Assembly: GCA_964467575.1 (NCBI GenBank) | Contig: CAYXRG010000001.1 | Location: forward strand, 42,652 to 106,651 | DNA from: an uncultured Caldilineaceae bacterium | Lineage (GTDB): Bacteria > Chloroflexota > Anaerolineae > Caldilineales > Caldilineaceae | DNA length: 64,000 nt | Direction: 5' to 3' | Made by a program: the position numbers and the translations under genes | Notes under the pieces: generated by a model | What the model saw: the letters and a program-made list of their open reading frames with translations, nothing else | Told to the model about the DNA's origin: nothing | Database searches by the model: none | In this document: positions 1-64,000 of the stretch, one piece after another | Numbering within the stretch: the first letter of the stretch is position 1 | Layout of the letters: each line of letters opens with the position of its first letter

Positions 1-137
1 AGCTTTTCCAGCCAATACCCGTCATGCTCGCCCGCGTCGATCAGCCTGGCGCTGATGGGGCGGTCCCGCGCGGGCAGGTCGCCCAGCAGCGCATACAAGC
101 GCTGGCGGACGGCGCTGCGGTCATTCTCATTTGGCAT
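1..137 (-). CDS. hypothetical protein, N-terminal fragment (gene runs off the left edge)
   Basis: There is a minus-strand ATG at 137, 55 nt downstream of the stop of the Mo-enzyme gene. The translation MPNENDRSAVRQRLYALLGDLPARDRPISARLIDAGEHDGYWLEKL stays open to position 1. Only 45 codons are visible and no diagnostic motif is present. Confidence 0.35.
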   Translation of the reverse strand, partial: MPNENDRSAVRQRLYALLGDLPARDRPISARLIDAGEHDGYWLEK

Positions 138-192
138 GTTGTCCGTCCTACTAGCGGTTGTTATCGATGTTGCTTTGAAACGGTTGCGCCGC

Positions 193-2466
193 CTAATTAC
201 CTTCAGCAGCCAGCGCAGCACGAACCCTATCGGGCTTCATCGGCAAGGCGGACATTCTGACCCCCGTCGCCCGACAGATGGCATTTGCCAAGGCTGCGGC
301 GGGCGGTACAATCGGAACTTCGCCTACGCCGCGCACGCCATAGGGATGCCCTGGATTGGATTTCTCCACCAGGATAGTGTCGATCATGGGCAGGTCGAGC
401 GCCGTGGGCAAGCGGTAGTCCAGCAACGACGCGTTCAGCAGATGCCCCTCGGCGTCATAGACGTATTCTTCGTTCAACGCCCAACCGATGCCTTGCGTCA
501 CGCCGCCCTGTATCTGCCCCTCAACATAGCTAGGGTGGATTGCCTTGCCCACGTCCTGCACGGCCGTATAGCGCAGGATGCTGATCTTGCCCGTGTCCGG
601 GTCTACTTCCACGTCGACGATGTGCGTGGCAAAACCAGGCCCGACGCCCGAAGGGCTAACGGATACGCTGGCGACGATCGGCACGTCGACGCTTGCCAGT
701 TCCTGAGCCGCCTCTCTGAATGTGGCGCGCCTTCCCTGGCAGGAGAACTGACCGCTCTCGAAAACGATCTCGTCAACGGAAACATCCCAGAGTTCCGCCA
801 GTTCCTCGCACATGCGCCGGCGCAGCCCTAATCCAAGTTCGTAAGCCGCATAGCCGGTGGCGAACGTGACGCGGCTGCCGCCCGTGCCGTCGTTGTACCC
901 CACGGAGTCAGTATCGACCACCCGCGGGTTGATGTCTTCGGCGGAGATGCCCAACGTCTCGGCAAGCTGCATGGCAATCGCGGCGCGGCTGCCGCCAATG
1001 TCGGTCGAACCCTCCAACAGGTTGACGCGCCCGTCCGGGTTCACGCTGGCCGACACGCTCGACTTGCCGCCGCCGTTGAACCAGAAGCCCGATGCCACAC
1101 CGCGCCCGCGATTCTTGCCCTCCAAGGGCGTGCGATAGTGTGCGCTGTTCATCGCCGCTTCGACCGTCTCGAGGAATCCGATGCGCGGGTAGACGGGACC
1201 GTCTGGCCGGCGATCTCCCTCAACAGCGGCATTCAACCGCCGAAACTCCAGCGGGTCCATGTCCAGGCGTTCAGCCAATTCATCGATGACCGATTCAGAT
1301 GCGAACGCCGCGTTTGTTCCGCCCGGCGCCCGATAGGCCGCCGCCTGAGGCCGGTTCACCACCACGTCATACCCGTCGATCAGCACATTGGCGATTCTAT
1401 ATGGGGCCAGGATCACGCCCGCTGCCGCGCCGACGGGTGAACCGGGATAGGCGCCCGCTTCGTAGACCAGTTCCGCTTCTGCCGCGGTGATCCTGCCGTC
1501 TTTCTTCGCCCCAATTTTTACTCGGATGTAGGAGCCAGATGTCGGGCCTGTCGCCTGCAGCACCTCCATGCGCGAGAGCGCGATCTTGACAGGCCGGTGA
1601 CCCGCTTTGCGCGAAAGAAGCGCCGCGGGCACGTCCGTATACGCCGTGAACTTGCCGCCGAAGCCGCCGCCGATCTCCATCGGCGTCACGCGAATCATTG
1701 ATACCGGTATGCCCAACATCTCCGACACCTGGTCGCGGATCTGCCACGGCCCTTGCGTGCTCGTCCATACCTCGATCCGCCCGTCCTCATGGGCTAAAAC
1801 CGTGGAGGACTGTGGTTCAATATAGCCCTGATGCACGGTCTCTGTCCGGAACTCGCGCTCGACGATGACGTCAGCCTCGGAAAACCCTATCGCCACATCG
1901 CCCCGTTGATGGCGAAGGTGCTCCGCCACGTTCGTGGGAACGTCGCCCTTCTTGCCCATCTCATCGGTGCGCAGATCGTCCAGCAAGATCGGCGCGTCGG
2001 GTCGTATGGCCTCCCTGCCGTCGAGCACGACGGGCAGGAGCTCGTAATCTACCTTGATCAGCTTCAAGGCCTCTTCTGCCACGTGCACGTTCACCGCCGC
2101 CACAGCCGCCACCGCATGGCCGTGGTACCGCACTTTCTCATGTGCCAATATGTTCGAGGCGAGATAACGCAGATTGACCGAGTCTTCGCCCATCTCCTCG
2201 ATCTTGTCGGCGACAGTCGCCATGTCCTTGGCCGTGACCACGGCGTAGACGCCAGGAAGGGCCTCCGCCTCGCTGGCGTCGATCGATCGGATGCGCGCAT
2301 GGGCGTGCGGGCTGCGCAATATCTTGCCGTGCAGCATATTGGACAGATACGCGTCGTTGGCGAACTTAGCGCGCCCAGTCACCTTATCCTCGCCGTCGTG
2401 GCGGATCGGGCGCGTGCCGATAACCGTGAAGTCCTGCGCGCCCGCTGTTTTCGTCGTTTCAATCAT
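193..2466 (-). CDS. xanthine dehydrogenase / aldehyde oxidase / CoxL-family molybdopterin-binding large subunit
   Basis: 757-aa ORF. The N-terminus GTRPIRHDGEDKVTGRAKFANDAYLSNMLHGKILRSPHAHARI is the canonical a/b-hammerhead start of this family. An internal MEIGGGFGGK motif is present and the length is typical. Confidence 0.9.
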   Translation of the reverse strand: MIETTKTAGAQDFTVIGTRPIRHDGEDKVTGRAKFANDAYLSNMLHGKILRSPHAHARIRSIDASEAEALPGVYAVVTAKDMATVADKIEEMGEDSVNLRYLASNILAHEKVRYHGHAVAAVAAVNVHVAEEALKLIKVDYELLPVVLDGREAIRPDAPILLDDLRTDEMGKKGDVPTNVAEHLRHQRGDVAIGFSEADVIVEREFRTETVHQGYIEPQSSTVLAHEDGRIEVWTSTQGPWQIRDQVSEMLGIPVSMIRVTPMEIGGGFGGKFTAYTDVPAALLSRKAGHRPVKIALSRMEVLQATGPTSGSYIRVKIGAKKDGRITAAEAELVYEAGAYPGSPVGAAAGVILAPYRIANVLIDGYDVVVNRPQAAAYRAPGGTNAAFASESVIDELAERLDMDPLEFRRLNAAVEGDRRPDGPVYPRIGFLETVEAAMNSAHYRTPLEGKNRGRGVASGFWFNGGGKSSVSASVNPDGRVNLLEGSTDIGGSRAAIAMQLAETLGISAEDINPRVVDTDSVGYNDGTGGSRVTFATGYAAYELGLGLRRRMCEELAELWDVSVDEIVFESGQFSCQGRRATFREAAQELASVDVPIVASVSVSPSGVGPGFATHIVDVEVDPDTGKISILRYTAVQDVGKAIHPSYVEGQIQGGVTQGIGWALNEEYVYDAEGHLLNASLLDYRLPTALDLPMIDTILVEKSNPGHPYGVRGVGEVPIVPPAAALANAICRATGVRMSALPMKPDRVRAALAAEGN

Positions 2467-2627
2467 GTGCGCTTTCCCCTAAGTCTACGCAAAATCCTAG
2501 GCCGGGTCGCCTTCGACGTCCAATCAGCGCCCGGAGTAACCGACTGTACAAAACGGAAACAAGGTTAGCACAGAATCGGCCTCCGGCAAAGGACGATTTT
2601 ACGTTCCCGGGCCGGCCTCTAGGCGCG

Positions 2628-2665
2628 CAAGCGGACGCCATGCCGTAAGCTATGGCGTCCGCTTG
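2628..2665 (-). terminator. perfect 14-bp inverted repeat (CAAGCGGACGCCAT, 10-nt loop, ATGGCGTCCGCTTG) downstream of the SDR gene
   Basis: Arms at 2628-2641 and 2652-2665 were read directly. The element lies 52 nt after the SDR stop on the minus strand. No clear U-tract follows, so it may be a terminator or an RNA-stabilising hairpin. Confidence 0.4.
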
Positions 2666-2716
2666 TCCCTACCCCTGCACAGGCAAGCCGGCGAAACAAC
2701 TTGCTCAGTCTTTTCG

Positions 2717-3505
2717 CTACTTCTCGTTCGTATTCCGATTCCGGCCGATCACCGAGTACTGCTCCACCTCATAAACGGCGCCGCTTACAGGCTTCGACAT
2801 GTCTGACAGCCAGAACGCCACATGAGCCGCCACTTCCTCGGGGATCAGTAGCCGCCCTGTCGGCGCAAAAGCCTTGGGTACGTTTTTCTCCCAACCCTTG
2901 GGACGCCCCTCGCTCTCCTGCAGTGCGATCTCGTTGGGCGAGGTTACCCAGCCCACATTGAGATGATTGATGCGAACGCCTTCCTCGGCGAGCGCATTGG
3001 CAAGGTTCCGGCTCATCGTGGCAAGCCCGCCCTTCGAGACGGAATAGGGCAGCAGATAGGCTGCGCCCGCCAAAGCGTTGACCGAGCCGATGTTGACCAC
3101 AGCCCCGCCGCCCTGCTTGCGGAAGGTTGGCAGCGCACGGCGGATGATCAACAACGGCGCACGGGTGTTCACGGCTATCATACGGTCGAACTTTTCGGCG
3201 TCCGTCTCATCGATACGGCTACGCCAGGTCAGCGCCGCGTTGTTGGCAATGCCGTCGATGCGGCCGAAACGTTCAACCGTCGCGTCGACAACCCGCTCGC
3301 ACACCGCCGGGTCGCCTACGTCTCCCAGCACACAAGCAGCGTTCTCGCCTAGGTCTGCGACCAGAGCGTTGGCGCGAGCCTCATCGCGGCCATGCACCAT
3401 CACCTTGGCGCCCTCCGCAATACATCGTCGCGCCGTCGCCTCTCCAATCCCGGTTGTCGAACCGGTCACCAGGATCACTTTCCCCTCTAACAACAGCCCA
3501 GCCAT
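2717..3505 (-). CDS. SDR-family short-chain dehydrogenase/reductase
   Basis: TGSTTGIGEATARR (TGxxxGxG) cofactor motif and YSVSKGG (YxxxK) catalytic motif. Length is 262 aa. Confidence 0.9.
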   Translation of the reverse strand: MAGLLLEGKVILVTGSTTGIGEATARRCIAEGAKVMVHGRDEARANALVADLGENAACVLGDVGDPAVCERVVDATVERFGRIDGIANNAALTWRSRIDETDAEKFDRMIAVNTRAPLLIIRRALPTFRKQGGGAVVNIGSVNALAGAAYLLPYSVSKGGLATMSRNLANALAEEGVRINHLNVGWVTSPNEIALQESEGRPKGWEKNVPKAFAPTGRLLIPEEVAAHVAFWLSDMSKPVSGAVYEVEQYSVIGRNRNTNEK

Positions 3506-3519
3506 TTTTCCCGCCTCCG

Positions 3520-4542
3520 CTAGTTGGTCTCGTATTGCGGTTCAATCCATGCCCCAGCCCGTGCGCTCTGGTAGATTGCCTCCATCGCCGCGCTGCGGTC
3601 GGCAGCCTCCCTCGCCGCGACCAACGCCACGCCCGACGTTCCATTGACGGCGTCTAGGAATAGTTCGAAAGCATGTGGCCACGCCGCGGGCAGGTCGCGC
3701 CAAGGCGACTCGCCATCGGCGCCGTGGACCGTCTTACTCGTAAAGAATACCTCGCCGCGCCGCACATAGGCATAGCCCTCCGTCCCGCTGATCACCAGCG
3801 TGATCGGGTTGGCAACGTCGACCCAGCCCGCAGCCAGGCTTCCGACTGCACCGTTATCGAATTCGAGCAACGCCTCGCCATATTCGTCGCAGTCGCCGTA
3901 TCGTCCGAGCGCTGTGTGAATACTGCCGGTGACGCGCTGCGCCGGACCAAGCAGCCACATCATGATATCAAGCGCATGAGTCCCTAAATCCCCAAATGCG
4001 CCGGAACCAGCTTGCTCCGGATCGGTCATCCATGTCCATTCAGGCGTAAACCAGTCCTCCAGCGCAGCGGCATGGCAATTGCTCATGCGCAGCCGCGTCA
4101 CCTGGCCGAACCCGCCTTGACGGATCTGTTGCCGGATGAATTGGTGGGCGGGCAGCCCGCGCTGGAAATAGCCGGTCTGGAACAACACGCCCGCTTGTTC
4201 GATGGTTCGCGCCATGCGGTAGGCGTCCGCTCCTCCCATCCCAAGCGGCTTCTCGACAAACATATGCTTGCCCGCCTCGGCTGCCGCCTTTGTCAGCGAC
4301 TCATGCCGGTCAGTCTCTGAGCAGATGACGACTGCCGCGATCTCAGGATCAGCCCAGATCGCTTCCGCCGAGGCCACAGTTTGGGCGCCCAGTTCGCTCG
4401 CCCAGCGTGCGGCGCGAGCGACATCGTGATCCCAGACTTTGCCGATCTGTACATCGCTGCGCGCCTGCAAGCGCTTTACGAAGCCGGGGGTATGTATATG
4501 TGCGCCGCCTACCAGCGCAATGGTTGTTGCCTGCATAGTCAC
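3520..4542 (-). CDS. Gfo/Idh/MocA-family NAD(P)-dependent oxidoreductase
   Basis: N-terminal Rossmann segment IALVGGAHIH, conserved FVEKPLG (EKP) motif, and typical C-terminal alpha/beta domain length (340 aa). Confidence 0.9.
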   Translation of the reverse strand: MTMQATTIALVGGAHIHTPGFVKRLQARSDVQIGKVWDHDVARAARWASELGAQTVASAEAIWADPEIAAVVICSETDRHESLTKAAAEAGKHMFVEKPLGMGGADAYRMARTIEQAGVLFQTGYFQRGLPAHQFIRQQIRQGGFGQVTRLRMSNCHAAALEDWFTPEWTWMTDPEQAGSGAFGDLGTHALDIMMWLLGPAQRVTGSIHTALGRYGDCDEYGEALLEFDNGAVGSLAAGWVDVANPITLVISGTEGYAYVRRGEVFFTSKTVHGADGESPWRDLPAAWPHAFELFLDAVNGTSGVALVAAREAADRSAAMEAIYQSARAGAWIEPQYETN

Positions 4543-4549
4543 CTTCTGT

Positions 4550-5512
4550 TCAATTGGCCGTTAAGCGCCTGCCGGTTTGACCTGCGGAATCTAAGCCGGC
4601 CTCACGCCAAACGGAGTGAACAGCCTCGGCAGTCTCGCGCACCGCATCCTCTGGCGTCATCTCGCTCAGGCGCCGGCTAAACGGCTCGGCTGTCACCGGC
4701 CCGTCATAACCGATTTGGTGCAGCGCCTGGAGGAAGCCGGTGATGTCCAACAGTCCCGTTTCGCCCGGCAGAGCGCGAACGTTATCCAGTTGCTCATCCG
4801 GCCCGAGGTGTTTCGGCGCATCATTGATGTGGACAGTTACCACATCGGCGTTGCTCAACTCCAATACGTCCGCACTCTGCCCGTGCGATGTGTAGAGGTG
4901 GAAGATATCCAGCAGCAGGCCGACATTGCCCGTCCCCACCGCAGCGGCGAACGCCAACATGCCGTCCATGGTGTGGATGAACGTATACTTCCTGGGGTTG
5001 CGCAGGGTCTTCGGTCCGATGAACTCAAGCCCGATCCGGCAGCCATAGTCGTCCAAAATCTCGGCGGCAGGCCGCAGCCTTCCGAGCAGGTGCTTGAACT
5101 GCTCGCCATAGTCGCGGTCGTCATACCCCGGCAATACCCAGGTCGCAGTGCGCGGGCAGCCCAACTCGCTCGCCAACTTAGCCAGTGCCGGCAGTTTACC
5201 GATGCCTTCCTTCCAGGTCGCCTCGTCCTTGCGATACTCGACAGGAAAGCCCCAAGAACCAGGGCGGATCCCGGCTTCCGAAAAGAGATCTCGCACATAC
5301 TGCACGCCATGCTTAGCGGCAAGTTGAGCGGCCTCCTCGATCGAGAAATCGGCGCCGGCGAAGCCGTGGCGCTTGGCATAGTCGATGGTCTCCGGCAGGG
5401 TGGCGCGCACGCCGATCACGCCGGTATTTAGATTCGTAAACATAAAAGCGGCTGCTCTTTCTTGTCCAAAAAGTCGAGTGGCTAGGTTTTCCGCCGTCAG
5501 TCCAGTTGCCAC
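4550..5512 (-). CDS. sugar phosphate isomerase/epimerase (xylose-isomerase-like TIM barrel)
   Basis: Family-typical pattern: AKRHGFAG, GLEFIGP, HLYTSH, VHINDAP and TAEPF. The GTG start at 5512 overlaps the upstream gene by 16 nt. An ATG at 5443 (MFTNLNTGVIGV...) is an equally plausible start. Confidence 0.8.
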   Translation of the reverse strand: MATGLTAENLATRLFGQERAAAFMFTNLNTGVIGVRATLPETIDYAKRHGFAGADFSIEEAAQLAAKHGVQYVRDLFSEAGIRPGSWGFPVEYRKDEATWKEGIGKLPALAKLASELGCPRTATWVLPGYDDRDYGEQFKHLLGRLRPAAEILDDYGCRIGLEFIGPKTLRNPRKYTFIHTMDGMLAFAAAVGTGNVGLLLDIFHLYTSHGQSADVLELSNADVVTVHINDAPKHLGPDEQLDNVRALPGETGLLDITGFLQALHQIGYDGPVTAEPFSRRLSEMTPEDAVRETAEAVHSVWREAGLDSAGQTGRRLTAN

Positions 5513-6807
5513 GGGCTGATCATATTGCCCGCAGGCCCGAAACTGAGCGGAACTTCTTCGATGATCTCCAGGCGCGGGTGCTCTTGGACTGCCTGTCGCA
5601 GGTTAGGGCTCACCCACAGCCTATCTACGGCCAACGTGTCGTTGATAAAGACGAGCCGTGCATCGGCGGCGGAACGTGCGCAGCCGCGCATTGTCACCTG
5701 CAGGGCGCGGCGATCATCCGCCATCGTGATCGGCACGCTCGACCGGAACATGCCGAAGATGCCCGACGTAACCGCGTTGGTGTAAGTGGCTGTCCAGTCA
5801 GTCTTCTCGACCACGCGCGCGGTTGTCACATTGGCAAGCCCAATCCCGGATGCATTGCCGTGCGTCTCTTCCGTCAGATCAAGCACAGCGATCACGGCAA
5901 CGTCGATAGTACCGAAGTGTTCCGGCTGGCGGGGGATCATCAGGCGGCTGACGATGTTGGTGTCCATGCCAGTCCCGCTGATGTCTTTGCCGATCTCTCG
6001 TAAGACGAGCACGTCTATCTCCGGAAAGGGCAGGCTCGCCATCAACGACTTGGCCTTCTCCAGCAGTTCAACTTCGCGCGCTGTACCTACTTCAGCCGCC
6101 GTTAGTCCGACGATCTCAGCGGTCTCGTCATAGGCATTCTCGATCAAGCAGATTGCGCCGGCAAAGTTCGTATTCTGTTCATAGACGCGCGCCGCCGGCT
6201 CCAGATAGCGCTGGAAGTTGGCCCCGCCGCCGGCATGCATCATGATGGCGCCGGCCTGTTTGCCCAGCCCGATCACGCACATCTTGGATGGGCCGCTCTC
6301 CAGGTGGCTGCGGAAATCGGTGTGTGGCTTGATCCGGCTGACAAGCACCGTGTGGTCCGCCGCCATCGAGTCCACGCCCTGGCACAGCGGCGGCCCGTCG
6401 GGTATGCGCCCGATCTCCTTAACCTCCATCGTCGCTTCGATGCGAACGCCGATCGACGCCTCGGTCACGCCGAGTTGGGCCAACATCTCGATCTGCCCCG
6501 GAGCTGTTGCGCCGCCGTGACTGCCCATCGCCGGCGCCACGTAAGGCTGCATCCCAGCCGCTTTCAGACGGTCTACGACGGAACGCACGATCACAGGCAG
6601 GTTGGCGATGCCACGGCTGCCAACGCCCACGGCGACGCTGTCGCCCGCTTTCATGCGCTCCAAGATGCCGGAGCTATCCAACGCCTGAGCAGCCGCAGCC
6701 GCCACATCCTCGACCTTTGGCGCATCGAAGCGCTGGTGTACGGCAAGCAACCTCTCCGGCAGTTGCGCCGGAAATTCTAGCGCCTGAATCTCTTCAAGAA
6801 GCTTCAT
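5497..6807 (-). CDS. LarA-like (DUF2088, lactate-racemase N-terminal domain) protein
   Basis: 436 aa. The pattern GDSVAVGVGSRGIANLP...APAMGSHGG resembles the LarA_N fold signature (DxTR...GxHR region) but is divergent. The assignment is by pattern memory only. Confidence 0.5.
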   Translation of the reverse strand: MKLLEEIQALEFPAQLPERLLAVHQRFDAPKVEDVAAAAAQALDSSGILERMKAGDSVAVGVGSRGIANLPVIVRSVVDRLKAAGMQPYVAPAMGSHGGATAPGQIEMLAQLGVTEASIGVRIEATMEVKEIGRIPDGPPLCQGVDSMAADHTVLVSRIKPHTDFRSHLESGPSKMCVIGLGKQAGAIMMHAGGGANFQRYLEPAARVYEQNTNFAGAICLIENAYDETAEIVGLTAAEVGTAREVELLEKAKSLMASLPFPEIDVLVLREIGKDISGTGMDTNIVSRLMIPRQPEHFGTIDVAVIAVLDLTEETHGNASGIGLANVTTARVVEKTDWTATYTNAVTSGIFGMFRSSVPITMADDRRALQVTMRGCARSAADARLVFINDTLAVDRLWVSPNLRQAVQEHPRLEIIEEVPLSFGPAGNMISPWQLD

Positions 6808-6871
6808 CGATCACTATCTCCCCCGCCAGAAACGGTGTCCTGACCGATTGCCAGGATTCCCCTTATATCTA

Positions 6872-7570
6872 TCACTTGCCCTTTACACGCACGACGATCT
6901 CGCGCAGAATCGACTCGAAATCGTCGCTCGCCGCTTTGAATTCGCTGCCGCTGATCACCAACGGCGCACCGAAGACTACGATTTCAGCCCCCATATCCAG
7001 CGTCTGGATAGCCTGCTCGACCGTCAATCCGCCGACTGCTTGCACCGGAATGTCGACCGCATCTAGAACCGGTCCGAGGTCATCTAGCGGGCTTAACCCC
7101 TGTATCATGTTGCGCTCGTCGAAGCCGGTGTGCACGATGATGTAATCGACGCCCAACTCCTGCGCCTCGCGCGCCCGCTTCGGCTTGTCCGGGCAGAGCA
7201 TGACATCGCACATCACCTTGCCGCCATATTGGCGCGCCATCTTCACCTGCTCGATGATGCTGGCGTCGTGCGCCTGTCCCATGACGACGGTCATGTTGGC
7301 GCCCGCCTTGAACATCATCTCCGCTTCCAGCCCTGCGCCGTCCATCGTCTTGAGGTCGGCCACGATGGGCGCATCGGGGAAGGCCTCACGCATGGCTTTC
7401 ACGCAGCGCAAGCCCTCTGCCAGGATGAGCGGAGTGCCCGCTTCCAGCCAATCCACGCCCGCTCTCACCGCGGCGTGGGCCAAGTCCATCGCCTCTTCAA
7501 GAGTCGTCACATCCAGAGAGACTTGAATAATCCCGCCGCTCTTCGCCACTTTGGCGTCCTCCTCTTTCAA
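6872..7570 (-). CDS. 3-hexulose-6-phosphate synthase / 3-keto-L-gulonate-6-P decarboxylase-like (OMP decarboxylase suprafamily)
   Basis: IQVSLDVTTLEEAMDLA...DWLEAGTPL...IVADLKTMDGAG...IVHTGFDE is the classic HPS/KGPDC (beta/alpha)8 pattern. Length is 232 aa. Confidence 0.75.
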   Translation of the reverse strand: MKEEDAKVAKSGGIIQVSLDVTTLEEAMDLAHAAVRAGVDWLEAGTPLILAEGLRCVKAMREAFPDAPIVADLKTMDGAGLEAEMMFKAGANMTVVMGQAHDASIIEQVKMARQYGGKVMCDVMLCPDKPKRAREAQELGVDYIIVHTGFDERNMIQGLSPLDDLGPVLDAVDIPVQAVGGLTVEQAIQTLDMGAEIVVFGAPLVISGSEFKAASDDFESILREIVVRVKGK

Positions 7571-7603
7571 ATAGGGTTTAGAATCGATATGAGTTATGTT
7601 GCG

Positions 7604-8644
7604 TTAGATTGTAAGCACCGACTTGACGTTGGCGCCTTCTTCCATCCGCGTGAAGGCCTCCTCCCAGTCGGCAAGATCATACACGCCGCCGATTACAGGC
7701 TTTAGGTTCACCTGACCCGTCGAAAGCAGAGTGAGCACGCGCTCCCAGGTGGGATAGGTATGGCTGAACGTGCCCTGCAACGTCACGGCCTTGCCAACCA
7801 GCGGGTCCAGATTGAAGTCGAGCGGTTGCGGCCCCCAGCCGATCTTGGTGATGCGGCCGTTGGGACGCACCAATTCGAGCGATTGCTTCAGGGCGCGGCT
7901 CACGCCCGTGCAGTCCACTACTAGGTCTGCTCCGTAGCCGTCGCCCAGCGAACGAACGAGTTTGCCTGCATCCTCATGTTGTATGTTCACCGTATGGTGC
8001 GCGCCAAGCTCCGCCGCCACCTCCAGCCGATGAGCGTCTACATCCGTACCGAGCATGACGATTGTGCCCGCCCCGCGCAGCCGTACAATCTGGAGCGCCA
8101 TAATGCCGATCGGCCCAGGCCCCTGGATCACAACCAGATCGCCCGGCTTCATCGCCGTCTTTTCAACCAGCGCGTTGTAGGCGACGCAGATCGGTTCGGT
8201 CAGCGCAGCATGTTCAAATGGCACATTGTCGGGAATGTGGTGCAGTATTTCGGGTCGAGCCAGAACCCGGTTCGTGAATGCCCCGTCGGCCAGGGCGCCA
8301 TAACCGAGACGATGCGGGCAAAGATTGTAGTTGCCGCTGAGACAATACACGCACTGTCCGCAGACCTCCGCCGCCGTCTCACACGCCACCCGATCCCCAA
8401 CGTTCCAACCGGTGACGCCCTCGCCCACATCGGCCACAACACCGCAGAACTCGTGGCCCAGAACCAGCGGCAGTTTGATCTCCCAACTATGCGATTGGCG
8501 CCACATATGCAGGTCGCTGCCGCAGACGCCTGCGGCCTTAACGTCAATCAGCACGCGGCCCGGCTGTACCGACGGTTCCGGCTGCTCGCGCACCTCGACT
8601 TCACCGTTGCGGCTGCCGTACTTAACCAGTGCTCGCATGTCCAT
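7604..8644 (-). CDS. zinc-dependent medium-chain alcohol/polyol dehydrogenase (sorbitol/threonine dehydrogenase-like)
   Basis: Catalytic Zn ligands are present (CGSDLH and GHEFCGVV). The structural Zn motif CGQCVYCLSGNYNLC and the GPGPIG Rossmann motif are also present. Confidence 0.9.
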   Translation of the reverse strand: MDMRALVKYGSRNGEVEVREQPEPSVQPGRVLIDVKAAGVCGSDLHMWRQSHSWEIKLPLVLGHEFCGVVADVGEGVTGWNVGDRVACETAAEVCGQCVYCLSGNYNLCPHRLGYGALADGAFTNRVLARPEILHHIPDNVPFEHAALTEPICVAYNALVEKTAMKPGDLVVIQGPGPIGIMALQIVRLRGAGTIVMLGTDVDAHRLEVAAELGAHHTVNIQHEDAGKLVRSLGDGYGADLVVDCTGVSRALKQSLELVRPNGRITKIGWGPQPLDFNLDPLVGKAVTLQGTFSHTYPTWERVLTLLSTGQVNLKPVIGGVYDLADWEEAFTRMEEGANVKSVLTI

Positions 8645-8794
8645 GCTCCTTCGGGTTCTGGTTCAATGATGGGGGTGGGGCATATGCACCCATATGGCTC
8701 AATGGTTCCATTATTCGTTCGTTTTGTCAACTGCTCCGGCCTCTCTAGAATGCTGCAACCCGAAACGTGAAAGGAAGTGGAGCAGAAATTCCAT

Positions 8795-8823
8795 TTGACA
8801 CCGGTTCAGAATCGCACTATGAT
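8795..8823 (+). promoter_or_regulatory. candidate sigma-70-type promoter (TTGACA, 17-nt spacer, TATGAT)
   Basis: TTGACA at 8795-8800, a 17-nt spacer, and TATGAT at 8818-8823, in the low-GC divergent intergenic region. This would give a leader of about 340 nt before the ABC binding-protein gene. Confidence 0.35.
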
Positions 8824-9168
8824 ACAAAGAAGCAATACAATTTGCACCTGTTCGCTCCCTTTTTTACGGGCGCATTCTCGTCATAACGCACCCATCGTCC
8901 GCTATTCGATCAGATTGAGGCCCCGACCTCAGTGCCGATGTTCTATAATCTCTTTACGCGATTCCCAGCGAACGTTCCAGAGCGACGGCCCGGACTCGTC
9001 TAAGCAGTCCTCCGCCCTTCTTGGCATATCGCTGCTGTTCACCGCTCCACACAGAAGTTCCACAGAGGAGGTTACAAACCGTAGAGATCGGAACGTTTTC
9101 GGTATGGCTGTTCAATTGTGACGCGAATCAACCTGTCACATCACCAAGACGCAAAGGAGATTGGTACC

Positions 9169-10530
9169 ATGAAACAGCTTTCACGACGTCACTTCTTGCA
9201 GATGGCGGGCCTCACCGCCGGCGCCACCCTGTTGGCTGCCTGCCCGGCGCCGGTCGCCCCATCTGCGCCTGCTGCGGAAGGTGGAGCCGCCCCGGCCGCT
9301 GAAGTAAAAGTCCTTGAAGCTTGGTCGCGCATGACCGACGTATCAGCCGAATCGATCCAGGGTATCATCGAAAACTACAACGCGTCTAACGAGATCGGCG
9401 CTCAGGTCGAGTTTGTCTATGTCGCCCAAACTCAGGACAGCCAGGCCGACGAGAAACTGCTCACTGCAGTCGCCGGCGGCAACCCGCCTCCGCTCTACTA
9501 CGCTGACCGTTTCACCGTCCCGCAGTTTGCCCATCAGGGCTTCTTCACCAACATCAAAGATCAGGCTGACGCCGTAGGTGTGACCGCTGACCTATACTAC
9601 GACTTCGCTTGGAATGAGACGGTCTATAAGGACGGCGTGTATGCGCTTTCCTTCGACACAGACACGCGTGCCCTGTGGTACAACAAGGACATCTTCGAGG
9701 AAGTCGGGCTTGATCCGGAAGCGCCGCCCACCAATCTCGAAGAGTTGCGGACGCTGACAGAAGCGCTGACCGAGCGCGGTCCGAGCGGCGCCATCACTCG
9801 CTATGGCATCAATCCGCTCTATGACCAGGCCTGGCTCTACACTTGGGGCTTCGCCTTCCGCGGCGAATTCCAGGACCCGGAGACCAAGCGCATCACCTTC
9901 GCCCATCCCAACAACATCGCCAGCATGGAATTCGTCAAGGCGTTTGTCGAAGAGATCGGCGTCGAGGATATTGATGCAATGTTGGCGGCGTGCGCCGGCG
10001 GCGCCTGCAGCGGCCCCAATGACTACTTCTGGACAGGCCAGTCGGCCATGGTCGTTAGCGGCGACTGGAAGGTAGCCCAGCAGAAGCGCTACAAGCCAGA
10101 CACCAACTACGGCGTCGTGCCCATGCCCGGCCCCGACGGCCCCGCACCGCATGCAAGCTGGGCTGGCGGCTGGAGCTGGTGCATCCCGATGGGTTGGGAA
10201 GACGTCGCCACCGCCTTCGACGCTCTATTCTACTTCTGCGGCCCCATCGGCCAAGAGAAGTACAACAAGGACACCTATCACATCCCGACCCTCAAGTCGG
10301 TCGCCGAGGATCCTTACTTCTCCGAAGACCCGCTGCATGCCGTCTTCATGGACTTGCTGCCCGTCTCCCATTCGCGCCCGCCGATCCCCTTCGGCTCCAA
10401 GCTGTGGGACCTGCAGGTCAAAGCCTTCCGCGATGAAATTCCGCACGGCCTCAAGACTCCTGAGCAGGCGCTGACGGACATCGACGACGAGATCAACAGG
10501 GACCTCGAGGAAGCCGGTTTCTTCGAATAG
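9169..10530 (+). CDS. ABC transporter sugar-binding lipoprotein (family 1 extracellular solute-binding protein)
   Basis: ATG at 9169 preceded by an AAGGAGA RBS. Twin-arginine signal plus lipobox: RRHFLQMAGLTAGATLLAAC. Length and composition are typical of carbohydrate SBPs. The ORF-track start at 9118 is rejected. Confidence 0.85.
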   Translation: MKQLSRRHFLQMAGLTAGATLLAACPAPVAPSAPAAEGGAAPAAEVKVLEAWSRMTDVSAESIQGIIENYNASNEIGAQVEFVYVAQTQDSQADEKLLTAVAGGNPPPLYYADRFTVPQFAHQGFFTNIKDQADAVGVTADLYYDFAWNETVYKDGVYALSFDTDTRALWYNKDIFEEVGLDPEAPPTNLEELRTLTEALTERGPSGAITRYGINPLYDQAWLYTWGFAFRGEFQDPETKRITFAHPNNIASMEFVKAFVEEIGVEDIDAMLAACAGGACSGPNDYFWTGQSAMVVSGDWKVAQQKRYKPDTNYGVVPMPGPDGPAPHASWAGGWSWCIPMGWEDVATAFDALFYFCGPIGQEKYNKDTYHIPTLKSVAEDPYFSEDPLHAVFMDLLPVSHSRPPIPFGSKLWDLQVKAFRDEIPHGLKTPEQALTDIDDEINRDLEEAGFFE

Positions 10531-10580
10531 TCGGTACGCGGCGCGGGTAAAGCCCGCACCATCCTCCTGATATCTGTAAT

Positions 10581-10620
10581 TCAGAGACCGGAGCCGCTCA
10601 GAGGTTGCTCCGGTCTCTGA
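10581..10620 (+). terminator. perfect 14-bp stem hairpin between the binding-protein and permease genes
   Basis: TCAGAGACCGGAGC (10581-10594) and GCTCCGGTCTCTGA (10607-10620) with a 12-nt loop. No U-tract follows. It is likely an intercistronic attenuator or mRNA-stabilising element. Confidence 0.4.
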
Positions 10621-10647
10621 AGACAGCCGTGTAGATAAGGCAACATC

Positions 10648-11586
10648 ATGGCTACGACAGCAGCAAGCATCCCGCCTCGCTCATTTAGGCTCAAGCCGAG
10701 AACGCGCAACATTATCAATGGCCTGCTTTTTGCCTCCCCGTGGCTCATCGGCCTTGCCGCGTTTTGGATCTATCCGACGTTCGCGTCGGCATACTATAGC
10801 TTCACGAAGTTCAACGGCGTTCAAAATCCGCAATGGATCGGCTTCCAGAATTATGTGAAGCTCTTTACCAACGACCCCAACTTCTGGGACGCGGTCTACA
10901 ACACGTTCTATTTCGCTGCCGTCTCGATTCCGCTTGCCATCATTCTCGCCTTCGCGCTTGCCATGATGTTGAACACCAAGATTCGAGGCCAGGTCGTCTA
11001 TCGCACCATCTACTTTCTACCCACGTTGGTGCCCGAAGTGGCGCTTGCACTTGTCTGGGTGTACATGTTCACCCCTGTCTCCGGCATCATTAGCGCCCCA
11101 TTCCAGTACTTCGGCTATCGCGGGCCATGTTGGCTGACTTGTGAAGCGTGGTCGCGGCAGACGATCATCTTGCTTGCTCTGTGGATCATCGGCCAGCAGA
11201 TCATTCTCTATCTCGCCGGCCTGCAAGATGTGCCTCAGGATCTATACGACGCCGCCGATGTTGACGGGGCCAACCCGTGGCACAAATTCCGCAATGTAAC
11301 CGTGCCCATTATTACTCCCGTAATCTTCTTCCACCTCGTAACTTCGGTGATCGGCGCGCTCCAGTTCTTTGCAATACCCTATATTATGACCGGCGGCACT
11401 GGCTTCCCCGCCAACAGCACCCTGTTCTATTCGATCTACATGTATAAACAGGGCTTCCAATACTTCGAAATGGGCTATGCATCCGCTATGGCGTGGCTCT
11501 TGTTCATTGTCACGCTCATCATCACCCTGGTCATTTTCCGCACAGCGCGGCTCTGGGTGTTCTACTCCGGCGGGGAACAAGGCTAG
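10648..11586 (+). CDS. carbohydrate ABC transporter permease (MalF/UgpA-like)
   Basis: Six predicted TM segments and the EAA-loop motif LYDAADVDGANPWHKFRNVTVP. Confidence 0.9.
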   Translation: MATTAASIPPRSFRLKPRTRNIINGLLFASPWLIGLAAFWIYPTFASAYYSFTKFNGVQNPQWIGFQNYVKLFTNDPNFWDAVYNTFYFAAVSIPLAIILAFALAMMLNTKIRGQVVYRTIYFLPTLVPEVALALVWVYMFTPVSGIISAPFQYFGYRGPCWLTCEAWSRQTIILLALWIIGQQIILYLAGLQDVPQDLYDAADVDGANPWHKFRNVTVPIITPVIFFHLVTSVIGALQFFAIPYIMTGGTGFPANSTLFYSIYMYKQGFQYFEMGYASAMAWLLFIVTLIITLVIFRTARLWVFYSGGEQG

Positions 11587-11637
11587 TCATCGTAGATCTG
11601 ACCATACGCATATCGGGACGGAAGAGAGAGCGTTCAT

Positions 11638-12531
11638 ATGACAGCACAGTCACAGACAGCGCAAAGCGGCGTGAGGTCCAGGCGCACCGGCATAACGCGC
11701 AAGCAGATCAAGAGGGTCATCCGTACGATCTTGATCCATGCCATGCTGATCCCAATGGCATTCATCTTCATGCTGCCCTTCCTGTGGATGCTGTCTACCT
11801 CGCTCAAGCCCGACACCCAGTTCTATGCCTACCCGCCGGTATGGATCCCCAGCCCGTTGCAGTGGTCGAACTACCCCGACGCGGTAACCTACATTTCGTT
11901 CTTTCTCTATCTGCGCAACACCCTGACGATCGCTGTTCTCGCCACCATCGGCTCCCTCATCTCGTGTTCGCTCGTCGCCTATAGCCTGGCGCGTATCCCC
12001 TGGCCTGGCCGCAATTTCCTGTTTATCTTCACCGTGGCGACCTTGATGCTGCCCTTCCAGGTCACCCTGATCCCGCTGTTCGTGGTTTATTCCAAACTGG
12101 GGTGGGTGAACTCCTTCCTTCCGCTAATCGTTCCGCACTGGTTTGGCGGGGCGCTCTACATCTTCCTATTGCGCCAGTTCTTTATGACCATTCCTATGGA
12201 GCTTTCCGAAGCGGCGCGCATCGACGGAGCGGGCGAGTTTCGCATCTACTGGCGCGTGATTCTACCTCTTGCAAAGGCGGCCCTCGCCACCGTCGCTATT
12301 TTCGAGTTTATTGCCCGCTGGCGCGACTATCTTGGCCCGCTGATCTACCTAACGAATCAGAAACTCTTCACCTTGTCGTTAGGCATCCACCAGTATCGTT
12401 CTCAATATGGGGCGGAGTGGGGGATGTTGATGGCTGCCTCCGTTCTGATCACGCTTCCTATCATTCTGCTTTTCTTCTTCCTACAAAAGACCTTTGTCCA
12501 AGGAATTGCCCTCACCGGCATCAAGGGTTGA
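11638..12531 (+). CDS. carbohydrate ABC transporter permease (MalG/UgpE-like)
   Basis: TM-rich protein with the EAA-loop motif LSEAARIDGAGEFRIYWRVILP. Confidence 0.9.
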   Translation: MTAQSQTAQSGVRSRRTGITRKQIKRVIRTILIHAMLIPMAFIFMLPFLWMLSTSLKPDTQFYAYPPVWIPSPLQWSNYPDAVTYISFFLYLRNTLTIAVLATIGSLISCSLVAYSLARIPWPGRNFLFIFTVATLMLPFQVTLIPLFVVYSKLGWVNSFLPLIVPHWFGGALYIFLLRQFFMTIPMELSEAARIDGAGEFRIYWRVILPLAKAALATVAIFEFIARWRDYLGPLIYLTNQKLFTLSLGIHQYRSQYGAEWGMLMAASVLITLPIILLFFFLQKTFVQGIALTGIKG

Positions 12532-12563
12532 TCCCTCACGCACAACGTCACGAACGGCTTTTC

Positions 12564-12597
12564 GTACGTCAAGCGTCAAGTATGGCGCTTGACGTAC
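12564..12597 (+). promoter_or_regulatory. 12-bp perfect inverted repeat (GTACGTCAAGCG, 10-nt spacer, CGCTTGACGTAC) ahead of the second Gfo/Idh/MocA gene
   Basis: Read directly. GCTTGACG occurs a third time at 12615-12622. It could be an operator or an intercistronic hairpin. Confidence 0.3.
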
Positions 12598-12652
12598 TAC
12601 ATATTTCGATTCACGCTTGACGCGCCACTCCTCAATTGAAAGGCCCCAACAT

Positions 12653-13885
12653 ATGAGCCATGATCATCTTCGCCTCGCCTTCATCGGCTGCGGCAACATT
12701 GCCCGCCGCCATATCGTCGCCATGAAGGACCTCGTCGACCGCGGGCGCGGCGGCTTCCAGGTAGTAGCCCTCTGCGACGCCAACCTTGATTCCGCACACG
12801 CCCTGGCGCAGACCGTCAAAGAGCAATTGGACGGCGCGCCTACCGTATACACCTCATACGAGGAGATGCTCTCCGCGGAAAAGCTCGACGGCGTGGATAT
12901 CTGTCTGCCGCATGGCTTGCACCACACTGTCGCCATCGCCTGTATGGAAGCCGGCGTCGACGTCCTCTGTGAGAAACCCATCGGCGTCTCCGTCCGCGCC
13001 GGGCGTTTGATGGAGCAAGCTGCCGAGCGAACAGGACGGATTCTCTCAATCGCCGTGCCGCACCGCCGCCAACCGGGCCAGCGCGTCGCACATTGGGCGC
13101 TAAACCAGTCCGGCTTGATGGGTTCGCCGCTCACCTTTTTCCACCACTATACCCGCCCGCCGGAACCGCGCGACCCCAACCAACCGCTGCCCCCACGCGT
13201 CGTCTGGCGGCGAAACCGTCTCATGTCCGGCGGCGGCATGACGCTGGATAGCGGCTTCCACTACTGCGATAGCATCCGCTATCTGCTGGGTGACGTCGAC
13301 AAGGTGTACGCAGAAATGCGCGAACTCCAGTCCGGTCGCCCTGTGCCTGTTTCCGAGCGTCCGGAGGACACCATCTATGTGACCTTCACCTTCAAGAGCG
13401 GGCTAGTAGGCGTATGGAACTGGAGCGTCGCCGCGCCGGGAGATGCGCGCGCCAGCGTCGTATTCTACGGCAGCGAAGGCTCGCTGGAGGATACAACACC
13501 CAGCCGCTTCCGCATCTTCCACCTCTTCGAGCGTCGCCCCGAACTGAATGAATCCGGCCAATTGGTTCGGCACGACGGCAGCGTGCTACAGATGCACGAA
13601 TTGGAGGCCCGGTACCGAGAGCAACTGAACGAGGCGCAAAGCGAACTGCTCTTCCCAGGCGGATCGACGGACGGCTTCGCCATCGAGATATGGGAATTCC
13701 TCGAACTCCTGCGCGGCAACCGCACACAGCCGGAGGTCGATGCCGCCGAGGGTATTCGTTCATTGGCCTTAGGCGATGCCATTTACGAATCCGCCTTCAC
13801 CGGCGATGTGGTGCGCGTGGATGACATCCTCTCTGGCGCACGTCGCACTTTCCAGGAATCTATTGACGAACACTGGGGCCTCTAG
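12653..13885 (+). CDS. Gfo/Idh/MocA-family oxidoreductase
   Basis: ATG at 12653 with GAAAGG upstream. Motifs include LRLAFIGCGNIARRH (Rossmann) and CEKPIG (EKP). Length is 410 aa. Confidence 0.9.
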   Translation: MSHDHLRLAFIGCGNIARRHIVAMKDLVDRGRGGFQVVALCDANLDSAHALAQTVKEQLDGAPTVYTSYEEMLSAEKLDGVDICLPHGLHHTVAIACMEAGVDVLCEKPIGVSVRAGRLMEQAAERTGRILSIAVPHRRQPGQRVAHWALNQSGLMGSPLTFFHHYTRPPEPRDPNQPLPPRVVWRRNRLMSGGGMTLDSGFHYCDSIRYLLGDVDKVYAEMRELQSGRPVPVSERPEDTIYVTFTFKSGLVGVWNWSVAAPGDARASVVFYGSEGSLEDTTPSRFRIFHLFERRPELNESGQLVRHDGSVLQMHELEARYREQLNEAQSELLFPGGSTDGFAIEIWEFLELLRGNRTQPEVDAAEGIRSLALGDAIYESAFTGDVVRVDDILSGARRTFQESIDEHWGL

Positions 13886-13902
13886 ACAAAAGGAGGAGAT
13901 GG

Positions 13903-14895
13903 ATGAAACTCGGAGTAGATGTCTTCAGCCTTCGCTTCAACGACTGGAGCGCGCATGAGCTACTCGACTATGCGCACAGTATCGGCGTCGACGTCGTGCA
14001 TTTCTCCGAAGTGCATTTCTTCGAGAGCCTAGACAGAAGCTATCTCGAACAGGTGAAACGCCATGCTGACGAGTTAGGTATCGGGATCGAGGTCGGCATG
14101 GCTTCGATCTGCCCCACGTCGACCACGTTCTCGCCTGCACGCGGGACCGCGAGCGAGCAGTTGGTAGAGATGCTCCACGTCGCCGCGCTTATGGAGTCGC
14201 CCGCGCTGCGCTGTTACATGGGCTCCAACGCCGACCGCCGCACTGATCTTCCCTTCGACGCTCACCAGGCAGCGACGGTCGAGACATTACAGTCGGTGCG
14301 CAGTCTCGCCCTTGAACTAGGCGTCAAGATCGCCATCGAAAATCACGCCGGTGACATGCAAGGACGAGAGTTGGCTGCGCTCATTGAACGGGCGGGTCCC
14401 GACTTCGTGGGCGCGTGCATCGACACGGGCAACCCCCTCTGGGTAGCGGAAAGCCCCTTCGTCACGTTGGAACACGTAGCGCCCTATGTCCTCATGTGTC
14501 ATGTGCGCGACACCGCGCTCTGGCGCCATCCGCTTGGAGCTGTAGCCCAGTGGGTAGCCATCGGCGAAGGGACGATCGGCATCGACGAGTGGACGCACGT
14601 CTTCCGCCAACGCTGCCCCGACGCCATCTACACGCTGGAGGTTATCACCAGCCTGGCGCCGCGTGTGCTCAACTACCTAGAGCCGGAGTTCTGGTCCGTA
14701 TACCCGCACACGCCCGCTGCGGAGTTCGCTCGCTTCCTGCAACTCGTCGAAACGGGTCGCCCCTACACCAAGCCGATCCTGACCGCCGACGCGGCCTCTA
14801 TGCCGCCCGAATATCGCGCCGCCCTGGCGCGGCAACAGCGCACCAAACTTGAGCAGAGCGTCCGTTACTGTCGCGATGTCCTGCAGATCGTCTGA
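13903..14895 (+). CDS. sugar phosphate isomerase/epimerase (xylose-isomerase-like TIM barrel)
   Basis: Family pattern: KIAIENHAG, CIDTGN and HVRD. The start lies 17 nt after the preceding Gfo gene and has a GGAGGAG RBS. Confidence 0.8.
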   Translation: MKLGVDVFSLRFNDWSAHELLDYAHSIGVDVVHFSEVHFFESLDRSYLEQVKRHADELGIGIEVGMASICPTSTTFSPARGTASEQLVEMLHVAALMESPALRCYMGSNADRRTDLPFDAHQAATVETLQSVRSLALELGVKIAIENHAGDMQGRELAALIERAGPDFVGACIDTGNPLWVAESPFVTLEHVAPYVLMCHVRDTALWRHPLGAVAQWVAIGEGTIGIDEWTHVFRQRCPDAIYTLEVITSLAPRVLNYLEPEFWSVYPHTPAAEFARFLQLVETGRPYTKPILTADAASMPPEYRAALARQQRTKLEQSVRYCRDVLQIV

Positions 14896-14936
14896 GCCAA
14901 CCGCCTAGCCCATACACTATATAATGAGGTGAACCC

Positions 14937-17636
14937 ATGCCCAAGCCGCGCAAAATTCGCGCCCACTACGTACTTAGCACACACTGGGACCGCGAATGGT
15001 ACCAATCCTTTCAAAATTTCCGCTTTCAGCTCGTCCGTCTACTGGACCGTGTCGTCGACGGGCTAGAGGACGGCCGTCTCCAAGGCCCGTTCCAAACCGA
15101 CGGACAGGCCATCATCCTTGAGGACTACCTCGAAATCAGGCCAGATAAGCGCAGCAAGCTCGAAGAGTTGGCGCAAGCGGGCCGCATGGTGATCGGCCCG
15201 TGGTATGTTCTCCCCGATGAGTTCCTCGTCTCCGGCGAGTCGTTGGTGCGCAATCTGCGCCTCGGTCGCAGCATCGCCCGCAGTTACGGCGTGGAACCGT
15301 CCAACGCAGGCTTCGTCTGCGACCTATTCGGCCACAATAGCCAGATGCCCCAAATCCTCGCCGGGTTCGGCATCAACGGCGGGCTCATCTGGCGCGGCAT
15401 CAACCACCTTCAGTCACGACACGTTCGTTGGCGCTCGCCGGACGGCACCGAGTTGCTCGCCTACCGTTTTCCTGTGGGCGGCTACTGCGACTTCGCCTTT
15501 CAGGTGCGCCACGCGCGCGACTACGAAACGCCGACCACAGCCGCTCGCGTCGCCGAGGACCTGCGCGCCTATCTGCGCCACGAAGCCGAGCATACCGAAG
15601 TCGACCCAATCCTGCTCTTCGACGGCGGCGATCACGAGGAGTGGGACCAGCAAGTCTATGCCGCCATGCTCGATTACGCGGGCAAGGAGGATGAGTTTGA
15701 GATCGTCCACACCAGTCTCGACGCCTATCTTGCCGAGGCGATTCCCCAGGCCAGCCGCGTAGGCGCCGTGGTCGAAGGCGAGCTGCGCGAGCCGGGCACG
15801 CTTCTCTATGATCAGCAGTGGGTGATCCCCGGCGTCCTCTCCAGCCGCGTCTGGATCAAGCAGCTAAACGCGCTGTGCGAGACCTCGCTCTGCACCTGGG
15901 CGGAGCCGACCGCAGCATGGGCGCATCTACAACTAGGCCATGAGGTTCCCCAGGGCTTCTTGGACACCGCATGGAAATGGCTGCTTCAGAATCATCCCCA
16001 TGACTCGATCTGTGGCTGCAGCATCGACGTGGTGCACGAAGACATGAAGTACCGCTTCAGCCAATGCCAACAGATCACCGAACGTCTCACCGTGGAGGCA
16101 ACGCGCAGCCTCGCCGCCAACGTCTCGGGCGGAGTGGGCGACGACGAACTGCGCGTCGTCGTATTCAACCCGCTCACAACCCCCATATCTGCGACCACCG
16201 AGTTGGACCTTCAGATTCCTGTGGACTGGCCGACGTTCAACGAATTCTTTGGGTTCGAGCCGAAACCCTCATTCCGCATCTACGGGCCTGACGGAGAAGA
16301 GATCCCGTACCAGCGCCTGCGCCAGACCAAGAATCGCTTGAAGGGCCGCATCTACGAAACTAAGTTCCCGGTAACGTACCGCACCCATGACGTGCTCGTC
16401 TCGCTGCCGCTCGACATCCCCGCTTCCGGCTATACGACATTGACCGTACGCGCAGGCGGTAAACGAGAGCCGACCCGTTATCCGGTCGTTCCGGGCATGG
16501 CGACGAGCGAACGCTCGATGGCGAACGAGCATCTCGCCGTAGCAATCCAGCCCAACGGCTCGCTCACCATGCGCGACAAACGCACCGGCGCCATCTACGA
16601 ACGGCTGCTGACCTTCGAAGACATTGCCGACATCGGCGACGGTTGGTATCACGGTATGGCCGTCAACGACCAGACTTTCACGTCGACTGCCAGCTCGGCG
16701 GCTGTTGCCCTTGTTCACGACGGCCCGCAGCTAACCACTTTCTACATCCGCACCGTGATGCAGACGCCGCACCGCTTCGTGTTTGGCGATGAGATGCAGC
16801 GTTCGCCGGAACTAGTCGACCTGGTGATCGAAAACTGGATCAGCCTGCGCCCAGGAGCCGCGCACCTGGAGGTTGAGACGGCAGTCCATAACGTTGCCGA
16901 GGATCACAGGCTGCGCGTCCTCTTCCCCAGCGGCGCACAGACCGACACGTACCTGGCCGACAGCCCATTCGACGTTGTTGAACGGCCCATCGCCCTTAGC
17001 AGTGACAACCATCTCTTCCGCGAGTTGGAAGTCGAAACCAAACCGCAGCAGATGTGGACTGCCGTTTTCGACAACGACCGCGGTCTAGCGGTGGTCAGCA
17101 CCGGCTTGCTCGAAAGCGCTATCCGCGATACCCCGGAGCGCACACTGGCCTTGACCCTGCTGCGCAGCACCAGAACCACCGTCGGCACGGATGGCGAACC
17201 GAACGGGTTGCTACTCGGCACATCCAAGTTCCGCTACTGGATCGCGCCGCTGACCGGCGCACCGGATCGCGTTTCCCTCTTCCGGATGGGCCAGCAGCTT
17301 GCCGCCGGCCTGTACGACGTCCAACTCCGTCCAGAAGACATAGCGCTGCATCAGGAGAGCGGTAGACTGCCTGCGGCTGCTTCGTTCCTACGCGTCGATG
17401 GAGATGTTGTGGTCACCAGCGCGCGCATGGTCGACGGCGGCTTCGAGATGCGTTCCTTCAATCCCACCGATCAGCCCGCGGAGGTTGCGATCAGCTTTGG
17501 CAACGACATCCGCTTTTCGCACCTCCAATTTGTCAATTTGGAGAGTAGCCCACTTGACAGACCGGTCCAGATTACCGATAGTATGGCGGTCGTCACGCTC
17601 GAACCGAGAAAGATAGCTACTTACCGATTCCAATAA
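14937..17636 (+). CDS. glycoside hydrolase family 38 alpha-mannosidase (cytoplasmic, MngB/mannosylglycerate-hydrolase-like size)
   Basis: The N-terminal HYVLSTHWDREWY (HxDxxW) and GPWYVLPDEFL motifs are hallmark GH38. Length is 899 aa. No signal peptide is present. Confidence 0.85.
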   Translation: MPKPRKIRAHYVLSTHWDREWYQSFQNFRFQLVRLLDRVVDGLEDGRLQGPFQTDGQAIILEDYLEIRPDKRSKLEELAQAGRMVIGPWYVLPDEFLVSGESLVRNLRLGRSIARSYGVEPSNAGFVCDLFGHNSQMPQILAGFGINGGLIWRGINHLQSRHVRWRSPDGTELLAYRFPVGGYCDFAFQVRHARDYETPTTAARVAEDLRAYLRHEAEHTEVDPILLFDGGDHEEWDQQVYAAMLDYAGKEDEFEIVHTSLDAYLAEAIPQASRVGAVVEGELREPGTLLYDQQWVIPGVLSSRVWIKQLNALCETSLCTWAEPTAAWAHLQLGHEVPQGFLDTAWKWLLQNHPHDSICGCSIDVVHEDMKYRFSQCQQITERLTVEATRSLAANVSGGVGDDELRVVVFNPLTTPISATTELDLQIPVDWPTFNEFFGFEPKPSFRIYGPDGEEIPYQRLRQTKNRLKGRIYETKFPVTYRTHDVLVSLPLDIPASGYTTLTVRAGGKREPTRYPVVPGMATSERSMANEHLAVAIQPNGSLTMRDKRTGAIYERLLTFEDIADIGDGWYHGMAVNDQTFTSTASSAAVALVHDGPQLTTFYIRTVMQTPHRFVFGDEMQRSPELVDLVIENWISLRPGAAHLEVETAVHNVAEDHRLRVLFPSGAQTDTYLADSPFDVVERPIALSSDNHLFRELEVETKPQQMWTAVFDNDRGLAVVSTGLLESAIRDTPERTLALTLLRSTRTTVGTDGEPNGLLLGTSKFRYWIAPLTGAPDRVSLFRMGQQLAAGLYDVQLRPEDIALHQESGRLPAAASFLRVDGDVVVTSARMVDGGFEMRSFNPTDQPAEVAISFGNDIRFSHLQFVNLESSPLDRPVQITDSMAVVTLEPRKIATYRFQ

Positions 17637-17645
17637 AAGGACAAG

Positions 17646-19034
17646 ATGGCAGCCGGTCAAATCGCTCGTACAACTTCCGCTCGAATCCCCACCGATGCAG
17701 GCGATTTCCGGCTCTTCCACTACGTCGGAACTGACCGTAAGGAACACCTCGCCCTCGTCATGGGCGAGGTGTTCGGCGCCGAAAACGTGTTGGCGCGCGT
17801 CCACTCAGAGTGCTTCACCGGCGACGTGCTTGGCTCGCTGCGCTGCGACTGCGGCGAACAACTCCACGCGGCCATGCACCGTATTGCCGCCGAAGGTCGA
17901 GGCGTAATCATATATCTCCGTCAAGAAGGCCGCGGCATCGGTTTGGCGCAAAAGTTGCGCGCCTACAACCTCCAAGACGAAGGTTATGACACGGTTGACG
18001 CGAATCTCTTGCTGGGCCACCAAGCCGACGAGCGGGAGTATTCGGCGGCTGCGGCCATCTTCGGCGATCTGGACGTGCGCTCGATCCGCCTCATGACCAA
18101 CAATCCCTCCAAGCTGGCGCACCTTTCTGAACTGGGCATCCGAATATCGGAGCGCGTACCGCTTCAACCCAGCGTCACAGCCGAAAACGCTGCATATCTG
18201 CGCACCAAGGTGCAGCGCATGCAACACCTCCTCAACTTGCCGCCGGCAATTAACGGGGCCGCGCCGGAATTCGCACTTTCCGAATCTCGCCTGCAGCAGT
18301 TGCTCGAGAGGCTCCTAGCACGCGCCGAAGCGCACTACGCTGCGCACCGTGTCCCCTTTGTGACGCTCAGCTATGCCCAATCGCTCGACGGGAGCATCGC
18401 CGCCGCCGACAGGTCGCCTCTTCGACTGAGCGGCCCCGCGGCCATGCGGCTGACGCACGCCCTGCGTGCCATGCATGACGCGATCCTGGTCGGCGTCGGC
18501 ACAGTTCTTGCCGACGATCCGCGCCTAACCGTACGGCTGGTGGAAGGCGCCCAGCCCCGACCCGTGATTCTGGACAGCCGTCTGCGCATCCCCCGCGATG
18601 CGCGCGTGTTTCAACACCCACAACGCCCGTGGATTGCCGCCGTTCAGTCGGAGCACGTGGCGATCGCCCAGACGCGCATGCCTCGCGCGGATATTCTCTC
18701 TATTCCACAAGACAAGCATGGGCAGGTGGATCTCGAGCGCCTGCTCATTGAACTCGGCAGGCGCGGCATCCGCCACGTTATGGTGGAGGGCGGCGCACAG
18801 GTGCTCAGTAATCTGTTGCGTCTAGGCCTCGCGAACTATGCGGTCATCACCCTGGCCCCTCGCTTCTTAGGCGGCTACCACGTATTTTCTCAACCAGACG
18901 GCAGGCCGGCCTCAACACCCGCCCTGCTCGACGTCGAGCATACTAGCGCCGGCAGTGAGGTAATTCTCTGGGGCGATGTCGCCGCGCCGCAGCCGGCCGC
19001 CGTCGCGGCGACGACAACTGCGGCTGCGGAGTAG
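17646..19034 (+). CDS. fusion protein: GTP cyclohydrolase II (RibA) plus RibD C-terminal-type pyrimidine reductase domain
   Basis: The N-terminal half has RVHSECFTGDVLGSLRCDCGEQL, YLRQEGRGIGL and RAYNLQDEGYDTVDAN (GCH II). The C-terminal half has VTLSYAQSLDGSIAA...HDAILVGVGTVLADDPRLTVR...VMVEGGAQV (RibD_C reductase). No cytidine-deaminase-type domain is present. Confidence 0.85.
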   Translation: MAAGQIARTTSARIPTDAGDFRLFHYVGTDRKEHLALVMGEVFGAENVLARVHSECFTGDVLGSLRCDCGEQLHAAMHRIAAEGRGVIIYLRQEGRGIGLAQKLRAYNLQDEGYDTVDANLLLGHQADEREYSAAAAIFGDLDVRSIRLMTNNPSKLAHLSELGIRISERVPLQPSVTAENAAYLRTKVQRMQHLLNLPPAINGAAPEFALSESRLQQLLERLLARAEAHYAAHRVPFVTLSYAQSLDGSIAAADRSPLRLSGPAAMRLTHALRAMHDAILVGVGTVLADDPRLTVRLVEGAQPRPVILDSRLRIPRDARVFQHPQRPWIAAVQSEHVAIAQTRMPRADILSIPQDKHGQVDLERLLIELGRRGIRHVMVEGGAQVLSNLLRLGLANYAVITLAPRFLGGYHVFSQPDGRPASTPALLDVEHTSAGSEVILWGDVAAPQPAAVAATTTAAAE

Positions 19035-19038
19035 GTAG

Positions 19039-20049
19039 ATGGCGGAACTGCCGGTACAGGCTGTAGTCTTCACGGCGCCCTATACGGTCGAAGTGCGTAA
19101 TCTACCCATCGACGCACCTGCGCACGATCGCCTGCTTGTGAACACGCGTGTCTCGGCCATCAGCGCCGGAACCGAGTTGCTCTTCTACCGCAATCAAGTC
19201 CCCCCCGACATGCCGGTAGACAGCGCCATCGCCGCGCTCACCGGTCATGCCCGCTATCCGCTCCACTACGGTTACGCCTGCATTGGAGAAATCGCAGCCG
19301 TCGGGCCGGAGGGCGATACGGGCATGGTCGGGCGTTCCGTCTTCGCATTTCATCCACACGCAAGCCGCTTCACGGTCGCCCCTGCCGATGTGGTCGAACT
19401 GCCGCCGGAGATGGACGCCGAGCAGGCCTCCTTCCTGCCCAACATGGAGACGGCCGTCTCTCTGCTTATGGACGCCGCACCGTTGATCGGCGAGCGCGTG
19501 CTCGTCTTCGGCCAGGGCGTTGTCGGCCTGCTGGTCACATTCCTTCTCGCCCAAATGCCACTCAGCAGCGTTGTCACCGTGGAGCCTCTTGCCGGGCGCA
19601 GACGACTTTCACTGGCATTGGGCGCGTCCCTGTCGGTTCAGCCTGATGCTCTCGTCGGTCTGGAGATGGACTCGCCTGACCTTATCCTGGAACTCAGCGG
19701 AAATCCGCACGCGCTGGACCAGGCGGTTCAGGCCGCCGGGTATGCCACGCGCATAGTCGTCGGCTCTTGGTACGGCACAAAACCCGTAGAGTTAACCCTG
19801 GGCGGACGCTTCCACCGCAACCGCAATGCCCTGATCTCAAGCCAAGTCAGCACGATACCGCCTGCGCTGACGGGACGGTGGACAAAGCGCAGACGCCTGT
19901 TCTCTGCGTTGCGCAGCCTCCAAATGCTGCCCTATAAAGAACTGATCTCGCACCGCATTCCGGTGCACCACGCGTCCGAAGCCTATCGACTGCTTGACCA
20001 GAATCCCGATCAAGCCCTACAGGTATTGCTCACATATCGAAATATGTAA
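19039..20049 (+). CDS. medium-chain dehydrogenase/reductase superfamily protein lacking the catalytic Zn ligands
   Basis: GroES-like N-domain followed by a FGQGVVG Rossmann motif. The usual CGxCxSD and GHE positions read SAISAGTELL and YGYACIGE, so no Zn site is predicted. Confidence 0.75.
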   Translation: MAELPVQAVVFTAPYTVEVRNLPIDAPAHDRLLVNTRVSAISAGTELLFYRNQVPPDMPVDSAIAALTGHARYPLHYGYACIGEIAAVGPEGDTGMVGRSVFAFHPHASRFTVAPADVVELPPEMDAEQASFLPNMETAVSLLMDAAPLIGERVLVFGQGVVGLLVTFLLAQMPLSSVVTVEPLAGRRRLSLALGASLSVQPDALVGLEMDSPDLILELSGNPHALDQAVQAAGYATRIVVGSWYGTKPVELTLGGRFHRNRNALISSQVSTIPPALTGRWTKRRRLFSALRSLQMLPYKELISHRIPVHHASEAYRLLDQNPDQALQVLLTYRNM

Positions 20050-20092
20050 CGCCGCGCGGCAATGAGCCGCCGACGATCACACAGAGGCATCC

Positions 20093-20479
20093 ATGTACAC
20101 ACTAGCAGTGAAGCGAGATTTCGTAGCTCAGCATTACCTGATCGGCGGAGACTGGGGTGCTGAAAATGACTGGCATTCCCATCATTACGCGCTAGAACTC
20201 CAGCTAACCGGCTCAGAACTGGATCGCCACGGCTACCTGGTTGATATCGTGGCCGTCGAGCGAGAATTGAATGAGATTGTGTCCCGTTACCGCGACAAGA
20301 CGCTCAACGACCTCCCCGAGTTCGATGGTCTCAACCCTAGCATCGAACACTTCACGCGCATCGTCTGCGAAGCCTTAGCCCAGCAGCTCAGTTTTCTCAA
20401 TCTCGACTCAATTTGCATCAAGATCTGGGAGAACGACATCGCCTGGGCAAGCTATCGGCTGGCGCTCCCTCGGCGTTAA
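20093..20479 (+). CDS. PTPS/QueD-fold (6-pyruvoyl-tetrahydropterin synthase family) protein, atypical active site
   Basis: 128 aa. The pattern DFVAQHY...WHSHHYALELQL...LNDL...NPSIEH follows the QueD/PTPS pattern (three His plus Glu). The catalytic Cys and the DHH segment are not conserved. Confidence 0.8.
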   Translation: MYTLAVKRDFVAQHYLIGGDWGAENDWHSHHYALELQLTGSELDRHGYLVDIVAVERELNEIVSRYRDKTLNDLPEFDGLNPSIEHFTRIVCEALAQQLSFLNLDSICIKIWENDIAWASYRLALPRR

Positions 20480-20489
20480 GTTTCTGCGG

Positions 20490-21596
20490 ATGGCCTTACG
20501 CATCGCCCTCATCATCTACGGCGACCTGTCTACAACGTCCGGCGGTTTTCTCTATGACCGGATGCTCGTGCAGCGCCTGCGCTCGGCTGGCGCACAGGTG
20601 GAGATCATCGCCCTCCCCTGGCGCAGTTATGTGCGCCATTTATTCGACAACTTCTCGCAGAGTTTACTTGAGTGTCTCGCTGCCCGCGGGCGATACGATA
20701 TCGTCCTGCAAGATGAGCTAAATCACCCGTCGCTATTCCTGCTGAACTGGAGACTGCGAAGGCAACAGGGCCGTCCGCCGCTTGTCTCTATCGTTCACCA
20801 TCTGCGCAGCGACGAGCAGCATCCGCCATACTTGCGGGCCGTATATCGCACCGTGGAGGGCATCTACCTGCGCTCCGTCGACGGCTTCATCTGTAACAGT
20901 GAGTCCACCAGAGCCAGAGTTCGTGCACATCGCAACGGGCATCTCGACGGCGTCACCGCCTACCCGGCAGCCAACCATATAGGGCCGCCCGCCGCTGAGC
21001 GGGTTCACGCCCTCATCGCAGAGCGTTGCCGGCATAGCAGCCCGTTACAGGTTCTCTTTGTCGGTAACGTCATCCCGCGTAAAGGCTTGCATACGCTTCT
21101 TGTCGCCCTCGGCGCACACATGCGCGCCGAGTTCCGCCTGCATGTCGCGGGCAGCCTCGAGACCGATCCTGCATATGCAGCCCAGATAGCACACGCTGTA
21201 CGCCGGCTAGGTCTTGAGCAACGGACCGCGCTCTATGACAGCGTCTCCATCGAGCAACTGCGCGATCTCTATCGCACCTGCGACATACTCGCCGTGCCGT
21301 CATATGAGGGGTTTGGCATCGTCTACCTAGAGGCAATGAGTTTCGGCATGCCCGTCATCGCCGCCACAACCGGGGCCGCCCACGAGATCGTCACCGACCG
21401 TATCGACGGCTTCCTCGTGCCGCCCGGCGACGCCAAGGCGATTGGCGACGCCATTTCGGCGTTGGCAGCAGACAGGACCCTGCTGGCCCGCATGGGCGAA
21501 GCAGCACGCAAACGCTACGATCGCCATCCCACTTGGCATGAAACCTTCTCCCAGACACAAGCCTGGCTGTGGCAGTTCGCCAGGCAGGCGCATTGA
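20490..21596 (+). CDS. GT4-family (GT-B, group 1) glycosyltransferase
   Basis: The N-terminus has a TTSGG donor-fold start. The C-terminus has EGFGIVYLEAMSFGMPVIAATTGAAHEIV (E-x7-E region). Confidence 0.85.
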   Translation: MALRIALIIYGDLSTTSGGFLYDRMLVQRLRSAGAQVEIIALPWRSYVRHLFDNFSQSLLECLAARGRYDIVLQDELNHPSLFLLNWRLRRQQGRPPLVSIVHHLRSDEQHPPYLRAVYRTVEGIYLRSVDGFICNSESTRARVRAHRNGHLDGVTAYPAANHIGPPAAERVHALIAERCRHSSPLQVLFVGNVIPRKGLHTLLVALGAHMRAEFRLHVAGSLETDPAYAAQIAHAVRRLGLEQRTALYDSVSIEQLRDLYRTCDILAVPSYEGFGIVYLEAMSFGMPVIAATTGAAHEIVTDRIDGFLVPPGDAKAIGDAISALAADRTLLARMGEAARKRYDRHPTWHETFSQTQAWLWQFARQAH

Positions 21597-21597
21597 A

Positions 21598-22566
21598 ATG
21601 GTATCCGATCAACCGCAAACTTTTACGCGCTATCTGGCGTCGAAGCGTACAGTAGACGACCGCGCCCTGAATGCCCACGTCTGGCAACGCTTCGCCCACA
21701 CGGTTCGCCGCTTCAATGACGATCGATCCGCGCCTGTGCGGATGCTGGAATTGGGCGCGGGCATTGGTACTATGATCGAGCGGCTCCTTGCCGCCGGTCT
21801 GCTGCACAATGCCGAGTACATTGCCATTGACGCCTCTGCAGAGAACATCGAACTCGCAGCTGAGCGTCTCAGACAGCAGGCAGCCGCAGACGGACGCAGC
21901 GCAGCCGTCGCGCCGCATGCGCCGGGTACGGGTCCAGCCTATGCGATCGAGTTAGCTCCGGACAGGGCGTCTACGGTCCGTCTAATGACCGCCGATGCGT
22001 TCGACTACCTGGCGGGCAAGGCTGCGGCCGTCGACGTCCTGCTCGCCCACGCGTTCCTCGACCTGGTGAACCTGCCGCGCATCCTAGAGGCCATCCGCCC
22101 CGCGCTCGCCCCAGACGCTCTGCTATACTTCACGATCAATTTCGACGGAGCGACCATTCTTGAACCCACGATCGATCCGGCCCTGGATGAACTGATCGAG
22201 CGGCTTTACCACGCGACAATGGATAGCCGCCTGGTCGACGGCCGCAACTCCGGCGACAGCCGTACAGGCCGCCATCTCTACCACTCCCTGCTCAATGCCG
22301 GCTATGAAGTGCTTGCCGCGGGCGCGTCCGATTGGGTGGTCGGCCCCATGCCTGACGGTTACCCAGACGACGAAGCCTTTTTCTTGCATTTCATTGTCGA
22401 CACCATCGCCGGCGCACTAGAGGACAACCCGGCTCTTGACCGAGCCGTATTCGCGCAATGGATAACTGAGCGTCATCGCCAGATCGACCAACATCGTTTG
22501 GTCTTCATTGCGCACCAACTTGACTACCTGGCTCGGCCGCGAGCGCAGCGAGGCGCGCCGGCCTAA
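21598..22566 (+). CDS. class I SAM-dependent methyltransferase
   Basis: ATG at 21598, one nt after the GT4 stop. Motif I is MLELGAGIGTMIERLL. The ORF-track start at 21442 overlaps the GT4 gene and is rejected. Confidence 0.8.
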   Translation: MVSDQPQTFTRYLASKRTVDDRALNAHVWQRFAHTVRRFNDDRSAPVRMLELGAGIGTMIERLLAAGLLHNAEYIAIDASAENIELAAERLRQQAAADGRSAAVAPHAPGTGPAYAIELAPDRASTVRLMTADAFDYLAGKAAAVDVLLAHAFLDLVNLPRILEAIRPALAPDALLYFTINFDGATILEPTIDPALDELIERLYHATMDSRLVDGRNSGDSRTGRHLYHSLLNAGYEVLAAGASDWVVGPMPDGYPDDEAFFLHFIVDTIAGALEDNPALDRAVFAQWITERHRQIDQHRLVFIAHQLDYLARPRAQRGAPA

Positions 22567-22581
22567 GGCGGGACGAAAACA

Positions 22582-22612
22582 ACAGGCCGCCCACATACAA
22601 GCGGCGGCCTGT
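22582..22612. terminator. 10-bp GC-rich hairpin between convergent genes
   Basis: ACAGGCCGCC (22582-22591) pairs with GGCGGCCTGT (22603-22612) across an 11-nt loop. It lies between the methyltransferase stop (22566) and the hydrolase stop (22667). Confidence 0.45.
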
Positions 22613-22666
22613 CCGTATCGATGGATTTCGCTAGACGAATCAGCTTGCGCAGCCGCGCCTCGGCGT

Positions 22667-23482
22667 CTACGCCTCCGGGTATACGTCGCCTAAGAACTCC
22701 CGTACCGCTTCCACGTAAGCCGCGAAGCGGTCACGCCGGATGTTGTGTCCGGCCCCCGCGATATGCGCTAAACGGAAGCGCGGATTCATATCAACGATGC
22801 GCGCGGCCATCTCCGCAGTCACAATGCCGCCCAACGCCGGCTCGCCGGTGATCACCAGCGCAGGGCACTGGACGCTCTGTAAATAGTCCGTCCATGTTGC
22901 ATCTTCAGCCGTAATGTACCTCACCACGTTCGGGCTGACCTGGCGTTTAGCGTCCGCCCAGGGAGCGAAGACGGCAGCCGGCCATTGAGGGTTCTCGGCA
23001 CGCCCCTCCGCTACCAGTTCCTCGATGCTCTTCGCGTGCCGCTGACGGATGCGCTCCGACCACTCAGCCGCAGCAGCGGGGTCCGCCACAGACTTGCCCA
23101 AGTCGCGGATGGGCGGATCTTCCAGCAGGATGCAGCCGACCGCGTGCGGATAGCGCGCCGCCAATACAATCGACGAGCCGGCGCCCATCGAATGGCCGAG
23201 AACCGCCGGCCTCTCCAGACCCAACGCCGCGATCAAGCCGGCCAAGTCGGCGGCGTGCTCTTCGCGCCCATAGCCTTCATCCGGCTTCTCCGATTTACCG
23301 TGTCCCCTGGCATCGACCGCTATCAGATCGTAATCGGGCGCAAGTTCTGCGGACAGCAGCGGCCAGCACATGCCGCTGTCAGTGATGCCGTGGGCCAACA
23401 CCAGCGGCGGCTTATCTCCGCCCGACCGGTAATAATGCAGCCGTATGCCGTTGGTTAGTACATCGCCCTCTTGCCAGTTCAC
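22667..23482 (-). CDS. alpha/beta-fold hydrolase
   Basis: GHSMGAG nucleophile elbow and an HG oxyanion segment (VLAHGITDSG). Length is 271 aa. Confidence 0.85.
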   Translation of the reverse strand: MNWQEGDVLTNGIRLHYYRSGGDKPPLVLAHGITDSGMCWPLLSAELAPDYDLIAVDARGHGKSEKPDEGYGREEHAADLAGLIAALGLERPAVLGHSMGAGSSIVLAARYPHAVGCILLEDPPIRDLGKSVADPAAAAEWSERIRQRHAKSIEELVAEGRAENPQWPAAVFAPWADAKRQVSPNVVRYITAEDATWTDYLQSVQCPALVITGEPALGGIVTAEMAARIVDMNPRFRLAHIAGAGHNIRRDRFAAYVEAVREFLGDVYPEA

Positions 23483-23511
23483 AATCAGTCCTCCATTGTT
23501 GTTGGGTTCAA

Positions 23512-24918
23512 TCAGTCGTCAGCCGTGCCGGATTCTCCGGCGGCCAGACGGGGTTCCGATGCCAAGAGAGGCGCAGAAGCCGCTTTATCTTCCACAGGCG
23601 CCGCATCAGTCAACGCGCCGAATCTGCGCAGTTCAGGCGACATGACAGACGCTGCCCAGACCACCAACAGCGTGCCGATCCCCCCGCTGACGACCGAAAA
23701 GACCGGCCCAAACCAGTGGGCGACAACGCCGGATTCCAGCCCGCCTAGTTCATTCGACGCGCCGACAAAAACGCTGCTGACAGCCGACACGCGGCCGCGC
23801 ATGTGGTCCGGTGTAAGAAGCTGTTGCAGCGTGCCGCGAATCACCATGCTCACGTTGTCAAACGCCCCGGTAAAGAAGAGCATAGCAAAAGAGAGCCAAA
23901 AAGACTGAGAAAAGCCGAAGATGATCGTGGCGACGCCGAACCCGGCAACGTTTAGCAGCAGCACACGGCCCGCATGTTTCATCGGCGGCATGTAGATCAA
24001 CAATAGCGCCATACAGAACGCGCCAACCGCCGGCGCGGCTCGCAGCCAGCCGAACCCGGTCGCACCCACCATCAATATGTCCTGGGCGAAGATCGGGAGC
24101 AGGTAGACCGCCCCGCCGAGCAACACGGCAAACAGGTCGAGCGTAATCATCGTCAGGATGATGCGCGTGTTCCATACGAACCGGATCCCGGCTACCAGCT
24201 CCGTAAAGGTTGCCGCGCCGACCGGTCGCTTGTTGACGCGCACCGGCACAATTGCCAGAAAGACGATGAAGATCAACGAACTCGTCGCGGCCAGCACATA
24301 GGCGAACGGTACGCTAAACGCAACGACCACGCCGCCTATCGCCGGCCCCAACACGCCCGATATCTGCGATAGACTCGTATTCCACGTCACGGCATTCGGA
24401 AACGCCTCTCTTGGCACGAGTTGCGGTATCAACGCAGATCGCGCCGGGCGCCCGATCATGACCGCCGACGCGTCTAGAAAAAGGATCAAGTACATTAAGT
24501 TGACGGATCCGGCGCGATACGACAGCACGGCAAGCGAGAGCGATGTCAACGTCATGGCCGCAAGGCTCAGAATATTGAGCTTGACACGGCTAAATCGGTC
24601 GGCAAGATAGCCGGCAGGGAGCGCCAGAAGCATTGTCGGCAGCGCCTGGGCCAATCCCACCAGCCCCAGCGACAACGCATCGCCCGTGCGCGAATACATT
24701 TCCCATCCAATGGCAACGCTCTGGATGCGAGTCCCGACCATCGCCAAAAACCACCCGATGACAAAAACCCGATAGGCCGGTATGCGAAAAGCGGCATAGG
24801 GATCGTGGCGCAGTTCTAAGCGCGATTTGATGTCTTTATCTTGAGGCAACGGCGACACTGCCAGTCTAGTGAAGGGATGCAATGAACGGGGAGCGTTTCG
24901 GCGAGCGCGTACACGCAT
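23512..24918 (-). CDS. MFS transporter (EntS/DUF894-like)
   Basis: About 12 hydrophobic segments and the GYLADRFSR loop motif between TM2 and TM3. The exact start is uncertain. Confidence 0.8.
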   Translation of the reverse strand: MRVRARRNAPRSLHPFTRLAVSPLPQDKDIKSRLELRHDPYAAFRIPAYRVFVIGWFLAMVGTRIQSVAIGWEMYSRTGDALSLGLVGLAQALPTMLLALPAGYLADRFSRVKLNILSLAAMTLTSLSLAVLSYRAGSVNLMYLILFLDASAVMIGRPARSALIPQLVPREAFPNAVTWNTSLSQISGVLGPAIGGVVVAFSVPFAYVLAATSSLIFIVFLAIVPVRVNKRPVGAATFTELVAGIRFVWNTRIILTMITLDLFAVLLGGAVYLLPIFAQDILMVGATGFGWLRAAPAVGAFCMALLLIYMPPMKHAGRVLLLNVAGFGVATIIFGFSQSFWLSFAMLFFTGAFDNVSMVIRGTLQQLLTPDHMRGRVSAVSSVFVGASNELGGLESGVVAHWFGPVFSVVSGGIGTLLVVWAASVMSPELRRFGALTDAAPVEDKAASAPLLASEPRLAAGESGTADD

Positions 24919-24948
24919 ATGCCCAGACGCTCAACCACGGCTACGGCG

Positions 24949-26199
24949 CTATTCCCGGCTGGGGAGCCGCCCTAACAACTCCAACGCCTTAAGCAACTGG
25001 GCGTCCTCGCTTTCCAGGAGGTCCTGAACCGACATACTCTCCAGTTCCAACGGCGTCAGGAGATCTGCTTCGATGGGCAGAATGACCTCAACATCCGGCC
25101 CAATGCCCTGCTTGCGAATCAGCCGGCCCTTCGGCGTCAACCACTGCTTCGTGCCCAACAAGAGGGCCGACCCGTCGCGCAGGGAATATGGTTGAAGCAC
25201 GGTGCCCGTGCCGAACGTTGTCTCGCCCACCACATGCCCGCGCTCATGATCCTCGATAGCGCCGGCAAAAATCTCGGCCGAACTGGCAGAACCGGCGTTG
25301 ATCAGCACGACAAGCGGCAGGTCGGTCGCCGCTCCGCCGCGCTCAACCGGATACGCCTTGCGTGCGCCGGATGCGTCCTCCTCCAGCAGCACATCGCCGT
25401 CCGATAAGAACTGGCTGGTAACGCCTATAGCCTGCTCCAGCAGTCCGCCAGGGTTATTGCGCACGTCGACGATCAGCGCCTCGGCTTCTGCTGCCCTGGC
25501 GCCTTCTATGGACTCCTTCACGTCGTCGAGCGCGTTAGCGCTGAATTGGCTCAGGCGAATCAATGCCACTTCCGTACCGGGGATCATCGCCCAGCTTGCC
25601 GCCGGAATCTTGATCTCGCCGCGCGTGATCGAGACCTCTAGGCTGCGATTTTCGTCCGGACGTAGTAGCGACAGAACGACGACCGTTCCCTCGGGGCCGC
25701 GAATTCTGGCGACAATGTCGTTGAGCGGCATAGTGGTGACGTCTTCGCCGTCCACCTTCATGATAATGTCGCCCGCCTTGATCCCAGCCTCATAGGCCGG
25801 CGACCCGTCGAAAGGCGCGATAATGACGGGCAGAGCGTCGCGCACGCCGAGTTGCGCGCCGATCCCCGTGAAAGTTCCGGCTAGGTCTGAGCGCTGCCGC
25901 TCGATCTCTTCGGGCGTTAAGAAGGCCGTATGGCCGTCGTCACCCAAGGCCTCGACCATCCCGCGTATCGCGCCATAGGTAAGGATCGTCGGCTCCAACG
26001 CGGCGCGGTCCACGAAATTCTTGTGAACAATGTCCCATGCCTGCCAGAACACGGCGAATTCGTCCGGCTCCTGCGCAGACGCTGCCCCCCAGAAGGGCAA
26101 CAGCCCGCTACCGCCGATGACTACGCCGACGCCTAGCGACGCCGATGCAACCATCATGAGGACGATCAGAGCGATCGCAATCTTCCAAATACGGTCCAT
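24949..26199 (-). CDS. S41-family C-terminal processing peptidase with PDZ domain
   Basis: N-terminal TM anchor, a PDZ segment (GDIIMKVDGEDV), the catalytic region NAGSASSAEIFAGA, and a downstream TFGKG-like motif TFGTGTV. Confidence 0.85.
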   Translation of the reverse strand: MDRIWKIAIALIVLMMVASASLGVGVVIGGSGLLPFWGAASAQEPDEFAVFWQAWDIVHKNFVDRAALEPTILTYGAIRGMVEALGDDGHTAFLTPEEIERQRSDLAGTFTGIGAQLGVRDALPVIIAPFDGSPAYEAGIKAGDIIMKVDGEDVTTMPLNDIVARIRGPEGTVVVLSLLRPDENRSLEVSITRGEIKIPAASWAMIPGTEVALIRLSQFSANALDDVKESIEGARAAEAEALIVDVRNNPGGLLEQAIGVTSQFLSDGDVLLEEDASGARKAYPVERGGAATDLPLVVLINAGSASSAEIFAGAIEDHERGHVVGETTFGTGTVLQPYSLRDGSALLLGTKQWLTPKGRLIRKQGIGPDVEVILPIEADLLTPLELESMSVQDLLESEDAQLLKALELLGRLPSRE

Positions 26200-26315
26200 C
26201 TGTTTACAGAGCCCTCGGACTCACCCCATACCTGCACGCGCTCCTCTGTCGAGTATAGTGCAACCCGTCCCTAATGCCAACCATATCGCAGGGCGAATGG
26301 TCGGAATCTGGGCGT

Positions 26316-26864
26316 TCACTCGCCAGGCTGCCATGACAGGGTGAAGGCGCGCTGCGCTTCGGTCTCGGGCGAAGGCCGAGCTGCGTCGGGCGTTTGTTTT
26401 CGCAGAGTCTGTATCGCCGTCATCAAGTCCTGGCCGCGCGCCAGCTCGTGCCGCGCTAAGAAACAGCCCACAACCGTACCGGTACGGCCGATCCCGCCCC
26501 AGCAATGGACGTACACCCGCTTCCCCTCATCCAGCGCTTCATCGATCGTGTCCAAAATGTCCGCCATCAGTTCCCGCGACGGCACGGAAACATCACGGAT
26601 CGGCAAGCGGCGATACCGCACACGCCGGCCCGCATCCTGCGCCAAGACGAGCAAGTCTGCGACGTACGGCCTCAACCCTTCCACGCCTTCTTCCGTGAGG
26701 TCGATATAAACGTCAACCCCGGCTTCCAGAAACGCCTTGAGTTTGGCGTTTGTCTCCGCGTAGGTTGGAGCGCCTGCGTATTCGCCGGCGAGCAGTTTGT
26801 CCGCGATCACCCAATACGAGCCAGAGATCGGTACGGGCAGACGGTCATTTTCCGCTTGAGCCAT
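26316..26864 (-). CDS. dual-specificity / protein-tyrosine phosphatase-like protein
   Basis: CX5R P-loop motif HCWGGIGRTGT. Length is 182 aa. Confidence 0.8.
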   Translation of the reverse strand: MAQAENDRLPVPISGSYWVIADKLLAGEYAGAPTYAETNAKLKAFLEAGVDVYIDLTEEGVEGLRPYVADLLVLAQDAGRRVRYRRLPIRDVSVPSRELMADILDTIDEALDEGKRVYVHCWGGIGRTGTVVGCFLARHELARGQDLMTAIQTLRKQTPDAARPSPETEAQRAFTLSWQPGE

Positions 26865-26935
26865 TAAGGCTTCTTCTCCCCTTACATTGCAACAGATTCT
26901 CCTTTGAGTGGGCGGCTAATCCTGCTATTCTTCGG

Positions 26936-27652
26936 CTACAGCTTGATCCGCTTGAATGCTTCCGCATATTCGAGCCCCTGTTCCTTGCCTGCAGCACGCG
27001 CCCGTTCTCGGATCCGCTCATCAAGTTTCTCAAGGTCGGTTCCTACCTGGCTGACATGGCAGGATAGCGCTTGGATTCTGGCGCCGATGGTCGACGTTAT
27101 GTCTTCCCAATGGTCGGCATAATCCGTCCAGAACAGGTAAACTTCGCGCACACGCCACGGATCTTCATCGCCAACCAACTGCTCCGCAAAAAGGTTCCAC
27201 TCTCGCGCCGCCCATATCGCATCCAACGCTGCATACCCCGCCGCGCGATGGTCCGGGTGAAGCTGATATGCCTTCCACGGGTCGATAGCCAGCACGATAT
27301 GCGGCTTGTGATGGCGAATGATGCCGGCCAACTGGCCGCGCAGTGCTAACGTGTTCTCGAGAACACCGTCAGCATAGCGCAGAAATACTACGTTCTCGAC
27401 GCCCAGAACCTCAGCCGCTTTGCGCTGTTCCTTCTCGCGCAGAGCCGCCAACTGACCTGGCCGAATAGCCGGATCATGGCTGCCCTTATCGCCGCTTGTG
27501 AACAAAACATAGGTGATCTGCTTGCCTTCCGCCGCCCATTTTGCCACCGTACCGCCGCATCCGAATTCGGGATCGTCGGGATGCGCGGCGATCACCATTA
27601 CCCTGCTCAGGTCCTCTTGTGTCTGGATGTTTTCCGCCGTCGTCGTCACCAA
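26936..27652 (-). CDS. PIG-L/LmbE-family N-acetylglucosaminyl deacetylase
   Basis: AHPDDPEFGCGGT and HPDH motifs. Confidence 0.85.
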   Translation of the reverse strand: MVTTTAENIQTQEDLSRVMVIAAHPDDPEFGCGGTVAKWAAEGKQITYVLFTSGDKGSHDPAIRPGQLAALREKEQRKAAEVLGVENVVFLRYADGVLENTLALRGQLAGIIRHHKPHIVLAIDPWKAYQLHPDHRAAGYAALDAIWAAREWNLFAEQLVGDEDPWRVREVYLFWTDYADHWEDITSTIGARIQALSCHVSQVGTDLEKLDERIRERARAAGKEQGLEYAEAFKRIKL

Positions 27653-27946
27653 ACATCTCCCTGCTAGTGTGTGGTTACTCTCTCCGGGGCAGCATTTGCC
27701 GGTTGCGCTATACGGCTAACCGACTATCATTCAATGCATCCCCCGGGCACATATGAAACCGAGTATACTTCTCACCTGCGACATCAGCCAAAGAACGGTG
27801 CGATAATATGTTCATAAAGCAAGCCAGCGTAGGCGTCCATGTCATTGGCGATTGCCGCTTCACCATAGACATCTAGTATGATAATCAAAGGGCCGGCAAT
27901 TGGCTCCCGGCTGTCCATCACCTGCTAGATTGAGATCGAACACAGC

Positions 27947-28870
27947 ATGAATCGCGGAATCCTCTACGGGCTAAGCGCTTACCTCATATGGGGCGTCCTG
28001 CCCATCTTCTGGAAGCAACTGCAGGCTATCCCCCCCTTCGACGTTGCCGCGCATCGCATCATCTGGTCCTTCGCTCTGCTTGCCGTCGCCGTCTCGTTCA
28101 CGCGCAAATGGGCTGCGATTCACCGGGCCGTGCGTGATCCGCGCACGTTTGTCACATTCATCGCCATCGCCGCCATCCTGTTTCTCAACTGGATGGTCTA
28201 TATATGGGCAATCAATGCCGGCCAGATCGTCGAGACCAGCCTTGGATACTTCATCAACCCGCTGGTAAACGTCCTGCTGGGCGTAGTGTTTCTGCGCGAG
28301 CGCCTGCGCGCTTTTCAGTGGCTATCGATTGGAGTTGCGGCATGCGGCGTGCTTTGGCTAACGGTTCGCTACGGGAGCCTGCCGTGGATCGCGCTCACGC
28401 TGGCCTTCTCCTTCGGCATCTACGGTCTTCTGAAAAAGAAGTCAAGCCTCGACTCGCTCGAAGGGTTGACGCTGGAGATGGGCATACTCATTGCGCCTAT
28501 TCTCCTCTTCCTTGCCTATCGCTACAGCCAAACCGAAACCGTAACCGGCCTTGAATCGCCGCGGCTCGCCGTGCTTCTATTGCTGACCGGCGTCTTCACA
28601 GTGGCGCCGCTTCTATTGTTTGGCGCCGGTGCGCGGCGCATCCCCTTGTCGGTTGTGGGCCTCTTGCAATATATTGCGCCTACGATACAATTGCTCATCG
28701 GCGTCCTGATGTACCATGAGCCGTTCACGCACGATAGCCAGATTGGCTTCGTACTCATCTGGATTGCGCTGGCCCTATACACGGGCGAAGGGCTCTGGCG
28801 ACGCCAACATAGACCCGGAAATCCGCCGTCCGCTGTACCGGCTAACCGTCCGGCTGTGTCCGGTCCCTAG
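27947..28870 (+). CDS. rarD: EamA/RarD-family transporter
   Basis: Ten TM segments. The N-terminus GILYGLSAYLIWGVLPIFWK is typical of RarD. Confidence 0.75.
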   Translation: MNRGILYGLSAYLIWGVLPIFWKQLQAIPPFDVAAHRIIWSFALLAVAVSFTRKWAAIHRAVRDPRTFVTFIAIAAILFLNWMVYIWAINAGQIVETSLGYFINPLVNVLLGVVFLRERLRAFQWLSIGVAACGVLWLTVRYGSLPWIALTLAFSFGIYGLLKKKSSLDSLEGLTLEMGILIAPILLFLAYRYSQTETVTGLESPRLAVLLLLTGVFTVAPLLLFGAGARRIPLSVVGLLQYIAPTIQLLIGVLMYHEPFTHDSQIGFVLIWIALALYTGEGLWRRQHRPGNPPSAVPANRPAVSGP

Positions 28871-28910
28871 CCTGCAGCATCGACCCGGCCGATTTGAAAG
28901 GAAGGCGTGT

Positions 28911-29243
28911 ATGAGTTTCGGCATCACAAAGACTATACCGGCAGGATTCGGTCAGGAGCGCGTCGACGCGCTCTACGACGGCTCTGTTAGCGAACACGAG
29001 TTTCACATGGCCGGCAAGCCGTCACGGCTCAAGGTAGGCGACTATGTCTACACCATCTACCAAGGCCAACTTGTCGGCAGGCTGCGCATCACGCGCATCG
29101 AATCTGGCGCGGTCAGCCCTAAATCCAGCAAGCCGCGCACGCTGATCTACGTCCAAGCGCCGGGCGAGCGTCTGCCCGTGCCGATCCCCAAACAAGGTCA
29201 CCAGGGAACGCGCTACACAGACGGCGCCGACTGGCCGCTCTGA
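28911..29243 (+). CDS. hypothetical protein (110 aa)
   Basis: ATG at 28911 preceded by a GAAAGGAAGG RBS. The ORF-track extension to 28716 overlaps rarD and is rejected. No motif was recognised. Confidence 0.5.
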   Translation: MSFGITKTIPAGFGQERVDALYDGSVSEHEFHMAGKPSRLKVGDYVYTIYQGQLVGRLRITRIESGAVSPKSSKPRTLIYVQAPGERLPVPIPKQGHQGTRYTDGADWPL

Positions 29244-29261
29244 CCTGTTGGCAGCCGAAAG

Positions 29262-31094
29262 ATGATCGTTCGGATCGATAGGCTCCGCGCCATGCCGTTG
29301 CGAACCGCATTCGGCAAATGGAGAGCGAAAAACCAGGAACTGTGCTTCTGGTTAAGCTTTCTGTTGCTCAATGCGCTTTTGTTTCTACCGTTCTATCTCC
29401 TCGACCTGGAATCATCCACCTTTCTGCCGCAGTTGTCCTTGCAGCCCGATCATCCCGTACGCGTCCTGGCCGAGCTATTTGTTCGCCGCGAGAATGCCGA
29501 CATCTTCCGGTTGAGTGCAGAACTGCTGGTGCTGGTCTCGCTCTGGGCGAATGCCCGACGCTTGCGCGGGCCCGCGCTGCGCACGACTATCATGCTTACC
29601 TACATCGTCATTCTTGTCTATCATATCTACGAAGGCGTGACCATCTCGCTGTATAAAGCGGACCCGGCATTTTATAATCAATACTTTCTTGCGAGAGACG
29701 GCATTCAGTTCCTGGTGCGACATCTCAACATCTCGCTGCCGGCGCTTCTCTTCGGATCGTTCAGTCTGATTGCGGTGCTGGGGGCTGTCATAGCGCTGCT
29801 CAGGACGTTGTTCCGCGGCATCGCGGTCGACGAACTGAGCAGGGGCTCACGCGTCACCCTCGCCGGCCTGGCGTTGGCGCTAGCCCTCTCCGGCGTAACG
29901 GCACAGCGCGCCTTCGCCCAGCCCGAGTCCGTGGTCAGCAGCCTCTTTCAAAAACTCAAAGCCAACGTGGGCGAGTCGATCCGGCTGTATCGAGATGTCA
30001 GCGCGTTCGACGACGAGTCCTTTCGCCGGGCTTACGCGCTCGACGCCCTGCAGCTCGTCGAGAAGCCGAACATCTATCTGATCTTCATAGAGTCCTACGG
30101 CAGCGTCCTGTATCGCCGGCCTGACTATAAGCTGGCATATACCGCCCTGCTTCTTGAACTTGAGTCGGAACTCACCGCCGGCGGCTGGCAAGTCGCCTCG
30201 ACGCTCAGTGAGTCAACCACATGGGGCGGCGGCTCGTGGCTTGCCTATACGAGCGCGCTTTTTGGTATGCAGATCGAGGCGCACCCTCAATACCTTGCCT
30301 TGCTGGACCGTTTTGGAGATGCCGAAGAACCCTATCCAAGTCTTGCCCGCCTGCTTCAAACCCAGGGATACCACACCGTTTGGGTCTCCTCAATTGCCGA
30401 AGAGATCACCGACGCGCTCTGGCAGCAATACCGCAACTTCTTCAGCATCGAAACCTGGATTCGACACAGCCAACTCGCATACGATGGCGTGCAGTATGGA
30501 TGGGGACCAGCCCCGCCCGACCAGTATGTGCTGGAATATGCACGGCAGAACATCATCAAACCGGATCCCAGGCCCGGCTTCTTCTTTTTCATCACGCAGA
30601 ACTCTCACTTCCCCTGGCAAGTCCCGCCGCTGGTCGCTAACTGGCGTGCGCTGCTCGAACTAGACCCGACCGCCCAGGAAGTCGATGACGAAGAGGAAGT
30701 TCCCCACCAAGCCTTGCGCATGGCCTACATGAACGCCATCGAATACGAGCTGCGCTTCCTAACGAGGTCCGTTCTCGACACCCAAGGCGAGGATGCATTA
30801 TTTATCTTTATCGGCGATCATCAGCCGCCGCGCGTCTCCAGGCGCAACGACTCCTTCGACACCCCGATCCACATCATCACACGCAACCCGCGTATTATCG
30901 CCGAGCTGCGTAGTCTCGGCTTCTATGACGGCTTGGTCATACCCGATGCCGCGTCCGGGATGAAGCACGAAGGACTATATTCTTTGTTGCGTTACCTGCT
31001 AGCCGCCGGCTATGGCGAGGAAAAAGCGGCTCTGCCCGCCTATCTCCCCAGTGGCGTGCCGTCTGTGGTTGAGGATGCAGTCGATTCTGACTGA
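29262..31094 (+). CDS. membrane-anchored alkaline-phosphatase-superfamily protein (sulfatase / LTA-synthase-like)
   Basis: N-terminal multi-TM region followed by IFIESYGS, ESTTWGGGSW, NSHFPW and FIGDHQPP, which is a sulfatase-fold pattern. Confidence 0.6.
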   Translation: MIVRIDRLRAMPLRTAFGKWRAKNQELCFWLSFLLLNALLFLPFYLLDLESSTFLPQLSLQPDHPVRVLAELFVRRENADIFRLSAELLVLVSLWANARRLRGPALRTTIMLTYIVILVYHIYEGVTISLYKADPAFYNQYFLARDGIQFLVRHLNISLPALLFGSFSLIAVLGAVIALLRTLFRGIAVDELSRGSRVTLAGLALALALSGVTAQRAFAQPESVVSSLFQKLKANVGESIRLYRDVSAFDDESFRRAYALDALQLVEKPNIYLIFIESYGSVLYRRPDYKLAYTALLLELESELTAGGWQVASTLSESTTWGGGSWLAYTSALFGMQIEAHPQYLALLDRFGDAEEPYPSLARLLQTQGYHTVWVSSIAEEITDALWQQYRNFFSIETWIRHSQLAYDGVQYGWGPAPPDQYVLEYARQNIIKPDPRPGFFFFITQNSHFPWQVPPLVANWRALLELDPTAQEVDDEEEVPHQALRMAYMNAIEYELRFLTRSVLDTQGEDALFIFIGDHQPPRVSRRNDSFDTPIHIITRNPRIIAELRSLGFYDGLVIPDAASGMKHEGLYSLLRYLLAAGYGEEKAALPAYLPSGVPSVVEDAVDSD

Positions 31095-31115
31095 CGGTTC
31101 ATACGGAGGCAAGTT

Positions 31116-31835
31116 ATGTCAACTTTTCGTCGTGTAGTGTATTCGTTCACAGCGCCAGCGCTTGTGGCGGTTCTGCTCGCAGCATGCAGCGCCGCTCCTG
31201 CTCCTACGCCGGAGCCAACGCCAGAACCGGCAGCCCCTGTCGTCGAGTCCGAGCCGGCCTCGGTTGGCGGATTGCGCACGTTCGTCATCGACTCCGCCCA
31301 GTCCAGCGCATCCTACATCGTAGACGAGGAGTTCCTCCCCGACATGCTGCCCAAATATGGCATCAACATCGGTCGCCAAGACACGATCGGCGTTACACCT
31401 GCGGTTGAAGGACAGATCGAACTGAATCTAGATGACCTAGCCGCCGCGCTGGGCGAGAACAGGTTCCACGCCGACCTGAGCCTTCTGGAAAGCGACCAGA
31501 ACCTGCGCGACCAATGGATCCGAGAAAACGGCCCCCAGTTTGGCGCCTATCCCGACGCCGTGTTCGTGGCAACCTCGATCGAGGGCGCGCCGGCAGCCTA
31601 CATGGAAGGCGATGAGGTGAGCTTTCGCCTGCTCGGCGATCTGACAATCCGCGAGATCACCAGACAGGCAGCATTCGACGTCACCGCGAAGTTGGAGGGA
31701 TCGACCCTCAGCGGCCATGCTGTTGCAGTCTTGATCATGAGCGACTTCGGCATCGAGCCTCCTAATTTCGCCAACACGCTCATCGTCCAGGACGAGTTCA
31801 CCATTCGTGTCGATTTCGTTGCCCACGAACCGTAG
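31116..31835 (+). CDS. YceI-family lipoprotein
   Basis: Lipobox VLLAAC, followed by the YceI-like pattern SSASYIVDE...GDLTIREITRQAAFDV. Confidence 0.7.
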   Translation: MSTFRRVVYSFTAPALVAVLLAACSAAPAPTPEPTPEPAAPVVESEPASVGGLRTFVIDSAQSSASYIVDEEFLPDMLPKYGINIGRQDTIGVTPAVEGQIELNLDDLAAALGENRFHADLSLLESDQNLRDQWIRENGPQFGAYPDAVFVATSIEGAPAAYMEGDEVSFRLLGDLTIREITRQAAFDVTAKLEGSTLSGHAVAVLIMSDFGIEPPNFANTLIVQDEFTIRVDFVAHEP

Positions 31836-31898
31836 CCCTTCAATCACCCAACCAGCATTCTAGCGCTCAACCCGCCGAATCGCACCCGCCAGAGGAGT

Positions 31899-32948
31899 AT
31901 GCTCGTGTTGACCATCCCTGCCCAAACCCTAACCGCCGCCGGCGTTGCACTGCTTAGCGCAGCCGGATTACCCGCCGAGCAAGCCGCCGTCGCCGCCGAT
32001 CACCTAGTCGAAGCGAACTTGGTCGGCCATGACTCCCACGGCGTGATCCGCATTCCTTACTACGTCGAGGGACTGCGCAACGGCGAACTTGCGCCGGTCG
32101 GCAGCCAAAAGGTCGTGCGCGAGACCCCCTCCACCCTGGTTCTCGACGCCAACCGCAGTTTCGGCATTGTCCTCGCATACGATGCCATGCGCGAGGCCGT
32201 GAAGCGCGCCCAAATCTACTCCTTCGGCGCGGTCGCGGTCCATCGTTCGGGCCATATCGGCCGTCTGGGCGCGTATCCGGCGCTCGCCGCCGATCAGGAC
32301 TGCATCGGCGTTATCCTCCTCAACGGCGGCGCGCAGTTCATGGCCCCGTTCGGCGGTACCGCGCGCCGTCTGCCGCCGAATCCCATCGCCATCTCCATCC
32401 CATGCGGTGACGCCTCGCACCTTATGTTGGATATTACTACCAGCGTAGCCGCCGGCGGCAAGGTGGACGTACAGCGAGCGCGCGGCCTGCCGTTGCCCGA
32501 AGGCTGGCTGATCGACGCCGCAGGCAACCCGGTTACCGATCCGGAAAGGTTCCGCGGGAGCGATGTCGCCATGCTTCCGCTCGGCGGCCCGCTTGGCCAC
32601 AAGGGCTACGGGCTTGCCATGATGATCGACGCCATCGCCGGCGGCCTCTCCTGGGCTGGATGCAGCGCCGAAAAGCCGACGCGCGGCGGCAGCGGCTATC
32701 TCGCCCTTGCCATCAAGATCGACAGCTTCATCGACCCGGACGAATACAAGCGCGAAGTCAAGAAATTGGTGGACTGGGTGAAATCATCGCCGTTGATGCC
32801 CGGCGTTACGCGAATCTATGTGCCCGGCGAGGTAGAAGATGAATCGCGACAGCGGCGTTTGGCTGAAGGCGTGCCCGTCGAAGAAGCCACCTGGAATGCG
32901 ATAGGAGAGACCGCAGCTAAACTCGGTGTGACACTTCCGGCCATCTAG
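31899..32948 (+). CDS. Ldh_2-family (malate/L-lactate dehydrogenase type 2) oxidoreductase
   Basis: GHDSHGVIRIPYY, HRSGHIGRLG and GGPLGHKGYGL motifs. The ATG at 31899 follows AGAGGAG. Confidence 0.8.
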   Translation: MLVLTIPAQTLTAAGVALLSAAGLPAEQAAVAADHLVEANLVGHDSHGVIRIPYYVEGLRNGELAPVGSQKVVRETPSTLVLDANRSFGIVLAYDAMREAVKRAQIYSFGAVAVHRSGHIGRLGAYPALAADQDCIGVILLNGGAQFMAPFGGTARRLPPNPIAISIPCGDASHLMLDITTSVAAGGKVDVQRARGLPLPEGWLIDAAGNPVTDPERFRGSDVAMLPLGGPLGHKGYGLAMMIDAIAGGLSWAGCSAEKPTRGGSGYLALAIKIDSFIDPDEYKREVKKLVDWVKSSPLMPGVTRIYVPGEVEDESRQRRLAEGVPVEEATWNAIGETAAKLGVTLPAI

Positions 32949-32975
32949 CGGCCGGCTCCTGTCAGCAATGCAGCG

Positions 32976-33010
32976 TTGCGGCGGCGGAGTCGAACGCTCC
33001 GCCGTCGCAA
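32976..33010. terminator. 14-bp stem hairpin (one G-T wobble) between convergent genes
   Basis: TTGCGGCGGCGGAG (32976-32989), loop TCGAACG, then CTCCGCCGTCGCAA (32997-33010). It lies between the stops at 32948 and 33050. Confidence 0.5.
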
Positions 33011-33049
33011 CTATCTTAACCGGCGTCTTTTCTTGATACGCCCTCCCTG

Positions 33050-34111
33050 CTACCGCACCTTGCCCCGCGCAAGTACAGGCCAAACAGCCTCGACGCGCCC
33101 AGCTCGCAAGGCAACAATCGCATCGTGCTCGTTCACACAGGGACAGGGATGGACCGGCAACACCTGGACGCGTTCCCCGATCTGCGGCTTGTGCGCACAC
33201 GCCGACACGTCGACATGGCCGTGCTCCTCCGAGGCCCCGTAAAAACGCGCTTCCGGGTACTCCACGATATAGCCCATGCTCTGGCCATCATCGACCCTGA
33301 TCGTCGAGGCGCTCATCGTCTTGCTGCCGCAGTCCAAGATCGCCCGCCCCTCTGTTGGCCTGCTCACCACCGTGGCGATCACGCGCAGTGCGCATTCCTC
33401 TACCGTATGACGGCCCGAGCGCAGATGCCCTTCTCCGCCGACGATATATTCACCCACGCGATACTCTGTCAGTTCCGGTATCAGATGCGCCTCGAGCGCA
33501 TAAGGCGTCCCCCCGCCGCTGACTATAGGACATGGAAGCCCTACCTGAGCAAATGCGTGGATCGTCTCCTGCAGAAACGGCCGCACTGCGGGCGGCGTCG
33601 GAAAGCCCATGATCCCGCGCAACTCCAGACCGGGCAGCGAATCGATCAGTTTACCCAACTCCAGCGCGGCCGCCGGCGTGGCGATGCCTGTGCGATTATG
33701 CCCGCATTCAAGCTCTACGACGACGCCGAGCGTAACGCCCCATTCCAGAGCTGCGGCGGAATAACCGCGTACCGTGTAGGCCGAATCCGCCGACGCTGTG
33801 ATTCGCGCCTGTCGCGCCAGCGCCATCAGCCGATCGAGTTTCGGCTTTCCGAGGATGTTATATGGGATCATGATATCGGTCTGCAGCCCGCCCCACACCA
33901 TCGTCTCTGCCTCGCCCACCTTCTGGCACGTTAGCCCTATGGCTCCGCCGGCCAGTTGCTTGGCCGCGATGGCAAGCGTCTTGTGCGTCTTGATATGCGG
34001 GCGCAGGCCGATGCCGTGCTCGTCAAAATAGTGCTGATAACGGGCGAGGTTGTGCTCCAACGCGTCCAGGTCGATTACCAGGATCGGCGTATCCAGCTCG
34101 TCCATATACAT
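33050..34111 (-). CDS. D-TA-family PLP enzyme (D-threonine aldolase / D-serine dehydratase DSD1-like, alanine-racemase-fold)
   Basis: TPILVIDLDALEHN and the LRPHIKTHK PLP-lysine motif, with a C-terminal beta domain. Length is 353 aa. Confidence 0.75.
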   Translation of the reverse strand: MYMDELDTPILVIDLDALEHNLARYQHYFDEHGIGLRPHIKTHKTLAIAAKQLAGGAIGLTCQKVGEAETMVWGGLQTDIMIPYNILGKPKLDRLMALARQARITASADSAYTVRGYSAAALEWGVTLGVVVELECGHNRTGIATPAAALELGKLIDSLPGLELRGIMGFPTPPAVRPFLQETIHAFAQVGLPCPIVSGGGTPYALEAHLIPELTEYRVGEYIVGGEGHLRSGRHTVEECALRVIATVVSRPTEGRAILDCGSKTMSASTIRVDDGQSMGYIVEYPEARFYGASEEHGHVDVSACAHKPQIGERVQVLPVHPCPCVNEHDAIVALRAGRVEAVWPVLARGKVR

Positions 34112-34254
34112 GGTAGTTAGCCTCCTTGCGGGTTGGTCGTCTTCGTCTATGCGGGTATGGCTTTCGCCCTTTAAGGGGCGGTATACAAGGCAGCGCTAAG
34201 CGCGGGCTCAAGACTGTAAGTTTGGACTAGATGCGCCAATCAACCAAACAAGGA

Positions 34255-34278
34255 CGGGCCTCACCGCAGTGAAGCCCG
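34255..34278 (-). terminator. candidate intrinsic terminator of the hydrogenase operon
   Basis: The minus-strand RNA CGGGCUUCAC-UGCG-GUGAGGCCCG forms 10 bp with one G-U pair. It is followed by the partly U-rich tract UCCUUGUUUGGUUG. It lies 38 nt after the hycI-like stop. Confidence 0.5.
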
Positions 34279-34315
34279 CCGAATCAGCAGACGCGAATTT
34301 TGTGCGCCGCCTCGC

Positions 34316-34876
34316 TTATCTCGTTTGCGTCTCAGAATATACAACAACATTCGTCTGCGCAGCAGCCGCAATCCCCGCGACAACCTGATCGACCGCAGAT
34401 GCTACGGCCGCGCTGAGCGGCGCGTTCAACGTCAGATCCGCCGGCTGAATGCCGATAATCCAAACCTCGCAACCCATTGTGACAGACATGAAGCTCGCCA
34501 AGGACGACAGCGGCCCGGTATGCGACGAAGCGCTGAAACCGGTCACGTCTCGCCAGTCCAGCCACCTCACAACGCCAGGTTCTGCATCCATGTGCGCCGC
34601 GTCGATGAGCAACACCAGGTCTGGCCCGAATCGCCTCACCGCGCCGGTGAAGTTCTCCGGCACATAGCAGGCCTCGATCACCAGCAGATGCTCATTCGAC
34701 AGAGCCTGCAAGCGCTTGGCGATCTCAACCCCGGCGGCGTCGTCCCCGAACAACGTCTGGCCGACGCCCATCACAGCCAGGCGTATGGGGCGCTCGCGAC
34801 AAGCCGGCGTCGACCGAATGCGGCTAAGTGTTGCTTGCAGCCAGTGCGTCCATGACCTGTTTGATGTCATCTTCAT
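34316..34876 (-). CDS. hycI: hydrogenase maturation endopeptidase (HycI-type)
   Basis: RLAVMGVGQTLFGDDAAGVEIAKRL and SSHTGPL motifs. The start is uncertain (ATG at 34876 or 34870). The ORF-track start at 35017 lies inside the upstream gene. Confidence 0.75.
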   Translation of the reverse strand: MKMTSNRSWTHWLQATLSRIRSTPACRERPIRLAVMGVGQTLFGDDAAGVEIAKRLQALSNEHLLVIEACYVPENFTGAVRRFGPDLVLLIDAAHMDAEPGVVRWLDWRDVTGFSASSHTGPLSSLASFMSVTMGCEVWIIGIQPADLTLNAPLSAAVASAVDQVVAGIAAAAQTNVVVYSETQTR

Positions 34877-35231
34877 TCCCGTACGTCTTCGTAAAGCCCT
34901 CGCGCCCTGCGGCGGCAAGTTCCCATTCCTCCGACGACATATGGATCGAATCGAATCGGCAGACCTGGAGGCACTGCCCGCAGTAGATGCATGCGTCCTC
35001 GTGCCAGCGCATGACAAAACGCTTAGCTTTCCTGTCTACCACGATTAGTTCCAACGCATTTGCCGGGCAGTCCTTCACGCACAGGTTACAGCCTGTGCAT
35101 TTATCCGGCGACCACGTCAACAGCCCGCGCGTGCGTTCAGGCGTCCGGCGTTTCTCAAACGGATACGCTTCTGTCGCCGGCTTCTTGAACAACGAGCGAA
35201 GCGTGTCGCCCACCATCGTACCGATTCTCAT
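34824..35231 (-). CDS. 2x[4Fe-4S] ferredoxin-type subunit (NuoI/HycF-like)
   Basis: CTGCNLCVKDCP and CIYCGQCLQVC motifs. The ATG at 35231 forms an ATGA overlap with the upstream stop. Confidence 0.85.
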   Translation of the reverse strand: MRIGTMVGDTLRSLFKKPATEAYPFEKRRTPERTRGLLTWSPDKCTGCNLCVKDCPANALELIVVDRKAKRFVMRWHEDACIYCGQCLQVCRFDSIHMSSEEWELAAAGREGFTKTYGNEDDIKQVMDALAASNT

Positions 35232-36163
35232 GAGAAGATGCCTCCCCTCGACATATCCAGCGCAAACAACGCCAGCCACTGCACCAGCACTGCCAGCGAC
35301 CCGTACCGCCACCACAAGCCGACCGTTTGGTCGATACGCAACCGTGTCATCAAAGCCTGGAAGCCCGCCAAACCGAGCAACAGGACCAGCGTCTTCATCA
35401 GATAGGCAAGCGGCGATGCGACTCCGCCAAGATAGAACGCAGCGATGAGCGTGAGGCCCAGCACAAGTTCTGCGCTCCGGCCTAAGTGGAACAATGCCAA
35501 TCCGCGGCCGCTGTACTCAGTCATAGCGCCAGCCACGATCTCGGTCTCGGCCTCAGGCGCATCGAACGGCGGCAGTTCCAGTTTCCCAGCCAGGCCGATG
35601 ATCGCAATCACGAAGCCGATTGGCTCTCGCAGTAACAGCAGATGGCTGCCCGCATATTCGTTGATCTCGGAGATCTGCCAACTTCCGGCGGCGATGGCAG
35701 GCCCAAGCAGGGCCAACATGAACGGCGCCTCATATGAGAACAACTGCGTCAACGTTCGCGTCGCACCGAGAAGCGAGAAACGGCTGCCCGTGTTCGCCCC
35801 GGCCAAGCCCATCGAGATGGTCAGCAAACTCAACAGATAGACCGTTACGATCAGGTCGCCCTGAAAGCTGAGGAGCGGCCCGATCCCGCCGACAGGCATG
35901 TACAGCGCCGCGGTCAGCGGGCCGGCAACCGCCACGATCGGCAACAGATTGAACAGCGTCGCGTTGACGCCGGTCGGCACAATCTCTTCCTTGACCATCA
36001 GTTTCGTAACGTCCGCCAGCGGCTGAAACCAGCGCGGACCAACGCGGTTCTGCTGGCGCGCCAGTATCTTCTTGTCGAGCCATTCGTACAAGATGCCATT
36101 GAACAGCAGAAACAGGCCGCTCGGGAAGATCAGGATGGCGCCAAGACTTAGTATCGTGTTCAT
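35228..36163 (-). CDS. NuoH/HycD-like integral membrane subunit
   Basis: QNRVGPRWFQPLADVTKL, the PFD(A)PEAE-type loop LPPFDAPEAETEIV, and 8 TM segments. The ATG at 36163 forms an ATGA overlap with the large-subunit stop. Confidence 0.85.
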   Translation of the reverse strand: MNTILSLGAILIFPSGLFLLFNGILYEWLDKKILARQQNRVGPRWFQPLADVTKLMVKEEIVPTGVNATLFNLLPIVAVAGPLTAALYMPVGGIGPLLSFQGDLIVTVYLLSLLTISMGLAGANTGSRFSLLGATRTLTQLFSYEAPFMLALLGPAIAAGSWQISEINEYAGSHLLLLREPIGFVIAIIGLAGKLELPPFDAPEAETEIVAGAMTEYSGRGLALFHLGRSAELVLGLTLIAAFYLGGVASPLAYLMKTLVLLLGLAGFQALMTRLRIDQTVGLWWRYGSLAVLVQWLALFALDMSRGGIFS

Positions 36164-37821
36164 CGGTACCGTTCTATCCCGTATTGTCGCAGCCGCTCCC
36201 AACTCCACTTTTGAGAGTCCCCGTCCGCCGACCGTACGGCCACAGCGCGGTCATTGCAGGAGAAGCACGGATCGACTCCTGCCAGGATCATGGGCATATC
36301 AGCGAACTGGTGGCCCACAGCCGATACGATCACCGTACCAAGATTCAGGATGGTGGGCGTGCGAATCTTAATGCGCTCCGGCGTCTCGCCGCCTGCGCTG
36401 CGGATATAGTAGAACAGCTCGCCACGCGGCGCCTCGACCCGGCTGATCGTCTCACCAGCCTTCACCCGGCGCGGCATTCGCGTCGTCAACTCGCCTTCCG
36501 GCAGATTTTCCAACATCTCGCGAATCATCACGATCGTCGCCCGAATCTCTTCAAGCCGAATGATGAAGCGCGTCTCCAGGTCTCCTGCTGTCGCAACGAC
36601 CGGCTCGATGGGGAAATCGAGATACGCGCCATAAGGAGCGTCGACCCGGATATCGCGCAGCACGCCTGATGCGCGTGCCGTCGGGCCGAGCGCGCCCAAC
36701 TCCTCCGCCTGTTCCTTTGTCATCACGCCGATCCCGCGCGTCCTCTGCAGGAACATCGTGTCTTTGGTCGATACGTTGAGATAGTGGCGCACGCGCTCGT
36801 CAAGAAATTCGATCCCCTTATAAACCTTCTCGGTCAATTCAGGGGTGATGTCGTACTTGACGCCGCCCAGCACATTGATCGAATAATTGACGCGATTGCC
36901 GCTGATCTCCTCAAGCAAGTCCATCACGGTCTCGCGGTCGCGCCAGGAGTACATAAACAGCGTATCGAAGCCGGCCTCATGCGCGGCCACGCCAAACCAA
37001 AGCAGATGGCTGTGGATACGCTCCAGGCCGGCCACGATCTCACGAATCACGCGCGCCCGCGCCGGAACTTCCACCCCGGCCAAATGCTCCACGCCCAGAC
37101 AGTATGCCTGTGCGTGAATGTGGGAACAGATCCCGCACACCCGCTCTAACAAATAGAGGTTCTGCGTCCAGTTCATGTTCTGGGTCGCCCGTTCTATGCC
37201 GCGATGAGCATAGCCCAGACGCACCGACGCGCCGGTGACGATCTCGCCGTCGAGCGTGAACTCGAAGTGCGCCGGCTCCTTGAGTGCAGGGTGCTGCGGG
37301 CCAATCGGGACTACGAACGTTTCGCCTTCAGCCTCCGCCGGCTTTGTTACGCGAGGCTCACGCTTGACCAGTTCGGCCGCGTCAAAATCGCGGCGCAAGG
37401 GGTAGATTTCCTCAGGCCAGTCGTCAGGCAGATAGAGCAGACTTCGGTCGGGCGTGTTCACCACGTCGATGCCGAACATTTCGATCAGTTCGCGCTCTTG
37501 AATGCTGGCCGAAGGGATGATAGCGCACACGCTCGGCGTTGCCGGATGTTCGCGCGATAGGGCCACGCGCAACGTAACCACTGTCGGCCCTGAACAGAAG
37601 TGGTACAACGCCTCCATCTCGCCATCCTCGCCGGACGGGTCGATGCCTGAGATCGTCGATAGATACCCCCAACGCGCATCGTGCAACGCACGCACCGCGT
37701 CCAACAATTCATCCGGCCGGATCGACACGTAGATGCGATTCTGTTCTGGCGCCTGCATTCGCTCACGCCACGGCTGCAGAAGCGTTTCAGCCTGCTGCTG
37801 GGTCTCCATTGTGGTTTCCAT
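36160..37821 (-). CDS. [NiFe]-hydrogenase large subunit, NuoC-NuoD-type fusion (HycE-like, group 4)
   Basis: N-terminal NuoC-like domain followed by PIGPQHPALKEP. The L1 motif is ERVCGICSHIH and the L2 motif is DPCFSCNDR, followed by a 28-aa C-terminal extension. The ATG at 37821 is preceded by AAGGAAG. Confidence 0.85.
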   Translation of the reverse strand: METTMETQQQAETLLQPWRERMQAPEQNRIYVSIRPDELLDAVRALHDARWGYLSTISGIDPSGEDGEMEALYHFCSGPTVVTLRVALSREHPATPSVCAIIPSASIQERELIEMFGIDVVNTPDRSLLYLPDDWPEEIYPLRRDFDAAELVKREPRVTKPAEAEGETFVVPIGPQHPALKEPAHFEFTLDGEIVTGASVRLGYAHRGIERATQNMNWTQNLYLLERVCGICSHIHAQAYCLGVEHLAGVEVPARARVIREIVAGLERIHSHLLWFGVAAHEAGFDTLFMYSWRDRETVMDLLEEISGNRVNYSINVLGGVKYDITPELTEKVYKGIEFLDERVRHYLNVSTKDTMFLQRTRGIGVMTKEQAEELGALGPTARASGVLRDIRVDAPYGAYLDFPIEPVVATAGDLETRFIIRLEEIRATIVMIREMLENLPEGELTTRMPRRVKAGETISRVEAPRGELFYYIRSAGGETPERIKIRTPTILNLGTVIVSAVGHQFADMPMILAGVDPCFSCNDRAVAVRSADGDSQKWSWERLRQYGIERYR

Positions 37822-38332
37822 GTGCGTCTTCCTTTTCTGAAACGAATTCTGAGCCTGCCTCTGCAGGAATGCGGCTTGGGTCGACTTTTTGCAGCAGTTT
37901 GATGACGCCGTCGATGATCGCCTCTGGGCGCGGCGGACAGCCGGGAACGAACACATCGACCGGAATCACCTTCTCGATCCCGCCAAGGCAGTTGTAGCTA
38001 TCGTGGAAGACTCCGCCGGACAGCGCACACGATCCGACCGCGATTACGAACTTGGGTTCCGGCATCTGCTCGTAAATGCGCTGCAAGCGCTCGCGAGATT
38101 GCCGTGTTACCGGCCCGGTGCAGATCAGCACGTCGGCGTGACGCGGGCTGCCGTGCAACGTTACGCCCAGCCGTTCCACGTCGTAACGCGGCGTCAATGC
38201 AGCAAGTATTTCGATGTCACAACCGTTGCACGAGCCGCTGTTGTAGTGGATGGCCCAAGGCGAGTTCTTCCGCGCCCATGTCGCCACCTCATCGAGGATC
38301 CTCTGCCAGGGCTTATCTAGTTCAACGCTCAT
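37787..38332 (-). CDS. hydrogenase small subunit (NuoB/HycG-like, one [4Fe-4S])
   Basis: GSCNGCDIE, VGSCALSGG and GCPPRPEA motifs. Confidence 0.85.
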   Translation of the reverse strand: MSVELDKPWQRILDEVATWARKNSPWAIHYNSGSCNGCDIEILAALTPRYDVERLGVTLHGSPRHADVLICTGPVTRQSRERLQRIYEQMPEPKFVIAVGSCALSGGVFHDSYNCLGGIEKVIPVDVFVPGCPPRPEAIIDGVIKLLQKVDPSRIPAEAGSEFVSEKEDAHGNHNGDPAAG

Positions 38333-38344
38333 TCTGCACTTTCC

Positions 38345-38659
38345 TTATCCCAAGATCAACGCCCACAGGGCGACGATCAGCCCCGCGAGAAACGCAATAC
38401 TCGTCGGCGTCGGCGCGCTCGTCCCCAACACCAAGACGCCCAGATGCAGCACCGCAAAGAATAGCGCAATCACAAAAAACGGGCGATATCCCGGTGCGCC
38501 GAAACTCACCGGCGCCGCCTCCCCGCTTGAATAAGTGCTGGACTTCTCTTCCGATTGCTTGCCGCGGAACGCCGCGTACCCCCCGAGCCCGCTCAACAGA
38601 GTCACCAATCCGATATTGATGAGAAAGGCTACCGGCGGGCTTAGAATAATTGTGTCCAT
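38345..38659 (-). CDS. small three-TM membrane protein, NuoA-like
   Basis: YSSGEAAPVSFGAPGYRPFFVIALFFAVLHLGV parallels the NuoA pattern YE(S/C)G...F...FY..A..F..FDVE, but the DVE segment reads HLG here. Length is 104 aa. Confidence 0.5.
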   Translation of the reverse strand: MDTIILSPPVAFLINIGLVTLLSGLGGYAAFRGKQSEEKSSTYSSGEAAPVSFGAPGYRPFFVIALFFAVLHLGVLVLGTSAPTPTSIAFLAGLIVALWALILG

Positions 38660-38691
38660 TTACTCTAGTCCTTGTGGATGATTCACGCGCC

Positions 38692-40209
38692 TTAGCTGCC
38701 GAACATCGCGCTCAGCGCACCGCCTGCTGGGACGATTAGCCAGTAGACCAGGCGCGGCCATACCCCGACCGCAATTACGGCCAACGTCAACACAGCCATC
38801 GGTATACGCATGGAGATAGGCAGCCTCACGCCCTCCATGACTGCTGTTGACGGCTGCCGGCGATAGACTGCGTTGACTATCGGCGCGTAATACGCCAACG
38901 ACAGGACGCTGTTCAGCGCAGCAAAGACCACCAGAAGGCCGATAACCGTGTTGTGCGCCTCGAACCCAGCCACGAAAATCTGCCATTTGGACATAAAGCC
39001 TGCCAACGGCGGCAAACCGGCCAACCCCAGCACGGCGATGCTCAGAGCCAACGCTTCAAACGGGTAACGCCGTGCCGCGCCGTTCAAATCTCCAAGGGTC
39101 AGGCCGTGATCCTGGCTGGTATCGTGGCTGGCTCCGCTGGTCGCGTAGATAAACGCGCCGGCGGCAAGGAATGCCAGCCCCTTCATCATGCCGTGCGTGA
39201 GCAAATGAAACAGCCCGCCCTGAGCGCCGTTCGCCTGTCCGATGTAGACGGCAACGCCTATGCCGAGCAACATGTATCCCATATGACTCAGACTTGAGTA
39301 AGCCAGAAGTCGCTTCACTTGCGTCTGCCGCAGCGCCATCAGGTTGCCCAAGAGCATATTCACCGCAGCGAAGGCCATCAGCAGCGCGCCCCATGACGGC
39401 ATGACATCGCCTGAAAGCGCGCCAAGCACGCGCAGGAGCGCGATCAAGCCCGCCTCGATCACCACGCCGGATAGTAGTGCGCTGATCCCGCTTGGCGCCT
39501 GCGCGTGGGCGTCCGGCAGCCAGGTATGCATCGGAACCAGCGCGATCTTCACGCCAAAGCCGATAGTGAACAGCGCCCCTGCCCCCAAAAGGACCGGCGT
39601 TGTCATATTGGCAGCAGCCAGCGCTCCGAAGCCGATTTCACCTGTATGTGCAAAGACGAGCGCAATGCCGATCAAAACCGTCACCGACCCGACCGCGCTC
39701 TGCACTAGGTACTTGACGCCCGCCTCTAGCGCCGTCGGGCGGTCACGATAGAACACGACCAGCAAATATGACGAAACCGCCATGCCCTCGAACCATACCC
39801 ACAGGTTAAACAGGTCATTGGCGCAACCAAGCCCGATGATCATCCCCGTCATCGCCACAACGGACGAATAGTACTTCTCGTCGCCAAGTTTGCCGGACAT
39901 GTGGGCCTTGGAATAGAGGATGACCAAGGTCCCCAGCGCCAACGCTGCCGCCGCCAACAAGAGGCTCAACCCGTCTACGATAAGCGCTACATCGCCATAG
40001 ACGAGCACAATCGGGCCGGTCGCAGCGAACTGGCGCACGGTCAGGACGTAAGGAATCCACAACACTGCCATCACCAGCAGCGCTGCCGAGTTGACTGCAG
40101 TTGTCAACCCTTCCGGGCGGTTTTTTTCGACGGCGCGACCGAACAGATAGATCGCCGGCGCCATGACCAATGGCAGGAAGATCATCAGTACTGCTGCGTT
40201 CACGCTCAT
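38692..40209 (-). CDS. antiporter-like subunit (NuoN/NuoM/MrpD family proton-conducting membrane transporter)
   Basis: 505 aa with about 14 TM segments. Motifs include WLPDAHAQAPSG and LAYSSLSHMGYM. Confidence 0.85.
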   Translation of the reverse strand: MSVNAAVLMIFLPLVMAPAIYLFGRAVEKNRPEGLTTAVNSAALLVMAVLWIPYVLTVRQFAATGPIVLVYGDVALIVDGLSLLLAAAALALGTLVILYSKAHMSGKLGDEKYYSSVVAMTGMIIGLGCANDLFNLWVWFEGMAVSSYLLVVFYRDRPTALEAGVKYLVQSAVGSVTVLIGIALVFAHTGEIGFGALAAANMTTPVLLGAGALFTIGFGVKIALVPMHTWLPDAHAQAPSGISALLSGVVIEAGLIALLRVLGALSGDVMPSWGALLMAFAAVNMLLGNLMALRQTQVKRLLAYSSLSHMGYMLLGIGVAVYIGQANGAQGGLFHLLTHGMMKGLAFLAAGAFIYATSGASHDTSQDHGLTLGDLNGAARRYPFEALALSIAVLGLAGLPPLAGFMSKWQIFVAGFEAHNTVIGLLVVFAALNSVLSLAYYAPIVNAVYRRQPSTAVMEGVRLPISMRIPMAVLTLAVIAVGVWPRLVYWLIVPAGGALSAMFGS

Positions 40210-40210
40210 G

Positions 40211-41956
40211 CTAGACGCTCCAGGCCAAGATGATGAGGACTGCGATCAGACCGAAAGCCATCCCGGCGATATTCCAGTTGAGTTGGCCAGTCTGCGTCCG
40301 TTGCAGAATCGCCCCGGCCTTCTGCGTCGCCGCTCCTGTCAATCGGTTAATCGTCTCCAGCCCGAAGCCGCTCTCCGACGCGGCCGCCAGCCAACCGGGA
40401 CTCCTTGCCGCCCAGGGCAGACGGCCGCGCCACTGCCATACAGCCATCCCGACTAGAGCCGCGCCCAGCGCCAGATAGGTAGCCGGCGCTCCGAGGACCT
40501 CCGCCGCCAGGTGGCCTACGGTCAGTTCATGCAATCCGTGCGCAGGCAGGGTTGCGGCCAACATCCGGCTGAAGCTTCCCGCAAATAGCCATGTCGCAAA
40601 CGTTCCCGCAGCCAGAATTGCGAGCGAGATCTTCATCGCACGCCCGGCGTCGTGGGCCTGTCGTCCGCCATCCTGGCTGAAGAAGACCATAGACACGCCG
40701 CGCAGCGTATACAGGGCGGTCAACGCCACTCCGACCAGCATGATTGCATACGCCCATGCCGGCCCGTGCAGCAAGCCCTCTTCCAGGATCAGTTCCTTGC
40801 TCCAGAAGCCATTCAACGGCGGAAGCCCAATCAGGGCGATCGCTCCGATAATGAACACGTTGCGCACAAAAGGCATTCGACGGCCTACGCCGCCCATTTC
40901 CCGCATGTCGCGAGTTCCCAACGCATGGATGATCGAGCCTGCGGCGAGGAACAACAACGCCTTAAACACGGCATGGCTCAATAGGTGGAACTGGCTGGCA
41001 AAGACACCGCCCACACCTACCGCATAGACCATATAGCCGAGTTGGCTGACGGTGGAATAAGCGAGCAGGCGCTTTAGGTCGGTCGCCACGATCGCCATGA
41101 GCGCCGCAATCAGAGCGGAAATCAGACCAACTAGCGCCACCGCTGTACGCCAGCCCGGTACGTCTGCAAAAGCCGGGTAGAGCCGCGCCAATAGGTAAAT
41201 ACCGGCGTTCACCATCGTGGCGGCATGAATCAACGCGCTTACCGGCGTCGGCGCTTCCATCGCGTCCGGCAGCCATGTGTGGAACGGGAATTGGGCGGAC
41301 TTAGCCGCGGCGGCGATCAACGCACCGTAGGCCATCAGGCCCAACACGGCTGTCGGAATGCCTGGCGCCGCCGCCAGGAACGTCGAAATTTCGAAGCTCC
41401 CTGTCTGAGCATAGGCCATCAACGCCAACGCCAGCAGCCCGACCCCGCCCAACTGGGTGATAATAAGCGCCTTGATGCCCCCGGCCACTGCTTTAGGATC
41501 ATCGTTATAAAACGAAATGAGCGCATACGAGCAGAGTGCGGTGATCTCCCAAAACAGAAACAGGAAGAATAGGTTGCCGGTCAGCGCCAAAGCCGCCATC
41601 GCGCCGATGAAGTACAGAACGAACGAATAATAGCGGCCTAACTGCGCCTCGCCCGCCATGTAGTCGACTGAAAAGATGACGGCGAGGCTGCCGACTACAG
41701 TCGCCACCGCGGCCAGAAAAACAGCCAGTCCGTCAGGCACAAAAGTCAGGTCGCCGAACATCGGCCCGAACGAGACGCTGACAGCCTCCGCACCGCTGGC
41801 CTGAGGCAGCAACGCTAACGCTGCAACCGCCGCCGCCGCGGAAAATCCTACGGCAACGGCATGTTGAGCTTTTTCGCGGCCATCGCCAATTACCGCGACA
41901 ATCAGCCCGCCCAAGACCGGCAGCCCGATTGCCAGCCAAATCAATAAAGCAAGCAT
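40211..41956 (-). CDS. antiporter-like subunit, NuoL/MrpA-type with C-terminal lateral-helix region
   Basis: 581 aa. Motifs include FPFHTWLPDAMEAPTPVSALIHAATMV and LAYSTVSQLGYM. The C-terminal amphipathic stretch (GFGLETINRLTGAATQKAGAILQ) is followed by a final TM helix. Confidence 0.85.
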   Translation of the reverse strand: MLALLIWLAIGLPVLGGLIVAVIGDGREKAQHAVAVGFSAAAAVAALALLPQASGAEAVSVSFGPMFGDLTFVPDGLAVFLAAVATVVGSLAVIFSVDYMAGEAQLGRYYSFVLYFIGAMAALALTGNLFFLFLFWEITALCSYALISFYNDDPKAVAGGIKALIITQLGGVGLLALALMAYAQTGSFEISTFLAAAPGIPTAVLGLMAYGALIAAAAKSAQFPFHTWLPDAMEAPTPVSALIHAATMVNAGIYLLARLYPAFADVPGWRTAVALVGLISALIAALMAIVATDLKRLLAYSTVSQLGYMVYAVGVGGVFASQFHLLSHAVFKALLFLAAGSIIHALGTRDMREMGGVGRRMPFVRNVFIIGAIALIGLPPLNGFWSKELILEEGLLHGPAWAYAIMLVGVALTALYTLRGVSMVFFSQDGGRQAHDAGRAMKISLAILAAGTFATWLFAGSFSRMLAATLPAHGLHELTVGHLAAEVLGAPATYLALGAALVGMAVWQWRGRLPWAARSPGWLAAASESGFGLETINRLTGAATQKAGAILQRTQTGQLNWNIAGMAFGLIAVLIILAWSV

Positions 41957-41962
41957 AAACGA

Positions 41963-42286
41963 TTATCTCCGCAGAGTGGACAGCTCATTGAGATCAAGCG
42001 TGCCCCACGTCTTTTGCACTTGTACGGCCAGCGCAAGCGCAATGACGGCGACAACGGTATCCACAACGATCACCGTGACCGCCAAGCTTTGGCCGAGCCC
42101 CGGCTTGCCGGTGACATTGCCGGCAAGCGCCATGCCCAGGATTGCGGCCTTTGCCATCAGTTGCAGCAGAATAACAATCTTGATCAAGTTCCGAGTCACC
42201 ATCAGCCCAACAAGGCCAATGCCGAACAGCAGGACGATCCCTGCAAACACAATCTGTATAGACTGGACGGACAATGCTGGCATCAT
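41963..42286 (-). CDS. NuoK/MnhC-like small membrane subunit
   Basis: 107 aa with three TM segments. The pattern NLIKIVILLQLM...LAVTVIVVDTVVAV is typical. Confidence 0.75.
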   Translation of the reverse strand: MMPALSVQSIQIVFAGIVLLFGIGLVGLMVTRNLIKIVILLQLMAKAAILGMALAGNVTGKPGLGQSLAVTVIVVDTVVAVIALALAVQVQKTWGTLDLNELSTLRR

Positions 42287-42804
42287 GCGGCAACCTCATC
42301 ATCTGGCGTCGCGATTCGTTCCAACGTCGCGGCCTCTTTTCCGGCCGGCGCGTCTACGACAAGATTCAAAATGCCCAAGACGCCGGCAAGAATCAGCGCG
42401 ATCTGTACCCACATATCGACCGCCCGCGACTCCCATAGTACTGTCTGAAGCGTGACTGTCTCAGCATCCGCTGGCGCAGGCGCCGCCGGCCACAGGAGCC
42501 ACCCGATCCAACCAACGGCGACAATGCTTACAATCCACGCCAACGGTCGCGGTATAAGGGAAGGTAAATCGCGCGTTAGTTCCCCGGCAAGGCCAATCGC
42601 AAAAACAAAGATCACCGTAACCAGACCGGCGCCTACGCTCAGTTCGATGGCCGAGACCAGAGGAGCGTTCATCGCATAGAGGATGACGGCGACGAGTACG
42701 CTAACGCCCGCCAGCCACAACACGGCCACGATCAGCCGCTGCGCCCTCACCGCCTGTATGCCGCAGAGAACCATGCCTGCTACCAGCGCTAGATACAGCC
42801 ACAT
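42283..42804 (-). CDS. NuoJ-like membrane subunit
   Basis: 173 aa. The segment APLVSAIELSVGAGLVTVIFVFAI follows the NuoJ pattern. There is an ATGA overlap with the next gene. Confidence 0.7.
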   Translation of the reverse strand: MWLYLALVAGMVLCGIQAVRAQRLIVAVLWLAGVSVLVAVILYAMNAPLVSAIELSVGAGLVTVIFVFAIGLAGELTRDLPSLIPRPLAWIVSIVAVGWIGWLLWPAAPAPADAETVTLQTVLWESRAVDMWVQIALILAGVLGILNLVVDAPAGKEAATLERIATPDDEVAA

Positions 42805-43112
42805 CGTTACCTCTCCTCGATGAAGTCGCCCTTGCTCCGGCGTAATCCCGGGACGTCGCTTATCTGCGCGATAGCATCGATCGCGCCGCTATACCCCGCC
42901 GTCCATAGTACCTTGCGCCTGCGCATCGGTCATTGTGGCCGCGCAAAGTCGCCAACATTGTCCGCTCCCGGTCTATGTCCCGCTACGCCGCTGTCACCGG
43001 CTTGTCGCTACGCAGGCGGCAACGGTGCGCGACGACTGTCCGCGACATCGATACAGGTTTTTTTGCGTATAGATGACGCCTGATGGCGACTGAATCGAGG
43101 CGGACGCAGCGC

Positions 43113-44234
43113 CTAGGCCGCATGCGCGGCCAGCAGCTTAATACAGACTGGGGTCGGCGTTTGTACGCTTATGCCGGCAGGGCGAACAGCGCCGCTCTTG
43201 GCATCGATGGTGAACACTACGATGCTGTCGCTGTTTTGGTTTGCCGCCAATAGATAACGACCGGTCGGGTCCACCGCGAAGCCGCGTGGATGGCTTCCCT
43301 GAGTGGCGACGTGCTCACGCAACGAAAGATGACCGCTCTTCTCATCGACGGCAAAGACGGCGATGCTGTCATGGCCGCGGTTCGACCCATACACAAACCG
43401 GCCCGACGGATGAACGTGGATGTCGGCACATGTGCTCTTGCCCTGAAAGACGGCGGGCAGCGTCGACAGCGTCTGAAGTTCGGTCAGCGTCCCCTTCTCT
43501 TCATCGTTGCGGTACGCGGTCACACTGGAATCCAACTCGTTGATCACGTATACATAATCGCCGCGCGGATGGAAAGCAAGATGACGAGGCCCAGCTCCCG
43601 ATTTTGTCCTGGCCCACGGCTGTTCATTGTTTGGCAAGAGTCTGCCATTCTCCCCGTCATACCGGTAGATCATCACCTTATCGATCCCAAGATCGGGAAC
43701 GTACACATAACGATTCTCCGCATCGAGATTGATCGAATGCGGATGGGGCGCATCCTGCCGCGGAGTGTGAACGCTTGAGCCGTGATGCTGCACCAAGTCG
43801 CTCACGTTCCCCAGCGACCCGTCTGGCCGTATGGGCAACACGGCAATGCTGCCGCTCCCGTAGTTCGACACCAGTACATTCCGTCCCGCCTTGTCCACCG
43901 TGATGTAGCACGGCGACCCGCCCTGCGTGGACTGCTGGTTGAGCGGCTCAAAAACGCCGGCGGCAGGATCAATCCGGTATGCCGACACGGCTCCCGCGAC
44001 CTTGCCCTGATAGTCGCTGATTTCATTAACGGCGTACAGGAGTTTGCCCTGAGGATGAAGCGTCAAATAGGACGGATTGTCCAGGCCTGGAATGTCAGCT
44101 ACGGGGTTAAGCGCTCCTGAAGCTCGGTCGAAACGCAGTACGTGAATACCCCGGCTCTTGCCCTCAACATGCGGCTCGCGGCGTGTATAGGCGCCTGTAA
44201 AAACCCAATAAAAGTCCGGATCACGGTCAGTCAT
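43113..44234 (-). CDS. 7-bladed beta-propeller lactonase (6-phosphogluconolactonase YbhE/Pgl-like)
   Basis: Repeated blade pattern: NPSYLTLHP, PCYITVD, PHSINLD, PRHLAFHP and PRGFAVDP. Length is 373 aa. Confidence 0.8.
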   Translation of the reverse strand: MTDRDPDFYWVFTGAYTRREPHVEGKSRGIHVLRFDRASGALNPVADIPGLDNPSYLTLHPQGKLLYAVNEISDYQGKVAGAVSAYRIDPAAGVFEPLNQQSTQGGSPCYITVDKAGRNVLVSNYGSGSIAVLPIRPDGSLGNVSDLVQHHGSSVHTPRQDAPHPHSINLDAENRYVYVPDLGIDKVMIYRYDGENGRLLPNNEQPWARTKSGAGPRHLAFHPRGDYVYVINELDSSVTAYRNDEEKGTLTELQTLSTLPAVFQGKSTCADIHVHPSGRFVYGSNRGHDSIAVFAVDEKSGHLSLREHVATQGSHPRGFAVDPTGRYLLAANQNSDSIVVFTIDAKSGAVRPAGISVQTPTPVCIKLLAAHAA

Positions 44235-44440
44235 AATCGAGCGCGCTCCTTCTTTGGCGTGACGAACGCCAATGCGCCTAGAGTTTGTTACACGAGCGGG
44301 CTTTCCGGCTGTGCGCTATAGCCGGTCAGGTCAACGCGGTTTGTGTCGCCCCTGCTCCAACAGAAGCGTATTAGCTGCGGCGGCGCGAGCTATGGCGCCG
44401 CCGTTCTCTGATGTCACATGCCGGGCCGTTCACCGCCTCA

Positions 44441-45505
44441 TTAATAGATCCGGCCGTACTCCCACCCTGCTTCGTACATCGCAACCACGTTCTCCGGAGG
44501 GCTGACAGCCTGAATGTTATGGCAAGGCGCCAGCACGTACCCCCCGCCCTGCCCCATGATCTCGATATTCTCGCGCACCTCTGCCCGCACCTCGTCGACC
44601 GTGCCGAACGGCAGCGTATATTGATTGTCCACGCCCCCGTGCAAGACAACCTTGTCGCCGAAGTCCTTCTTCAGCCCGGACCGATCCATGCCAGGAGAAC
44701 GCCACTGTATCGGGTTCAGTATGTCGACCCCGATCTCGATCATGTCAGGTATGATCCGCCGGATGGCCCCGTCGCTGTGAAAGAACGCATATGCGCCGGC
44801 CTGGTGCGCCAGGTCGACCATGCGCTTCATGCGCGGCAGGAAGAACTCGCGGATTACCGCAGGAGAGAAAAGCAAGCTCTCCTGCCCGCCGAAATCTTCC
44901 GCCACATACGAAAGATTGACCTGGTCTGGGATCTGCTCGTAGATGCGGAGGGTGTTCTCGTAACAGAAGTCGAACAGCTTATCTAGGCAATAGTGAACAA
45001 TGTCCGGATGCTCAACCAGGTCAATATAGGACTGCTCACGGCCGCGTAGTTCCGCGTAGATCAAAAACGGCTCGGAGCCGCCCCCCCGGATTGGGTAGTT
45101 ACGTTTGCGACCGCGTATCTGGCCCGGAATGTCCGAATAGTCGAACCAGTCAACGCTAGGCCACGTGTAATTGGCCTCGATCTCATCGACCGAATGATAC
45201 CCTTCCAGCGGACCGCTAATGCACTCCAGATACTTGCCGCCACCGTAGTCGACATTCTTGTAACGCCGCCCATACATGTCGGTAAGGCGCGGCAGCTTTG
45301 GCCCTACGTACTCCGGGCCGACTCCTACGACCGCGTCGATCCGGAGCCGTTCGATCATGTCCCAGCGCGTGCGACACCCCAAGTAAGCTCGTACCTTGCG
45401 GGTGGCCTCAGGCGTCCCCCAATAGTCCATTGGCACGCGATCCGGAGTCTGGCCCGCCAATACGGCGAGCCAGCGCTCCTTTGGCGTCATGCTGTCTCCG
45501 GCCAT
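44441..45505 (-). CDS. uroporphyrinogen-decarboxylase-family protein (MtaA/MtbA-like corrinoid methyltransferase)
   Basis: The N-terminus PKERWLAVLAGQTPDRVPMDYWG and the segments HSDGAI and LNPIQ follow the UROD-fold pattern. It sits directly downstream of a corrinoid protein. Confidence 0.7.
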   Translation of the reverse strand: MAGDSMTPKERWLAVLAGQTPDRVPMDYWGTPEATRKVRAYLGCRTRWDMIERLRIDAVVGVGPEYVGPKLPRLTDMYGRRYKNVDYGGGKYLECISGPLEGYHSVDEIEANYTWPSVDWFDYSDIPGQIRGRKRNYPIRGGGSEPFLIYAELRGREQSYIDLVEHPDIVHYCLDKLFDFCYENTLRIYEQIPDQVNLSYVAEDFGGQESLLFSPAVIREFFLPRMKRMVDLAHQAGAYAFFHSDGAIRRIIPDMIEIGVDILNPIQWRSPGMDRSGLKKDFGDKVVLHGGVDNQYTLPFGTVDEVRAEVRENIEIMGQGGGYVLAPCHNIQAVSPPENVVAMYEAGWEYGRIY

Positions 45506-45517
45506 GCCGTACTCGCC

Positions 45518-46153
45518 CTACACGACCAGCGATTTAGCGAGCGTCGCCGCCTGGCTAGCGTCCGGTGCAAACCCGTCCGCGCCGATACGCTGCGCAAAGG
45601 ATTCGGTGACAGGTGCGCCGCCTACCAACACTTTCACCTTGTCGCGCGCGCCGGCGTCGTCCAGTTTCTTGATCACCTCGGCCATGTTCGGCATGGTGGT
45701 TGTCAGAAGCGCAGACAGCGCAATGATGTCCACATCTCCGGCCTTGGCCGCCTCTACAAACTGCTCCGGCGCCACGTTCACGCCCAGGTCCTTGACCTCG
45801 AAACCCGCGCCTTCCATCATCATGCCAACCAGATTCTTGCCGATGTCGTGCATGTCGCCGCGCACGGTGCCGATCACGACGCGGCCAAGCGGCTCCACCG
45901 CTTCCTCGATCAAGCGAGGACGCAACAGCGTCAGACCGCCCTTCATCGCCCGGGCGGCGACGAGCATCTCCGGCACGAAGAACTCGCCTTCCTCGAACTT
46001 CGCGCCGACCTCGCGCATCCCGTCGATCAGCGCTTGATCCAGGATCGCCTTGGGGGCGATGCCGCCCTCCAACGCCGCCTTTACCTGTGACTCGACCTCT
46101 CCCGCGTTGCCCTGAATGACGGCTGTCCGGATGGCAGTCAGGATATCGTCCAT
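45518..46153 (-). CDS. cobalamin-binding corrinoid protein (MtbC/MtmC/MetH B12-domain type)
   Basis: N-terminal helical cap followed by the B12 domain. Motifs are DxHxxG (GDMHDIGKN), SALLTTT (SxL) and VGGAPV (GG). Confidence 0.85.
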   Translation of the reverse strand: MDDILTAIRTAVIQGNAGEVESQVKAALEGGIAPKAILDQALIDGMREVGAKFEEGEFFVPEMLVAARAMKGGLTLLRPRLIEEAVEPLGRVVIGTVRGDMHDIGKNLVGMMMEGAGFEVKDLGVNVAPEQFVEAAKAGDVDIIALSALLTTTMPNMAEVIKKLDDAGARDKVKVLVGGAPVTESFAQRIGADGFAPDASQAATLAKSLVV

Positions 46154-46293
46154 CGCTTCATTCCTCCAGTTGGTCTGATGTATCGTAGTTCAACGGTATT
46201 CGGTTGTCGTTTGCGAGTTGAGCGTTGACATGCGGCGCGCGTGTCAGAATCGTGGGCGTCTCAATAGTAACACCAGATGCGTTCGGACACAAA

Positions 46294-46328
46294 GGGCGGG
46301 CGCAAGCGTTTGCGCTCGATGCCCGCCC
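46294..46328 (-). terminator. candidate intrinsic terminator after the TIM-barrel gene
   Basis: GGGCGGGC (46294-46301) pairs with GCCCGCCC (46321-46328), with an inner GCGCAA/TTGCGC helix. The minus-strand RNA continues with UUUGUGU. Confidence 0.55.
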
Positions 46329-46358
46329 ACATGCGCGCCGGCATCGCAGCAGCCTGCA

Positions 46359-47228
46359 TCAGCACCCTGTCAGGAAGCGCGCTCCCTGCAGAATGCCCTC
46401 GCGTTCGGCCTCCGCCTCGCGATAGAAATTGCGATCCTCCAATTCAATCGACACGCACCCGTTGTAGTTGTTCGCTTCCAGGGTCCGGAAGATCTCCGCC
46501 CAACGCGCCACGCCATGCCCTGGAATGGTGTATCGCCACGTCATACCGCTGTACGGCTCCGGTTTGGCAAACGTCGCAGGTTGCTCGCGGCCATATTCGT
46601 AATAGGCCTCGACGAGGTGCTGCGCGTCTTTGCCGTGGACATGGTATACCCGATCCACGAACTCCTCTAGAAATCGCAAGTGGTCAATATCCATCCGGAT
46701 TAGATGCGACGGATCGTAGTTGATGCCCATCACCGGCGAAGGAATCTCGCGGAATAGCGCGCGATATCCTTCGGGCGTGCAGCACAGCGCGCCTGGTCCG
46801 GGCCAACCCTCAATCGCAAGCCGAGCATTGTGCCGCTCCAATACCGGCGCCAGTTCGCCAAAGCTCTCGACCATATATCCGAAGTTCTCCGCGCGCGGCA
46901 GCGCCGGATCGTCCGGCAACATCACCAGGAAATGGTTGACCGTGCCGAACTTGGCGCATTGCTTCACGTATTCGGCATTGGCGGCGACGGCTTCGGCGCG
47001 CTTGCCCTTATCAGCCGAGATCATTGACTTGTTGTCTAGCAGGTCTACCGACCCGATGCGCAAGCCCGCTTCTGTGGCAATCCGCCCGACTTCGGGCGCG
47101 TCTTTGCGTAGATCGATCACCTCCAGGCCGTTTGTTGCAGCCCATTGCACCAGTTCGCCGAGATCGGATTGCCATTCACCGCCGCCTCGACGGAAGCCAA
47201 TCGGGTAACCGCCAGTCCGTGTTCGCAT
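46359..47228 (-). CDS. sugar phosphate isomerase/epimerase (xylose-isomerase-like TIM barrel)
   Basis: ATG at 47228 preceded by a GAGGTGAAGG RBS. Family pattern: RLAIEGWPG, INYDPSH, HVHGKD and SIELED. The ORF-track extension to 47345 covers AT-rich, non-coding-looking sequence. Confidence 0.8.
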   Translation of the reverse strand: MRTRTGGYPIGFRRGGGEWQSDLGELVQWAATNGLEVIDLRKDAPEVGRIATEAGLRIGSVDLLDNKSMISADKGKRAEAVAANAEYVKQCAKFGTVNHFLVMLPDDPALPRAENFGYMVESFGELAPVLERHNARLAIEGWPGPGALCCTPEGYRALFREIPSPVMGINYDPSHLIRMDIDHLRFLEEFVDRVYHVHGKDAQHLVEAYYEYGREQPATFAKPEPYSGMTWRYTIPGHGVARWAEIFRTLEANNYNGCVSIELEDRNFYREAEAEREGILQGARFLTGC

Positions 47229-47347
47229 CGCAACATCCTTCACCTCTTGTATATAGTGTTTTGCATGGCATATGTACGCCTTGCTTGCCATGATGGTTGC
47301 TCGACTATCCGGGTCGGACATGAACGCTCGGCCAGATGACCGCAAAT

Positions 47348-48679
47348 CTAGAATTGCGCCAGCGGCAAGATCTCGTCGACTGAGACGAGCCGGTTTTCTG
47401 CCATCGACATATTGGCCGCAATGCCCAGAAGAATTGAAGCCGCCCCGTCGATGTGCGAAGCGGCCCGCGCAAACGGATCCAGAGGGGGCGTTGGCGAGAA
47501 GATCTGCTCCAACATGACTCGGTCTCCGCCGCCGTGTCCGCCGCCCGTCGTCTCCGGAATCGGGGCCTCATACGGCTTGCCGAACATGGGATACACCCGG
47601 ATGTGCTTGCCGCCGAATCGGTCGAGAGTCTCTTCGTCGGGCAGCACCGTTTCCTCTTGCCCGGCGACAAACGTCCTCCCCACCTGCTCGACCAGTTCCA
47701 CCTCCAGCCGGCCCTTATCACCCGTAATGGCGATCCGGTATCCTTCCCACGGGCTATAGCAGATCAGGGAATAGGTGAGGAGCGCACCATTGCGATAGCG
47801 CGCCGTGACGCTCATCGTATCTTCAATCGTAACCGGCTCGCCGAATACATTGCGGTCGCGCAGATAGCCTGTCTCCGCCTCGGCGTTTAGGTAGAGCGCG
47901 CGCAGCGTCTCATTCTGGTCCAGCCGCAAGGCGAAAGGATCGTTCTCCGCCTCCGGTACGCCCGTATACCGTTCGTACGGATAGATCTCGCCGCGGGCTT
48001 CCGCGTTCGTCTTGCCATAGTAGTGCAGCGCCCCCATCGCAAAGACCGTCTCCGGTTGCGACGCGATCCACCAGTTCACCAGGTCGAAGTGGTGCGTTGC
48101 CTTGTGAACCAGCAGCCCGCCGGATTTGTCTTTCTCCCGATGCCACCGGCGGAAGTAGTCCGCGCCGTGATATGTATCCAGCACCCACTGAAAGTTGACG
48201 TGCAGCGGTTTGCCGACGACTCCCTGCATGATCAACTCCCGCACTTTTGTGCTGAGCGGAGCATAACGGTAGTTGAAGGTCACCCGCAGATTGCGCCCGG
48301 TGCGCTCGATCGCATCCAAGATGGCGCGCGCCTTTTGCCCGTCAATCGTCATCGGCTTCTCGGCAATTGCGTCGCAGCCCAACTCCATGGCGCGGATAAT
48401 GTAGTGGTGATGCCAGCAGTCCATTGTCGTCACAATCACCACGTCGGGTTTGGTTTCGCGCACCATCTTGTCGAAGTCTCCGGCCATATACGTCGGCACG
48501 GAGGCCCCATTCGTTTGTCGGGCGATCTGCGCGTTGTACCAGTCCATGCGCACCTGGCTTAGGTCGCATAAGCCGACCAGCTTCGACCACTGGCTGTACG
48601 TCTCCGTGATCGCGTCGATGAACATGCCGGCCCTGCCGCCTGTGCCCACGATCGCATAGCGAGTACGGCGATTTTCCAT
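47348..48679 (-). CDS. Gfo/Idh/MocA-family oxidoreductase (long form, 443 aa)
   Basis: [14 protein letters not shown] (Rossmann) and AEKPMT (EKP) motifs. Confidence 0.9.
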
Positions 48680-48754
48680 CGTAATTCATCCTCCGCTGTA
48701 GAATCATGCCAAAAGACCGCCGGATCGCCCCATGTCCGGATGCGCCGGCGCAGT

Positions 48755-49999
48755 CTATGCCGGTTCGGCATCTAGCGTCTGGCGCACCTCGCGTTCGCGC
48801 ACGCCGATCAAGAAAAGCAGGCCGTCCAGCCCAACATTGGAAATCGCTCGTTCGGCTTGCTCGCGCACAATCGGCTTGGCGTGAAACGCCACCCCAAGCC
48901 CGGCCACCGACAGCATTGGCAGGTCGTTGGCGCCGTCGCCCACAGCGATCGTCTGCTCCAGCAACAACCCTTCAGCCTCGGCGATCTGCCGCAAAAGCGC
49001 TGCTTTGCGCGGCCCGTCCACGATATCCCCGAGCAGGCGACCTGTCAGCCGCCCGTCAACGATCTCCAGTTTGTTGGCGTGTACGAAGTCGATGCCCAGT
49101 TTCTCCTGTAACCGCAAGCCGAAGTAATCGAACCCGCCGGAGAGAATGCCGGTCTTGTAGCCAAGGCGCTTAAGTGTTCCGACCACGCGCTCGGCGCCCT
49201 CCGTCAAGGGCAAGTCCTCGGCCACTTCTGCCAACGCCGCTTCGTCAAGCCCCGCGAGCAGGGCGACGCGTCGCTTCAGGCTCTGCGTAAAGTCCAACTC
49301 GCCGCGCATGGCGGCCTCCGTGATTGCCGCCACCTCTGCTCCGGCGCCGGCTTTCTGTGCCAAGACGTCGATCACCTCGACCTGGATCAATGTCGAGTCC
49401 ATGTCGAATACGACCAGACGCCGATTGCGCCGGTAAATATCGTCCATGTGGAACGAGATGTCGATGCCCATCTGATGAGCGATGTCCATCAGCCTGCGTC
49501 GCATGTCGTGTTCATCACGCAGGTTCCCGCTGACCGAGAACTGAACGCTGGCCGCGGGATGGATCTCCGGATTCGCCAACGACACCCGCCCCGACAACCG
49601 TGTGATCACGTCGATATTCAGTCCATAGTGCGCGCAGACCGCGGCCACGGCCGATGTCTGCGCGGCCGTCAACGACCGCCCGATCATCGTGATGATGCGC
49701 CGCTCCTTGCCCTGTTCGGCCACCCAGCGCTCATATTGTTCCAGCGAGACAGGCGTAAACCGCGCCTGGATATCGAGGTCGTGCGCTAGGTAGAGCAATT
49801 CCTTCATCACCGCCGGCGATGCCTGACCATGCGGGATCTCGATCAGGATGCCGAATGAGATATGCTCATGGATCACAGCTTGCCCAATATCAAGTACATT
49901 GACATGGAACTGCGCCAACACGTTGGTGACCGCAGATACCAGGCCGGGACGGTCCCGCCCTGTAACGTTGATCAGGTAGATCTCGCTAGTTGGCATCAT
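48755..49999 (-). CDS. serB: phosphoserine phosphatase with two N-terminal ACT domains
   Basis: ACT-like repeats (INVTGRDRPGLV...) followed by the HAD motifs DMDSTLI, SGGF and GDGANDL. Confidence 0.85.
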   Translation of the reverse strand: MMPTSEIYLINVTGRDRPGLVSAVTNVLAQFHVNVLDIGQAVIHEHISFGILIEIPHGQASPAVMKELLYLAHDLDIQARFTPVSLEQYERWVAEQGKERRIITMIGRSLTAAQTSAVAAVCAHYGLNIDVITRLSGRVSLANPEIHPAASVQFSVSGNLRDEHDMRRRLMDIAHQMGIDISFHMDDIYRRNRRLVVFDMDSTLIQVEVIDVLAQKAGAGAEVAAITEAAMRGELDFTQSLKRRVALLAGLDEAALAEVAEDLPLTEGAERVVGTLKRLGYKTGILSGGFDYFGLRLQEKLGIDFVHANKLEIVDGRLTGRLLGDIVDGPRKAALLRQIAEAEGLLLEQTIAVGDGANDLPMLSVAGLGVAFHAKPIVREQAERAISNVGLDGLLFLIGVREREVRQTLDAEPA

Positions 50000-50969
50000 T
50001 GCCCGAATGGCCCGAAGCCAAAAGTTCCGCCACGTCCGCCATCTGCGTCTCCGACAACGGACCGAACGCCATAGCGCCTGCGTTCTCCTCTACCTGCGCT
50101 ACGGTCTTGAAACCGGGGATTGGGACTGTGACGGCGCTGCGCGCCCACAGCCAGCCGAGCGCGCCTTGCGCCAAAGTCCGCCCGCCTGCGGTGAGAACCT
50201 CGCGCAGTTCCTCCAGCATGCGCAGCCGCTTGGCTTGCGGTCCGCTGCGGAAGTCCCAGTCTTTGCGCACATCATTGGCGGGCAACGTCGAATCTGCACT
50301 GAACTTGCCTGTCAGCAGCCCCATCGCCAGAGGGCCGCGGTTGATGCTCGCCAGACTTTCGGCTTCGCATATGGCGAGCGTCTCGGCGCTGCCCTCGAAG
50401 ATGTTCAACCGCTGCTGGATGGCCGCGCAGTGTTCCCCGCGAGCGAAGGTTCTGGCCCTCTCCGGGTCGTCGGTACTCCAGCCGTACGCGCGGATCTTCC
50501 CTTCTTCGACGAGCCGCTCCAACGTCTCCAGCACCTCGTCCGCCCGGTCTACATCATAGTCACCCTTGTGGAACTGGTACAGGTCGATATAGTCTGTGTT
50601 CAGCCTGCGCAAGCTTGCCTCGCAGGCGCGGCGGACAAATTCCGGCTCGGCGTTGAAGCCCGTAATGCGCTTGGTCTGTTCGTCGAAGACGTTGCCGAAT
50701 TTAGTGGCGATCACCACATCCTGGCGCTGTCCGGCCAGTACGGCGCCCAAAATGCGCTCGCTGTGCCCGCAGCCATACACGTCGGCCGTATCGAAAAACG
50801 TCACGCCCATGTCCAAGGCCCGTTCGAGCGCCTGCATCGACTCCTGGTCGTTGACCTCTCCCCACCCGACCGGTGCGGCGCCTCGCCAGAAAGGCCCGCC
50901 AATCGCCCAGCAACCCATGCCCAAGGCGCTTACCTCGATACCGCTCCGCCCCAATACTCGCGTTTCCAC
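49986..50969 (-). CDS. aldo/keto reductase
   Basis: LGMGCWAIGG, FFDTADVYG and IATKFG motifs. Length is 327 aa. The stop overlaps the serB start by 14 nt. Confidence 0.9.
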   Translation of the reverse strand: METRVLGRSGIEVSALGMGCWAIGGPFWRGAAPVGWGEVNDQESMQALERALDMGVTFFDTADVYGCGHSERILGAVLAGQRQDVVIATKFGNVFDEQTKRITGFNAEPEFVRRACEASLRRLNTDYIDLYQFHKGDYDVDRADEVLETLERLVEEGKIRAYGWSTDDPERARTFARGEHCAAIQQRLNIFEGSAETLAICEAESLASINRGPLAMGLLTGKFSADSTLPANDVRKDWDFRSGPQAKRLRMLEELREVLTAGGRTLAQGALGWLWARSAVTVPIPGFKTVAQVEENAGAMAFGPLSETQMADVAELLASGHSGNDAN

Positions 50970-50984
50970 AACCTTCCCCTCCTC

Positions 50985-53042
50985 TTAATCCGGCACATTC
51001 TGTCGCAGTTCCGCCAGCCACACCGTAGCCTCAGAGTCGCTTGGCGCACGCCAATCCCCGCGTGGCGACAACGAGCCGCCCGACCCAACCTTAGGCCCAT
51101 TGGGCAACGCCGACCGCTTGAACTGGCTGATCTGGAAGAACCGGTACAAAAAAACCTCCAGCCAGCGCTTGATCTCCGCTAGCGTATACTCGTGCCGCTT
51201 GGCGTCCGGCAGCAAATGCGGCCAGTCGCCCTCCCTCATACTACTCCACGCATGATAGCTCATGAAGGCGACCTTGCTCGGCCGGAACCCGAAACGCGAA
51301 ACGTAGTAGAGGTTGAAGTCCTGCAACTCATACGGCCCGATCTTCGCCTCGGTGCTCTGGCTTGGCCGGTCATTGTTGCCCGTTGCATCGGGCACTAGTT
51401 CCGGCGAAATCTCCGTTTCCAGAATCGCGTCCAGCACTGCGGATGTTTCCGGCCCGAACAAGTCTCTGGACGCCACCCATCGGATCAGATACTGGATCAG
51501 CGTCTTGGGCACGGAGCTGTTCACGTTGTAATGCGACATGTGATCGCCCACGCCGTAGGTCGCCCAGCCTAGCGCAAGCTCGCTCAGGTCGCCCGTCCCC
51601 AAGACAATGCCGCCGTAATGGTTCGCCAGCCGGAACAGGTGCGAGGTGCGCTCCCCCGCCTGCACATTCTCGAAAGTGACATCATACAACGGCTCGCCCT
51701 GGGCATACGGATGTCCGATGTCCGCCAGCATCTGCCGCGCCGAGGGGCGGATGTCGATCTCATGAGCCTCCACCCCCAGCGCCGCCATCAGCCGGTGAGC
51801 GTTGCGCTTTGTAGACTGGCTGGTAGCAAAGCCGGGCATCGTATAGGCCAGAATGTTGGTACGCGGCAGCCCCAGCCGGTCCATCGTCTGCGCCGCCACC
51901 AGCAACGCCTGCGTCGAGTCCAACCCGCCCGACACGCCGATCACCACGCACTCAATGCCGGTTGCTTCCAAACGCTTCATCAGACCGTGTACCTGGATGT
52001 TGTACACCTCGTAACAGCGTTCGTCCAGAGAGGCCTGGTCGCTGGGCACGTATGGGAAGCGGTAGAACTTGCGCAGCGGCGGCGCCTCTCCGGCCGGCTT
52101 CTCGAAGTCAAACGGAATACGGCGCAGCGTACGCAGCTTATCTTTGTGATCCGTCGCCGTGTCCGTAAATGCGGTCATGCGGCTGCGATCCTGCACCAAC
52201 CGCTCCAGGTCCACATCAGCAGCGACGATTTGCTCTCCCGTCGAGAACCGTTCGGATTCGGCCAGCAACGCGCCGTCGGCATAGATCAGACCGTGACCGT
52301 CCCACGCTAAGTCCGTTGTCGATTCTCCCGGCCCAGCGCCGGAATACAGATACGCTGCCATGCATTTGGCCGATTGAGACGCGCAGAGCTGCCGCCGGTA
52401 GTCCGCCTTGGCAACGGTGATGTTGCTCGCCGACAGGTTCGCCAGCACCGTCGCGCCGCCTAGCGCGGCGTACGTGCTTGGCGGGATGGGCGTCCATAGA
52501 TCCTCGCACACCTCGACATGCAGCCGGAAGCCGGGCATATTCTCCGCGTCGAAGACCAGGTCATTGCCAAAAGGAACGCGTACACCGAGCAACGTCGCCT
52601 CAGGGCCGATGGCGTCACGCGCCGCCGCGAACTGCCGCTTCTCGTAGAACTCCCGGTAATTGGGCAGATAGCTCTTCGGAACAACTCCCAGCACGTTGCC
52701 GCGGTAGATCGCGACTGCGCAGTTAAACAGTTTATTCTCCACCCGCAACGGCGCGCCGACCAGCACGACCGGCGTCCATTCGGCACTCCGGCGCACGACC
52801 GTCTCCAGTGCAACCATCGTCGCTTCCTGGAGTGCGTCTTGCTGAAACAAGTCTTCGTTCGAATATGCGGACAGCCCGAGCTCCGGAAAGACTGTGACCG
52901 CAACCCCCTGGGCTGACGCGGCTTCGGCCAGCGCCAACGTACGTTCGACATTGTAGTGAGGATCAGCCACGCGCAGCCGCGGAATGCAGACTGCTACACG
53001 AATGAAGCCATGAGAGTATATCGAATTGAATGGGCTTGTCAT
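50985..53042 (-). CDS. nadE: glutamine-dependent NAD+ synthetase (CN-hydrolase domain plus PP-loop synthetase domain)
   Basis: N-terminal nitrilase-type domain ([16 protein letters not shown]) and a C-terminal [11 protein letters not shown]-loop. The ATG at 53042 is preferred over the ORF-track start at 53087. Confidence 0.9.
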
Positions 53043-53189
53043 AGGGGCTGCTTTAATTGTGAGGATTGCGCAGCGATCACGCTGCATCGCGCCGGAAGTC
53101 TACGCCTATTATATCGCGGGAACCTGTTTTGGGGGAACTGTGCAGCGGCCATTATTGTCGGCTATGATTGCGCGCGCAGCTTGTGAGGA

Positions 53190-55802
53190 TTGTCTGCGCT
53201 TGATACACTATACGATGCGTCGCTCGGCCTGAATTGCTTTCTGCGTCAGGTTATTACTTCTTTGAAGGCTAGAATCGCCTCCCTCACCCTACTTCTGATC
53301 GTCGCGCTCAACGCGATGGTCCTTTTGCCGCTTTCGATTCACGTACGCGGTATAGCCGCCTATCTTCTGTTTGTGCCAGTAATCGGCTACCTGCTCACCG
53401 CTGCCGTCGGGCTGCACCGCCATTCACCGTGGCCGGAACAGGCGCTCATCGCGTTCGGGGCGGGCTACAGCATTACGGTTCTCGTCACGCTCGCGCTTAC
53501 CTATCTGCCAGGCGGTCTCCAGCCGTGGCAGACCCTCACCGCGTTCGACGCGTTTGCCATAATATTGCTGCTCCTGGCGCTACGCCACGCGTCCGACTCG
53601 CATACCGGCGACACGAAACTCACCGCGCCAAGCAGCGCCCCCTGGCCGTGGCTCGGCGCTGTTACCATAGTCGTCGTCGCGGGATTTCTCCGCCTTCCCG
53701 GCCTCGACTACTCCGAGTTTCAGGACGACGAAGTGAGTGTTGTCTGGCAGAGCGCCGAGGCCATCCAGGGGCGGGCGGATGCGCTCTTCATCCATGACAA
53801 GGGGCCGGCCGAAATCCTACTCACGACGGCCGTCTATTCCGCAGTCGACCGCCTCAACGAAGCTGCGGCTCGCTTTCCCTTCGCAATGGCCGGCGTCGTT
53901 GGGCTGCTGGCGCTATACTGGCTGGGATGGCGGCTGTTCAGCCCGCTCGCCGGCTGGAGCGCTGCCATGTTTCTCGCCGTCGACGGTTATTTTGTCGGCT
54001 TCGCGCGCGTCGTCCAATACCAGAGCGTGGTGCTGCTCATGATCGTGCTGGTCGCCGGCATCATGCTCAAATACGTCAGACGGCCTGCGTCTCCTCCAGC
54101 CTATCTATACTTCGCGGCGCTCTTTCTGGCAACGGGCGTCCTCGCGCACTACGAGGCGGCGCTCGCCTTTCTACCTGTTGGCGCATTCGCCCTCCTCTCC
54201 ATCCGACGACGCGACAGCACGCTGCGCCGCTTGCGTCATCTCGGCCTGGCAACGCTGCTGGGGGCCGCGATCCTCGCCGCATTTTATGCCCCGTTCAGCC
54301 TACATCCGCGCTTTGCCCGCACCTTTAGCGAGATCGCAGGCAACCGCATCGGCGCCGGCTTCCCATACAACAACCTAGGCGACTTCTTTACGCGCACGAT
54401 CATCTACAATTCCAGCTATTTCTTCATTGCGCTCACGCTTGCCATGGTGGTAGCGTTGACTGGGGCATACCGCCGCACGCTGCCGCGTTGGGCAGCGTGG
54501 ACGGCCTCCGCTACGCTAGTCGGAGGACTAGCCCTGACCTTCTCTCACCCAGAGTGGCTCGCCGTGGGCGGACACGATCACATCTGGCTTTTCTTCGCAC
54601 TGGCACTCGCCCCCCAGTTGCTGACACGCAAACTGCCCGCCACAGAACAAACCGTATGGCTCTGGTTCGCCGCGGCCATGTTGCTCGCTCTGTTCGTCGT
54701 TCAGAAGCCGCGCACCCATGTCTACGACTTCCTCATCCCCTGGGCTTTGCTCGCCGGCAACGCCGTAGAACAGACATGGCGCGCGCTTGAGGGCAGCATC
54801 GGCCACGACAAAGCGCTCGCCATCGGGTTGCCCGCAGCCGCCGCGCTAATCCTGCTCTTTGGCAATTATGTCTACTTGCTTTTTGCGTACAACGGAGCCG
54901 AAGTCCTGCGCACTTGGCAGGAGAACCGGCCCGCCGGCTACTGGACGCCCTACGCCGAACCGCGCCAGAACGCTATGTTCGGCTTCCCCTTCAAGAACGG
55001 CTGGAAGGTAGTCGGTGCGCTCTATGCGTCGGGCGAATTGGACGGTCCCTTTGCGCGCAACGGCAAGCGCGGCATCGCCAACTGGTACACCAGAGGCGCC
55101 GGCGACTGCTCGCGCGACGCCCGCTACTACGTGTTCACACCCTGGAACGAACCGGTCAACAAAGGACTTCTAGACCCGCAGCGGCGTCCGACCGCTGAGG
55201 AAGGTTATCACCTGATCCGCCTGGTTCAAGTCAACGGCGAACCGCGGCTCGAGATTTACGAACGCGGGGACGCGCCCACGTCTCCCCCGATTGTCCACAA
55301 CATCGAGGACTACGAAGCGCTGTTCGACGCGGCACTCTCCAGCCCGCGCTTCGAGCCCGATGGACCAGCGGCCCTTCCGCACATCGAACACGCCCTAGAT
55401 TTTCGCTTTGGTGATTCGATTTGGCTGAAGGGGTACAGACTCGCCGCCAACAATGTCCGCCCCGGCAATCGCGTCGACCTGACGCTCTACTGGCAGGCAG
55501 ATGCTAGGCCAACAGAGGACTATAAGGTCTTTACGCAGATCATCGACATGTCGGATTACCACAAGGCGGGTCAGCGCGACGGCGTGCCCGGCTGCGAGGA
55601 GTTCCGCACAAGCAGTTGGCTGCCCGGCGACGTCATCGTGGATCGCTACGCCATCATGATCGAAGAAGACGCGCCTGAAGGAGACTACACCCTGCTCATC
55701 GGTCTTTACGACACCGACGAAGATCGGTTGAATATCTTCACGCCGGACGGCCAAGCGATGGGCGACGCCCTGGGTATCGACACGATCTTCGTCCGCCCTT
55801 AA
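53190..55802 (+). CDS. GT39/ArnT-like polytopic membrane glycosyltransferase with a C-terminal soluble domain
   Basis: About 13 TM segments and a DDE-type loop (EFQDDEV) after TM1, as in PMT/ArnT-like GT-C enzymes. The TTG start at 53190 is uncertain; alternatives lie up to 53316. Confidence 0.65.
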   Translation: MSALDTLYDASLGLNCFLRQVITSLKARIASLTLLLIVALNAMVLLPLSIHVRGIAAYLLFVPVIGYLLTAAVGLHRHSPWPEQALIAFGAGYSITVLVTLALTYLPGGLQPWQTLTAFDAFAIILLLLALRHASDSHTGDTKLTAPSSAPWPWLGAVTIVVVAGFLRLPGLDYSEFQDDEVSVVWQSAEAIQGRADALFIHDKGPAEILLTTAVYSAVDRLNEAAARFPFAMAGVVGLLALYWLGWRLFSPLAGWSAAMFLAVDGYFVGFARVVQYQSVVLLMIVLVAGIMLKYVRRPASPPAYLYFAALFLATGVLAHYEAALAFLPVGAFALLSIRRRDSTLRRLRHLGLATLLGAAILAAFYAPFSLHPRFARTFSEIAGNRIGAGFPYNNLGDFFTRTIIYNSSYFFIALTLAMVVALTGAYRRTLPRWAAWTASATLVGGLALTFSHPEWLAVGGHDHIWLFFALALAPQLLTRKLPATEQTVWLWFAAAMLLALFVVQKPRTHVYDFLIPWALLAGNAVEQTWRALEGSIGHDKALAIGLPAAAALILLFGNYVYLLFAYNGAEVLRTWQENRPAGYWTPYAEPRQNAMFGFPFKNGWKVVGALYASGELDGPFARNGKRGIANWYTRGAGDCSRDARYYVFTPWNEPVNKGLLDPQRRPTAEEGYHLIRLVQVNGEPRLEIYERGDAPTSPPIVHNIEDYEALFDAALSSPRFEPDGPAALPHIEHALDFRFGDSIWLKGYRLAANNVRPGNRVDLTLYWQADARPTEDYKVFTQIIDMSDYHKAGQRDGVPGCEEFRTSSWLPGDVIVDRYAIMIEEDAPEGDYTLLIGLYDTDEDRLNIFTPDGQAMGDALGIDTIFVRP

Positions 55803-55814
55803 CGAGGGGGCGCC

Positions 55815-56717
55815 CTACTCGAACCAAACCGGGTTCGTCCAGGCGCGCCCGCCCTGGTGATCGCGCACCGTGATACGCGCGTACGGGCCGGCAAAGCGGC
55901 TAAGGTCGAGCGTCACATCCATCAGCCCCTGCCCTGCCACGGAGACCGCCACAGGCCCCTTCCCGCTCACGAAGACCCGCTCCGCCGGTGAGCAACGCAC
56001 GCGCACTTGGCGCCTACCGTCAAACTCCACGTCGTAAATCTGCGGCCCGGTGCTGGAATAGAAATGGCCGGACTTGAGCGCTTGCAGCAGTGCTTGGGGC
56101 GTGAGCGCTTCGCTCTTCACCCATATCCAGCCGCGGCCGAATTCATATCGGCCTGCGTCGCCGTGGAAATCGTCGGCGGCATAGGCGTCGTAGCGCATAC
56201 CCTTACCCAACAACACATCTGCTAGGTGCCACCCGTCGCTGCGGTCGTTGAGATCGACAGCCGTTGCGTTGTACACCTCGATGGCATCTATCTCTCCAAG
56301 TGAGACAACATCCTGCTCAGTCAGGCTATACCATTGCGGATGCGCCGCGGCCACAAAAGCTCCGGCGGCGCGTGCGCGTTGAGCCAGTTCCGGCCCCGTC
56401 TCCCCGTCAGAAGGCGCGAAGTCGAGCGGCAGCCCCGCAGCTACGATGTGCCAGATGCCCCCCACTTCGGTGGCGCCCGCGTGCAGTTCAGCGCCGAGTA
56501 ACGTGGTGAAGCCGTCGCCGCGCCACGGCGTTGTATCGACCAACGGATAACCGTACACGTCGAGAAAATGGTCCGTTAGGGCGATAAAATGGTAGCCGGC
56601 ATCGCGATAGAGGCGACAGACCTCTTGCGGCTCATACACGCCATCCGAGCGCGTCGAGTGGGTGTGCAAGTTGCCCTTCCAAAAGCTTCCCGGCAGATTA
56701 AAAGGCAGTTGGCTCAT
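55815..56717 (-). CDS. PHP-domain metallo-phosphoesterase (CehA/McbA-like)
   Basis: GNLHTHSTRSDG, ALTDH and GAELH motifs. Confidence 0.75.
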   Translation of the reverse strand: MSQLPFNLPGSFWKGNLHTHSTRSDGVYEPQEVCRLYRDAGYHFIALTDHFLDVYGYPLVDTTPWRGDGFTTLLGAELHAGATEVGGIWHIVAAGLPLDFAPSDGETGPELAQRARAAGAFVAAAHPQWYSLTEQDVVSLGEIDAIEVYNATAVDLNDRSDGWHLADVLLGKGMRYDAYAADDFHGDAGRYEFGRGWIWVKSEALTPQALLQALKSGHFYSSTGPQIYDVEFDGRRQVRVRCSPAERVFVSGKGPVAVSVAGQGLMDVTLDLSRFAGPYARITVRDHQGGRAWTNPVWFE

Positions 56718-56784
56718 CGGTGCAGTTCCTCTCTTGTATCGATTACCTTCTTTTCAGCACAGCGCGAGCGCGCTGGCCGATTGG

Positions 56785-57207
56785 CTAATTGTAATCTCTG
56801 GCGTAAATCCGATGCGGCTCTAGGACAAGCAACACCTGCGTGCCGTCATCCGTTGAATCAGCATATGCCTGTGCTCCTTCGTCGCTGTCGTGATATCTGC
56901 GAATGATACGCCGGCGCATCCTCTGCTGGAGTTCATCGCCATGCTCCACGATATGCACCGACCCGCTGAGCGTCACATAGCGAAAGTCGTCATGTCCTCC
57001 CTCCACGCAGACGCTGATACGCGGATCGCTGCGCAGATTGCGCATCTTCACCGAACGGTTGCTGGTACTGATGTACATCTTTCCGCCGTCCATCACGTAC
57101 CAGACCGGACTAAGCTGAACGGAGCCGTCTGCATGGAGCGTCGCAACCACTGCATTCCGCCTTCCTTCCAGAAAGGCGGCGACTTGGTTGTCCGTCATGC
57201 TAGTCAT
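56785..57207 (-). CDS. pyridoxamine-5-phosphate-oxidase-like (PPOX-class FMN/F420-binding split barrel) protein
   Basis: The ATG at 57207 is preceded by AGGAGGG. The segment RNAVVATLHADGSVQLSPVWY follows the family pattern. Confidence 0.7.
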   Translation of the reverse strand: MTSMTDNQVAAFLEGRRNAVVATLHADGSVQLSPVWYVMDGGKMYISTSNRSVKMRNLRSDPRISVCVEGGHDDFRYVTLSGSVHIVEHGDELQQRMRRRIIRRYHDSDEGAQAYADSTDDGTQVLLVLEPHRIYARDYN

Positions 57208-57264
57208 CGAATCCCTCCTGTCATCGTGCTTGCGCCCAAGCTGCAAACGCGAACGCCCTGCGCA

Positions 57265-58047
57265 CTAGAAGAACAGGTTGATCACGCTCCTGCCGCTCAC
57301 CAGTTCGATGCCGGTCAAGAACAGAAGCGCATAGACCACGCGATTGAACCATTTCTCAGAGAAGCGGCGGTTCAGGCGAACCCCAAGCCACACGCCTACC
57401 ACAGCCAGAGGGGCTAAGATTAGAATCGTAGTCAGATTCCCCACACGCAGCAGCCCCAAGTAGGCATACGGTACGAGCTTCACCAGGTTCACCGCCGCAA
57501 AGAAGATCACGTTCGTGCCTACGAAGATGTGGCGGGGTAGTTTCTGCGGCAGCAGGTACATCGTCGCCGGAGGACCTCCGGCATGCGCCAATGTGGACGT
57601 GAAACCGGCCGCCGCACCATAGATGACGCCGAGCGTGCCCGAGGGACGGCTGCGCGCGATGACGCCGGTCAGCAGCGAGCGACCCAGTTGGTAGGCGACA
57701 AACGCCAACGCCAGCACGCCCAACCCGATCTTGAGGATGCGCTCGTTGTCGTCGAAATAGCTGAAAAACAGCGCCCCCAGCGCGATGCCGATGACCGCGC
57801 CCGGGATCATGTAGAGAAGGCTTCGCTTGTCGTATGTGTTGTAGTAGTGCCGGATGGAGAAGATGTCGGCCACGATCAGCAGCGGCAACAGGATGGCTGC
57901 AGCGTCGGTGACCGAGATCGTCAGCGCCATGAGCGGCGTGGCGACCGCGCCTACGCCCCCGCCGAAGCCGGCCTTCGCAATGCCGACAAGCACGATCGCC
58001 AAGGACGCGGTGATCCAAAATGCGGTTGGATAATCTGGGAGTTCCAC
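57265..58047 (-). CDS. TauE/SafE-family anion exporter
   Basis: Eight TM segments with repeated GGG(V/P) segments (KAGFGGGVG, HAGGPP). Confidence 0.75.
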   Translation of the reverse strand: MELPDYPTAFWITASLAIVLVGIAKAGFGGGVGAVATPLMALTISVTDAAAILLPLLIVADIFSIRHYYNTYDKRSLLYMIPGAVIGIALGALFFSYFDDNERILKIGLGVLALAFVAYQLGRSLLTGVIARSRPSGTLGVIYGAAAGFTSTLAHAGGPPATMYLLPQKLPRHIFVGTNVIFFAAVNLVKLVPYAYLGLLRVGNLTTILILAPLAVVGVWLGVRLNRRFSEKWFNRVVYALLFLTGIELVSGRSVINLFF

Positions 58048-58255
58048 AGTGCGCTTTCTAGCTGCTCGACGGAATCGGTTATGGTCCCCTGGTTCGACAG
58101 AACCCAGTGAACGCGGTGTGACAATGGTTCAGCGCGGCATCAATAGGACAATGCCTAGATTCGCGTCTGCACAATCGCGCACGCGGTCCATTCTATGCGG
58201 CTTGCCCGGCTCAAGGCAAATGTAGCCCGCCGGATCGCGAAGAACCGGCCTGCGT

Positions 58256-59341
58256 TCAGGCGCGCCCCAAGGCCTCTGCGAGCGCATCCATACCTCGGCC
58301 GACGAGTTCCCTATTTGCCTGCGAGCCCATATGGCCAATGCGGAAGACCTTGCCTGCCAGCGGGCCGTAACTACTGCCCACCGCCATACCGCGTTTGCGC
58401 AACTCGTTGTCCAGCCGCTCCCATGTCCAGCCGTCGGGCACAAGGGCAGCGGTGACAGTTGGCGAGCAGATTTCTTCGCTGTCGGGCCACAGATCGACGC
58501 CTATTTCCCGCAGTCGATCCCGGCAATAGGATGCAACACTCGCATGACGGAGATAGGCAACCTCTTGCCCTTCCGCCTCGAACATATCGAGCGCGACACG
58601 AAGCCCAGCCATCGCCTGCCAATTGTGCGTGTACGGCAGGTACCGATCCGCCACCCCCGTGCGCCACGGCGCCAGCGCGTCATAGCCCGCGTAATCCGTC
58701 GCCTCTATCGCAGCCCAAGCGCGCTCGCTGATCGTGACCATGCTCAGGTCGGCCATACAACTCAGGGCTTTTTGGCTGCCAAGCAGTCCTAGATCGATGC
58801 CCCACTCGTCAACCAGCACCGGCGTGCCGCCTGCACTCGCCACGAAATCCACATACAACAGCGCGCCGGCGTCTCGTGCGATCTCGCCTAGCTGGGAGAT
58901 TGGGTTGAGTGTACCGCTCGGCGTTTCGCAGTGAACGACCGTAATCAATTGTGGCTTAAAGCGCCGTGCAATCTCGGCCACCCGCTCCGGGTCGAGCGCA
59001 GAGGCGTAGCCGAAGCCGGCCTCCTCCACCTGTGCGCCGATGCGCCGCGCCATGTCGCCGATGCCATAGCCGAAAACGCCTGTCGCCACAGCCAGCACCC
59101 GATCTCCCGGCCGCACGACGCTCTTAAGTGCGCCCCATAATGCCAGCATCCCTTCACCCGACAAGATCGCTATCTGGTTCTTGGTCGCCAGCATCTTCTG
59201 TAGGCTGCGCTCGCACTCCTCGTACAACTCGAAAAATTCGGCCTCCACGTCTGCGCTGCCATAATCCACGGCATAGGCCGCAAGCACATCATGCGGTATG
59301 GAAACCGGACCGGGTACAAGCGGGATATCGTATTTTTCCAT
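58256..59341 (-). CDS. class V aminotransferase (serine-pyruvate / alanine-glyoxylate type)
   Basis: ATG at 59341 with a GGAGG RBS. The N-terminus IPLVPGPVSIP is typical. The SQKAL segment holds the PLP lysine. Confidence 0.8.
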   Translation of the reverse strand: MEKYDIPLVPGPVSIPHDVLAAYAVDYGSADVEAEFFELYEECERSLQKMLATKNQIAILSGEGMLALWGALKSVVRPGDRVLAVATGVFGYGIGDMARRIGAQVEEAGFGYASALDPERVAEIARRFKPQLITVVHCETPSGTLNPISQLGEIARDAGALLYVDFVASAGGTPVLVDEWGIDLGLLGSQKALSCMADLSMVTISERAWAAIEATDYAGYDALAPWRTGVADRYLPYTHNWQAMAGLRVALDMFEAEGQEVAYLRHASVASYCRDRLREIGVDLWPDSEEICSPTVTAALVPDGWTWERLDNELRKRGMAVGSSYGPLAGKVFRIGHMGSQANRELVGRGMDALAEALGRA

Positions 59342-59391
59342 CAGGACCTCCGCCTTGACAAGTTGGGCGTTGTTCAGCCACACTTCAATGA

Positions 59392-61620
59392 ATGACAGAC
59401 TCAATTGTACCTAGCCTGCGGTCGCTCAACAAGCTTTTCATATCCGGCCCGTTCGGGGCGGGCAAGACCTCATTAGCTGTTGAGCGGCTGCTGTATCTCC
59501 TAGAACAAGAACGCATCCGCGGAGATGATATCCTCGTGCTGGCGCCGCAGCGCACGCTAGCGCAGCCCTATGCCGCCGCGATCCGACAGCCGGACATGCC
59601 CCCCGGCTCGCCTGTCGCGATCACGACGATCGCCAGCATGGCGCGCCAATCGGTGGAGTTATATTGGCCGCTGCTCTCAGCCGCCGCAGGCTTCGCCGAA
59701 CCGGGCCGCGAGCCGGTTTTTCTAGACCTGGAGACAAGCCAGTATCACATGGGGCCGCTGGTCGATCAAGCTCTGGATCGGGGAGAGTTCGAAGGCATTC
59801 GCGTCGAACGCAGCCGCGTGATCAGCCAGATACTAGACAACCTCAACAAGTCTGCACTCAACGGCTTCTCCATCGATGAAGCCTACTCTCGGCTGGAGTT
59901 ATCCGTTCCGCCAGGTGATTCGCGCACAGCCCGGCTCAACGCTCTGCGCGCCGCCCGCCGCATCAGCCACGAGTTCCGCACGTTCTGCCTGAATGCGTCT
60001 TTGGTCGACTTTAGCCTACAGATTGAACTGCTCACCCGCCATGTGTTGGCAAACGAGTGGAGCCGGACCCACTTCTTCCGCTCGCGACGCCATCTGATCT
60101 TCGACAACGCCGAAGAGGACACCTTTGCCGCGCACACGCTCATAGCCCGCTGGCTGCCACATCTCGACAGCGCCCTGATCGTGTCCGACGACGATGGCGG
60201 CGTGCGCGTTTTCCTCGGCGCTGCGCCGAGCGGAGTTGCCCGCTTGGCCGAACAGTGCGACGAGGTTATCCATCTCAACCGCTCCTGGGTCATGCCGCCG
60301 GACATACGCCGGCTGGCGCGTTTGATAGACCGGCTGCTGCCCGCAACACACCTCGCGCCTGGACGCGCGCCGAGCGCGACCGAACCGGACATTGAAGCCA
60401 ACGGCCCGATACGTCTGCCCGTGGCAGGCTTTCGCTTCTATCCGCAGATGCTCGGCTGGGTATCGGAACAGATCCGTGCGCTGGTCGTCGATCAGAACGT
60501 GGCCCCCGGCGCCATTGTCGTGCTAGCCCCCTACGTGAGCGACGCACTTCGCTTCAGTCTTCAGACGGAGTTGGACAAACACGGCATCCCCTCGACCACG
60601 CACCGCCCGAGCCGCGCCCTCCACGCCGAGCCCGCAGCCCGCTGCCTAACGACGTTGGCTGCGCTGGCCCATCCCTTGTGGGGCGCGTCCCCGTCCGCAA
60701 CAGATGTGGCGCTGGCCCTCTCAACCGCCCTCGACGACCTCGATCCTGTCCGCGCTCATCTCCTTGCGCAGCACGCCTACAACACACGCCGCGGCGCCGG
60801 TGAACTTCAGAGCTTTGACGGCCTACATGCCGGAATCCAACAACGCATTACCTATCGCATGGGCGAAGTCTACGACCGGCTGCGCAACTGGCTGGCCGAA
60901 TATCGCAGCAGCGGCGAAGTGCTGCCTCTGGACCAATTCTGGGCGCTTCTGTTCGGCGAGGTGCTGAGCCAGCCCGGATTCGGTTTCCATCACAACCTCG
61001 ACGCCGTACGCATTGCGCATCAGATCGTCATTTCGGCGCGCAACTTCCGGTGGGCGCTCGAATCATCCGGACAAGAGGCGGAACACATACCCCACATGGG
61101 CCGGGAATACCTGCATCTTCTCACGAGCGGCGCCGTGGGTGCGCTCTATTCGCCCGGTTGGCGCGAGGCTGGCGATGCGGTCCTCATCGCGCCGGCCTAT
61201 ACTTTTCTCATGCGCAATCGCCCGGCAGACATCCAGTTCTGGCTGGACATCGGCTCATCGGGTTGGTGGGAAAGGCTCTATCAGCCCCTCACGCATCCCC
61301 ACGTCATGTCGTACAACTGGCCCCCGGATCAACCGTGGACCGATTACGACGAATACACGACCCGCCAGATCAACATGCGCAGGCTGACGCTCGGACTGCT
61401 CCGGCGCACGCGCCGGCAAATCTATCTAGCCCTGTCCAATTTTAGCGAGAGCGGGTTCGAGCAGCGCGGGCCGCTGTTATCTCTGATCAACCGCGTCCTC
61501 TCGGCCAATCCGCAAGTCGATCGGGATACTGAGCCGGTAAATACAGAAGAGTCCGGATTGATGGGAATCGCTCCGGACTCTTCAATAGACGCCTCCGAGG
61601 AGGGGTTCTTCGGCGTCTGA
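59392..61620 (+). CDS. divergent UvrD/AddB-like P-loop protein with degenerate helicase motifs
   Basis: A Walker A motif GPFGAGKTS is present. The motif-II position reads LIFDNAEED rather than DEFQD. The C-terminal segment [12 protein letters not shown] occupies the place of VAxTRA. Confidence 0.5.
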
Positions 61621-61793
61621 ACAACAGCGCACCTATACTATGCCGCCAGCACATTAAGAGTGCATTAACCTGCTCTAAGACTTACATGAGGGATACGCCT
61701 GGCGTCACTACGATTCGCTACGAGCCGGCTCCAGCAGCGCGCATGCCGCTCGCTCATTTCCTTACCGCAGCGAGTCCGCCTATACTATGTACC

Positions 61794-62819
61794 ATGATGC
61801 TCGCCAGAAATCTTCGCACACCGGTCGTCACCCTTGCGGCGTCTCTTTGTTTGCTATTTTACCCCGGCAAACCGGCGTTCGCCTCGGAGCCGTGCGACCC
61901 GCCTAATATCATTCCGCAGCCCGTCTGCGATATGGACTCCTTCTATGGTTCGCCGCCGCGGCAGATCCCCAACGGGTGGTCCGAGTTCGTCCTTTCCGGC
62001 GACCCCACCTTTATGCAGGACGTCGACACGTTTTGGGGGCCGCCTAGCCTGCGCATCTGGAGCAGCGGCGGCACATTTAAGGCCGGAATCTACACGCAGG
62101 TCCCTGTGACGCCGGGAGCCGGCTACCGCGCCAGCATCGCCTGGGGCGCGCCCAACGCGCCGGAAACGTTCGGTCGCCAACTTGGCATCGATCCGACCGG
62201 CGGCACGGACCCAAACAGCCCGGCCGTTATCTGGGGACCGATGCACTGGGGGCCAGGGCGCATCCTGAACTACCCGCCGCCCGATGTCAATATCGACGTG
62301 CGAGCGCGTGCCGTCAACGACGTAGTGACTGTTTTCTTCCTGGTCGATCACCCAACTTCGACCGGTGACAATCTCATCTTCGTCGACGCAATTGCGCTCT
62401 ACCCGGACGAAAGCGCACCCGCCGTCGAGTTGCCTCCCACCGAAACGCCCACGCCGGAGATCGCTGCAGCCGTAGCCCCGCCGCCCCCCCCGACACCTTT
62501 ACCGCTGCCGCCGACCGCCACCCCGGAACCGACTGCCACCCCCACTGAGATGCCGACTGAAACGCCGACGGCTACCGCAACCCCGACTGAAACGCCGACT
62601 CCAACGCCAAGCCCGACCCCGTCGCCTACACCCACATGGACGCCGTGGCCCAGCGCGACGCCGTCTTCAGGCGCCGTCAACTGGAGCCGCGCCGAAAACG
62701 AATTGCTCAATCTGGCGCGCGCTGCCAGACCTTCTATTCTGCTCGTTGTTGGGGTATTAGGGCTAGGCGGTGCAGGCCTCTTTGGCGGTTCGATTCTTTT
62801 CCTGCGCCGCCGTCGCTAG
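61794..62819 (+). CDS. secreted jelly-roll-like domain protein with a Pro/Thr-rich linker and C-terminal membrane anchor
   Basis: The signal peptide [30 protein letters not shown] begins at the ATG at 61794. It is followed by a domain of about 200 aa, an 80-aa P/T linker, and the anchor [27 protein letters not shown]. Confidence 0.6.
62431..62667 (+). repeat. low-complexity Pro/Thr-coding repeat region inside the CDS
   Basis: Runs of ACN-CCN codons. The exact 17-bp direct repeat CCGACTGAAACGCCGAC occurs at 62553-62569 and 62583-62599, giving a 30-bp (10-codon) period. Confidence 0.8.
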
Positions 62820-62826
62820 GAATCCC

Positions 62827-63687
62827 TTAGGAATCGTCATTGGCGGCTCCAGCAAGATCGGCCGCTCTACCTTCATCGAACCCGGAGTCAGGCACGGCGG
62901 CTTCCGGCTGAAGCATGATTTCCCCGAATGTGCCTGTTTGGCTAAAACGTAGCTCGCGGAGCTTAATCAGTTCCAAGACGGCCAAGAAGGTCACGATCAC
63001 CTCGATGCGCGAATACCCTTTGCCGAGCAGAGCCGAGAAAGCAATCTTCGTCTGCGCATGCGTCGCGCCGCTCTCGCTTGCCAAACGCACATGACTCCGC
63101 ACTCGCTCTATCTGATCTGCGACCGTGATCGTATAGGGCTGCAACTTTGGCGCGGGTCTTTCAACCGGGATGCGCTCTAGCGCACGCATTAAGGCCGCCT
63201 GCAGGCTAGGCAGGTCTACGCCGCTCAAGTCGGGCGGACGAGGCGTCCGCAGGCCGGACGGCGGCGGCGCTGCCGGCCGAACGAAAGCCCTGCGCCCCGC
63301 GGCGGCGCGATCTTTCAGACTGTTCGCTGCTTGCTTGAACTGCCGGTACTCGATCAGATGCCGGATCAACGCATCTCCGGCATCTTCCTCCTCTTCTTCA
63401 TCCACGCGTGGTCGCGGCAGCAGCCGGTTCGATTTGATGTAGAGCAAACGTGAGGCCACATCTAGGAAACCGGCCAGTGCATCCGGATCTAGTTCTTCAA
63501 GTTGGGTGATAGCACGCAGATACTGCTCCGTCACAGCCACAAGGCTGATCTCGCTGATGTCCAACTCCTCGCGCTCGATCAGATGCAACAGCAGTTGCAC
63601 TGGCCCCTGAAACGCAGGCAGGTCCACCGCGTAGCCGGCGCCGAGAGTTTGGTCTCGATTGATCAGATTCGCCGAGCTGTGCGCCAC
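62827..63687 (-). CDS. scpA: segregation and condensation protein A
   Basis: The N-terminal segment FQGPVQLLLHLIEREELDISEISLVAVTEQYL is the kleisin ScpA signature. Length is 286 aa. Confidence 0.85.
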   Translation of the reverse strand: MAHSSANLINRDQTLGAGYAVDLPAFQGPVQLLLHLIEREELDISEISLVAVTEQYLRAITQLEELDPDALAGFLDVASRLLYIKSNRLLPRPRVDEEEEEDAGDALIRHLIEYRQFKQAANSLKDRAAAGRRAFVRPAAPPPSGLRTPRPPDLSGVDLPSLQAALMRALERIPVERPAPKLQPYTITVADQIERVRSHVRLASESGATHAQTKIAFSALLGKGYSRIEVIVTFLAVLELIKLRELRFSQTGTFGEIMLQPEAAVPDSGFDEGRAADLAGAANDDS

Positions 63688-63739
63688 TTATGCCTCAGTT
63701 CTACGCTCTGACGCCGCAAAGTCGGGCGCGCACCATTCT

Positions 63740-64000
63740 CTAGAAGTCCGCTTCGAACGTGCGAAAACGACGCCCCGTGTTCGCCATCTCCGCTAGAATG
63801 CGGCTGGTTTCTTCCTCATTGCGCCCGGCAATGCGCTCCACTCTGCAGCCGCTCTCGCGCAACATCTGCTCTTCGGCTTCGCTGATCCCGGCCTCACTGC
63901 CGATGATCGTTACGTACTCAGCGTTGCGCGCGTCCTGTACGCTGAACCCCATCGCCGGGCGAAAGCGCATGATGTAATTGATCGCATTGACGAAATCCTG
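63740..64000 (-). CDS. C-terminal fragment of an unidentified protein (possible cell-wall-binding-repeat-like segment); the gene continues past the right edge
   Basis: The frame stays open from 64000 down to the stop at 63740. The segment YVTIIGSEAGISEAEEQMLRESGCRVERIAGRNEEETS loosely resembles the CWB2 repeat pattern (..G....is......L.....v.RiaG.dRyeT). Confidence 0.3.
   Translation of the reverse strand, partial: QDFVNAINYIMRFRPAMGFSVQDARNAEYVTIIGSEAGISEAEEQMLRESGCRVERIAGRNEEETSRILAEMANTGRRFRTFEADF

What the first reader, a model, noticed from the sequence alone, without database searches (positions are those of the whole stretch)
17646..22566. Tightly packed five-gene GTP-derived cluster: RibA-RibD(reductase) fusion, Zn-less MDR dehydrogenase, atypical PTPS/QueD fold, GT4 glycosyltransferase, SAM methyltransferase
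Seen in sequence: five co-directional genes are separated by only 4, 43, 10 and 1 nt and end at a hairpin (22582-22612).

Established knowledge: GTP cyclohydrolase II opens the riboflavin/F420/toxoflavin-type pyrimidine routes. PTPS/QueD T-fold enzymes normally use the GTP cyclohydrolase I product (dihydroneopterin triphosphate). Pteridine glycosyltransferases are known from cyanobacteria and green sulfur bacteria.

A GCH II plus reductase entry module, combined with a T-fold enzyme, a dehydrogenase, a glycosyltransferase and a methyltransferase, matches no textbook pathway that I can name.

Inference: the cluster makes a glycosylated and methylated pyrimidine, pteridine or flavin-like cofactor or secondary metabolite. 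The MDR member lacks the catalytic Zn ligands (SAISAGTELL and YGYACIGE in place of CGxCxSD and GHE), which points to a non-classical redox step.
Basis: partly seen in the sequence, partly recalled or inferred. Interest (0 to 1): 0.8.

Follow-up and report, generated by a model that had tools for sequence, protein, structure and literature searches.

The report
Conserved orphan GTP-derived biosynthetic operon
These five genes are a real operon, conserved from Chloroflexi and Streptomyces to salt-loving archaea, that pulls the first riboflavin intermediate out of GTP metabolism and turns it into a sugar-bearing, methylated compound that is still unidentified and, in many relatives, appears to be attached to a membrane lipid.

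Summary
Five co-directional genes (17646-22566) encode a GTP cyclohydrolase II/RibD-reductase fusion, a zinc-less BchC-like MDR dehydrogenase, an atypical PTPS-type T-fold protein, a GT4 glycosyltransferase and a SAM methyltransferase.

It is not a chance juxtaposition. Among 84 loci anchored on the MDR gene, PTPS is adjacent in 78, GT4 in 72, the methyltransferase in 66 and RibD_C in 62. These loci span Chloroflexota, Desulfobacterota, Binatia, Acidobacteriota, Halobacteria and Hadarchaeota. A divergent version is the Streptomyces SCO6650 locus.

No function is assigned in the literature I could search or in RefSeq.

New here:
- The reductase lacks a deaminase partner and carries Rib7/archaeal-type residues. 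The committed intermediate should therefore keep its 2-amino group.
- A dedicated CDP-alcohol phosphatidyltransferase lies within 8 kb in 30 of 84 loci, DUF7475 in 26 and a flippase-like protein in 17. This points to a lipid-linked product.

Best model (inferred, not shown): reductase plus NAD-dependent polyol-type dehydrogenase carry out a stepwise Amadori rearrangement. The T-fold protein then closes or processes a neopterin-phosphate-like pterin, which is glycosylated and methylated.

The product remains unknown. This is an interesting orphan pathway.

The parts
17554..17582 (+). Promoter-like site (TTGACA, 17 nt, GATAGT) inside the 3' end of the upstream GH38 gene, 64 nt before the first start codon
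   Evidence: 10 of 12 consensus matches. Only a consensus match, and promoter-like sites are not enriched in the region (2 found vs 2.6 expected).
17646..19034 (+). Fusion protein (462 aa): GTP cyclohydrolase II domain (about 17670-18161) plus RibD C-terminal pyrimidine reductase domain (about 18354-18965). There is no deaminase domain.
   Evidence: PF00925 3e-66; PF01872 3e-44; TIGR00505 above cut-off. KLRAY Tyr is present. Best PDB relatives of the reductase are the DARPP reductases 2azn, 6p8c and 4ha7. Ser occupies the position of B. subtilis RibG Lys151.
19039..20049 (+). Zinc-less MDR-superfamily dehydrogenase (336 aa), BchC-like, probably NAD-dependent
   Evidence: bchC model 84.5 bits, below its cut-off of 291. 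(invariant S39, G44, E46, G158, G160, G163; Glu183 in the window, Asp in most relatives, after beta-2). (both Zn sites lost). (AF2 pLDDT 89; nearest folds are TDH, RspB, idonate 5-DH, galactitol-1-P DH and sorbitol DH, TM 0.75-0.80).
20093..20479 (+). Atypical PTPS/QueD-type T-fold protein (128 aa), sister to 'PTPS-IV'
   Evidence: PF01242 9.5e-25. (best PDB hit 3D7J SCO6650, 6.5e-9). (family invariants H14, G22, E24, H30, D51, N72, E85, E113; motif GDWG[AP]ENxxHSH; no Cys/Asp-His triad).
20490..21596 (+). GT4 (GT-B) glycosyltransferase (368 aa)
   Evidence: (best PDB relatives: sucrose-phosphate synthase Tll1590, MshA, GlgM, BshA; the pterin glucosyltransferase BGluT matches only at 2.8e-9 over the C-terminal domain).
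21598..22566 (+). Class I SAM-dependent methyltransferase (322 aa) of a cluster-specific family (N-terminal FxRYLxxKxxVDDRALN)
   Evidence: (AF2 pLDDT 92; no close PDB neighbour, best TM 0.55). (454 clusters at 50% identity with E<=1e-30). (GT4-MT fusions).
22582..22612 (.). GC-rich hairpin between the convergent operon end and the alpha/beta-hydrolase gene; the T-run is on the minus strand

Best explanation
The region is an operon for an uncharacterised GTP-derived small-molecule pathway that is widely conserved in bacteria and archaea.

**Steps, with their status**
1. GTP cyclohydrolase II makes 2,5-diamino-6-ribosylamino-4(3H)-pyrimidinone 5'-phosphate (DARPP). *Family-level assignment; strong.*
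2. The fused Rib7/archaeal-type reductase reduces DARPP directly, without prior deamination, to the ribityl compound DARIPP. This diverts it from bacterial riboflavin synthesis and keeps the pterin-like 2-amino-4-oxo ring. *Inferred from domain content, residues and phyletic pattern.*
3. The conserved heart of the system is the zinc-less, NAD-type, polyol-dehydrogenase-like MDR together with the T-fold protein. The MDR most likely re-oxidises the ribityl C2' hydroxyl. Reduction followed by oxidation then amounts to a stepwise Amadori rearrangement, as in the aldose reductase/sorbitol dehydrogenase polyol pathway. The 5-amino group closes onto the new ketone in or with the help of the T-fold protein. 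This gives a 7,8-dihydroneopterin-3'-phosphate-like pterin or a processed derivative. *Inference; not shown.*
4. The GT4 enzyme adds a sugar to this phosphorylated polyol side chain, and the methyltransferase methylates the glycosylated product. *Inferred.*
5. In many relatives a dedicated CDP-alcohol phosphatidyltransferase, with a small DUF7475 membrane partner and a flippase-like protein, then couples the product to a membrane phospholipid and probably exposes it on the outer leaflet. In this window no such genes lie within 64 kb, so this step is either encoded elsewhere or absent here.
For: **Operon and families:**

**Synteny.** 84 MDR-anchored loci from at least six phyla and two domains carry PTPS (78), GT4 (72), MT (66), RibD_C (62) and GCHII (48), in the same order. 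The Streptomyces SCO6650 locus has MDR, PTPS, GT4, MT and a flippase-like gene, plus a CDP-alcohol transferase, a creatininase/ArfB-like gene and a GCHII homologue. Its MDR, GT4 and CDP-alcohol transferase match the cluster proteins at 29-39% identity; its methyltransferase matches only weakly, and the flippase-like protein is linked by its Pfam domain alone.

**DARIPP as the committed intermediate.**
- There is no deaminase domain.
- 36 of 49 GCHII genes are fused to RibD_C, and 46 of 49 keep the GCH II tyrosine.
- The reductase's best solved relatives are DARPP reductases, and the motif VPFVTLSYAQSLDG closely matches yeast Rib7 VPFVTLTYAQSLD.
- The RibG-Lys151 position is S, T, A or N, and never K, in the 61 of 64 cluster reductases where the motif was found.
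- Haloarchaea make DARIPP in housekeeping riboflavin synthesis (established knowledge). They carry the cluster without GCHII or RibD_C.
- The T-fold protein keeps the Glu that anchors a 2-amino-4-oxo ring (E113).

**Dehydrogenase role.** BchC-like motif, GxGxxG plus an acidic residue, and polyol-dehydrogenase fold neighbours.

**MDR plus T-fold as the core.** They are adjacent even where nothing else is, as in Hadarchaeota L077.

**GT4.** It resembles enzymes that glycosylate soluble phospho-sugars or polyols.

**GT4-MT coupling.** 1-nt spacing here and fusion proteins elsewhere.

**Lipid link.**
- CDP-alcohol transferase in 30 of 84 loci, DUF7475 in 26 and LPG_synthase_TM in 17. My rough chance expectation is about 2%.
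- They sit in-operon in haloarchaea.
- In Desulfobacterales, an ICMT/LmtA-like membrane methyltransferase replaces the soluble MT, and an LtaS-like 'sulfatase' is added.
Against: - No step after GCH II has been tested biochemically, and the product is unknown.
- The Streptomyces version has no reductase in the cluster, and its T-fold protein lacks the zinc ligands. Either the reduced intermediate or the zinc may therefore be dispensable.
- An alternative order fits the same genes: the T-fold protein performs the Amadori step and ring closure on DARPP, and RibD_C acts as a DHFR-like pterin reductase.
- H28 of the putative zinc site is lost in Dehalococcoidia.
- The window itself and most Caldilineaceae loci have no CDP-alcohol transferase nearby.
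- A lipidome study of Desulfatibacillum alkenivorans reported only PE, PG and cardiolipin head groups (PMC11150832). It is not known whether that strain carries the cluster. If it does, any lipid product would be minor.
- The fold searches for the methyltransferase and the GT4 comparisons were not discriminating.
- No riboswitch gives a clue to the ligand.
Confidence: 0.4

Rival explanations
1. A soluble pteridine glycoside, in the manner of cyanopterin, solfapterin or tepidopterin. The operon makes a free glycosylated, methylated pterin that serves as a UV-screening, photoreceptor or redox pigment or cofactor. The lipid genes seen in relatives belong to a separate function.
For: - The window and most Caldilineaceae and Dehalococcoidia loci have no CDP-alcohol transferase within 8 kb.
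- GT4 enzymes include the pterin glucosyltransferase BGluT (PDB 5zer, hit at 2.8e-9).
- Known pteridine glycosides include a methylated sugar (cyanopterin) and a neopterin 3'-glycoside (solfapterin) (PMC3546692).
- GT4-MT fusions fit methylation of the sugar.
Against: - The CDP-alcohol transferase sits in-operon with MDR, PTPS, GT4 and MT in haloarchaea. It recurs next to the cluster in Chloroflexota, Binatia, Desulfobacterota and Streptomyces.
- The membrane-embedded ICMT-like methyltransferase that replaces the soluble one in Desulfobacterales suggests a membrane-bound substrate.
- The GT4 protein is no closer to BGluT than to many other GT4 enzymes.
Confidence: 0.2
2. An aminopolyol or ribitylaminopyrimidine lipid head group with no pterin ring. 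The T-fold protein and MDR process DARIPP to a ribitylamine-type polyol phosphate (an aminopentanetetrol-like unit), or they keep the open pyrimidine. The CDP-alcohol transferase then installs this unit as a phospholipid head group, and it is glycosylated and methylated.
For: - The lipid-enzyme associations.
- 1-Amino-1-deoxyribitol is an aminopentanetetrol. APT lipids occur with N- and O-methylation, and I found no genes proposed for their biosynthesis in the papers I read (PMC6423904, PMC11346949).
- PIP-synthase/PgsA-type enzymes use polyol phosphates as acceptors (established knowledge).
Against: - APT lipids are reported from Methanomicrobiales, Aquificae and Thermodesulfobacterium. None of these appears among the 80 best loci.
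- In a survey of nine Halobacteria strains, APT was not found in any of them.
- A dehydrogenase is not needed to release ribitylamine.
- Spending GTP to make an aminopentitol is uneconomical.
Confidence: 0.12
3. A riboflavin/F420-related supply or salvage module. The T-fold protein ('PTPS-IV') and its partners supply 5-amino-6-ribitylaminouracil or a related precursor for flavin or deazaflavin cofactors.
For: - Zallot et al. [quoted passage not shown]
- PTPS-IV neighbourhoods contain PF00925 and PF01872 (PMC5445326 supplement).
- By general knowledge, many host lineages make F420.
Against: - The constant partners are a glycosyltransferase, a methyltransferase and often a CDP-alcohol transferase and a flippase-like protein. 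None of these has a role in known riboflavin or F420 synthesis.
- No CofG/H, FbiC, RibH or RibB-type genes were seen among the annotated neighbours.
- The window protein does not carry the PTPS-IV FGPAQ motif.
- The cluster is patchy within haloarchaea, so it is not housekeeping.
Confidence: 0.08
4. A chance juxtaposition, or an ordinary riboflavin operon with unrelated neighbours.
For: Each family is common on its own. Automated annotation gives ordinary names: bchC, QueD, zinc-binding dehydrogenase.
Against: - The same gene order recurs in 60-78 of 84 loci across phyla and in archaea.
- The genes show fusion and translational coupling.
- The cluster has no deaminase, and no RibB, RibH or RibE was seen among the annotated neighbours.
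- The residue pattern is not that of bacterial RibD.
Confidence: 0.01

Closest known systems
Streptomyces coelicolor SCO6650-SCO6655-type locus (PTPS-IV; PDB 3D7J)
   Same: - It has MDR, T-fold, GT4, methyltransferase and a flippase-like gene in the same order.
- It also has a CDP-alcohol phosphatidyltransferase and a GTP cyclohydrolase II homologue.
- SCO6650 is the closest solved relative of the window T-fold protein.
- The Streptomyces MDR, GT4 and CDP-alcohol transferase hit the cluster proteins at 29-39% identity; the methyltransferase matches only weakly.
   Different: - Streptomyces has the FGPAQ motif and lacks one His of the zinc triad.
- Its cyclohydrolase has Met in place of the GCH II Tyr (KLRAM). 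From my memory of Spoonamore and Bandarian 2008, this makes the formylated product.
- It has a creatininase/ArfB-like gene instead of a fused RibD_C reductase.
- As far as I could find, its pathway product is also unknown.
Archaeal/fungal riboflavin entry steps (GCH II or ArfA/ArfB, then the Rib7/ArfC DARPP reductase)
   Same: GTP cyclohydrolase II chemistry is followed by reduction before any deamination. The reductase motif and its best PDB hits are of the Rib7/MjaRED type.
   Different: Here the two activities are fused. They are followed not by a deaminase, lumazine synthase and riboflavin synthase, but by an MDR, a T-fold protein, GT4 and a methyltransferase.
GTP cyclohydrolase I and the PTPS/QueD (COG0720) T-fold enzymes
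   Same: - T-fold with a conserved Glu that anchors a 2-amino-4-oxopyrimidine ring, and (mostly) a three-His site.
- GCH I performs the Amadori rearrangement and ring closure that the proposed reductase, dehydrogenase and T-fold trio would achieve stepwise (established knowledge).
   Different: - None of the motifs CxxxHGH, CxxxxxHGH, ExxHGH or FGPAQ is present.
- There is no Cys/Asp-His triad.
- The context is GCH II rather than GCH I.
Pteridine glycoside biosynthesis (BGluT/PgtA; cyanopterin, solfapterin, tepidopterin)
   Same: A GT4-type transferase sits beside pterin-type enzymes. Natural products of this class carry sugars and, in cyanopterin, a methylated sugar.
   Different: - Those pathways start from GCH I and use canonical PTPS and sepiapterin reductase.
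- No lipid link is known for them.
- Similarity of the window GT4 to BGluT is only generic.
Phosphatidylinositol-phosphate synthase with PimA (CDP-alcohol transferase plus GT4), and the MprF flippase domain
   Same: In relatives, a PIP-synthase/PgsA-like CDP-alcohol transferase, a GT4 enzyme and an LPG_synthase_TM flippase-like protein sit together. This is the logic of making, glycosylating and flipping a polyol-phosphate lipid.
   Different: - The alcohol would be GTP-derived rather than inositol or glycerol.
- Scores to the PIP-synthase and PgsA models are far below their cut-offs.
- These genes are absent from this window.
BchC (3-hydroxyethyl bacteriochlorophyllide a dehydrogenase)
   Same: It is the best NCBIfam match. 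It shares the zinc-less SxISxGTExLFY ... YPLxxGY signature (the BchC motif is from memory).
   Different: The score of 84.5 is far below the cut-off of 291. There is no photosynthesis gene context, and the hosts are mostly non-phototrophs.
Toxoflavin (tox) cluster
   Same: GCH II, a RibD-family enzyme and a SAM methyltransferase work together from GTP.
   Different: By my knowledge of the pathway, the tox cluster uses a full deaminase-reductase and the ToxC/ToxD proteins. It has no MDR, T-fold protein or glycosyltransferase.

Membership tests
Bacterial riboflavin RibA/RibD module | GTP cyclohydrolase II domain with the catalytic Tyr (E. coli Y105) and the Zn cysteines | tested here: met
   PF00925 at 3e-66 and TIGR00505 at 247.7 bits, above its cut-off of 205.85. 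KLRAY and the HSEC...CDCG motif are present.
Bacterial riboflavin RibA/RibD module | Cytidine-deaminase-type deaminase domain attached to the reductase (RibD) | tested here: not met
   Only GTP_cyclohydro2 and RibD_C domains are found. The eubact_ribD model scores 110 against a cut-off of 156 and matches the reductase part only.
Bacterial riboflavin RibA/RibD module | Lys at the B. subtilis RibG K151 position (selects the deaminated substrate; role recalled from Chen et al. 2009) | tested here: not met
   The window has Ser. In the 64 cluster reductases the residue is S 40, T 16, A 3, N 2 and never K; in 3 the motif was not found.
Bacterial riboflavin RibA/RibD module | Co-location with ribB, ribH or ribE | tested here: not met
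   None was seen among the annotated neighbours between 9.1 and 33 kb of the window or in the annotated relatives.
Rib7/ArfC-type DARPP reductase | Closest similarity to characterised DARPP reductases, with the TL[ST]YAQSLD-type motif | tested here: met
   The top PDB hits are 2azn, 6p8c and 4ha7, at 85-87 bits against 80 for RibG. The motif closely matches yeast Rib7. TIGR01508 is below its cut-off (118.8 vs 186), so this is similarity, not equivalog membership.
PTPS-I (QueD) | CxxxHGH motif with the Cys/Asp-His catalytic triad | tested here: not met
   The window has E-N-D-W-H-S-H. QueD's D70/H71 align to D/K. TIGR03367 scores 43 against a cut-off of 89.
PTPS-II (6-pyruvoyltetrahydropterin synthase) | CxxxxxHGH motif | tested here: not met
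   There is no Cys upstream of HSH. The motif definition is from PMC5041015.
PTPS-III (folate branch) | ExxHGH motif | tested here: not met
   The spacing is ExxxHSH (E24 ... H28-S-H30). Family-wide the motif is G[PA]E[NG]xxH[SA]H.
PTPS-IV (SCO6650 type) | FGPAQ signature | tested here: not met
   The window has WGAEN and the family has WGPEN. G-P is shared, but E replaces A and the His triad is retained.
PTPS-IV (SCO6650 type) | Neighbourhood containing PF00925 and PF01872; SCO6650 as nearest relative | tested here: met
   The whole cluster is shared with the Streptomyces locus.
Zn-dependent MDR alcohol/polyol dehydrogenases | Catalytic Zn ligands (Cys, His, Glu) and the structural Zn Cys4 lobe | tested here: not met
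   Cys becomes Ala, GHE becomes GYA, and the lobe is deleted.
Zn-dependent MDR alcohol/polyol dehydrogenases | MDR fold with a Rossmann GxGxxG | tested here: met
   AF2 model with TM 0.75-0.80 to TDH, RspB, idonate DH and sorbitol DH. G158, G160 and G163 are invariant.
BchC | Score above the TIGR01202 cut-off, and a bacteriochlorophyll gene context | tested here: not met
   The score is 84.5 bits against a cut-off of 291.25. There are no bch genes in any of the neighbourhoods annotated.
Pteridine glycosyltransferase (BGluT/PgtA) | Specific similarity to BGluT beyond the generic GT4 fold | tested here: inconclusive
   5zer is hit at 2.8e-9 over the C-terminal domain only. This is weaker than SPS (2e-18) and MshA (6e-16).
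CDP-alcohol-dependent phospholipid head-group pathway | A CDP-alcohol phosphatidyltransferase encoded with the cluster | tested here: not met
   None is detectable in the 64-kb window with three cluster-type queries. It is met in 30 of 84 related loci and in Streptomyces.
CDP-alcohol-dependent phospholipid head-group pathway | A lipid product carrying the GTP-derived moiety | not testable with these tools
   This needs lipidomics of wild type against cluster mutants.
Toxoflavin-type azapteridine cluster | ToxC/ToxD-type proteins and a deaminase-reductase ToxE | tested here: not met
   There is no deaminase domain, and no other families lie between the five genes. ToxC and ToxD were not searched for specifically outside the operon.

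The most novel reading that the evidence does not exclude
The cluster encodes two things not described before.

1. A GTP-cyclohydrolase-I-independent, 'polyol-pathway-like' route to a pterin. The steps are GCH II, then a Rib7-type reductase, then an NAD-dependent MDR dehydrogenase, then a T-fold cyclase.
2. The use of that GTP-derived, glycosylated and methylated pterin or pyrimidine polyol phosphate as the polar head group of a membrane phospholipid. It would be installed by a dedicated CDP-alcohol phosphatidyltransferase with its DUF7475 partner, and flipped outward by an MprF-like protein. This would be a new lipid class shared by Chloroflexota, Desulfobacterota, Actinomycetota and Halobacteria. 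It might also serve as a donor for decorating the cell envelope through LtaS-like transferases.
Probability: 0.25. Interest if true: 0.9.

Novelty: new variant of a known kind. Interest (0 to 1): 0.72.

Why it matters
**Spread.** This cluster is widespread for something still uncharacterised. The cluster-specific methyltransferase forms 454 clusters at 50% identity. The hosts range from Streptomyces to haloarchaea.

**A new branch point.** The cluster starts from a textbook branch point and leaves it in a direction no textbook describes. Solving it would add a new fate for the first riboflavin intermediate.

**An open question.** It would explain the long-standing orphan T-fold subfamily around PTPS-IV/SCO6650. 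That protein's structure was solved in 2008 (from memory) without a function.

**Annotation.** It would correct systematic misannotation of these genes as 'bchC' and 'QueD'.

**Possible discoveries.** It might reveal a GCH-I-independent pterin route and a nucleotide-derived lipid head group.

**Testability.** Genetically tractable hosts carry versions of the cluster: Streptomyces coelicolor, and Halorubrum lacusprofundi among the haloarchaea. The question is therefore directly testable.

Tried and rejected
**Literature.** Nine full-text searches found nothing on the function of this cluster. They covered enzyme-name combinations, SCO gene numbers, PTPS subfamilies, pteridine glycosides, and CDP-alcohol plus pterin. 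Three key papers are not held: Phillips 2012, Spoonamore 2008 Acta F and Spoonamore 2008 Biochemistry.

**Aminopentanetetrol idea.** I read the APT lipid literature. The taxa do not overlap with the cluster hosts, so I demoted the idea.

**Unknown haloarchaeal head group.** The sulphur-containing head group C12H25NO13S fragments by sequential loss of SO3, a hexose and a C6 sugar unit, so I read it as a sulphated diglycosyl lipid and judged it unrelated.

**Methyltransferase structure.** The model is confident (pLDDT 92), but Foldseek finds only generic class I small-molecule methyltransferases, best TM 0.55. This gives no clue to the methyl acceptor.

**MDR structure.** It places the enzyme in the polyol-dehydrogenase branch but gives no substrate.

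**GT4 comparisons.** The PDB and NCBIfam comparisons do not discriminate.

**Riboswitches.** Rfam scans of the window and 14 loci found none.

**Apparent fusions judged unreliable.**
- PTPS-GT4 in L048 is probably a frameshift.
- L061 has an in-frame stop.
- The MDR-AceK fusion P0016 I judged a likely gene-call artefact, without checking.

**Other neighbourhoods.** The Hadarchaeota and Ignavibacteria loci added nothing.

**Lipidome.** The D. alkenivorans study shows only PE, PG and cardiolipin. This is weak evidence against a major lipid product, because it is not known whether that strain carries the cluster.

Full report

Yes. Mechanical ORF listing gives plus-strand ORFs at 17646-19034 (462 aa), 19039-20049 (336 aa), 20093-20479 (128 aa) and 20490-21596 (368 aa). 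A fifth ORF runs to 22566. Its biologically sensible start is ATG 21598. Homologues start at the equivalent Met, are 308-333 aa long and cover 94-98% of the 322-aa product. The spacers are therefore 4, 43, 10 and 1 nt, as reported.

Pfam and NCBIfam confirm every family call:
- GTP_cyclohydro2 (3e-66) and RibD_C (3e-44) in one protein
- a weak ADH_zinc_N match, below the Pfam cut-off
- PTPS (9.5e-25)
- Glycos_transf_1 / Glyco_transf_4
- Methyltransf_12

The hairpin at 22582-22612 exists and is stable (z = -4.1 against shuffles). However, the T-run that would make it an intrinsic terminator lies on the minus strand. It therefore looks like the terminator of the convergent alpha/beta-hydrolase gene. 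For the operon it is at most a bidirectional stop.

Upstream, a GH38 gene ends 9 nt before the first start codon. A TTGACA-17-GATAGT site lies at 17554-17582, but promoter-like sites are not enriched in this region. The upstream genes form a sugar-uptake and catabolic operon. Among the other loci, the GH38 query matched next to the cluster only in a Litorilinea relative. I treat it as a neighbour, not a part of the cluster.

**2. Is it more than chance?**

Clearly yes.

The MDR protein has thousands of relatives that are 50-56% identical across bacteria and archaea. I scanned one genome per GTDB species with an MDR alignment.

I ran tblastn of the window proteins against these loci and the loci. 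Within 8 kb of the MDR gene, in 84 loci including the window, it found:

| Gene | Loci (of 84) |
|---|---|
| PTPS | 78 |
| GT4 | 72 |
| Methyltransferase | 66 |
| RibD_C | 62 |
| GCH II | 48 |

The order is almost always GCHII-RibD_C-MDR-PTPS-GT4-MT.

Hosts include Caldilineaceae, Anaerolineae, Dehalococcoidia, Binatia, several Desulfobacterota, a Pyrinomonadaceae acidobacterium, an Ignavibacteria MAG, many Halobacteria (Halorubrum, Natrinema, Natronorubrum, Halococcus, Halopenitus, Natronoarchaeum, Halobellus) and a Hadarchaeota MAG.

The methyltransferase family is cluster-specific. It comprises 454 clusters at 50% identity with E<=1e-30.

**3. Has it already been assigned?**

I found no assignment. 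RefSeq names the haloarchaeal genes generically. It mislabels the T-fold protein as QueD with a queuosine GO term. JGI calls the MDR 'bchC'. Nine full-text searches found nothing on function.

The cluster type has nevertheless been glimpsed before.
- The best solved relative of the window T-fold protein is 3D7J, 'uncharacterized protein SCO6650' of Streptomyces coelicolor.
- Zallot et al. list the subfamily as PTPS-IV. They say it is involved in F420 synthesis, citing unpublished work, and that PTPS-V is of unclear function (PMC5041015).
- The AGeNNT paper notes that PTPS-IV neighbourhoods contain PF00925 and PF01872 (PMC5445326 supplement).

I fetched a Streptomyces locus around a 98%-identical SCO6650 homologue. 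It contains, in order:
- a CDP-alcohol phosphatidyltransferase (divergently transcribed)
- MDR, PTPS-IV, GT4, a methyltransferase and an LPG_synthase_TM flippase-like protein
- a creatininase/ArfB-like gene
- a GCH II homologue with KLRAM in place of KLRAY

From memory, Spoonamore and Bandarian (2008) reported two things. SCO6650 lacks zinc and PTPS activity. The Met-bearing cyclohydrolase SCO6655 stops at the formylated pyrimidine. I could not re-read those papers.

The Streptomyces MDR, GT4 and CDP-alcohol transferase hit the cluster proteins of my loci at 29-39% identity. The methyltransferase matches only weakly. This is the same system in a divergent form.

**4. What the individual proteins say**

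**(a) Cyclohydrolase.** It is a canonical GCH II, with the Zn cysteines and the Tyr.

**(b) Reductase.**
- It has no deaminase partner.
- It is fused to GCH II in 36 of 49 cases.
- Its best PDB matches are the DARPP reductases of M. jannaschii, another archaeon and yeast. Its VPFVTLSYAQSLDG motif closely matches yeast Rib7 VPFVTLTYAQSLD.
- At the position of B. subtilis RibG Lys151 the cluster reductases have S, T, A or N, and never K. From memory of Chen et al. 2009, that lysine selects the deaminated substrate. The motif was found in 61 of 64 reductases.
- Desulfobacterota often carry RibD_C without GCH II. Haloarchaea carry neither. This fits the fact that archaea already make the reduced, non-deaminated intermediate in housekeeping riboflavin synthesis (established knowledge).
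- I therefore infer that the committed substrate is 2,5-diamino-6-ribitylamino-4(3H)-pyrimidinone 5'-phosphate (DARIPP), which retains the pterin-like 2-amino-4-oxo edge.

**(c) MDR.**
- Both zinc sites are lost.
- It keeps GxGxxG and an acidic residue after beta-2, typical of NAD users.
- It shares the SxISxGTE ... YPLxxGY signature with BchC (the BchC motif is from memory).
- Its model (pLDDT 89) is closest to threonine, idonate, galactitol-1-phosphate, butanediol and sorbitol dehydrogenases.
- This makes it an ordinary-looking secondary-alcohol/polyol dehydrogenase, not an exotic redox enzyme.

**(d) T-fold protein.**
- It keeps the ring-anchoring Glu (E113).
- H14 and H30 are invariant. 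H28 is lost in Dehalococcoidia.
- There is a family-specific invariant Glu (E24).
- It lacks the Cys/Asp-His triad and all four published subfamily motifs.

**(e) GT4.** It is most similar to enzymes that glycosylate soluble phosphorylated sugars or polyols, or malate: sucrose-phosphate synthase, MshA, GlgM and BshA. Its similarity to the pterin glucosyltransferase BGluT is only generic.

**(f) Methyltransferase.** It is a confidently modelled class I enzyme without a close solved relative. GT4-MT fusion proteins exist. In two Desulfobacterales loci a membrane-embedded ICMT/LmtA-like methyltransferase takes its place.

**5. The unexpected neighbourhood**

Within 8 kb of the MDR gene I found:

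| Gene | Loci (of 84) |
|---|---|
| CDP-alcohol phosphatidyltransferase (weakly PIP-synthase/PgsA-like) | 30 |
| DUF7475 small membrane protein | 26 |
| LPG_synthase_TM / flippase-like protein (TIGR00374, HpnL-like) | 17 |

- In Natronorubrum the order is DUF7475, CDP-alcohol transferase, MDR, T-fold, GT4, MT, all on one strand. In Halopenitus the MDR, CDP-alcohol transferase, T-fold, GT4 and MT are likewise co-directional.
- In Streptomyces the transferase and the flippase-like gene flank the core.
- Desulfobacterales add an LtaS-like 'sulfatase'.
- A typical genome has only a handful of CDP-alcohol transferases. My rough estimate is that chance adjacency would be a few per cent at most.

This is the strongest new clue. 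In many lineages the product is probably joined to a phospholipid and moved across the membrane.

Three caveats apply:
- The window and most Caldilineaceae and Dehalococcoidia loci lack these genes nearby.
- A published lipidome of Desulfatibacillum alkenivorans lists only PE, PG and cardiolipins, although it is not known whether that strain carries the cluster.
- Any such lipid may therefore be minor, conditional, or a carrier.

**6. Most likely mechanism**

| Step | Status |
|---|---|
| Enzyme families, gene order, conservation | Shown |
| DARIPP as entry compound | Inferred, good support |
| All later steps | Inferred, moderate to weak support |

The reductase converts the ribosylamine to a ribitylamine. 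The NAD-type polyol dehydrogenase then oxidises C2'. Together these two steps equal the Amadori rearrangement that GTP cyclohydrolase I performs in one active site. They mirror the aldose reductase/sorbitol dehydrogenase polyol pathway. The free 5-amino group then condenses with the new ketone. The T-fold protein, a relative of GCH I and PTPS, catalyses or follows this ring closure. The result is a dihydroneopterin-3'-phosphate-like pterin.

GT4 then glycosylates the phosphorylated side chain, and the methyltransferase modifies the glycoside. Where present, the CDP-alcohol transferase attaches a phosphatidyl or archaetidyl group. This follows the precedent of polyol-phosphate acceptors in PIP and PGP synthases.

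An equally gene-compatible variant exists. The T-fold protein could do the Amadori step and ring closure on DARPP, with RibD_C acting as a DHFR-like pterin reductase. The Streptomyces cluster has no reductase, which keeps this variant alive.

**7. Rivals**

- **A soluble pteridine glycoside.** This is possible for this organism.
- **An aminopentanetetrol-like or open-pyrimidine lipid head group.** The idea is attractive because ribitylamine is an aminopentanetetrol and I found no proposed route to APT in the papers I read. The taxa do not match, however.
- **An F420/riboflavin-related role.** The only support is an unpublished remark on PTPS-IV. The constant GT4, MT and lipid partners argue against it.
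- **Chance.** Refuted.

**8. Verdict**

The finding is real and is not explained by any known pathway. It belongs to a large, cross-domain family of orphan clusters, of which the Streptomyces SCO6650 locus is the only partly studied example.

I rate it as a new variant of a known kind: a GTP-derived pterin/pyrimidine biosynthetic operon. There is a substantial chance that it hides something categorically new, namely a GCH-I-independent pterin route and a nucleotide-derived lipid head group. Interest is 0.72.

Noticed in passing
window 9118-17636 (+): A sugar-uptake and catabolic operon ends 9 nt before the cluster. It encodes a solute-binding protein, two ABC permeases, a GFO/IDH/MocA oxidoreductase, a xylose-isomerase-like TIM barrel and a GH38 mannosylglycerate-hydrolase-like enzyme. 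Among the other loci, the GH38 query matched next to the cluster only in Litorilinea locus L035.
   Followed up: partly
window 26936-27652 (-): A PIG-L family (GlcNAc de-N-acetylase, MshB/BshB-like) gene lies 4.4 kb downstream of the cluster. It could deacetylate a GlcNAc-bearing product, as in solfapterin or mycothiol logic, or it could be unrelated.
   Followed up: no
window 29262-31094 (+): A 610-aa protein with a C-terminal Sulfatase (PF00884) domain, which I take to be LtaS/EptA-like. It is 29% identical to the 'sulfatase' gene that sits inside the Desulfobacterales version of the cluster (L005 11625-13310).
   Followed up: partly
window 26316-26864 (-): A small dual-specificity/PTP-type phosphatase domain protein (PF22785, PF22784) lies between the S41 peptidase and the PIG-L gene.
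   Followed up: no
L002 9876-10262; L039 8223-8573; L088 9148-9516: DUF7475, a membrane protein of about 120 aa with no known function, is adjacent to the cluster-type CDP-alcohol phosphatidyltransferase and in places overlaps it. This is seen in both haloarchaea and Chloroflexota and suggests a two-subunit enzyme.
   Followed up: partly
L087 13919-14608 (Streptomyces): The cluster-linked GTP cyclohydrolase II homologue has KLRAM instead of KLRAY. A creatininase/ArfB-like gene sits next to it. Together these form an archaeal-style two-step route to DARPP inside a bacterial cluster.
   Followed up: partly
L005 9032-9976; L044: In two Desulfobacterales loci the soluble methyltransferase is replaced by a membrane-embedded ICMT/LmtA-like (PEMT family) methyltransferase, inserted between the MDR and T-fold genes.
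   Followed up: partly
L048 about 11160-12653: An apparent PTPS-GT4 fusion ORF (506 aa) has an altered PTPS C-terminus. It is most likely a frameshift in a long-read MAG rather than a true fusion. Genuine-looking GT4-MT fusions do exist (P0499 at 676 aa; P0367).
   Followed up: partly
public annotation (P0010 and others; L088 5825-6220): Family-wide over-annotation. JGI names the MDR '2-desacetyl-2-hydroxyethyl bacteriochlorophyllide A dehydrogenase'. RefSeq names the T-fold protein '6-carboxytetrahydropterin synthase' with a queuosine GO term.
   Followed up: yes
L064 13406-14071; L083 about 7025: In two Anaerolineae loci the RibD_C reductase is a separate, more archaeal-like protein (NVAMTLDGK motif). 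It is placed after the methyltransferase instead of being fused to GCH II.
   Followed up: no
whole window: GC skew is negative in every 2-kb bin, and the cumulative skew falls steadily to -3.07. The 64 kb therefore contains no skew switch, meaning no origin or terminus.
   Followed up: no

Follow-up and report, generated by a model that had tools for sequence, protein, structure and literature searches.

The window analysed here is a 64,000-nucleotide stretch of contig CAYXRG010000001.1 (positions 42,652 to 106,651 of the forward strand, assembly GCA_964467575.1) from an uncultured Caldilineaceae bacterium of the Chloroflexota, and all coordinates below count from its first letter. It carries five co-directional genes with intergenic gaps of 1 to 43 nt, referred to as the cassette. 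The third gene encodes the PTPS/QueD-fold protein that is the subject of this study. The genes and flanking features are:

17554..17582, + strand: sigma-70-like promoter match (TTGACA-17-GATAGT), inside the 3' end of a GH38 gene and 64 nt before the cassette
17646..19034, + strand: gene for a fusion of GCH II (residues 9-172) and a RibD-type reductase (residues 237-440) with no deaminase domain (Pfam, TIGRFAM)
19039..20049, + strand: gene for an MDR-superfamily dehydrogenase, BchC-like or polyol-phosphate-dehydrogenase-like (TIGR01202, PDB matches)
20083..20087, + strand: RBS-like AGAGG, five bases 5' of the PTPS-like ATG, read from the sequence
20093..20479, + strand: gene for the PTPS/QueD-fold protein, 128 aa, COG0720, Glu-type clade
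20490..21596, + strand: gene for a GT4 (group 1) glycosyltransferase (PF00534, 1.5e-32)
21598..22566, + strand: gene for a SAM-dependent methyltransferase, 322 aa (PF08242, PF13649)
22586..22605, - strand: GC-rich hairpin with a T-run, between the cassette and the alpha/beta-hydrolase gene, at the cassette end
22667-23482, - strand: alpha/beta-hydrolase gene, the 3' neighbour, convergent to the cassette

The product of the fusion gene matched PF00925 (3.3e-66) and PF01872 (3.2e-44) and scored above the cut-offs of TIGR00505 and TIGR00227; for its reductase domain, the bacterial RibD C-terminal model outscored the archaeal one. The GCH II domain contains the tyrosine of the ...KLRAYNLQ... segment, and a tyrosine of this type reportedly marks canonical, diaminopyrimidine-forming GCH II. 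The MDR protein matched the BchC model TIGR01202 at 7e-24, which is under the cut-off, and its PDB matches were L-threonine 3-dehydrogenase and galactitol-1-phosphate 5-dehydrogenase; the usual zinc-ligand motifs were not evident in this protein. The GT4 gene starts 10 nt past the stop codon of the PTPS-like gene, and its PDB relatives are generic (a sucrose-phosphate-synthase-like protein, MshA, BshA and tetrahydrobiopterin glucosyltransferase). The start of the methyltransferase was taken as the Met one base past the GT4 stop, as read from the translation. The promoter match agrees with the consensus at 10 of 12 positions. Because two such sites were found against 2.0 in shuffles, the evidence for a promoter is weak, and 17554..17582 is put forward at the consensus level only as a possible promoter of the cassette's own. 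The GC content varies little over the region (0.57-0.64) and thus gives no hint of recent transfer.

The open reading frame at 20093-20479 (+) starts with ATG and translates to 128 aa, and its N-terminus (MYT/MYS...) is also common to homologues. The protein matched Pfam PF01242 with 87.4 bits against a cut-off of 22.4, with residues 4-122 covered. The AF2 model is a T-fold with a pLDDT of 97, and Foldseek ranked SCO6650 of Streptomyces coelicolor first (PDB 3D7J, TM 0.91), followed by E. coli QueD (TM 0.81) and then by animal and Plasmodium PTPS. The T-fold, a four-stranded sheet with two helices, is thus superposable on solved members of PF01242/COG0720, and the fold assignment made in a first-pass annotation of this DNA is borne out by both the model and the structural matches. 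The residues discussed below are encoded in the PTPS-like gene as follows:

20132-20134, + strand: His14 codon
20162-20164, + strand: Glu24 codon (GAA)
20174-20176, + strand: His28 codon
20180-20182, + strand: His30 codon
20291-20296, + strand: Arg67-Asp68 codons
20345-20347, + strand: Glu85 codon
20429-20431, + strand: Glu113 codon

The His/Glu strings that had been read by eye in this protein are all present: VAQHY (His14), AENDWHSHHY (Glu24, His28, His30) and NPSIEH (Glu85). It was also correctly noted that no Cys stands four residues before the HxH pair, where Glu24 is found and the first Cys is residue 92, and that the DHH segment is altered, with YRDKTLNDL placing Arg67 and Asp68 there. 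A profile alignment had been named as the check on this reading, and we compared two alignments with hhalign. The first, A1, holds 74 full-length representatives that an exhaustive HMMER search returned and that are 33-57 % identical to the query; the reference, A3, consists of E. coli QueD (annotated K-12 record) and nine Chloroflexota QueDs with CxxxHGH and Asp-His. The two aligned with a probability of 99.9 % and an E value of 1.3e-33. H14, H28 and H30 of the window protein correspond to the QueD zinc-His positions H16, H31 and H33, and E85 and E113 correspond to E86 and E110, so that beside the anchor Glu85 a second Glu of the active site, Glu113, is present. At the catalytic positions, E24 aligned with C27, R67 with D70 and D68 with H71, so that neither Cys nor His occupies the catalytic Cys / Asp-His positions. 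In E. coli QueD, the zinc ligands are His16 and the two His of HGH, the active-site nucleophile, Cys27, is carried by a short helix beside the metal, and His71 is a member of the catalytic triad (PMC9894224). E. coli QueD, a PTPS-I protein, therefore resembles the window protein in its fold and in its His and Glu positions and differs from it in Cys27 versus Glu24, in Asp70-His71 versus Arg67-Asp68 and in its gene neighbourhood.

The suggestion that the acid/base residues differ from those of QueD was upheld, as Glu stands in for Cys and the Asp-His pair is missing. The description of the Cys/Asp-His segment as lacking was right in that both are gone, but it overlooked that the Cys position is filled by a conserved residue, Glu24. 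This Glu was invariant in 119 close homologues and conserved in ~93 % of 117 distant representatives. Among the 74 A1 sequences, H14, H30, N72 and E85 were invariant and E24, H28, D51 and E113 were at least 90 % conserved, and the E24/H28/H30 pattern was present in ~97 of the 117 representatives. His28 is replaced by Asn in 14 of 21 compared Glu-type Chloroflexota proteins and in ~9 % of representatives, and the Arg67-Asp68 column, at the position of QueD Asp70-His71, varies within the family. Conservation is higher for Glu24 than for the putative metal ligand His28, which is a new finding, and since Glu24 is near-invariant, the acid/base residue would appear to have been swapped, not lost. 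The metal site had been described as kept; this agrees with the three zinc-ligand His positions of the window protein, as judged from its sequence, but family-wide the metal triad is not always complete, since some orthologues have Asn in place of His28.

Glu24 would be placed at the metal site by its alignment with QueD Cys27 and by the short helix, residues 22-25, that bears it in the AF2 model. A precedent for Glu as the catalytic residue is provided by P. vivax PTPS, a PTPS-III protein, for which the PDB titles of 3LZE and 3M0N read 'E37C/E37A catalytic residue mutant'.

Published motif signatures distinguish PTPS-I/QueD (CxxxHGH), PTPS-II (CxxxxxHGH) and PTPS-III (ExxHGH); for PTPS-V the function is given as unclear, and PTPS-VI is counted among the folate enzymes (PMC5041015). 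The signature of PTPS-IV is FGPAQ, and its genome neighbourhood with GCH II (PF00925) and RibD_C (PF01872) has already been published (PMC5445326). The latter paper gives PF00925 the wrong label, FolE2. In this region the window protein has the sequence G-A-E-N-D-W-H-S-H, and its clade has the consensus [WF]G[AP]E[NG]. The PTPS-I signature is not found, as the segment E-N-D-W-H-S-H has Glu24 at the position of Cys27, and the QueD equivalog TIGR03367 scored 43.1 bits against a cut-off of 89.25. The PTPS-II signature is also missing, with Gly22 six residues before His28 and the first Cys at 92, and TIGR00039 scored 27.9 bits against 125.5; all curated NCBIfam QueD, PTPS and '6-pyruvoyl-related' models were far under their cut-offs. 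With Glu at -4, Asn at -3 and HSH as the pair, the protein does not read as PTPS-III, and it has WGAEN where PTPS-IV has FGPAQ. The PTPS-IV neighbourhood of GCH II and RibD_C is found here, as the fusion gene 1 kb upstream. Since relatives read FGPEN, the WGAEN and FGPAQ motifs are clearly homologous, with Ala changed to Glu.

A quick maximum-likelihood tree, built from few columns and with SH-aLRT support only, contained a branch with SH-aLRT 95 that separated a group made up of the window protein, the remaining Glu-type Chloroflexota proteins and 37 representatives from QueDs, the FGPAT...HGH group and the SCO6650 type, the last two being sisters. The subfamily comparison recommended in the first-pass annotation thus placed the window protein outside the PTPS-I, II and III motifs and in a clade separate from PTPS-IV FGPAQ. 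We interpret this separate clade, which we call 'Glu-type' and which lies near PTPS-IV, as a probable re-tooled branch of the PTPS/QueD T-fold; the residue-level classification that sets it apart from FGPAQ is new. The clade comprises 314 clusters (50 % identity) with E up to 1e-10 from bacteria and archaea, and all source-named homologues were labelled QueD or PTPS, for example '6-carboxytetrahydropterin synthase'.

The best solved match, SCO6650 (PTPS-IV; profile E 3e-19, rmsd 1.5 Å), resembles the window protein in that it has no catalytic Cys and no Asp-His pair and keeps the anchoring Glu. It differs in having Ala at the Glu24 and His30 positions, and relative to PTPS-IV the window protein keeps all three His and has a conserved Glu in place of Ala. 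SCO6650 reportedly has no zinc. No mention of SCO6650 or 3D7J was found in the literature searched, and SCO6655 was found only in a metabolic-model paper.

Matches to A1 at E up to 1e-10 were found in 167 of 401 sampled Chloroflexota genomes, a count that includes two unpublished genomes, G145 and G227, which enter no other result given here. These matches form three sets: orthologues (E about 1e-47 to 1e-55), a second tier, and QueDs. Cassette genes were present in about 30 of 40 surveyed Chloroflexota neighbourhoods. A GT4 gene adjoined the PTPS-like gene (within about 150 nt) in 28 of the 40 loci, an MDR gene lay 5' of it in 26, GCH II and/or RibD_C were adjacent in 14, and a methyltransferase followed the GT4 in 10. 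The conserved order is MDR, PTPS-like and GT4, often with GCH II and a deaminase-less RibD-type reductase. The slot of the PTPS-like protein holds a Glu-type protein, or one of the FGPAT...HGH type in other classes; the latter clade has Ala at the Glu24 position. Genuine Chloroflexota QueDs (CENLHGH plus DH) stand outside the cassette, occur in small genomes and are separate in the tree.

The cassette varies in its additional genes. Those of one Anaerolineae family (f2) contain a PlsC-type acyltransferase, an LPG_synthase_TM protein (MprF flippase-type), a small DUF7475-like protein and sometimes a ComB-type phosphatase, and are without GCH II. In the two complete f2 genomes checked, GCH II lies beside a deaminase-less RibD_C in a separate, non-rib operon that also has SDR, hydrolase, EamA and Nudix genes. 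Two genera of family f21 have a methyltransferase and the single FolB of the genome directly beside the cassette. On a Syntrophales-type contig, RibD_C, MDR, PTPS, GT4 and MT follow one another in this order and adjoin a CDP-alcohol phosphatidyltransferase gene, and another contig carries a CDP-alcohol phosphatidyltransferase, a sulfatase-like gene, RibD_C, an MDR-sized ORF with no Pfam match, and PTPS. The cassette recurs across Chloroflexota and in other phyla. Its distribution is patchy, with an orthologue in 7 of 81 evenly sampled genomes of the class and two genomes of the same family without one. Solitary Glu-type homologues occur in haloarchaea, in Legionella wadsworthii and on a metagenome contig (L007), and a Chloroflexota SCO6650-type protein (L079) also stands alone. 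GCH I was present in 22 of 27 other cassette-bearing genomes, and in one cassette-bearing genome that is 96 % complete (G418) neither GCH I nor GCH II was seen. Literature searches returned no characterised product of a PTPS + GCH II + glycosyltransferase cluster.

The host assembly is 95.9 % complete and contains a single significant PF01242 gene, a single GCH II and a single RibD_C, each located in the cassette. In this 95.9 %-complete genome we found no GCH I (PF01227), FolE2 (PF02649), RibH (lumazine synthase), RibB (DHBP synthase), RibD-type deaminase, CofH, HPPK (FolK), FolB or true DHPS; at ~96 % completeness, missing genes could lie in gaps. Because the searched genes were not found, the host appears unable to make riboflavin, F420, folate and preQ precursors, and the cassette looks self-contained. 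Roles of the cassette in F420 and riboflavin synthesis in this host were considered and rejected, as CofH, RibH and RibB were not found. The host GCH II seems to serve only the cassette, and it is a new observation that a cassette of this kind appears to be the sole GCH II user in its host genome. To our knowledge, dihydroneopterin triphosphate (H2NTP) is the substrate of every characterised COG0720 enzyme, and it has no evident source in the host because GCH I, FolE2 and the other searched genes were not found. The first-pass annotation had placed the protein in a GCH II, not GCH I, context and had proposed a substrate other than H2NTP. The context was confirmed genome-wide, the upstream fusion being the sole GCH II, and a different substrate is favoured, given that no GCH I or FolE2 was found and that the sole GCH II and RibD_C are those of the fusion. 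Unlike in relatives, no lipid genes adjoin the cassette in the host genome, and the host's ComB-like phosphatase, a homologue of the one in some cassettes, lies among unrelated genes.

Based on these features, we propose, with about even confidence, that the PTPS-like protein is a re-tooled T-fold enzyme that acts at one step of a self-contained pathway in which five genes lead from GTP to a glycosylated, methylated metabolite. We infer that a metal and Glu24 would catalyse a reaction on a GCH II-derived 2-amino-4-oxopyrimidine or pterin intermediate. The GCH II domain would convert GTP to 2,5-diamino-6-ribosylamino-4(3H)-pyrimidinone 5'-phosphate, and the fused reductase would yield the ribityl form, 2,5-diamino-6-ribitylamino-4(3H)-pyrimidinone 5'-phosphate; because no deaminase is present, the 2-amino-4-oxo face would be kept. 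The MDR protein, which among characterised enzymes is nearest to ones that oxidise secondary alcohol groups in polyols and polyol phosphates, would then oxidise or reduce a side-chain carbon. In the T-fold protein, Glu85, an anchor of the pterin/guanine type, would recognise the 2-amino-4-oxopyrimidine face, the side-chain oxygens would be held and polarised on the His-bound metal, and Glu24 would act as the general base that removes a C-H proton, like the catalytic Glu of Plasmodium PTPS. The outcome could be an isomerisation or ring closure, a beta-elimination, or a retro-aldol cleavage. Finally, the GT4 would add a sugar and the methyltransferase a methyl group, and the end product may be either a membrane head group or a soluble glycoside of a pterin or pyrimidine. 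The GCH I of the 22 genomes mentioned above, the G418 genome with neither cyclohydrolase seen, the solitary Glu-type homologues, the differing active-site residues of proteins in the same slot and the possible gaps of the host assembly were counted against the pathway reading.

A more specific version, which we regard as tentative and rather unlikely, is that the cassette is a GCH I-independent pterin route and that its product is a new glycosylated, methylated pterin or, in some relatives, a GTP-derived membrane head group. The Glu-type T-fold protein is itself a distant relative of GCH I. Once GCH II had opened GTP, RibD-type reduction at C1' followed by oxidation of the ribityl C2' by the MDR protein would stand in for the Amadori step of GCH I, the Glu-type T-fold protein would close or process the ring and side chain, and the result would be a dihydroneopterin-phosphate-like pterin. 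The adjacency of FolB in family f21 fits such a route. The head-group version would apply to relatives whose cassettes have CDP-alcohol phosphatidyltransferase, PlsC and MprF-type flippase-domain genes.

Known biopterin-glycoside routes of cyanobacteria and Chlorobium offer a comparison, as they employ GCH I, PTPS, sepiapterin reductase and a GT4-type pteridine glycosyltransferase. The cassette is similar in grouping a PTPS-fold protein, a dehydrogenase/reductase and a GT4. It differs in its entry enzymes, GCH II and a RibD-type reductase instead of GCH I, in having an MDR instead of an SDR protein, and in a PTPS-like protein without the catalytic residues of PTPS-II. Structures of tetrahydrobiopterin glucosyltransferase were mid-rank matches of the window GT4, which is at least as near to MshA or sucrose-phosphate synthases as to pteridine glycosyltransferases. 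The Chlorobium pteridine glycosyltransferase has been placed in a GT1/AviGT4-like family (PMC5683033).

The alternative that best withstands these data, although we consider it improbable, is that the PTPS-like protein is non-enzymatic and serves as a ligand-binding, carrier or scaffold subunit that presents an intermediate to the GT4 or MDR protein. The putative catalytic residues vary in the same cassette slot (Glu24/Ala and His28/Asn, with Ala at His30 in the SCO6650 type), so binding or scaffolding would fit as well as catalysis, and the ligand-anchoring Glu85, Glu113 and His14 are kept everywhere. A GT4 gene is almost always directly 3' of the PTPS-like gene, often a few bases away; a complex prediction for the GT4 and PTPS-like proteins gave a score of 0.00, which weighs neither for nor against binding. 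However, within the Glu-type clade Glu24 and His30 are approximately as conserved as Glu85, which is hard to explain without a chemical role, and a full His triad with a carboxylate is a typical catalytic arrangement.

Catalysis of another kind, which we consider somewhat less probable still, would make the protein the missing pyrimidine C2-deaminase, with a water on the His3-bound metal and Glu24 as a proton shuttle converting the 2,5-diamino form into the 5-amino-uracil form. Such an activity would fill a gap, as the fusion has no deaminase domain and no RibD-type deaminase was found in the host genome; the His3 site with a Glu resembles hydrolytic zinc sites, and the better fit of the fused reductase to the bacterial RibD C-terminal model than to the archaeal one points in the same direction. 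The F420 pathway requires a deaminated pyrimidine, and we know of no archaeal pyrimidine deaminase. PTPS-IV has been described as 'involved in F420 synthesis' with reference to unpublished work (PMC5041015). Against deamination, it is a 2-amino-4-oxo ring that the T-fold anchors through the invariant Glu85. Known PTPS/QueD structures show this anchor Glu keeping the 2-amino-4-oxo edge off the metal, which contacts the side chain instead. Furthermore, a deaminated product would be without known use in the host because RibH, RibB and CofH were not found.

It is very unlikely, in our view, that the protein is a PTPS-III-like enzyme forming 6-hydroxymethyl-dihydropterin from dihydroneopterin (tri)phosphate for folate or a pterin glycoside. 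PTPS-III of Plasmodium and bacteria likewise has Glu in place of the catalytic Cys (ExxHGH; PMC5041015), FolB abuts the cassette in family f21, and the known biopterin-glycoside route combines PTPS with a reductase and a GT4 pteridine glycosyltransferase. Nevertheless, the Glu of PTPS-III is one residue nearer to the His pair (ExxHGH versus ExxxHxH), so that the window Glu stands at -4 and not -3, and the pair is HSH and not HGH. PTPS-III belongs to a context of GCH I and folate, whereas the window protein belongs to one of GCH II, in a host in which no GCH I, FolE2, HPPK, FolB or true DHPS was found; in the tree, the Glu-type clade also stands apart from QueD and its relatives. That the protein is simply a QueD (6-carboxytetrahydropterin synthase) or a PTPS is scarcely credible, despite source names such as '6-carboxytetrahydropterin synthase' on homologues, since it has Cys at neither -4 nor -6 and lacks the Asp-His pair, TIGR03367 falls well short of its cut-off, GCH I was not found in the host, and genuine Chloroflexota QueDs group separately and stand outside the cassette.

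We return to the re-tooled T-fold enzyme of a five-gene pathway as the preferred reading. COG0720 is a textbook case of paralogue mis-annotation. The host genome is a useful natural experiment, as the searched riboflavin, F420, folate and GCH I genes and a second PTPS/QueD-family gene were not found in it. Its only GCH II and its only RibD-type reductase seem to be dedicated to the cassette, which argues for a complete, autonomous pathway from GTP to an end product. Heterologous reconstitution of the five genes would be a direct way to the product and to the reaction of Cys-less T-fold proteins, including the SCO6650/PTPS-IV group.

We compared the neighborhoods of the surveyed PTPS/QueD-family loci. 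For family f21 (loci L068-L070 and L062), the sole FolB (dihydroneopterin aldolase) gene of each genome adjoins the RibD_C gene of the cassette; at L068-L070, a methyltransferase gene precedes the FolB gene and an unannotated 379-aa protein is encoded after GT4. In the Anaerolineae family f2, RibD_C (with no deaminase), GCH II, SDR, alpha/beta hydrolase, EamA and Nudix genes form one operon (L086:6234-10588 in G258:C1; L088 in G043:C1), distant from the MDR-PTPS-GT4 cassette, and this operon may supply the remaining half of a pathway split over two loci. An alpha/beta hydrolase gene is also present in the window, directly past the cassette (22667-23482, minus strand). Other loci (L060-L067, L072, L077, L078) carry stand-alone QueDs in small Dehalococcoidia-like genomes, with the motif C-E-N-L-H-G-H, a match to the CExxHGH signature that has been reported for PTPS-I/III enzymes with two functions.

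The AGeNNT paper labels PF00925 as 'GTP cyclohydrolase I / FolE2' (PMC5445326); contrary to this label, PF00925 is GTP cyclohydrolase II, and therefore the 'FolE2 in PTPS-IV neighbourhood' of that paper is really GCH II.

Within the window, the MDR dehydrogenase (19039-20049) lacks the usual zinc-ligand strings GxCxxD and GHE, the sequence at issue being ...SAISAGTE... and ...YGYACIGE.... As with BchC, its best model match, it may belong to the zinc-free members. A promoter-like element lies ahead of the cassette:

17554-17582, TTGACA-17-GATAGT, within the end of the GH38 gene and 64 nt ahead of the cassette

Such an element may allow transcription of the cassette separately from the upstream sugar operon.

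A search of the cassette-bearing genome G418 (96 % complete, 250 contigs) found neither GCH I nor GCH II. Either the assembly has a gap at these genes, or this genome is a counter-example to an origin de novo from GTP. In the 95.9 %-complete source genome, with the window at C1:42652-106651, lumazine synthase, DHBP synthase, GCH I, FolE2, HPPK, FolB, true DHPS and CofH were not found. Auxotrophy for both riboflavin and folate is probable in the source organism, yet its genome retains a single GCH II and a single RibD-type reductase.

What the first reader, a model, noticed from the sequence alone, without database searches (positions are those of the whole stretch)
34316..42804. Ten-gene [NiFe]-hydrogenase operon built on a complex-I subunit set (NuoJ-K-L-N-A-B-CD-H-I plus HycI) with no visible electron-input module
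Seen in sequence: ten co-directional minus-strand genes are separated by gaps of at most 32 nt or overlap (by up to about 50 nt). Three are ATGA start/stop overlaps (42283-42286, 36160-36163, 35228-35231). The catalytic subunit (36160-37821, 553 aa) is a NuoC-NuoD-type fusion. It keeps both Ni-Fe cysteine pairs (ERVCGICSHIH and DPCFSCNDR) and has a 28-aa C-terminal tail. The last gene is a HycI-type endopeptidase. This predicts a matured, functional hydrogenase rather than a ligand-less Ehr or complex-I relative. The small subunit has hydrogenase-type GSCNGCDIE, GSCALSGG and GCPPRPE motifs. Unlike Ech (two membrane subunits) or Hyc, the membrane arm has discrete NuoA-, NuoJ- and NuoK-like proteins. 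It also has a NuoL-like subunit with an apparent lateral helix and terminal anchor, and only one further antiporter-like subunit. The small- and large-subunit genes overlap by 35 nt.

Established knowledge: group 4 energy-converting hydrogenases and complex I share the B/D/H/I/L modules. Subgroups with complex-I-like membrane arms are the least characterised.

Inference: this is a respiratory-type proton- or sodium-pumping hydrogenase with an unknown redox partner. No fdhF, cooS, nuoEFG, ferredoxin or hypA-F gene lies in this window.
Basis: partly seen in the sequence, partly recalled or inferred. Interest (0 to 1): 0.8.

Follow-up and report, generated by a model that had tools for sequence, protein, structure and literature searches.

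The report
Complex-I-like membrane hydrogenase operon, Anaerolineae
This is an intact ten-gene operon for a membrane-bound, ion-pumping nickel-iron hydrogenase whose membrane part resembles respiratory complex I; it is real and well conserved across one class of Chloroflexota bacteria, but it is a variant of a known enzyme class, not a new kind of system.

Summary
Both Ni-Fe cysteine pairs align with E. coli HycE and P. furiosus MbhL. The HycI metal-binding residues are present.

The subunit labels need refinement. The core is Mbh-like: small subunit to MbhJ, proximal antiporter-like subunit to MbhH, and the N-terminus of J to MbhD. The large subunit is a HycE-like C-D fusion. The distal subunit is NuoL-type with a shortened lateral helix. 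The unannotated 104-aa protein is a NuoA/ND3 homologue.

The order J-K-L-N-A-B-CD-H-I-hycI is fixed in all 53 complete loci of 80 genomes of class Anaerolineae. No flanking gene family recurs, so there is no electron-input module in cis in any of them. That is normal for ferredoxin-dependent group 4 hydrogenases such as Ech and Mbh.

The most likely function is ferredoxin:H+ oxidoreduction coupled to ion pumping. The nearest relatives outside the family are archaeal complex-I-like [NiFe] hydrogenases (40-46% identity), an architecture already described for Asgard archaea. No characterised enzyme exceeds about 43% identity or shares the gene order.

Verdict: a new variant of a known kind, of moderate interest.

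The parts
42283..42804 (-). NuoJ/MbhD-type membrane subunit (173 aa), first gene of the operon. GAGGAGAGG lies upstream of the ATG.
   Evidence: Pfam Oxidored_q3 (E=9e-9) and MbhD (E=3e-6). PDB: MbhD 6cfw_D E=6e-7, and 3e-10 with a family profile; MbsD next; NuoJ/ND6 weaker but aligned through TM4. E54 is invariant in the family.
41963..42286 (-). NuoK-like subunit (107 aa).
   Evidence: Pfam Oxidored_q2 E=4.5e-16; NCBIfam NuoK models score best. E. coli NuoK E36 and E72 correspond to invariant Q42 and V79, with an invariant D76 nearby.
40211..41956 (-). Distal antiporter-like subunit of NuoL/ND5/NdhF type (581 aa), with a short lateral helix and a C-terminal anchor TM.
   Evidence: NCBIfam NuoL 428 bits. 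PDB: NdhF/Nqo12/NuoL 247-259 bits versus MbhH 192; E. coli NuoL aligns over 7-577 against 5-609. 39% identity to E. coli NuoL. Conserved residues: E137, K219, H244, H324, H328, K332, K387, E388. AF2 pLDDT 88, pTM 0.91; helices 521-528 and 530-552, then TM 561-580. The top 50 Foldseek hits are all NuoL/ND5/NdhF/MrpA, TMq 0.68-0.84. There is a 24-residue deletion in the lateral-helix region relative to E. coli NuoL.
38692..40209 (-). Proximal antiporter-like subunit (505 aa), of MbhH/MrpD type and not specifically NuoN.
   Evidence: PDB: MbhH 6cfw_H 201 bits (E=3e-58) versus MbsH 143 and NuoN 125. The best NCBIfam model is PRK08376. Channel residues E141, K221, H335, H339, K343 and K408 are conserved.
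38345..38659 (-). NuoA/ND3 homologue (104 aa, 3 TM). It has no Pfam or NCBIfam hit.
   Evidence: A profile of 32 orthologues hits ND3/NuoA in 14 of 15 PDB matches, full length, best E=0.007. hhalign against an alignment of E. coli, Bathyarchaeota and Asgard NuoA: probability 96.4%, E=1.4e-9. Invariant K39, Y43, G46, E47, P56-G57-Y58 and H72. The ND3 'FD.E' acidic motif is replaced by LHLG. An orthologue was found in 75 of the 80 fetched loci, many of which are cut at a contig end.
37787..38332 (-). Hydrogenase small subunit (NuoB/MbhJ type, 181 aa) with one proximal [4Fe-4S] cluster.
   Evidence: Pfam Oxidored_q6 E=6e-36. PDB: MbhJ 195 bits, well above NdhK 143 and HycG 138. The CxxC (GSCNGC), GSCALSGG and GCPPRPE motifs are hydrogenase-type, unlike the CC motif of complex I (motif knowledge from memory).
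36160..37821 (-). [NiFe] large subunit, a NuoC-NuoD fusion (553 aa). Ligands C229, C232, C519, C522; 28-aa C-terminal extension after R525.
   Evidence: Pfam Complex1_30kDa, NiFeSe_Hases and Complex1_49kDa. phmmer against PDB: HycE 2.6e-88, MbhL 4.6e-84, with the Cys motifs aligned. Identity: 34.5% to HycE, 33% to HyfG, 28% to NuoCD; D domain 42.8% to MbhL. AF2 pLDDT 85.7; best Foldseek match 7z0s_E with TM 0.84/0.87. All four Cys are invariant in 60 family members.
35228..36163 (-). NuoH/MbhM/HycD-type membrane anchor (311 aa).
   Evidence: Pfam NADHdh E=2e-68. PDB: NdhA 116, MbhM 99, Nqo8 97 and HycD 83 bits. The PFDxPEAExE motif is conserved.
34824..35231 (-). NuoI-type 2x[4Fe-4S] subunit (135 aa), the presumed ferredoxin docking and electron entry point.
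   Evidence: Pfam Fer4 and Fer4_21; NCBIfam PRK08348 and NuoI. Motifs CTGCNLCVKDCP and CIYCGQCLQVCR.
34316..34876 (-). HycI-type maturation endopeptidase (186 aa). It overlaps the NuoI-like gene by 53 nt.
   Evidence: TIGR00142 hycI E=7e-31 (107 bits, cut-off 119). TIGR00072 scores 89.6 bits and passes its cut-off of 47.45. HupD/HybD models score 35 bits or less. D45/D46, D92 and H119 are invariant columns aligned with E. coli HycI, which is 31% identical.
34253..34280 (-). Terminator-like hairpin after the last gene.
   Evidence: 12-pair stem with 8 G-C pairs, followed by a T-rich tail, 36 nt after the HycI stop. This is a consensus match only.
42805..43112 (-). 308-nt upstream intergenic region, the presumed promoter and leader.
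   Evidence: It is the only long non-coding stretch bordering the operon. No sigma-70-like site was found on the minus strand and there is no Rfam match. Its function is not shown.

Best explanation
The operon encodes a nine-subunit, membrane-bound, energy-converting (group 4) [NiFe]-hydrogenase and its dedicated HycI maturation protease.

Inferred mechanism:
1. Reduced ferredoxin, made elsewhere (for example by pyruvate:ferredoxin oxidoreductase), docks directly on the NuoI-like subunit.
2. Electrons pass through its two [4Fe-4S] clusters and the single cluster of the small subunit to the Ni-Fe site in the fused NuoC-NuoD large subunit. There protons are reduced to H2.
3. The reaction is coupled to two antiporter-like pumps through the NuoH/NuoA/NuoJ/NuoK interface. 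One pump is a proximal MbhH-type subunit. The other is a distal NuoL-type subunit, whose short lateral helix and terminal TM clamp the arm.
4. Ions, probably protons, are translocated. The enzyme should be reversible.

Shown: the gene set, intact ligands and channel residues, homologies, and conservation of the operon. Inferred: the ferredoxin partner, the direction, the ion and the stoichiometry.
For: - Ligands and maturation: the L1/L2 Cys pairs align with HycE and MbhL and are invariant in 60 homologues. A C-terminal extension and a HycI-type protease with metal-binding residues are present.
- Electron wire: the small subunit has four cluster Cys and is closest to MbhJ. The NuoI-like subunit has two 4Fe-4S motifs.
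- Pumps: all canonical TM5 Glu, TM7 Lys, TM8 His/Lys and TM12 Lys residues are present in both antiporter-like subunits. The lateral helix is supported by alignment and by the model. Helix HL length scaling with the number of antiporter-like subunits is published (PMC8165549).
- No input module: gaps of 32 nt or less leave no room inside the operon. The flanks are unrelated. In 54 related loci the commonest flanking family is an ABC transporter, present in only 9. Two sampled neighbourhoods with precomputed Pfam annotation likewise showed no such module.
- Precedent: the Mbh-like core matches a ferredoxin-dependent enzyme. The same ferredoxin-docking model has been proposed for the related Asgard complexes.
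- Selection: the ten-gene order is fixed across the class Anaerolineae, in 53 complete loci.
Against: - There is no biochemical or expression evidence.
- No ferredoxin, PFOR or hyp gene lies in this window, so partner and maturation rest on genes not seen here. hypF is adjacent in only 3 related loci.
- Three potential ion paths per 2 e- would need more energy than ferredoxin-to-H+ transfer gives, except at very low H2 (my own thermodynamic estimate). The stoichiometry or the direction may therefore differ.
- The NuoK-like subunit lacks the two conserved complex-I glutamates (Q42, V79). NuoA lacks the acidic TM2 motif. The central coupling path is therefore not complex-I-like in detail.
- A related Bathyarchaeota cluster carries an FrhB/FpoF-like gene, which shows that relatives can use dedicated input subunits.
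Confidence: 0.62

Rival explanations
1. The hydrogenase works with a dedicated soluble electron-input module encoded elsewhere in the genome. Candidates are formate dehydrogenase plus a HycB-like ferredoxin, CODH/CooF, NuoEF-like or FrhB/FpoF-like proteins. The physiological reaction would then be formate-, CO-, NAD(P)H- or F420H2-dependent H2 production, as in formate hydrogenlyase.
For: The large subunit is a HycE-like C-D fusion, and HycE is the best full-length sequence and fold match. The related Bathyarchaeota cluster has an FrhB/FpoF-like gene directly after nuoN. Group 4b clusters in Chloroflexota carry Fdh-like subunits (PMC13582414).
Against: No such gene recurs next to the operon in 54 loci or lies in this window. 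The NuoI-like subunit is short (135 aa), whereas HycF is 180 aa by its coordinates. The small subunit, the proximal pump and the D domain are closer to ferredoxin-dependent Mbh than to Hyc.
Confidence: 0.15
2. It is the same enzyme, but in vivo it runs mainly in reverse. It consumes the membrane potential to drive H2 oxidation and ferredoxin reduction, supplying low-potential electrons. This is what Ech does in methanogens and in T. kivui.
For: Two antiporter-like pumps plus the central path suggest a high ion:electron ratio, which favours pmf-driven ferredoxin reduction (inference). Ech-type enzymes are reversible, and Ech2 of T. kivui reduces ferredoxin with H2 at the expense of the gradient (PMC10986591). 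By relatedness the host belongs to the order Caldilineales, whose cultured members include aerobes that could supply pmf by respiration (from memory).
Against: Sequence does not set the direction. Many Anaerolineae that carry the operon are fermenters that must dispose of reductant (from memory). The closest structural relatives, MBH and FHL, are H2 evolvers.
Confidence: 0.18
3. It is not a hydrogenase in function. It would be a complex-I-like or MBS/Ehr-like oxidoreductase that reduces quinone, sulfur or another acceptor.
For: Automatic annotation names the subunits NADH-quinone oxidoreductase C/D/L. The best NCBIfam scores for the D domain are NuoD models. A close sister clade has lost the Ni-Fe ligands.
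Against: All four Ni-Fe Cys are invariant in the family. At the position of the complex-I quinone-ligand Tyr the window has C229-G230. A HycI protease gene and a cleavable extension are conserved in cis. All NuoD model scores are below their cut-offs. No NuoEFG is present.
Confidence: 0.03

Closest known systems
Complex-I-like group 4 [NiFe]-hydrogenases of archaea: Heimdallarchaeia groups 4j/4m/4p/4q (Appler et al., bioRxiv 10.1101/2024.07.04.601786), and the Bathyarchaeota/Asgard clusters found here (P0276/L088, P0286/L086).
   Same: The large subunit is a fused NuoC-NuoD with all four Ni-Fe Cys. Both have NuoA, B, H, I, J, K and L-type subunits and lack NuoEFG. The membrane arm is shorter than in complex I, and ferredoxin docking on NuoI is predicted. 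They are among the nearest full-length C-D fusion relatives outside the family (40-46% identity); the unnamed 517-aa fusion P0126 (43% overall, 46% in the D domain) branches closer in the rough NJ tree.
   Different: They are archaeal and keep the canonical nuo gene order A-B-CD-H-I-J-K-L-(M)-N, not J-K-L-N-A-B-CD-H-I. The Bathyarchaeota version has three antiporter-like subunits and an FrhB/FpoF-like gene. No hycI was seen in cis in those loci. Their NuoA passes Pfam Oxidored_q4, whereas the Anaerolineae one does not.
Membrane-bound hydrogenase MBH of Pyrococcus furiosus (group 4d, PDB 6CFW).
   Same: It is the best structural homologue of the small subunit (MbhJ), the proximal antiporter-like subunit (MbhH) and the N-terminal half of J (MbhD). 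The D domain is 42.8% identical to MbhL. Membrane genes precede the B-C-D-H-I block in the window, as in mbhA-N (mbh order from memory). It has no dedicated input module and uses ferredoxin.
   Different: MBH has 14 subunits, including MrpEFG-like MbhA-C and MbhF for Na+ handling, and only one antiporter-like subunit. Its C and D subunits are separate. It has MbhI in place of a NuoA homologue and no NuoL-type distal subunit. None of the extra Mbh genes is present in this operon.
Formate hydrogenlyase Hyc and Hyf of E. coli (group 4a, PDB 7Z0S).
   Same: The large subunit is a NuoC-NuoD fusion with a C-terminal extension, and the protease is HycI-type. HycE is the best full-length sequence and fold match.
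   Different: Identity is only 33-35%. FHL has the FdhF/HycB input module. It has no NuoA or NuoJ homologue, only a NuoK-like region in HyfE. Its gene order is different, and HycC lacks the TM7 Lys.
Respiratory complex I without the N-module (11-subunit Nuo, Fpo, NDH-1).
   Same: Ten of the eleven subunit types are present: A, B, C, D, H, I, J, K, L and one of M/N. The L subunit is 39% identical to E. coli NuoL and has a lateral helix. The gene order is a cyclic permutation of nuo.
   Different: There is a Ni-Fe site where complex I has its quinone site. The small subunit has a CxxC motif. One antiporter-like subunit is missing. The NuoK glutamates and the NuoA acidic motif are not conserved. 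A maturation protease is present.
Ech-type hydrogenases (group 4e) and T. kivui Ech2 (assigned to group 4g).
   Same: They are ferredoxin-coupled, energy-converting and reversible, with no separate input module. JGI annotates many family members as 'ech hydrogenase subunit E'.
   Different: Ech has six subunits with two membrane proteins. The T. kivui ech2 cluster has eight genes in 6.77 kb, against ten genes in 8.5 kb here. The nearest Ech-sized relatives (360 aa, e.g. Pelolinea P0320) lack both the C-terminal extension and the C fusion.

Membership tests
Group 4 (energy-converting) [NiFe]-hydrogenase | Large subunit has the two CxxC Ni-Fe ligand motifs (L1 RxCGIC..H, L2 DPCxSCxDR). | tested here: met
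   C229/C232 and C519/C522 align with the HycE and MbhL motifs. They are invariant in 60 homologues.
Group 4 (energy-converting) [NiFe]-hydrogenase | Small subunit of NuoB type with a single proximal [4Fe-4S] cluster. | tested here: met
   Oxidored_q6 E=6e-36. Cluster Cys at 35, 38, 102 and 132. Best PDB hit is MbhJ at 195 bits.
Group 4 (energy-converting) [NiFe]-hydrogenase | A NuoH-like anchor, a NuoI-like 2x[4Fe-4S] subunit, and at least one antiporter-like membrane subunit in the same operon. | tested here: met
Group 4 (energy-converting) [NiFe]-hydrogenase | H2 evolution or uptake coupled to ion translocation. | not testable with these tools
   This needs membranes or purified enzyme.
HydDB subgroup assignment (4a-4i, 4j-4q) | Placement of the large subunit by the HydDB classifier or a reference ML tree. 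| not tested
   No HydDB tool or reference set was available. A rough NJ tree puts the family in its own clade. It lies 63-73% within the clade, against 51% or less to all else. HycE and HyfG lie far outside, and MbhL is in a neighbouring large clade. A Bathyarchaeota group 4 enzyme, whose relation to the cluster found here was not tested, is classed 4g in HydDB (PMC5037454), so the catch-all 4g is likely. This is an inference.
Formate hydrogenlyase (group 4a) | FdhF and HycB-type input subunits associated with the hydrogenase genes. | tested here: not met
   None in the operon, in the window, or recurrent in 54 related loci.
Mrp-linked MBH (group 4d) | MrpE/F/G-like MbhA-C and MbhF subunits in the operon. 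| tested here: not met
   Ten genes are accounted for, none of these types, and gaps of 32 nt or less leave no room.
Ech (group 4e) | Six-subunit complex with two membrane subunits. | tested here: not met
   Nine structural subunits, six of them membrane proteins.
Respiratory complex I (NADH:quinone oxidoreductase) | Quinone-site residues in NuoD in place of the Ni-Fe Cys, and a NuoEFG N-module. | tested here: not met
   The Cys are retained, and the position of the complex-I Tyr is C229-G230. There is no NuoE/F/G in the window.
Ehr (hydrogenase-related, ligand-less) | Loss of the Ni-Fe cysteines. | tested here: not met
   All four Cys are present. In contrast, the sister cluster P0130/P0300 has lost them.
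Complex-I-like group 4 hydrogenases (Asgard 4j/4m/4p/4q type) | A NuoA-B-C-D-H-I peripheral/anchor set and NuoJ-K-L(+M/N) arm, an active-site-complete NuoD, and no NuoEFG. | tested here: met
   All subunit types were identified. This is architectural membership only. Phylogenetic membership in those named subgroups was not tested; identity is 40-46%.
HycI-type endopeptidase | HycI family profile and metal-binding Asp/Asp/His. | tested here: met
   TIGR00072 passes. TIGR00142 scores 107 bits, just under its cut-off of 119. D45/46, D92 and H119 align with E. coli HycI.

The most novel reading that the evidence does not exclude
The Anaerolineae enzyme may be a distinct, so far undescribed bacterial subgroup of group 4 hydrogenases that is a structural intermediate between MBH and complex I. 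It has an Mbh-type catalytic core and proximal pump. It lacks the Mrp Na+ module. It has gained or kept a NuoL-type distal pump with a lateral helix sized for two pumps, and a NuoA homologue with an invariant His in place of the acidic motif. Its nearest relatives are archaeal complex-I-like hydrogenases. If so, it could show how the complex-I membrane arm was assembled.
Probability: 0.3. Interest if true: 0.6.

Novelty: new variant of a known kind. Interest (0 to 1): 0.45.

Why it matters
Group 4 hydrogenases are the accepted relatives of the ancestor of respiratory complex I, but only MBH, MBS and FHL have solved structures. This family combines an active Ni-Fe site with ten of the eleven complex-I core subunit types. 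It is strictly conserved across a large and environmentally abundant bacterial class found in wastewater, sediments and digesters. It could therefore matter for H2 budgets in those systems. It is also a practical target for a structure that bridges MBH and complex I.

For annotation, its subunits are routinely misnamed as NADH-quinone oxidoreductase subunits, and the NuoA-like gene is left unannotated. This inflates complex-I calls in Chloroflexota genomes.

Tried and rejected
1. Conserved cis partner. I clustered 418 flanking ORFs from 54 loci. The largest family (an ABC transporter) is in only 9 loci and hypF in 3. I rejected the idea of a conserved input module in cis.
2. Extra subunit in the N|A gap. 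Nine loci have gaps over 150 nt. They hold an ApbA-like reductase (L013) or an unassigned 163-aa ORF (L015). These are sporadic insertions, not subunits.
3. The 104-aa protein. Pfam, NCBIfam and single-sequence PDB searches gave nothing. Only profile methods worked.
4. T. kivui Ech2/group 4g as the same system. Rejected on gene number and cluster size.
5. FHL. Rejected because there is no FdhF/HycB.
I redid it with database homologues.
7. Literature. Greening 2016 and Chadwick 2018 are not held. The HydDB supplements do not mention Anaerolinea. Searches for group 4f/4g in Chloroflexi gave no description of this operon.
8. Rfam scan of the whole window: no hits. No sigma-70-like promoter lies upstream on the coding strand.
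9. The NJ tree is distance-based and most reference tips are unnamed, so I did not use it to assign a HydDB subgroup.

Full report
**Observation.** The region 34316-42804 holds ten intact, co-directional minus-strand genes of 173, 107, 581, 505, 104, 181, 553, 311, 135 and 186 codons.
- 4-nt ATGA overlaps at J/K, CD/H and H/I;
- gaps of 6, 1, 32 and 12 nt;
- a 35-nt overlap between the small- and large-subunit genes;
- a 53-nt overlap between the NuoI-like and HycI genes.

All ten genes start with ATG. A strong hairpin with a T-rich tail lies just past the last stop codon. A 308-nt non-coding stretch with a GAGGAGAGG ribosome-binding sequence precedes the first gene. G+C content is uniform with the flanks. 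The same proteins are called on at least 14 independent contigs of the same population.

The flanking genes are unrelated housekeeping functions: a lactonase, a URO-D-like and B12-binding protein pair, an alanine-racemase-like protein and an Ldh_2 protein. Pfam scans of the longest mutually non-overlapping ORFs of the window (ORFs that largely overlap a longer ORF were left out) found no Fdh, CODH, NuoEFG or Hyp genes. The only classical 4Fe-4S ferredoxin motif in all six frames of the window belongs to the NuoI-like gene.

**What each gene is.** Pfam and NCBIfam identify nine of the ten products.
- **Large subunit.** It carries Complex1_30kDa, NiFeSe_Hases and Complex1_49kDa domains. In the PDB it matches E. 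coli HycE best (E=2.6e-88), then P. furiosus MbhL (4.6e-84). RVCGIC and DPCFSCNDR align to the Ni-Fe ligand motifs of both, and the 28-residue tail aligns to the cleaved extension of HycE. An AlphaFold model (pLDDT 85.7) superposes on HycE with TM 0.84/0.87. The four Cys are invariant in 60 homologues.
- **Small subunit.** It has hydrogenase-type cluster motifs and is clearly closest to MbhJ (195 bits, next hit 143).
- **HycI.** The last gene is HycI-type and not HyaD/HybD-type. It keeps the Asp/Asp/His triad of E. coli HycI.
- **'NuoL'.** This label holds. NdhF, Nqo12 and NuoL score 247-259 bits against 192 for MbhH. E. coli NuoL aligns end to end. All channel residues are present. The model (pLDDT 88, pTM 0.91) has a two-segment amphipathic helix at 521-552 followed by a terminal TM at 561-580. 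Its top 50 structural neighbours are all NuoL/ND5/NdhF/MrpA. Compared with E. coli NuoL, 24 residues of the lateral-helix region are missing. This fits the published rule that helix HL length tracks the number of antiporter-like subunits (PMC8165549).
- **'NuoN'.** This label is only approximate. MbhH scores 201 bits and NuoN 125.
- **'NuoJ'.** The N-terminal three helices match MbhD/MbsD best. The length and TM4 match NuoJ/ND6.
- **The 104-aa protein.** It has no hit in any library. A profile of 32 orthologues hits ND3/NuoA in 14 of 15 PDB matches. Profile-profile comparison with NuoA from E. coli, a Bathyarchaeon and an Asgard archaeon gives 96.4% probability. It is a NuoA homologue in which the TM2 'FD.E' motif is replaced by an invariant LHLG.
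- **NuoK-like protein.** It has invariant Q42 and V79 where complex I has its two glutamates, and an invariant D76 nearby.

Overall the complex is a mosaic. It has an Mbh-like catalytic core and proximal pump, a HycE-like C-D fusion, and complex-I-type NuoL and NuoA.

**Distribution.** The large subunit has more than 7,900 relatives among 90%-identity clusters. It has 414 confirmed relatives in a one-genome-per-species collection. Of the 80 best, 79 are titled as Chloroflexota or as one of its lineages; one is labelled Bacteroidota. The closest are Caldilineales at 84-90% identity, and the rest are about 60%.

In every one of the 80 fetched loci the genes are in the order J-K-L-N-A-B-CD-H-I-HycI. 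Fifty-three loci are complete and span 8.4-9.9 kb. No flanking gene family recurs: the most frequent is an ABC transporter in 9 of 54 loci, and hypF is adjacent in 3. Occasional insertions between N and A are unrelated genes. The complex is therefore self-contained in cis across the fetched loci.

**Relatives outside the family.** In a library of 50%-identity representatives the whole family collapses to one representative, 56% identical to the query. All other full-length representatives are 50% identical or less.
- **Bathyarchaeota.** Among the nearest full-length C-D fusions are Bathyarchaeota proteins (42%). Their operon is nuoA-B-CD-H-I-J-K-L-M-N followed by an FrhB/FpoF-like gene. All four Cys are kept. 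An unnamed 517-aa fusion, P0126 (43%), branches closer in the NJ tree.
- **Asgard archaea.** Proteins from Promethearchaeota/Hodarchaeota are 40% identical. One locus holds A-B-CD-H-I. All four Cys are kept.
- **Unnamed metagenomic family.** At 48% identity, with C and D unfused, it has hypA-hypB-hypF'-L-N-J-K-A-B-C-D-H-I-hycI. Its A-like protein is homologous to the one here.
- **Rough NJ tree.** The Anaerolineae clade is separate. MbhL (42.8% in the D domain) lies in a neighbouring large clade. HycE and HyfG (35%) lie far outside.

**Literature.** A 2024 preprint on Asgard archaea describes new group 4 subgroups (4j, 4m, 4p, 4q). These complexes 'architecturally resemble Complex I' and have NuoBCDI without NuoEFG.

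A survey of the Chloroflexi supergroup records 'NiFe type 4' membrane hydrogenases across the group without analysing them in the main text. HydDB's group 4g is an admitted catch-all of unknown function, and it includes a Bathyarchaeota enzyme. I found no paper describing this Anaerolineae operon, and I could not run HydDB.

**Mechanism.** The best-supported reading is a ferredoxin:H+ oxidoreductase. The electron path is ferredoxin, then two clusters in I, then one cluster in B, then the Ni-Fe site in CD, then H2. The reaction is coupled through H/A/J/K to two intact antiporter-type channels (N and L), and is reversible.

The lack of an input module is what one expects from Ech and Mbh and is not an anomaly. 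The ferredoxin partner, the ion, the stoichiometry and the direction are inferred. Three possible ion paths per electron pair would be thermodynamically demanding for H2 evolution unless H2 is kept very low. A lower stoichiometry or physiological reverse operation therefore remains open.

Rival readings are a dehydrogenase module encoded in trans, predominantly H2 uptake, and a non-hydrogenase function. I rate them at 0.15, 0.18 and 0.03.

**Verdict.** The operon belongs to a widespread, conserved and uncharacterised family that is a variant of the known energy-converting hydrogenases. Its architecture is already published for archaea. Interest is moderate (0.45). It is a good structural and biochemical target, and a recurrent annotation error, but not a categorically new system.

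Noticed in passing
L090:9564-11176 (NCBI GCA_041618035.1); protein cluster P0130/P0300: This is the closest sister of the family in the NJ tree (51% identity in the D domain). It has lost the Ni-Fe ligands (F, C, Y, F at the four Cys columns). It occurs as an orphan pair of separate NuoC-like and NuoD-like genes next to a CBS-domain protein. No B, H, I or membrane subunits lie within 10 kb. The cluster has 29 members.
   Followed up: partly
L088:7848-18896 (Bathyarchaeota metagenome scaffold): A full nuoA-B-CD-H-I-J-K-L-M-N operon whose fused CD subunit keeps all four Ni-Fe cysteines. It is followed directly by an FrhB/FpoF-like gene with two CBS domains. It looks like an Fpo-like complex with a hydrogenase active site.
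   Followed up: partly
L091:3446-13080 (ENA metagenome contig): A second, related operon type (large subunit 48% identical): hypA-hypB-partial hypF, then L-N-J-K-A-B-C-D-H-I-hycI with C and D unfused. Its 106-aa A-like protein shares the invariant His.
   Followed up: partly
Proteins P0055 (706 aa), P0056 (728 aa), P0068 (728 aa); L082:10001-12187: Some family members appear as NuoB-NuoC-NuoD triple fusions (PF01058, PF00329 and PF00346). The one locus I inspected is a frameshift-rich assembly, so the fusion may be an artefact.
   Followed up: no
window 38345-38659 and 41963-42286: The NuoA homologue has an invariant His72 where ND3/NuoA has its acidic FD.E motif. The NuoK homologue has invariant Gln42/Val79 where complex I has Glu36/Glu72, and an invariant Asp76. 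Together these suggest a central coupling path unlike that of complex I.
   Followed up: partly
window 193-2466 (-): A 757-aa molybdopterin protein of the xanthine dehydrogenase/CoxL family (Ald_Xan_dh_C, MoCoBD_1, MoCoBD_2) lies at the edge of the window. No CoxM/CoxS partners are visible inside it.
   Followed up: no
window 44441-46153 (-): A URO-D-family protein and a B12-binding two-domain protein lie side by side, as in corrinoid-dependent methyltransferase systems, about 1.6 kb upstream of the hydrogenase operon.
   Followed up: no
window 5693-5788 (-): ARAGORN calls a 96-nt tRNA-Arg(TCG) inside a 436-aa ORF. Rfam finds no tRNA there, so this is probably a false positive.
   Followed up: partly
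L013:6966-8087 and L015:8595-9086: In a few Anaerolineae genomes an unrelated gene is inserted between the N and A genes of the otherwise fixed operon: an ApbA/PanE-like reductase in L013 and an unassigned 163-aa protein in L015.
   Followed up: yes
L082:15191-20878: In one relative a V/A-type ATPase operon lies directly downstream of the hydrogenase operon.
   Followed up: no
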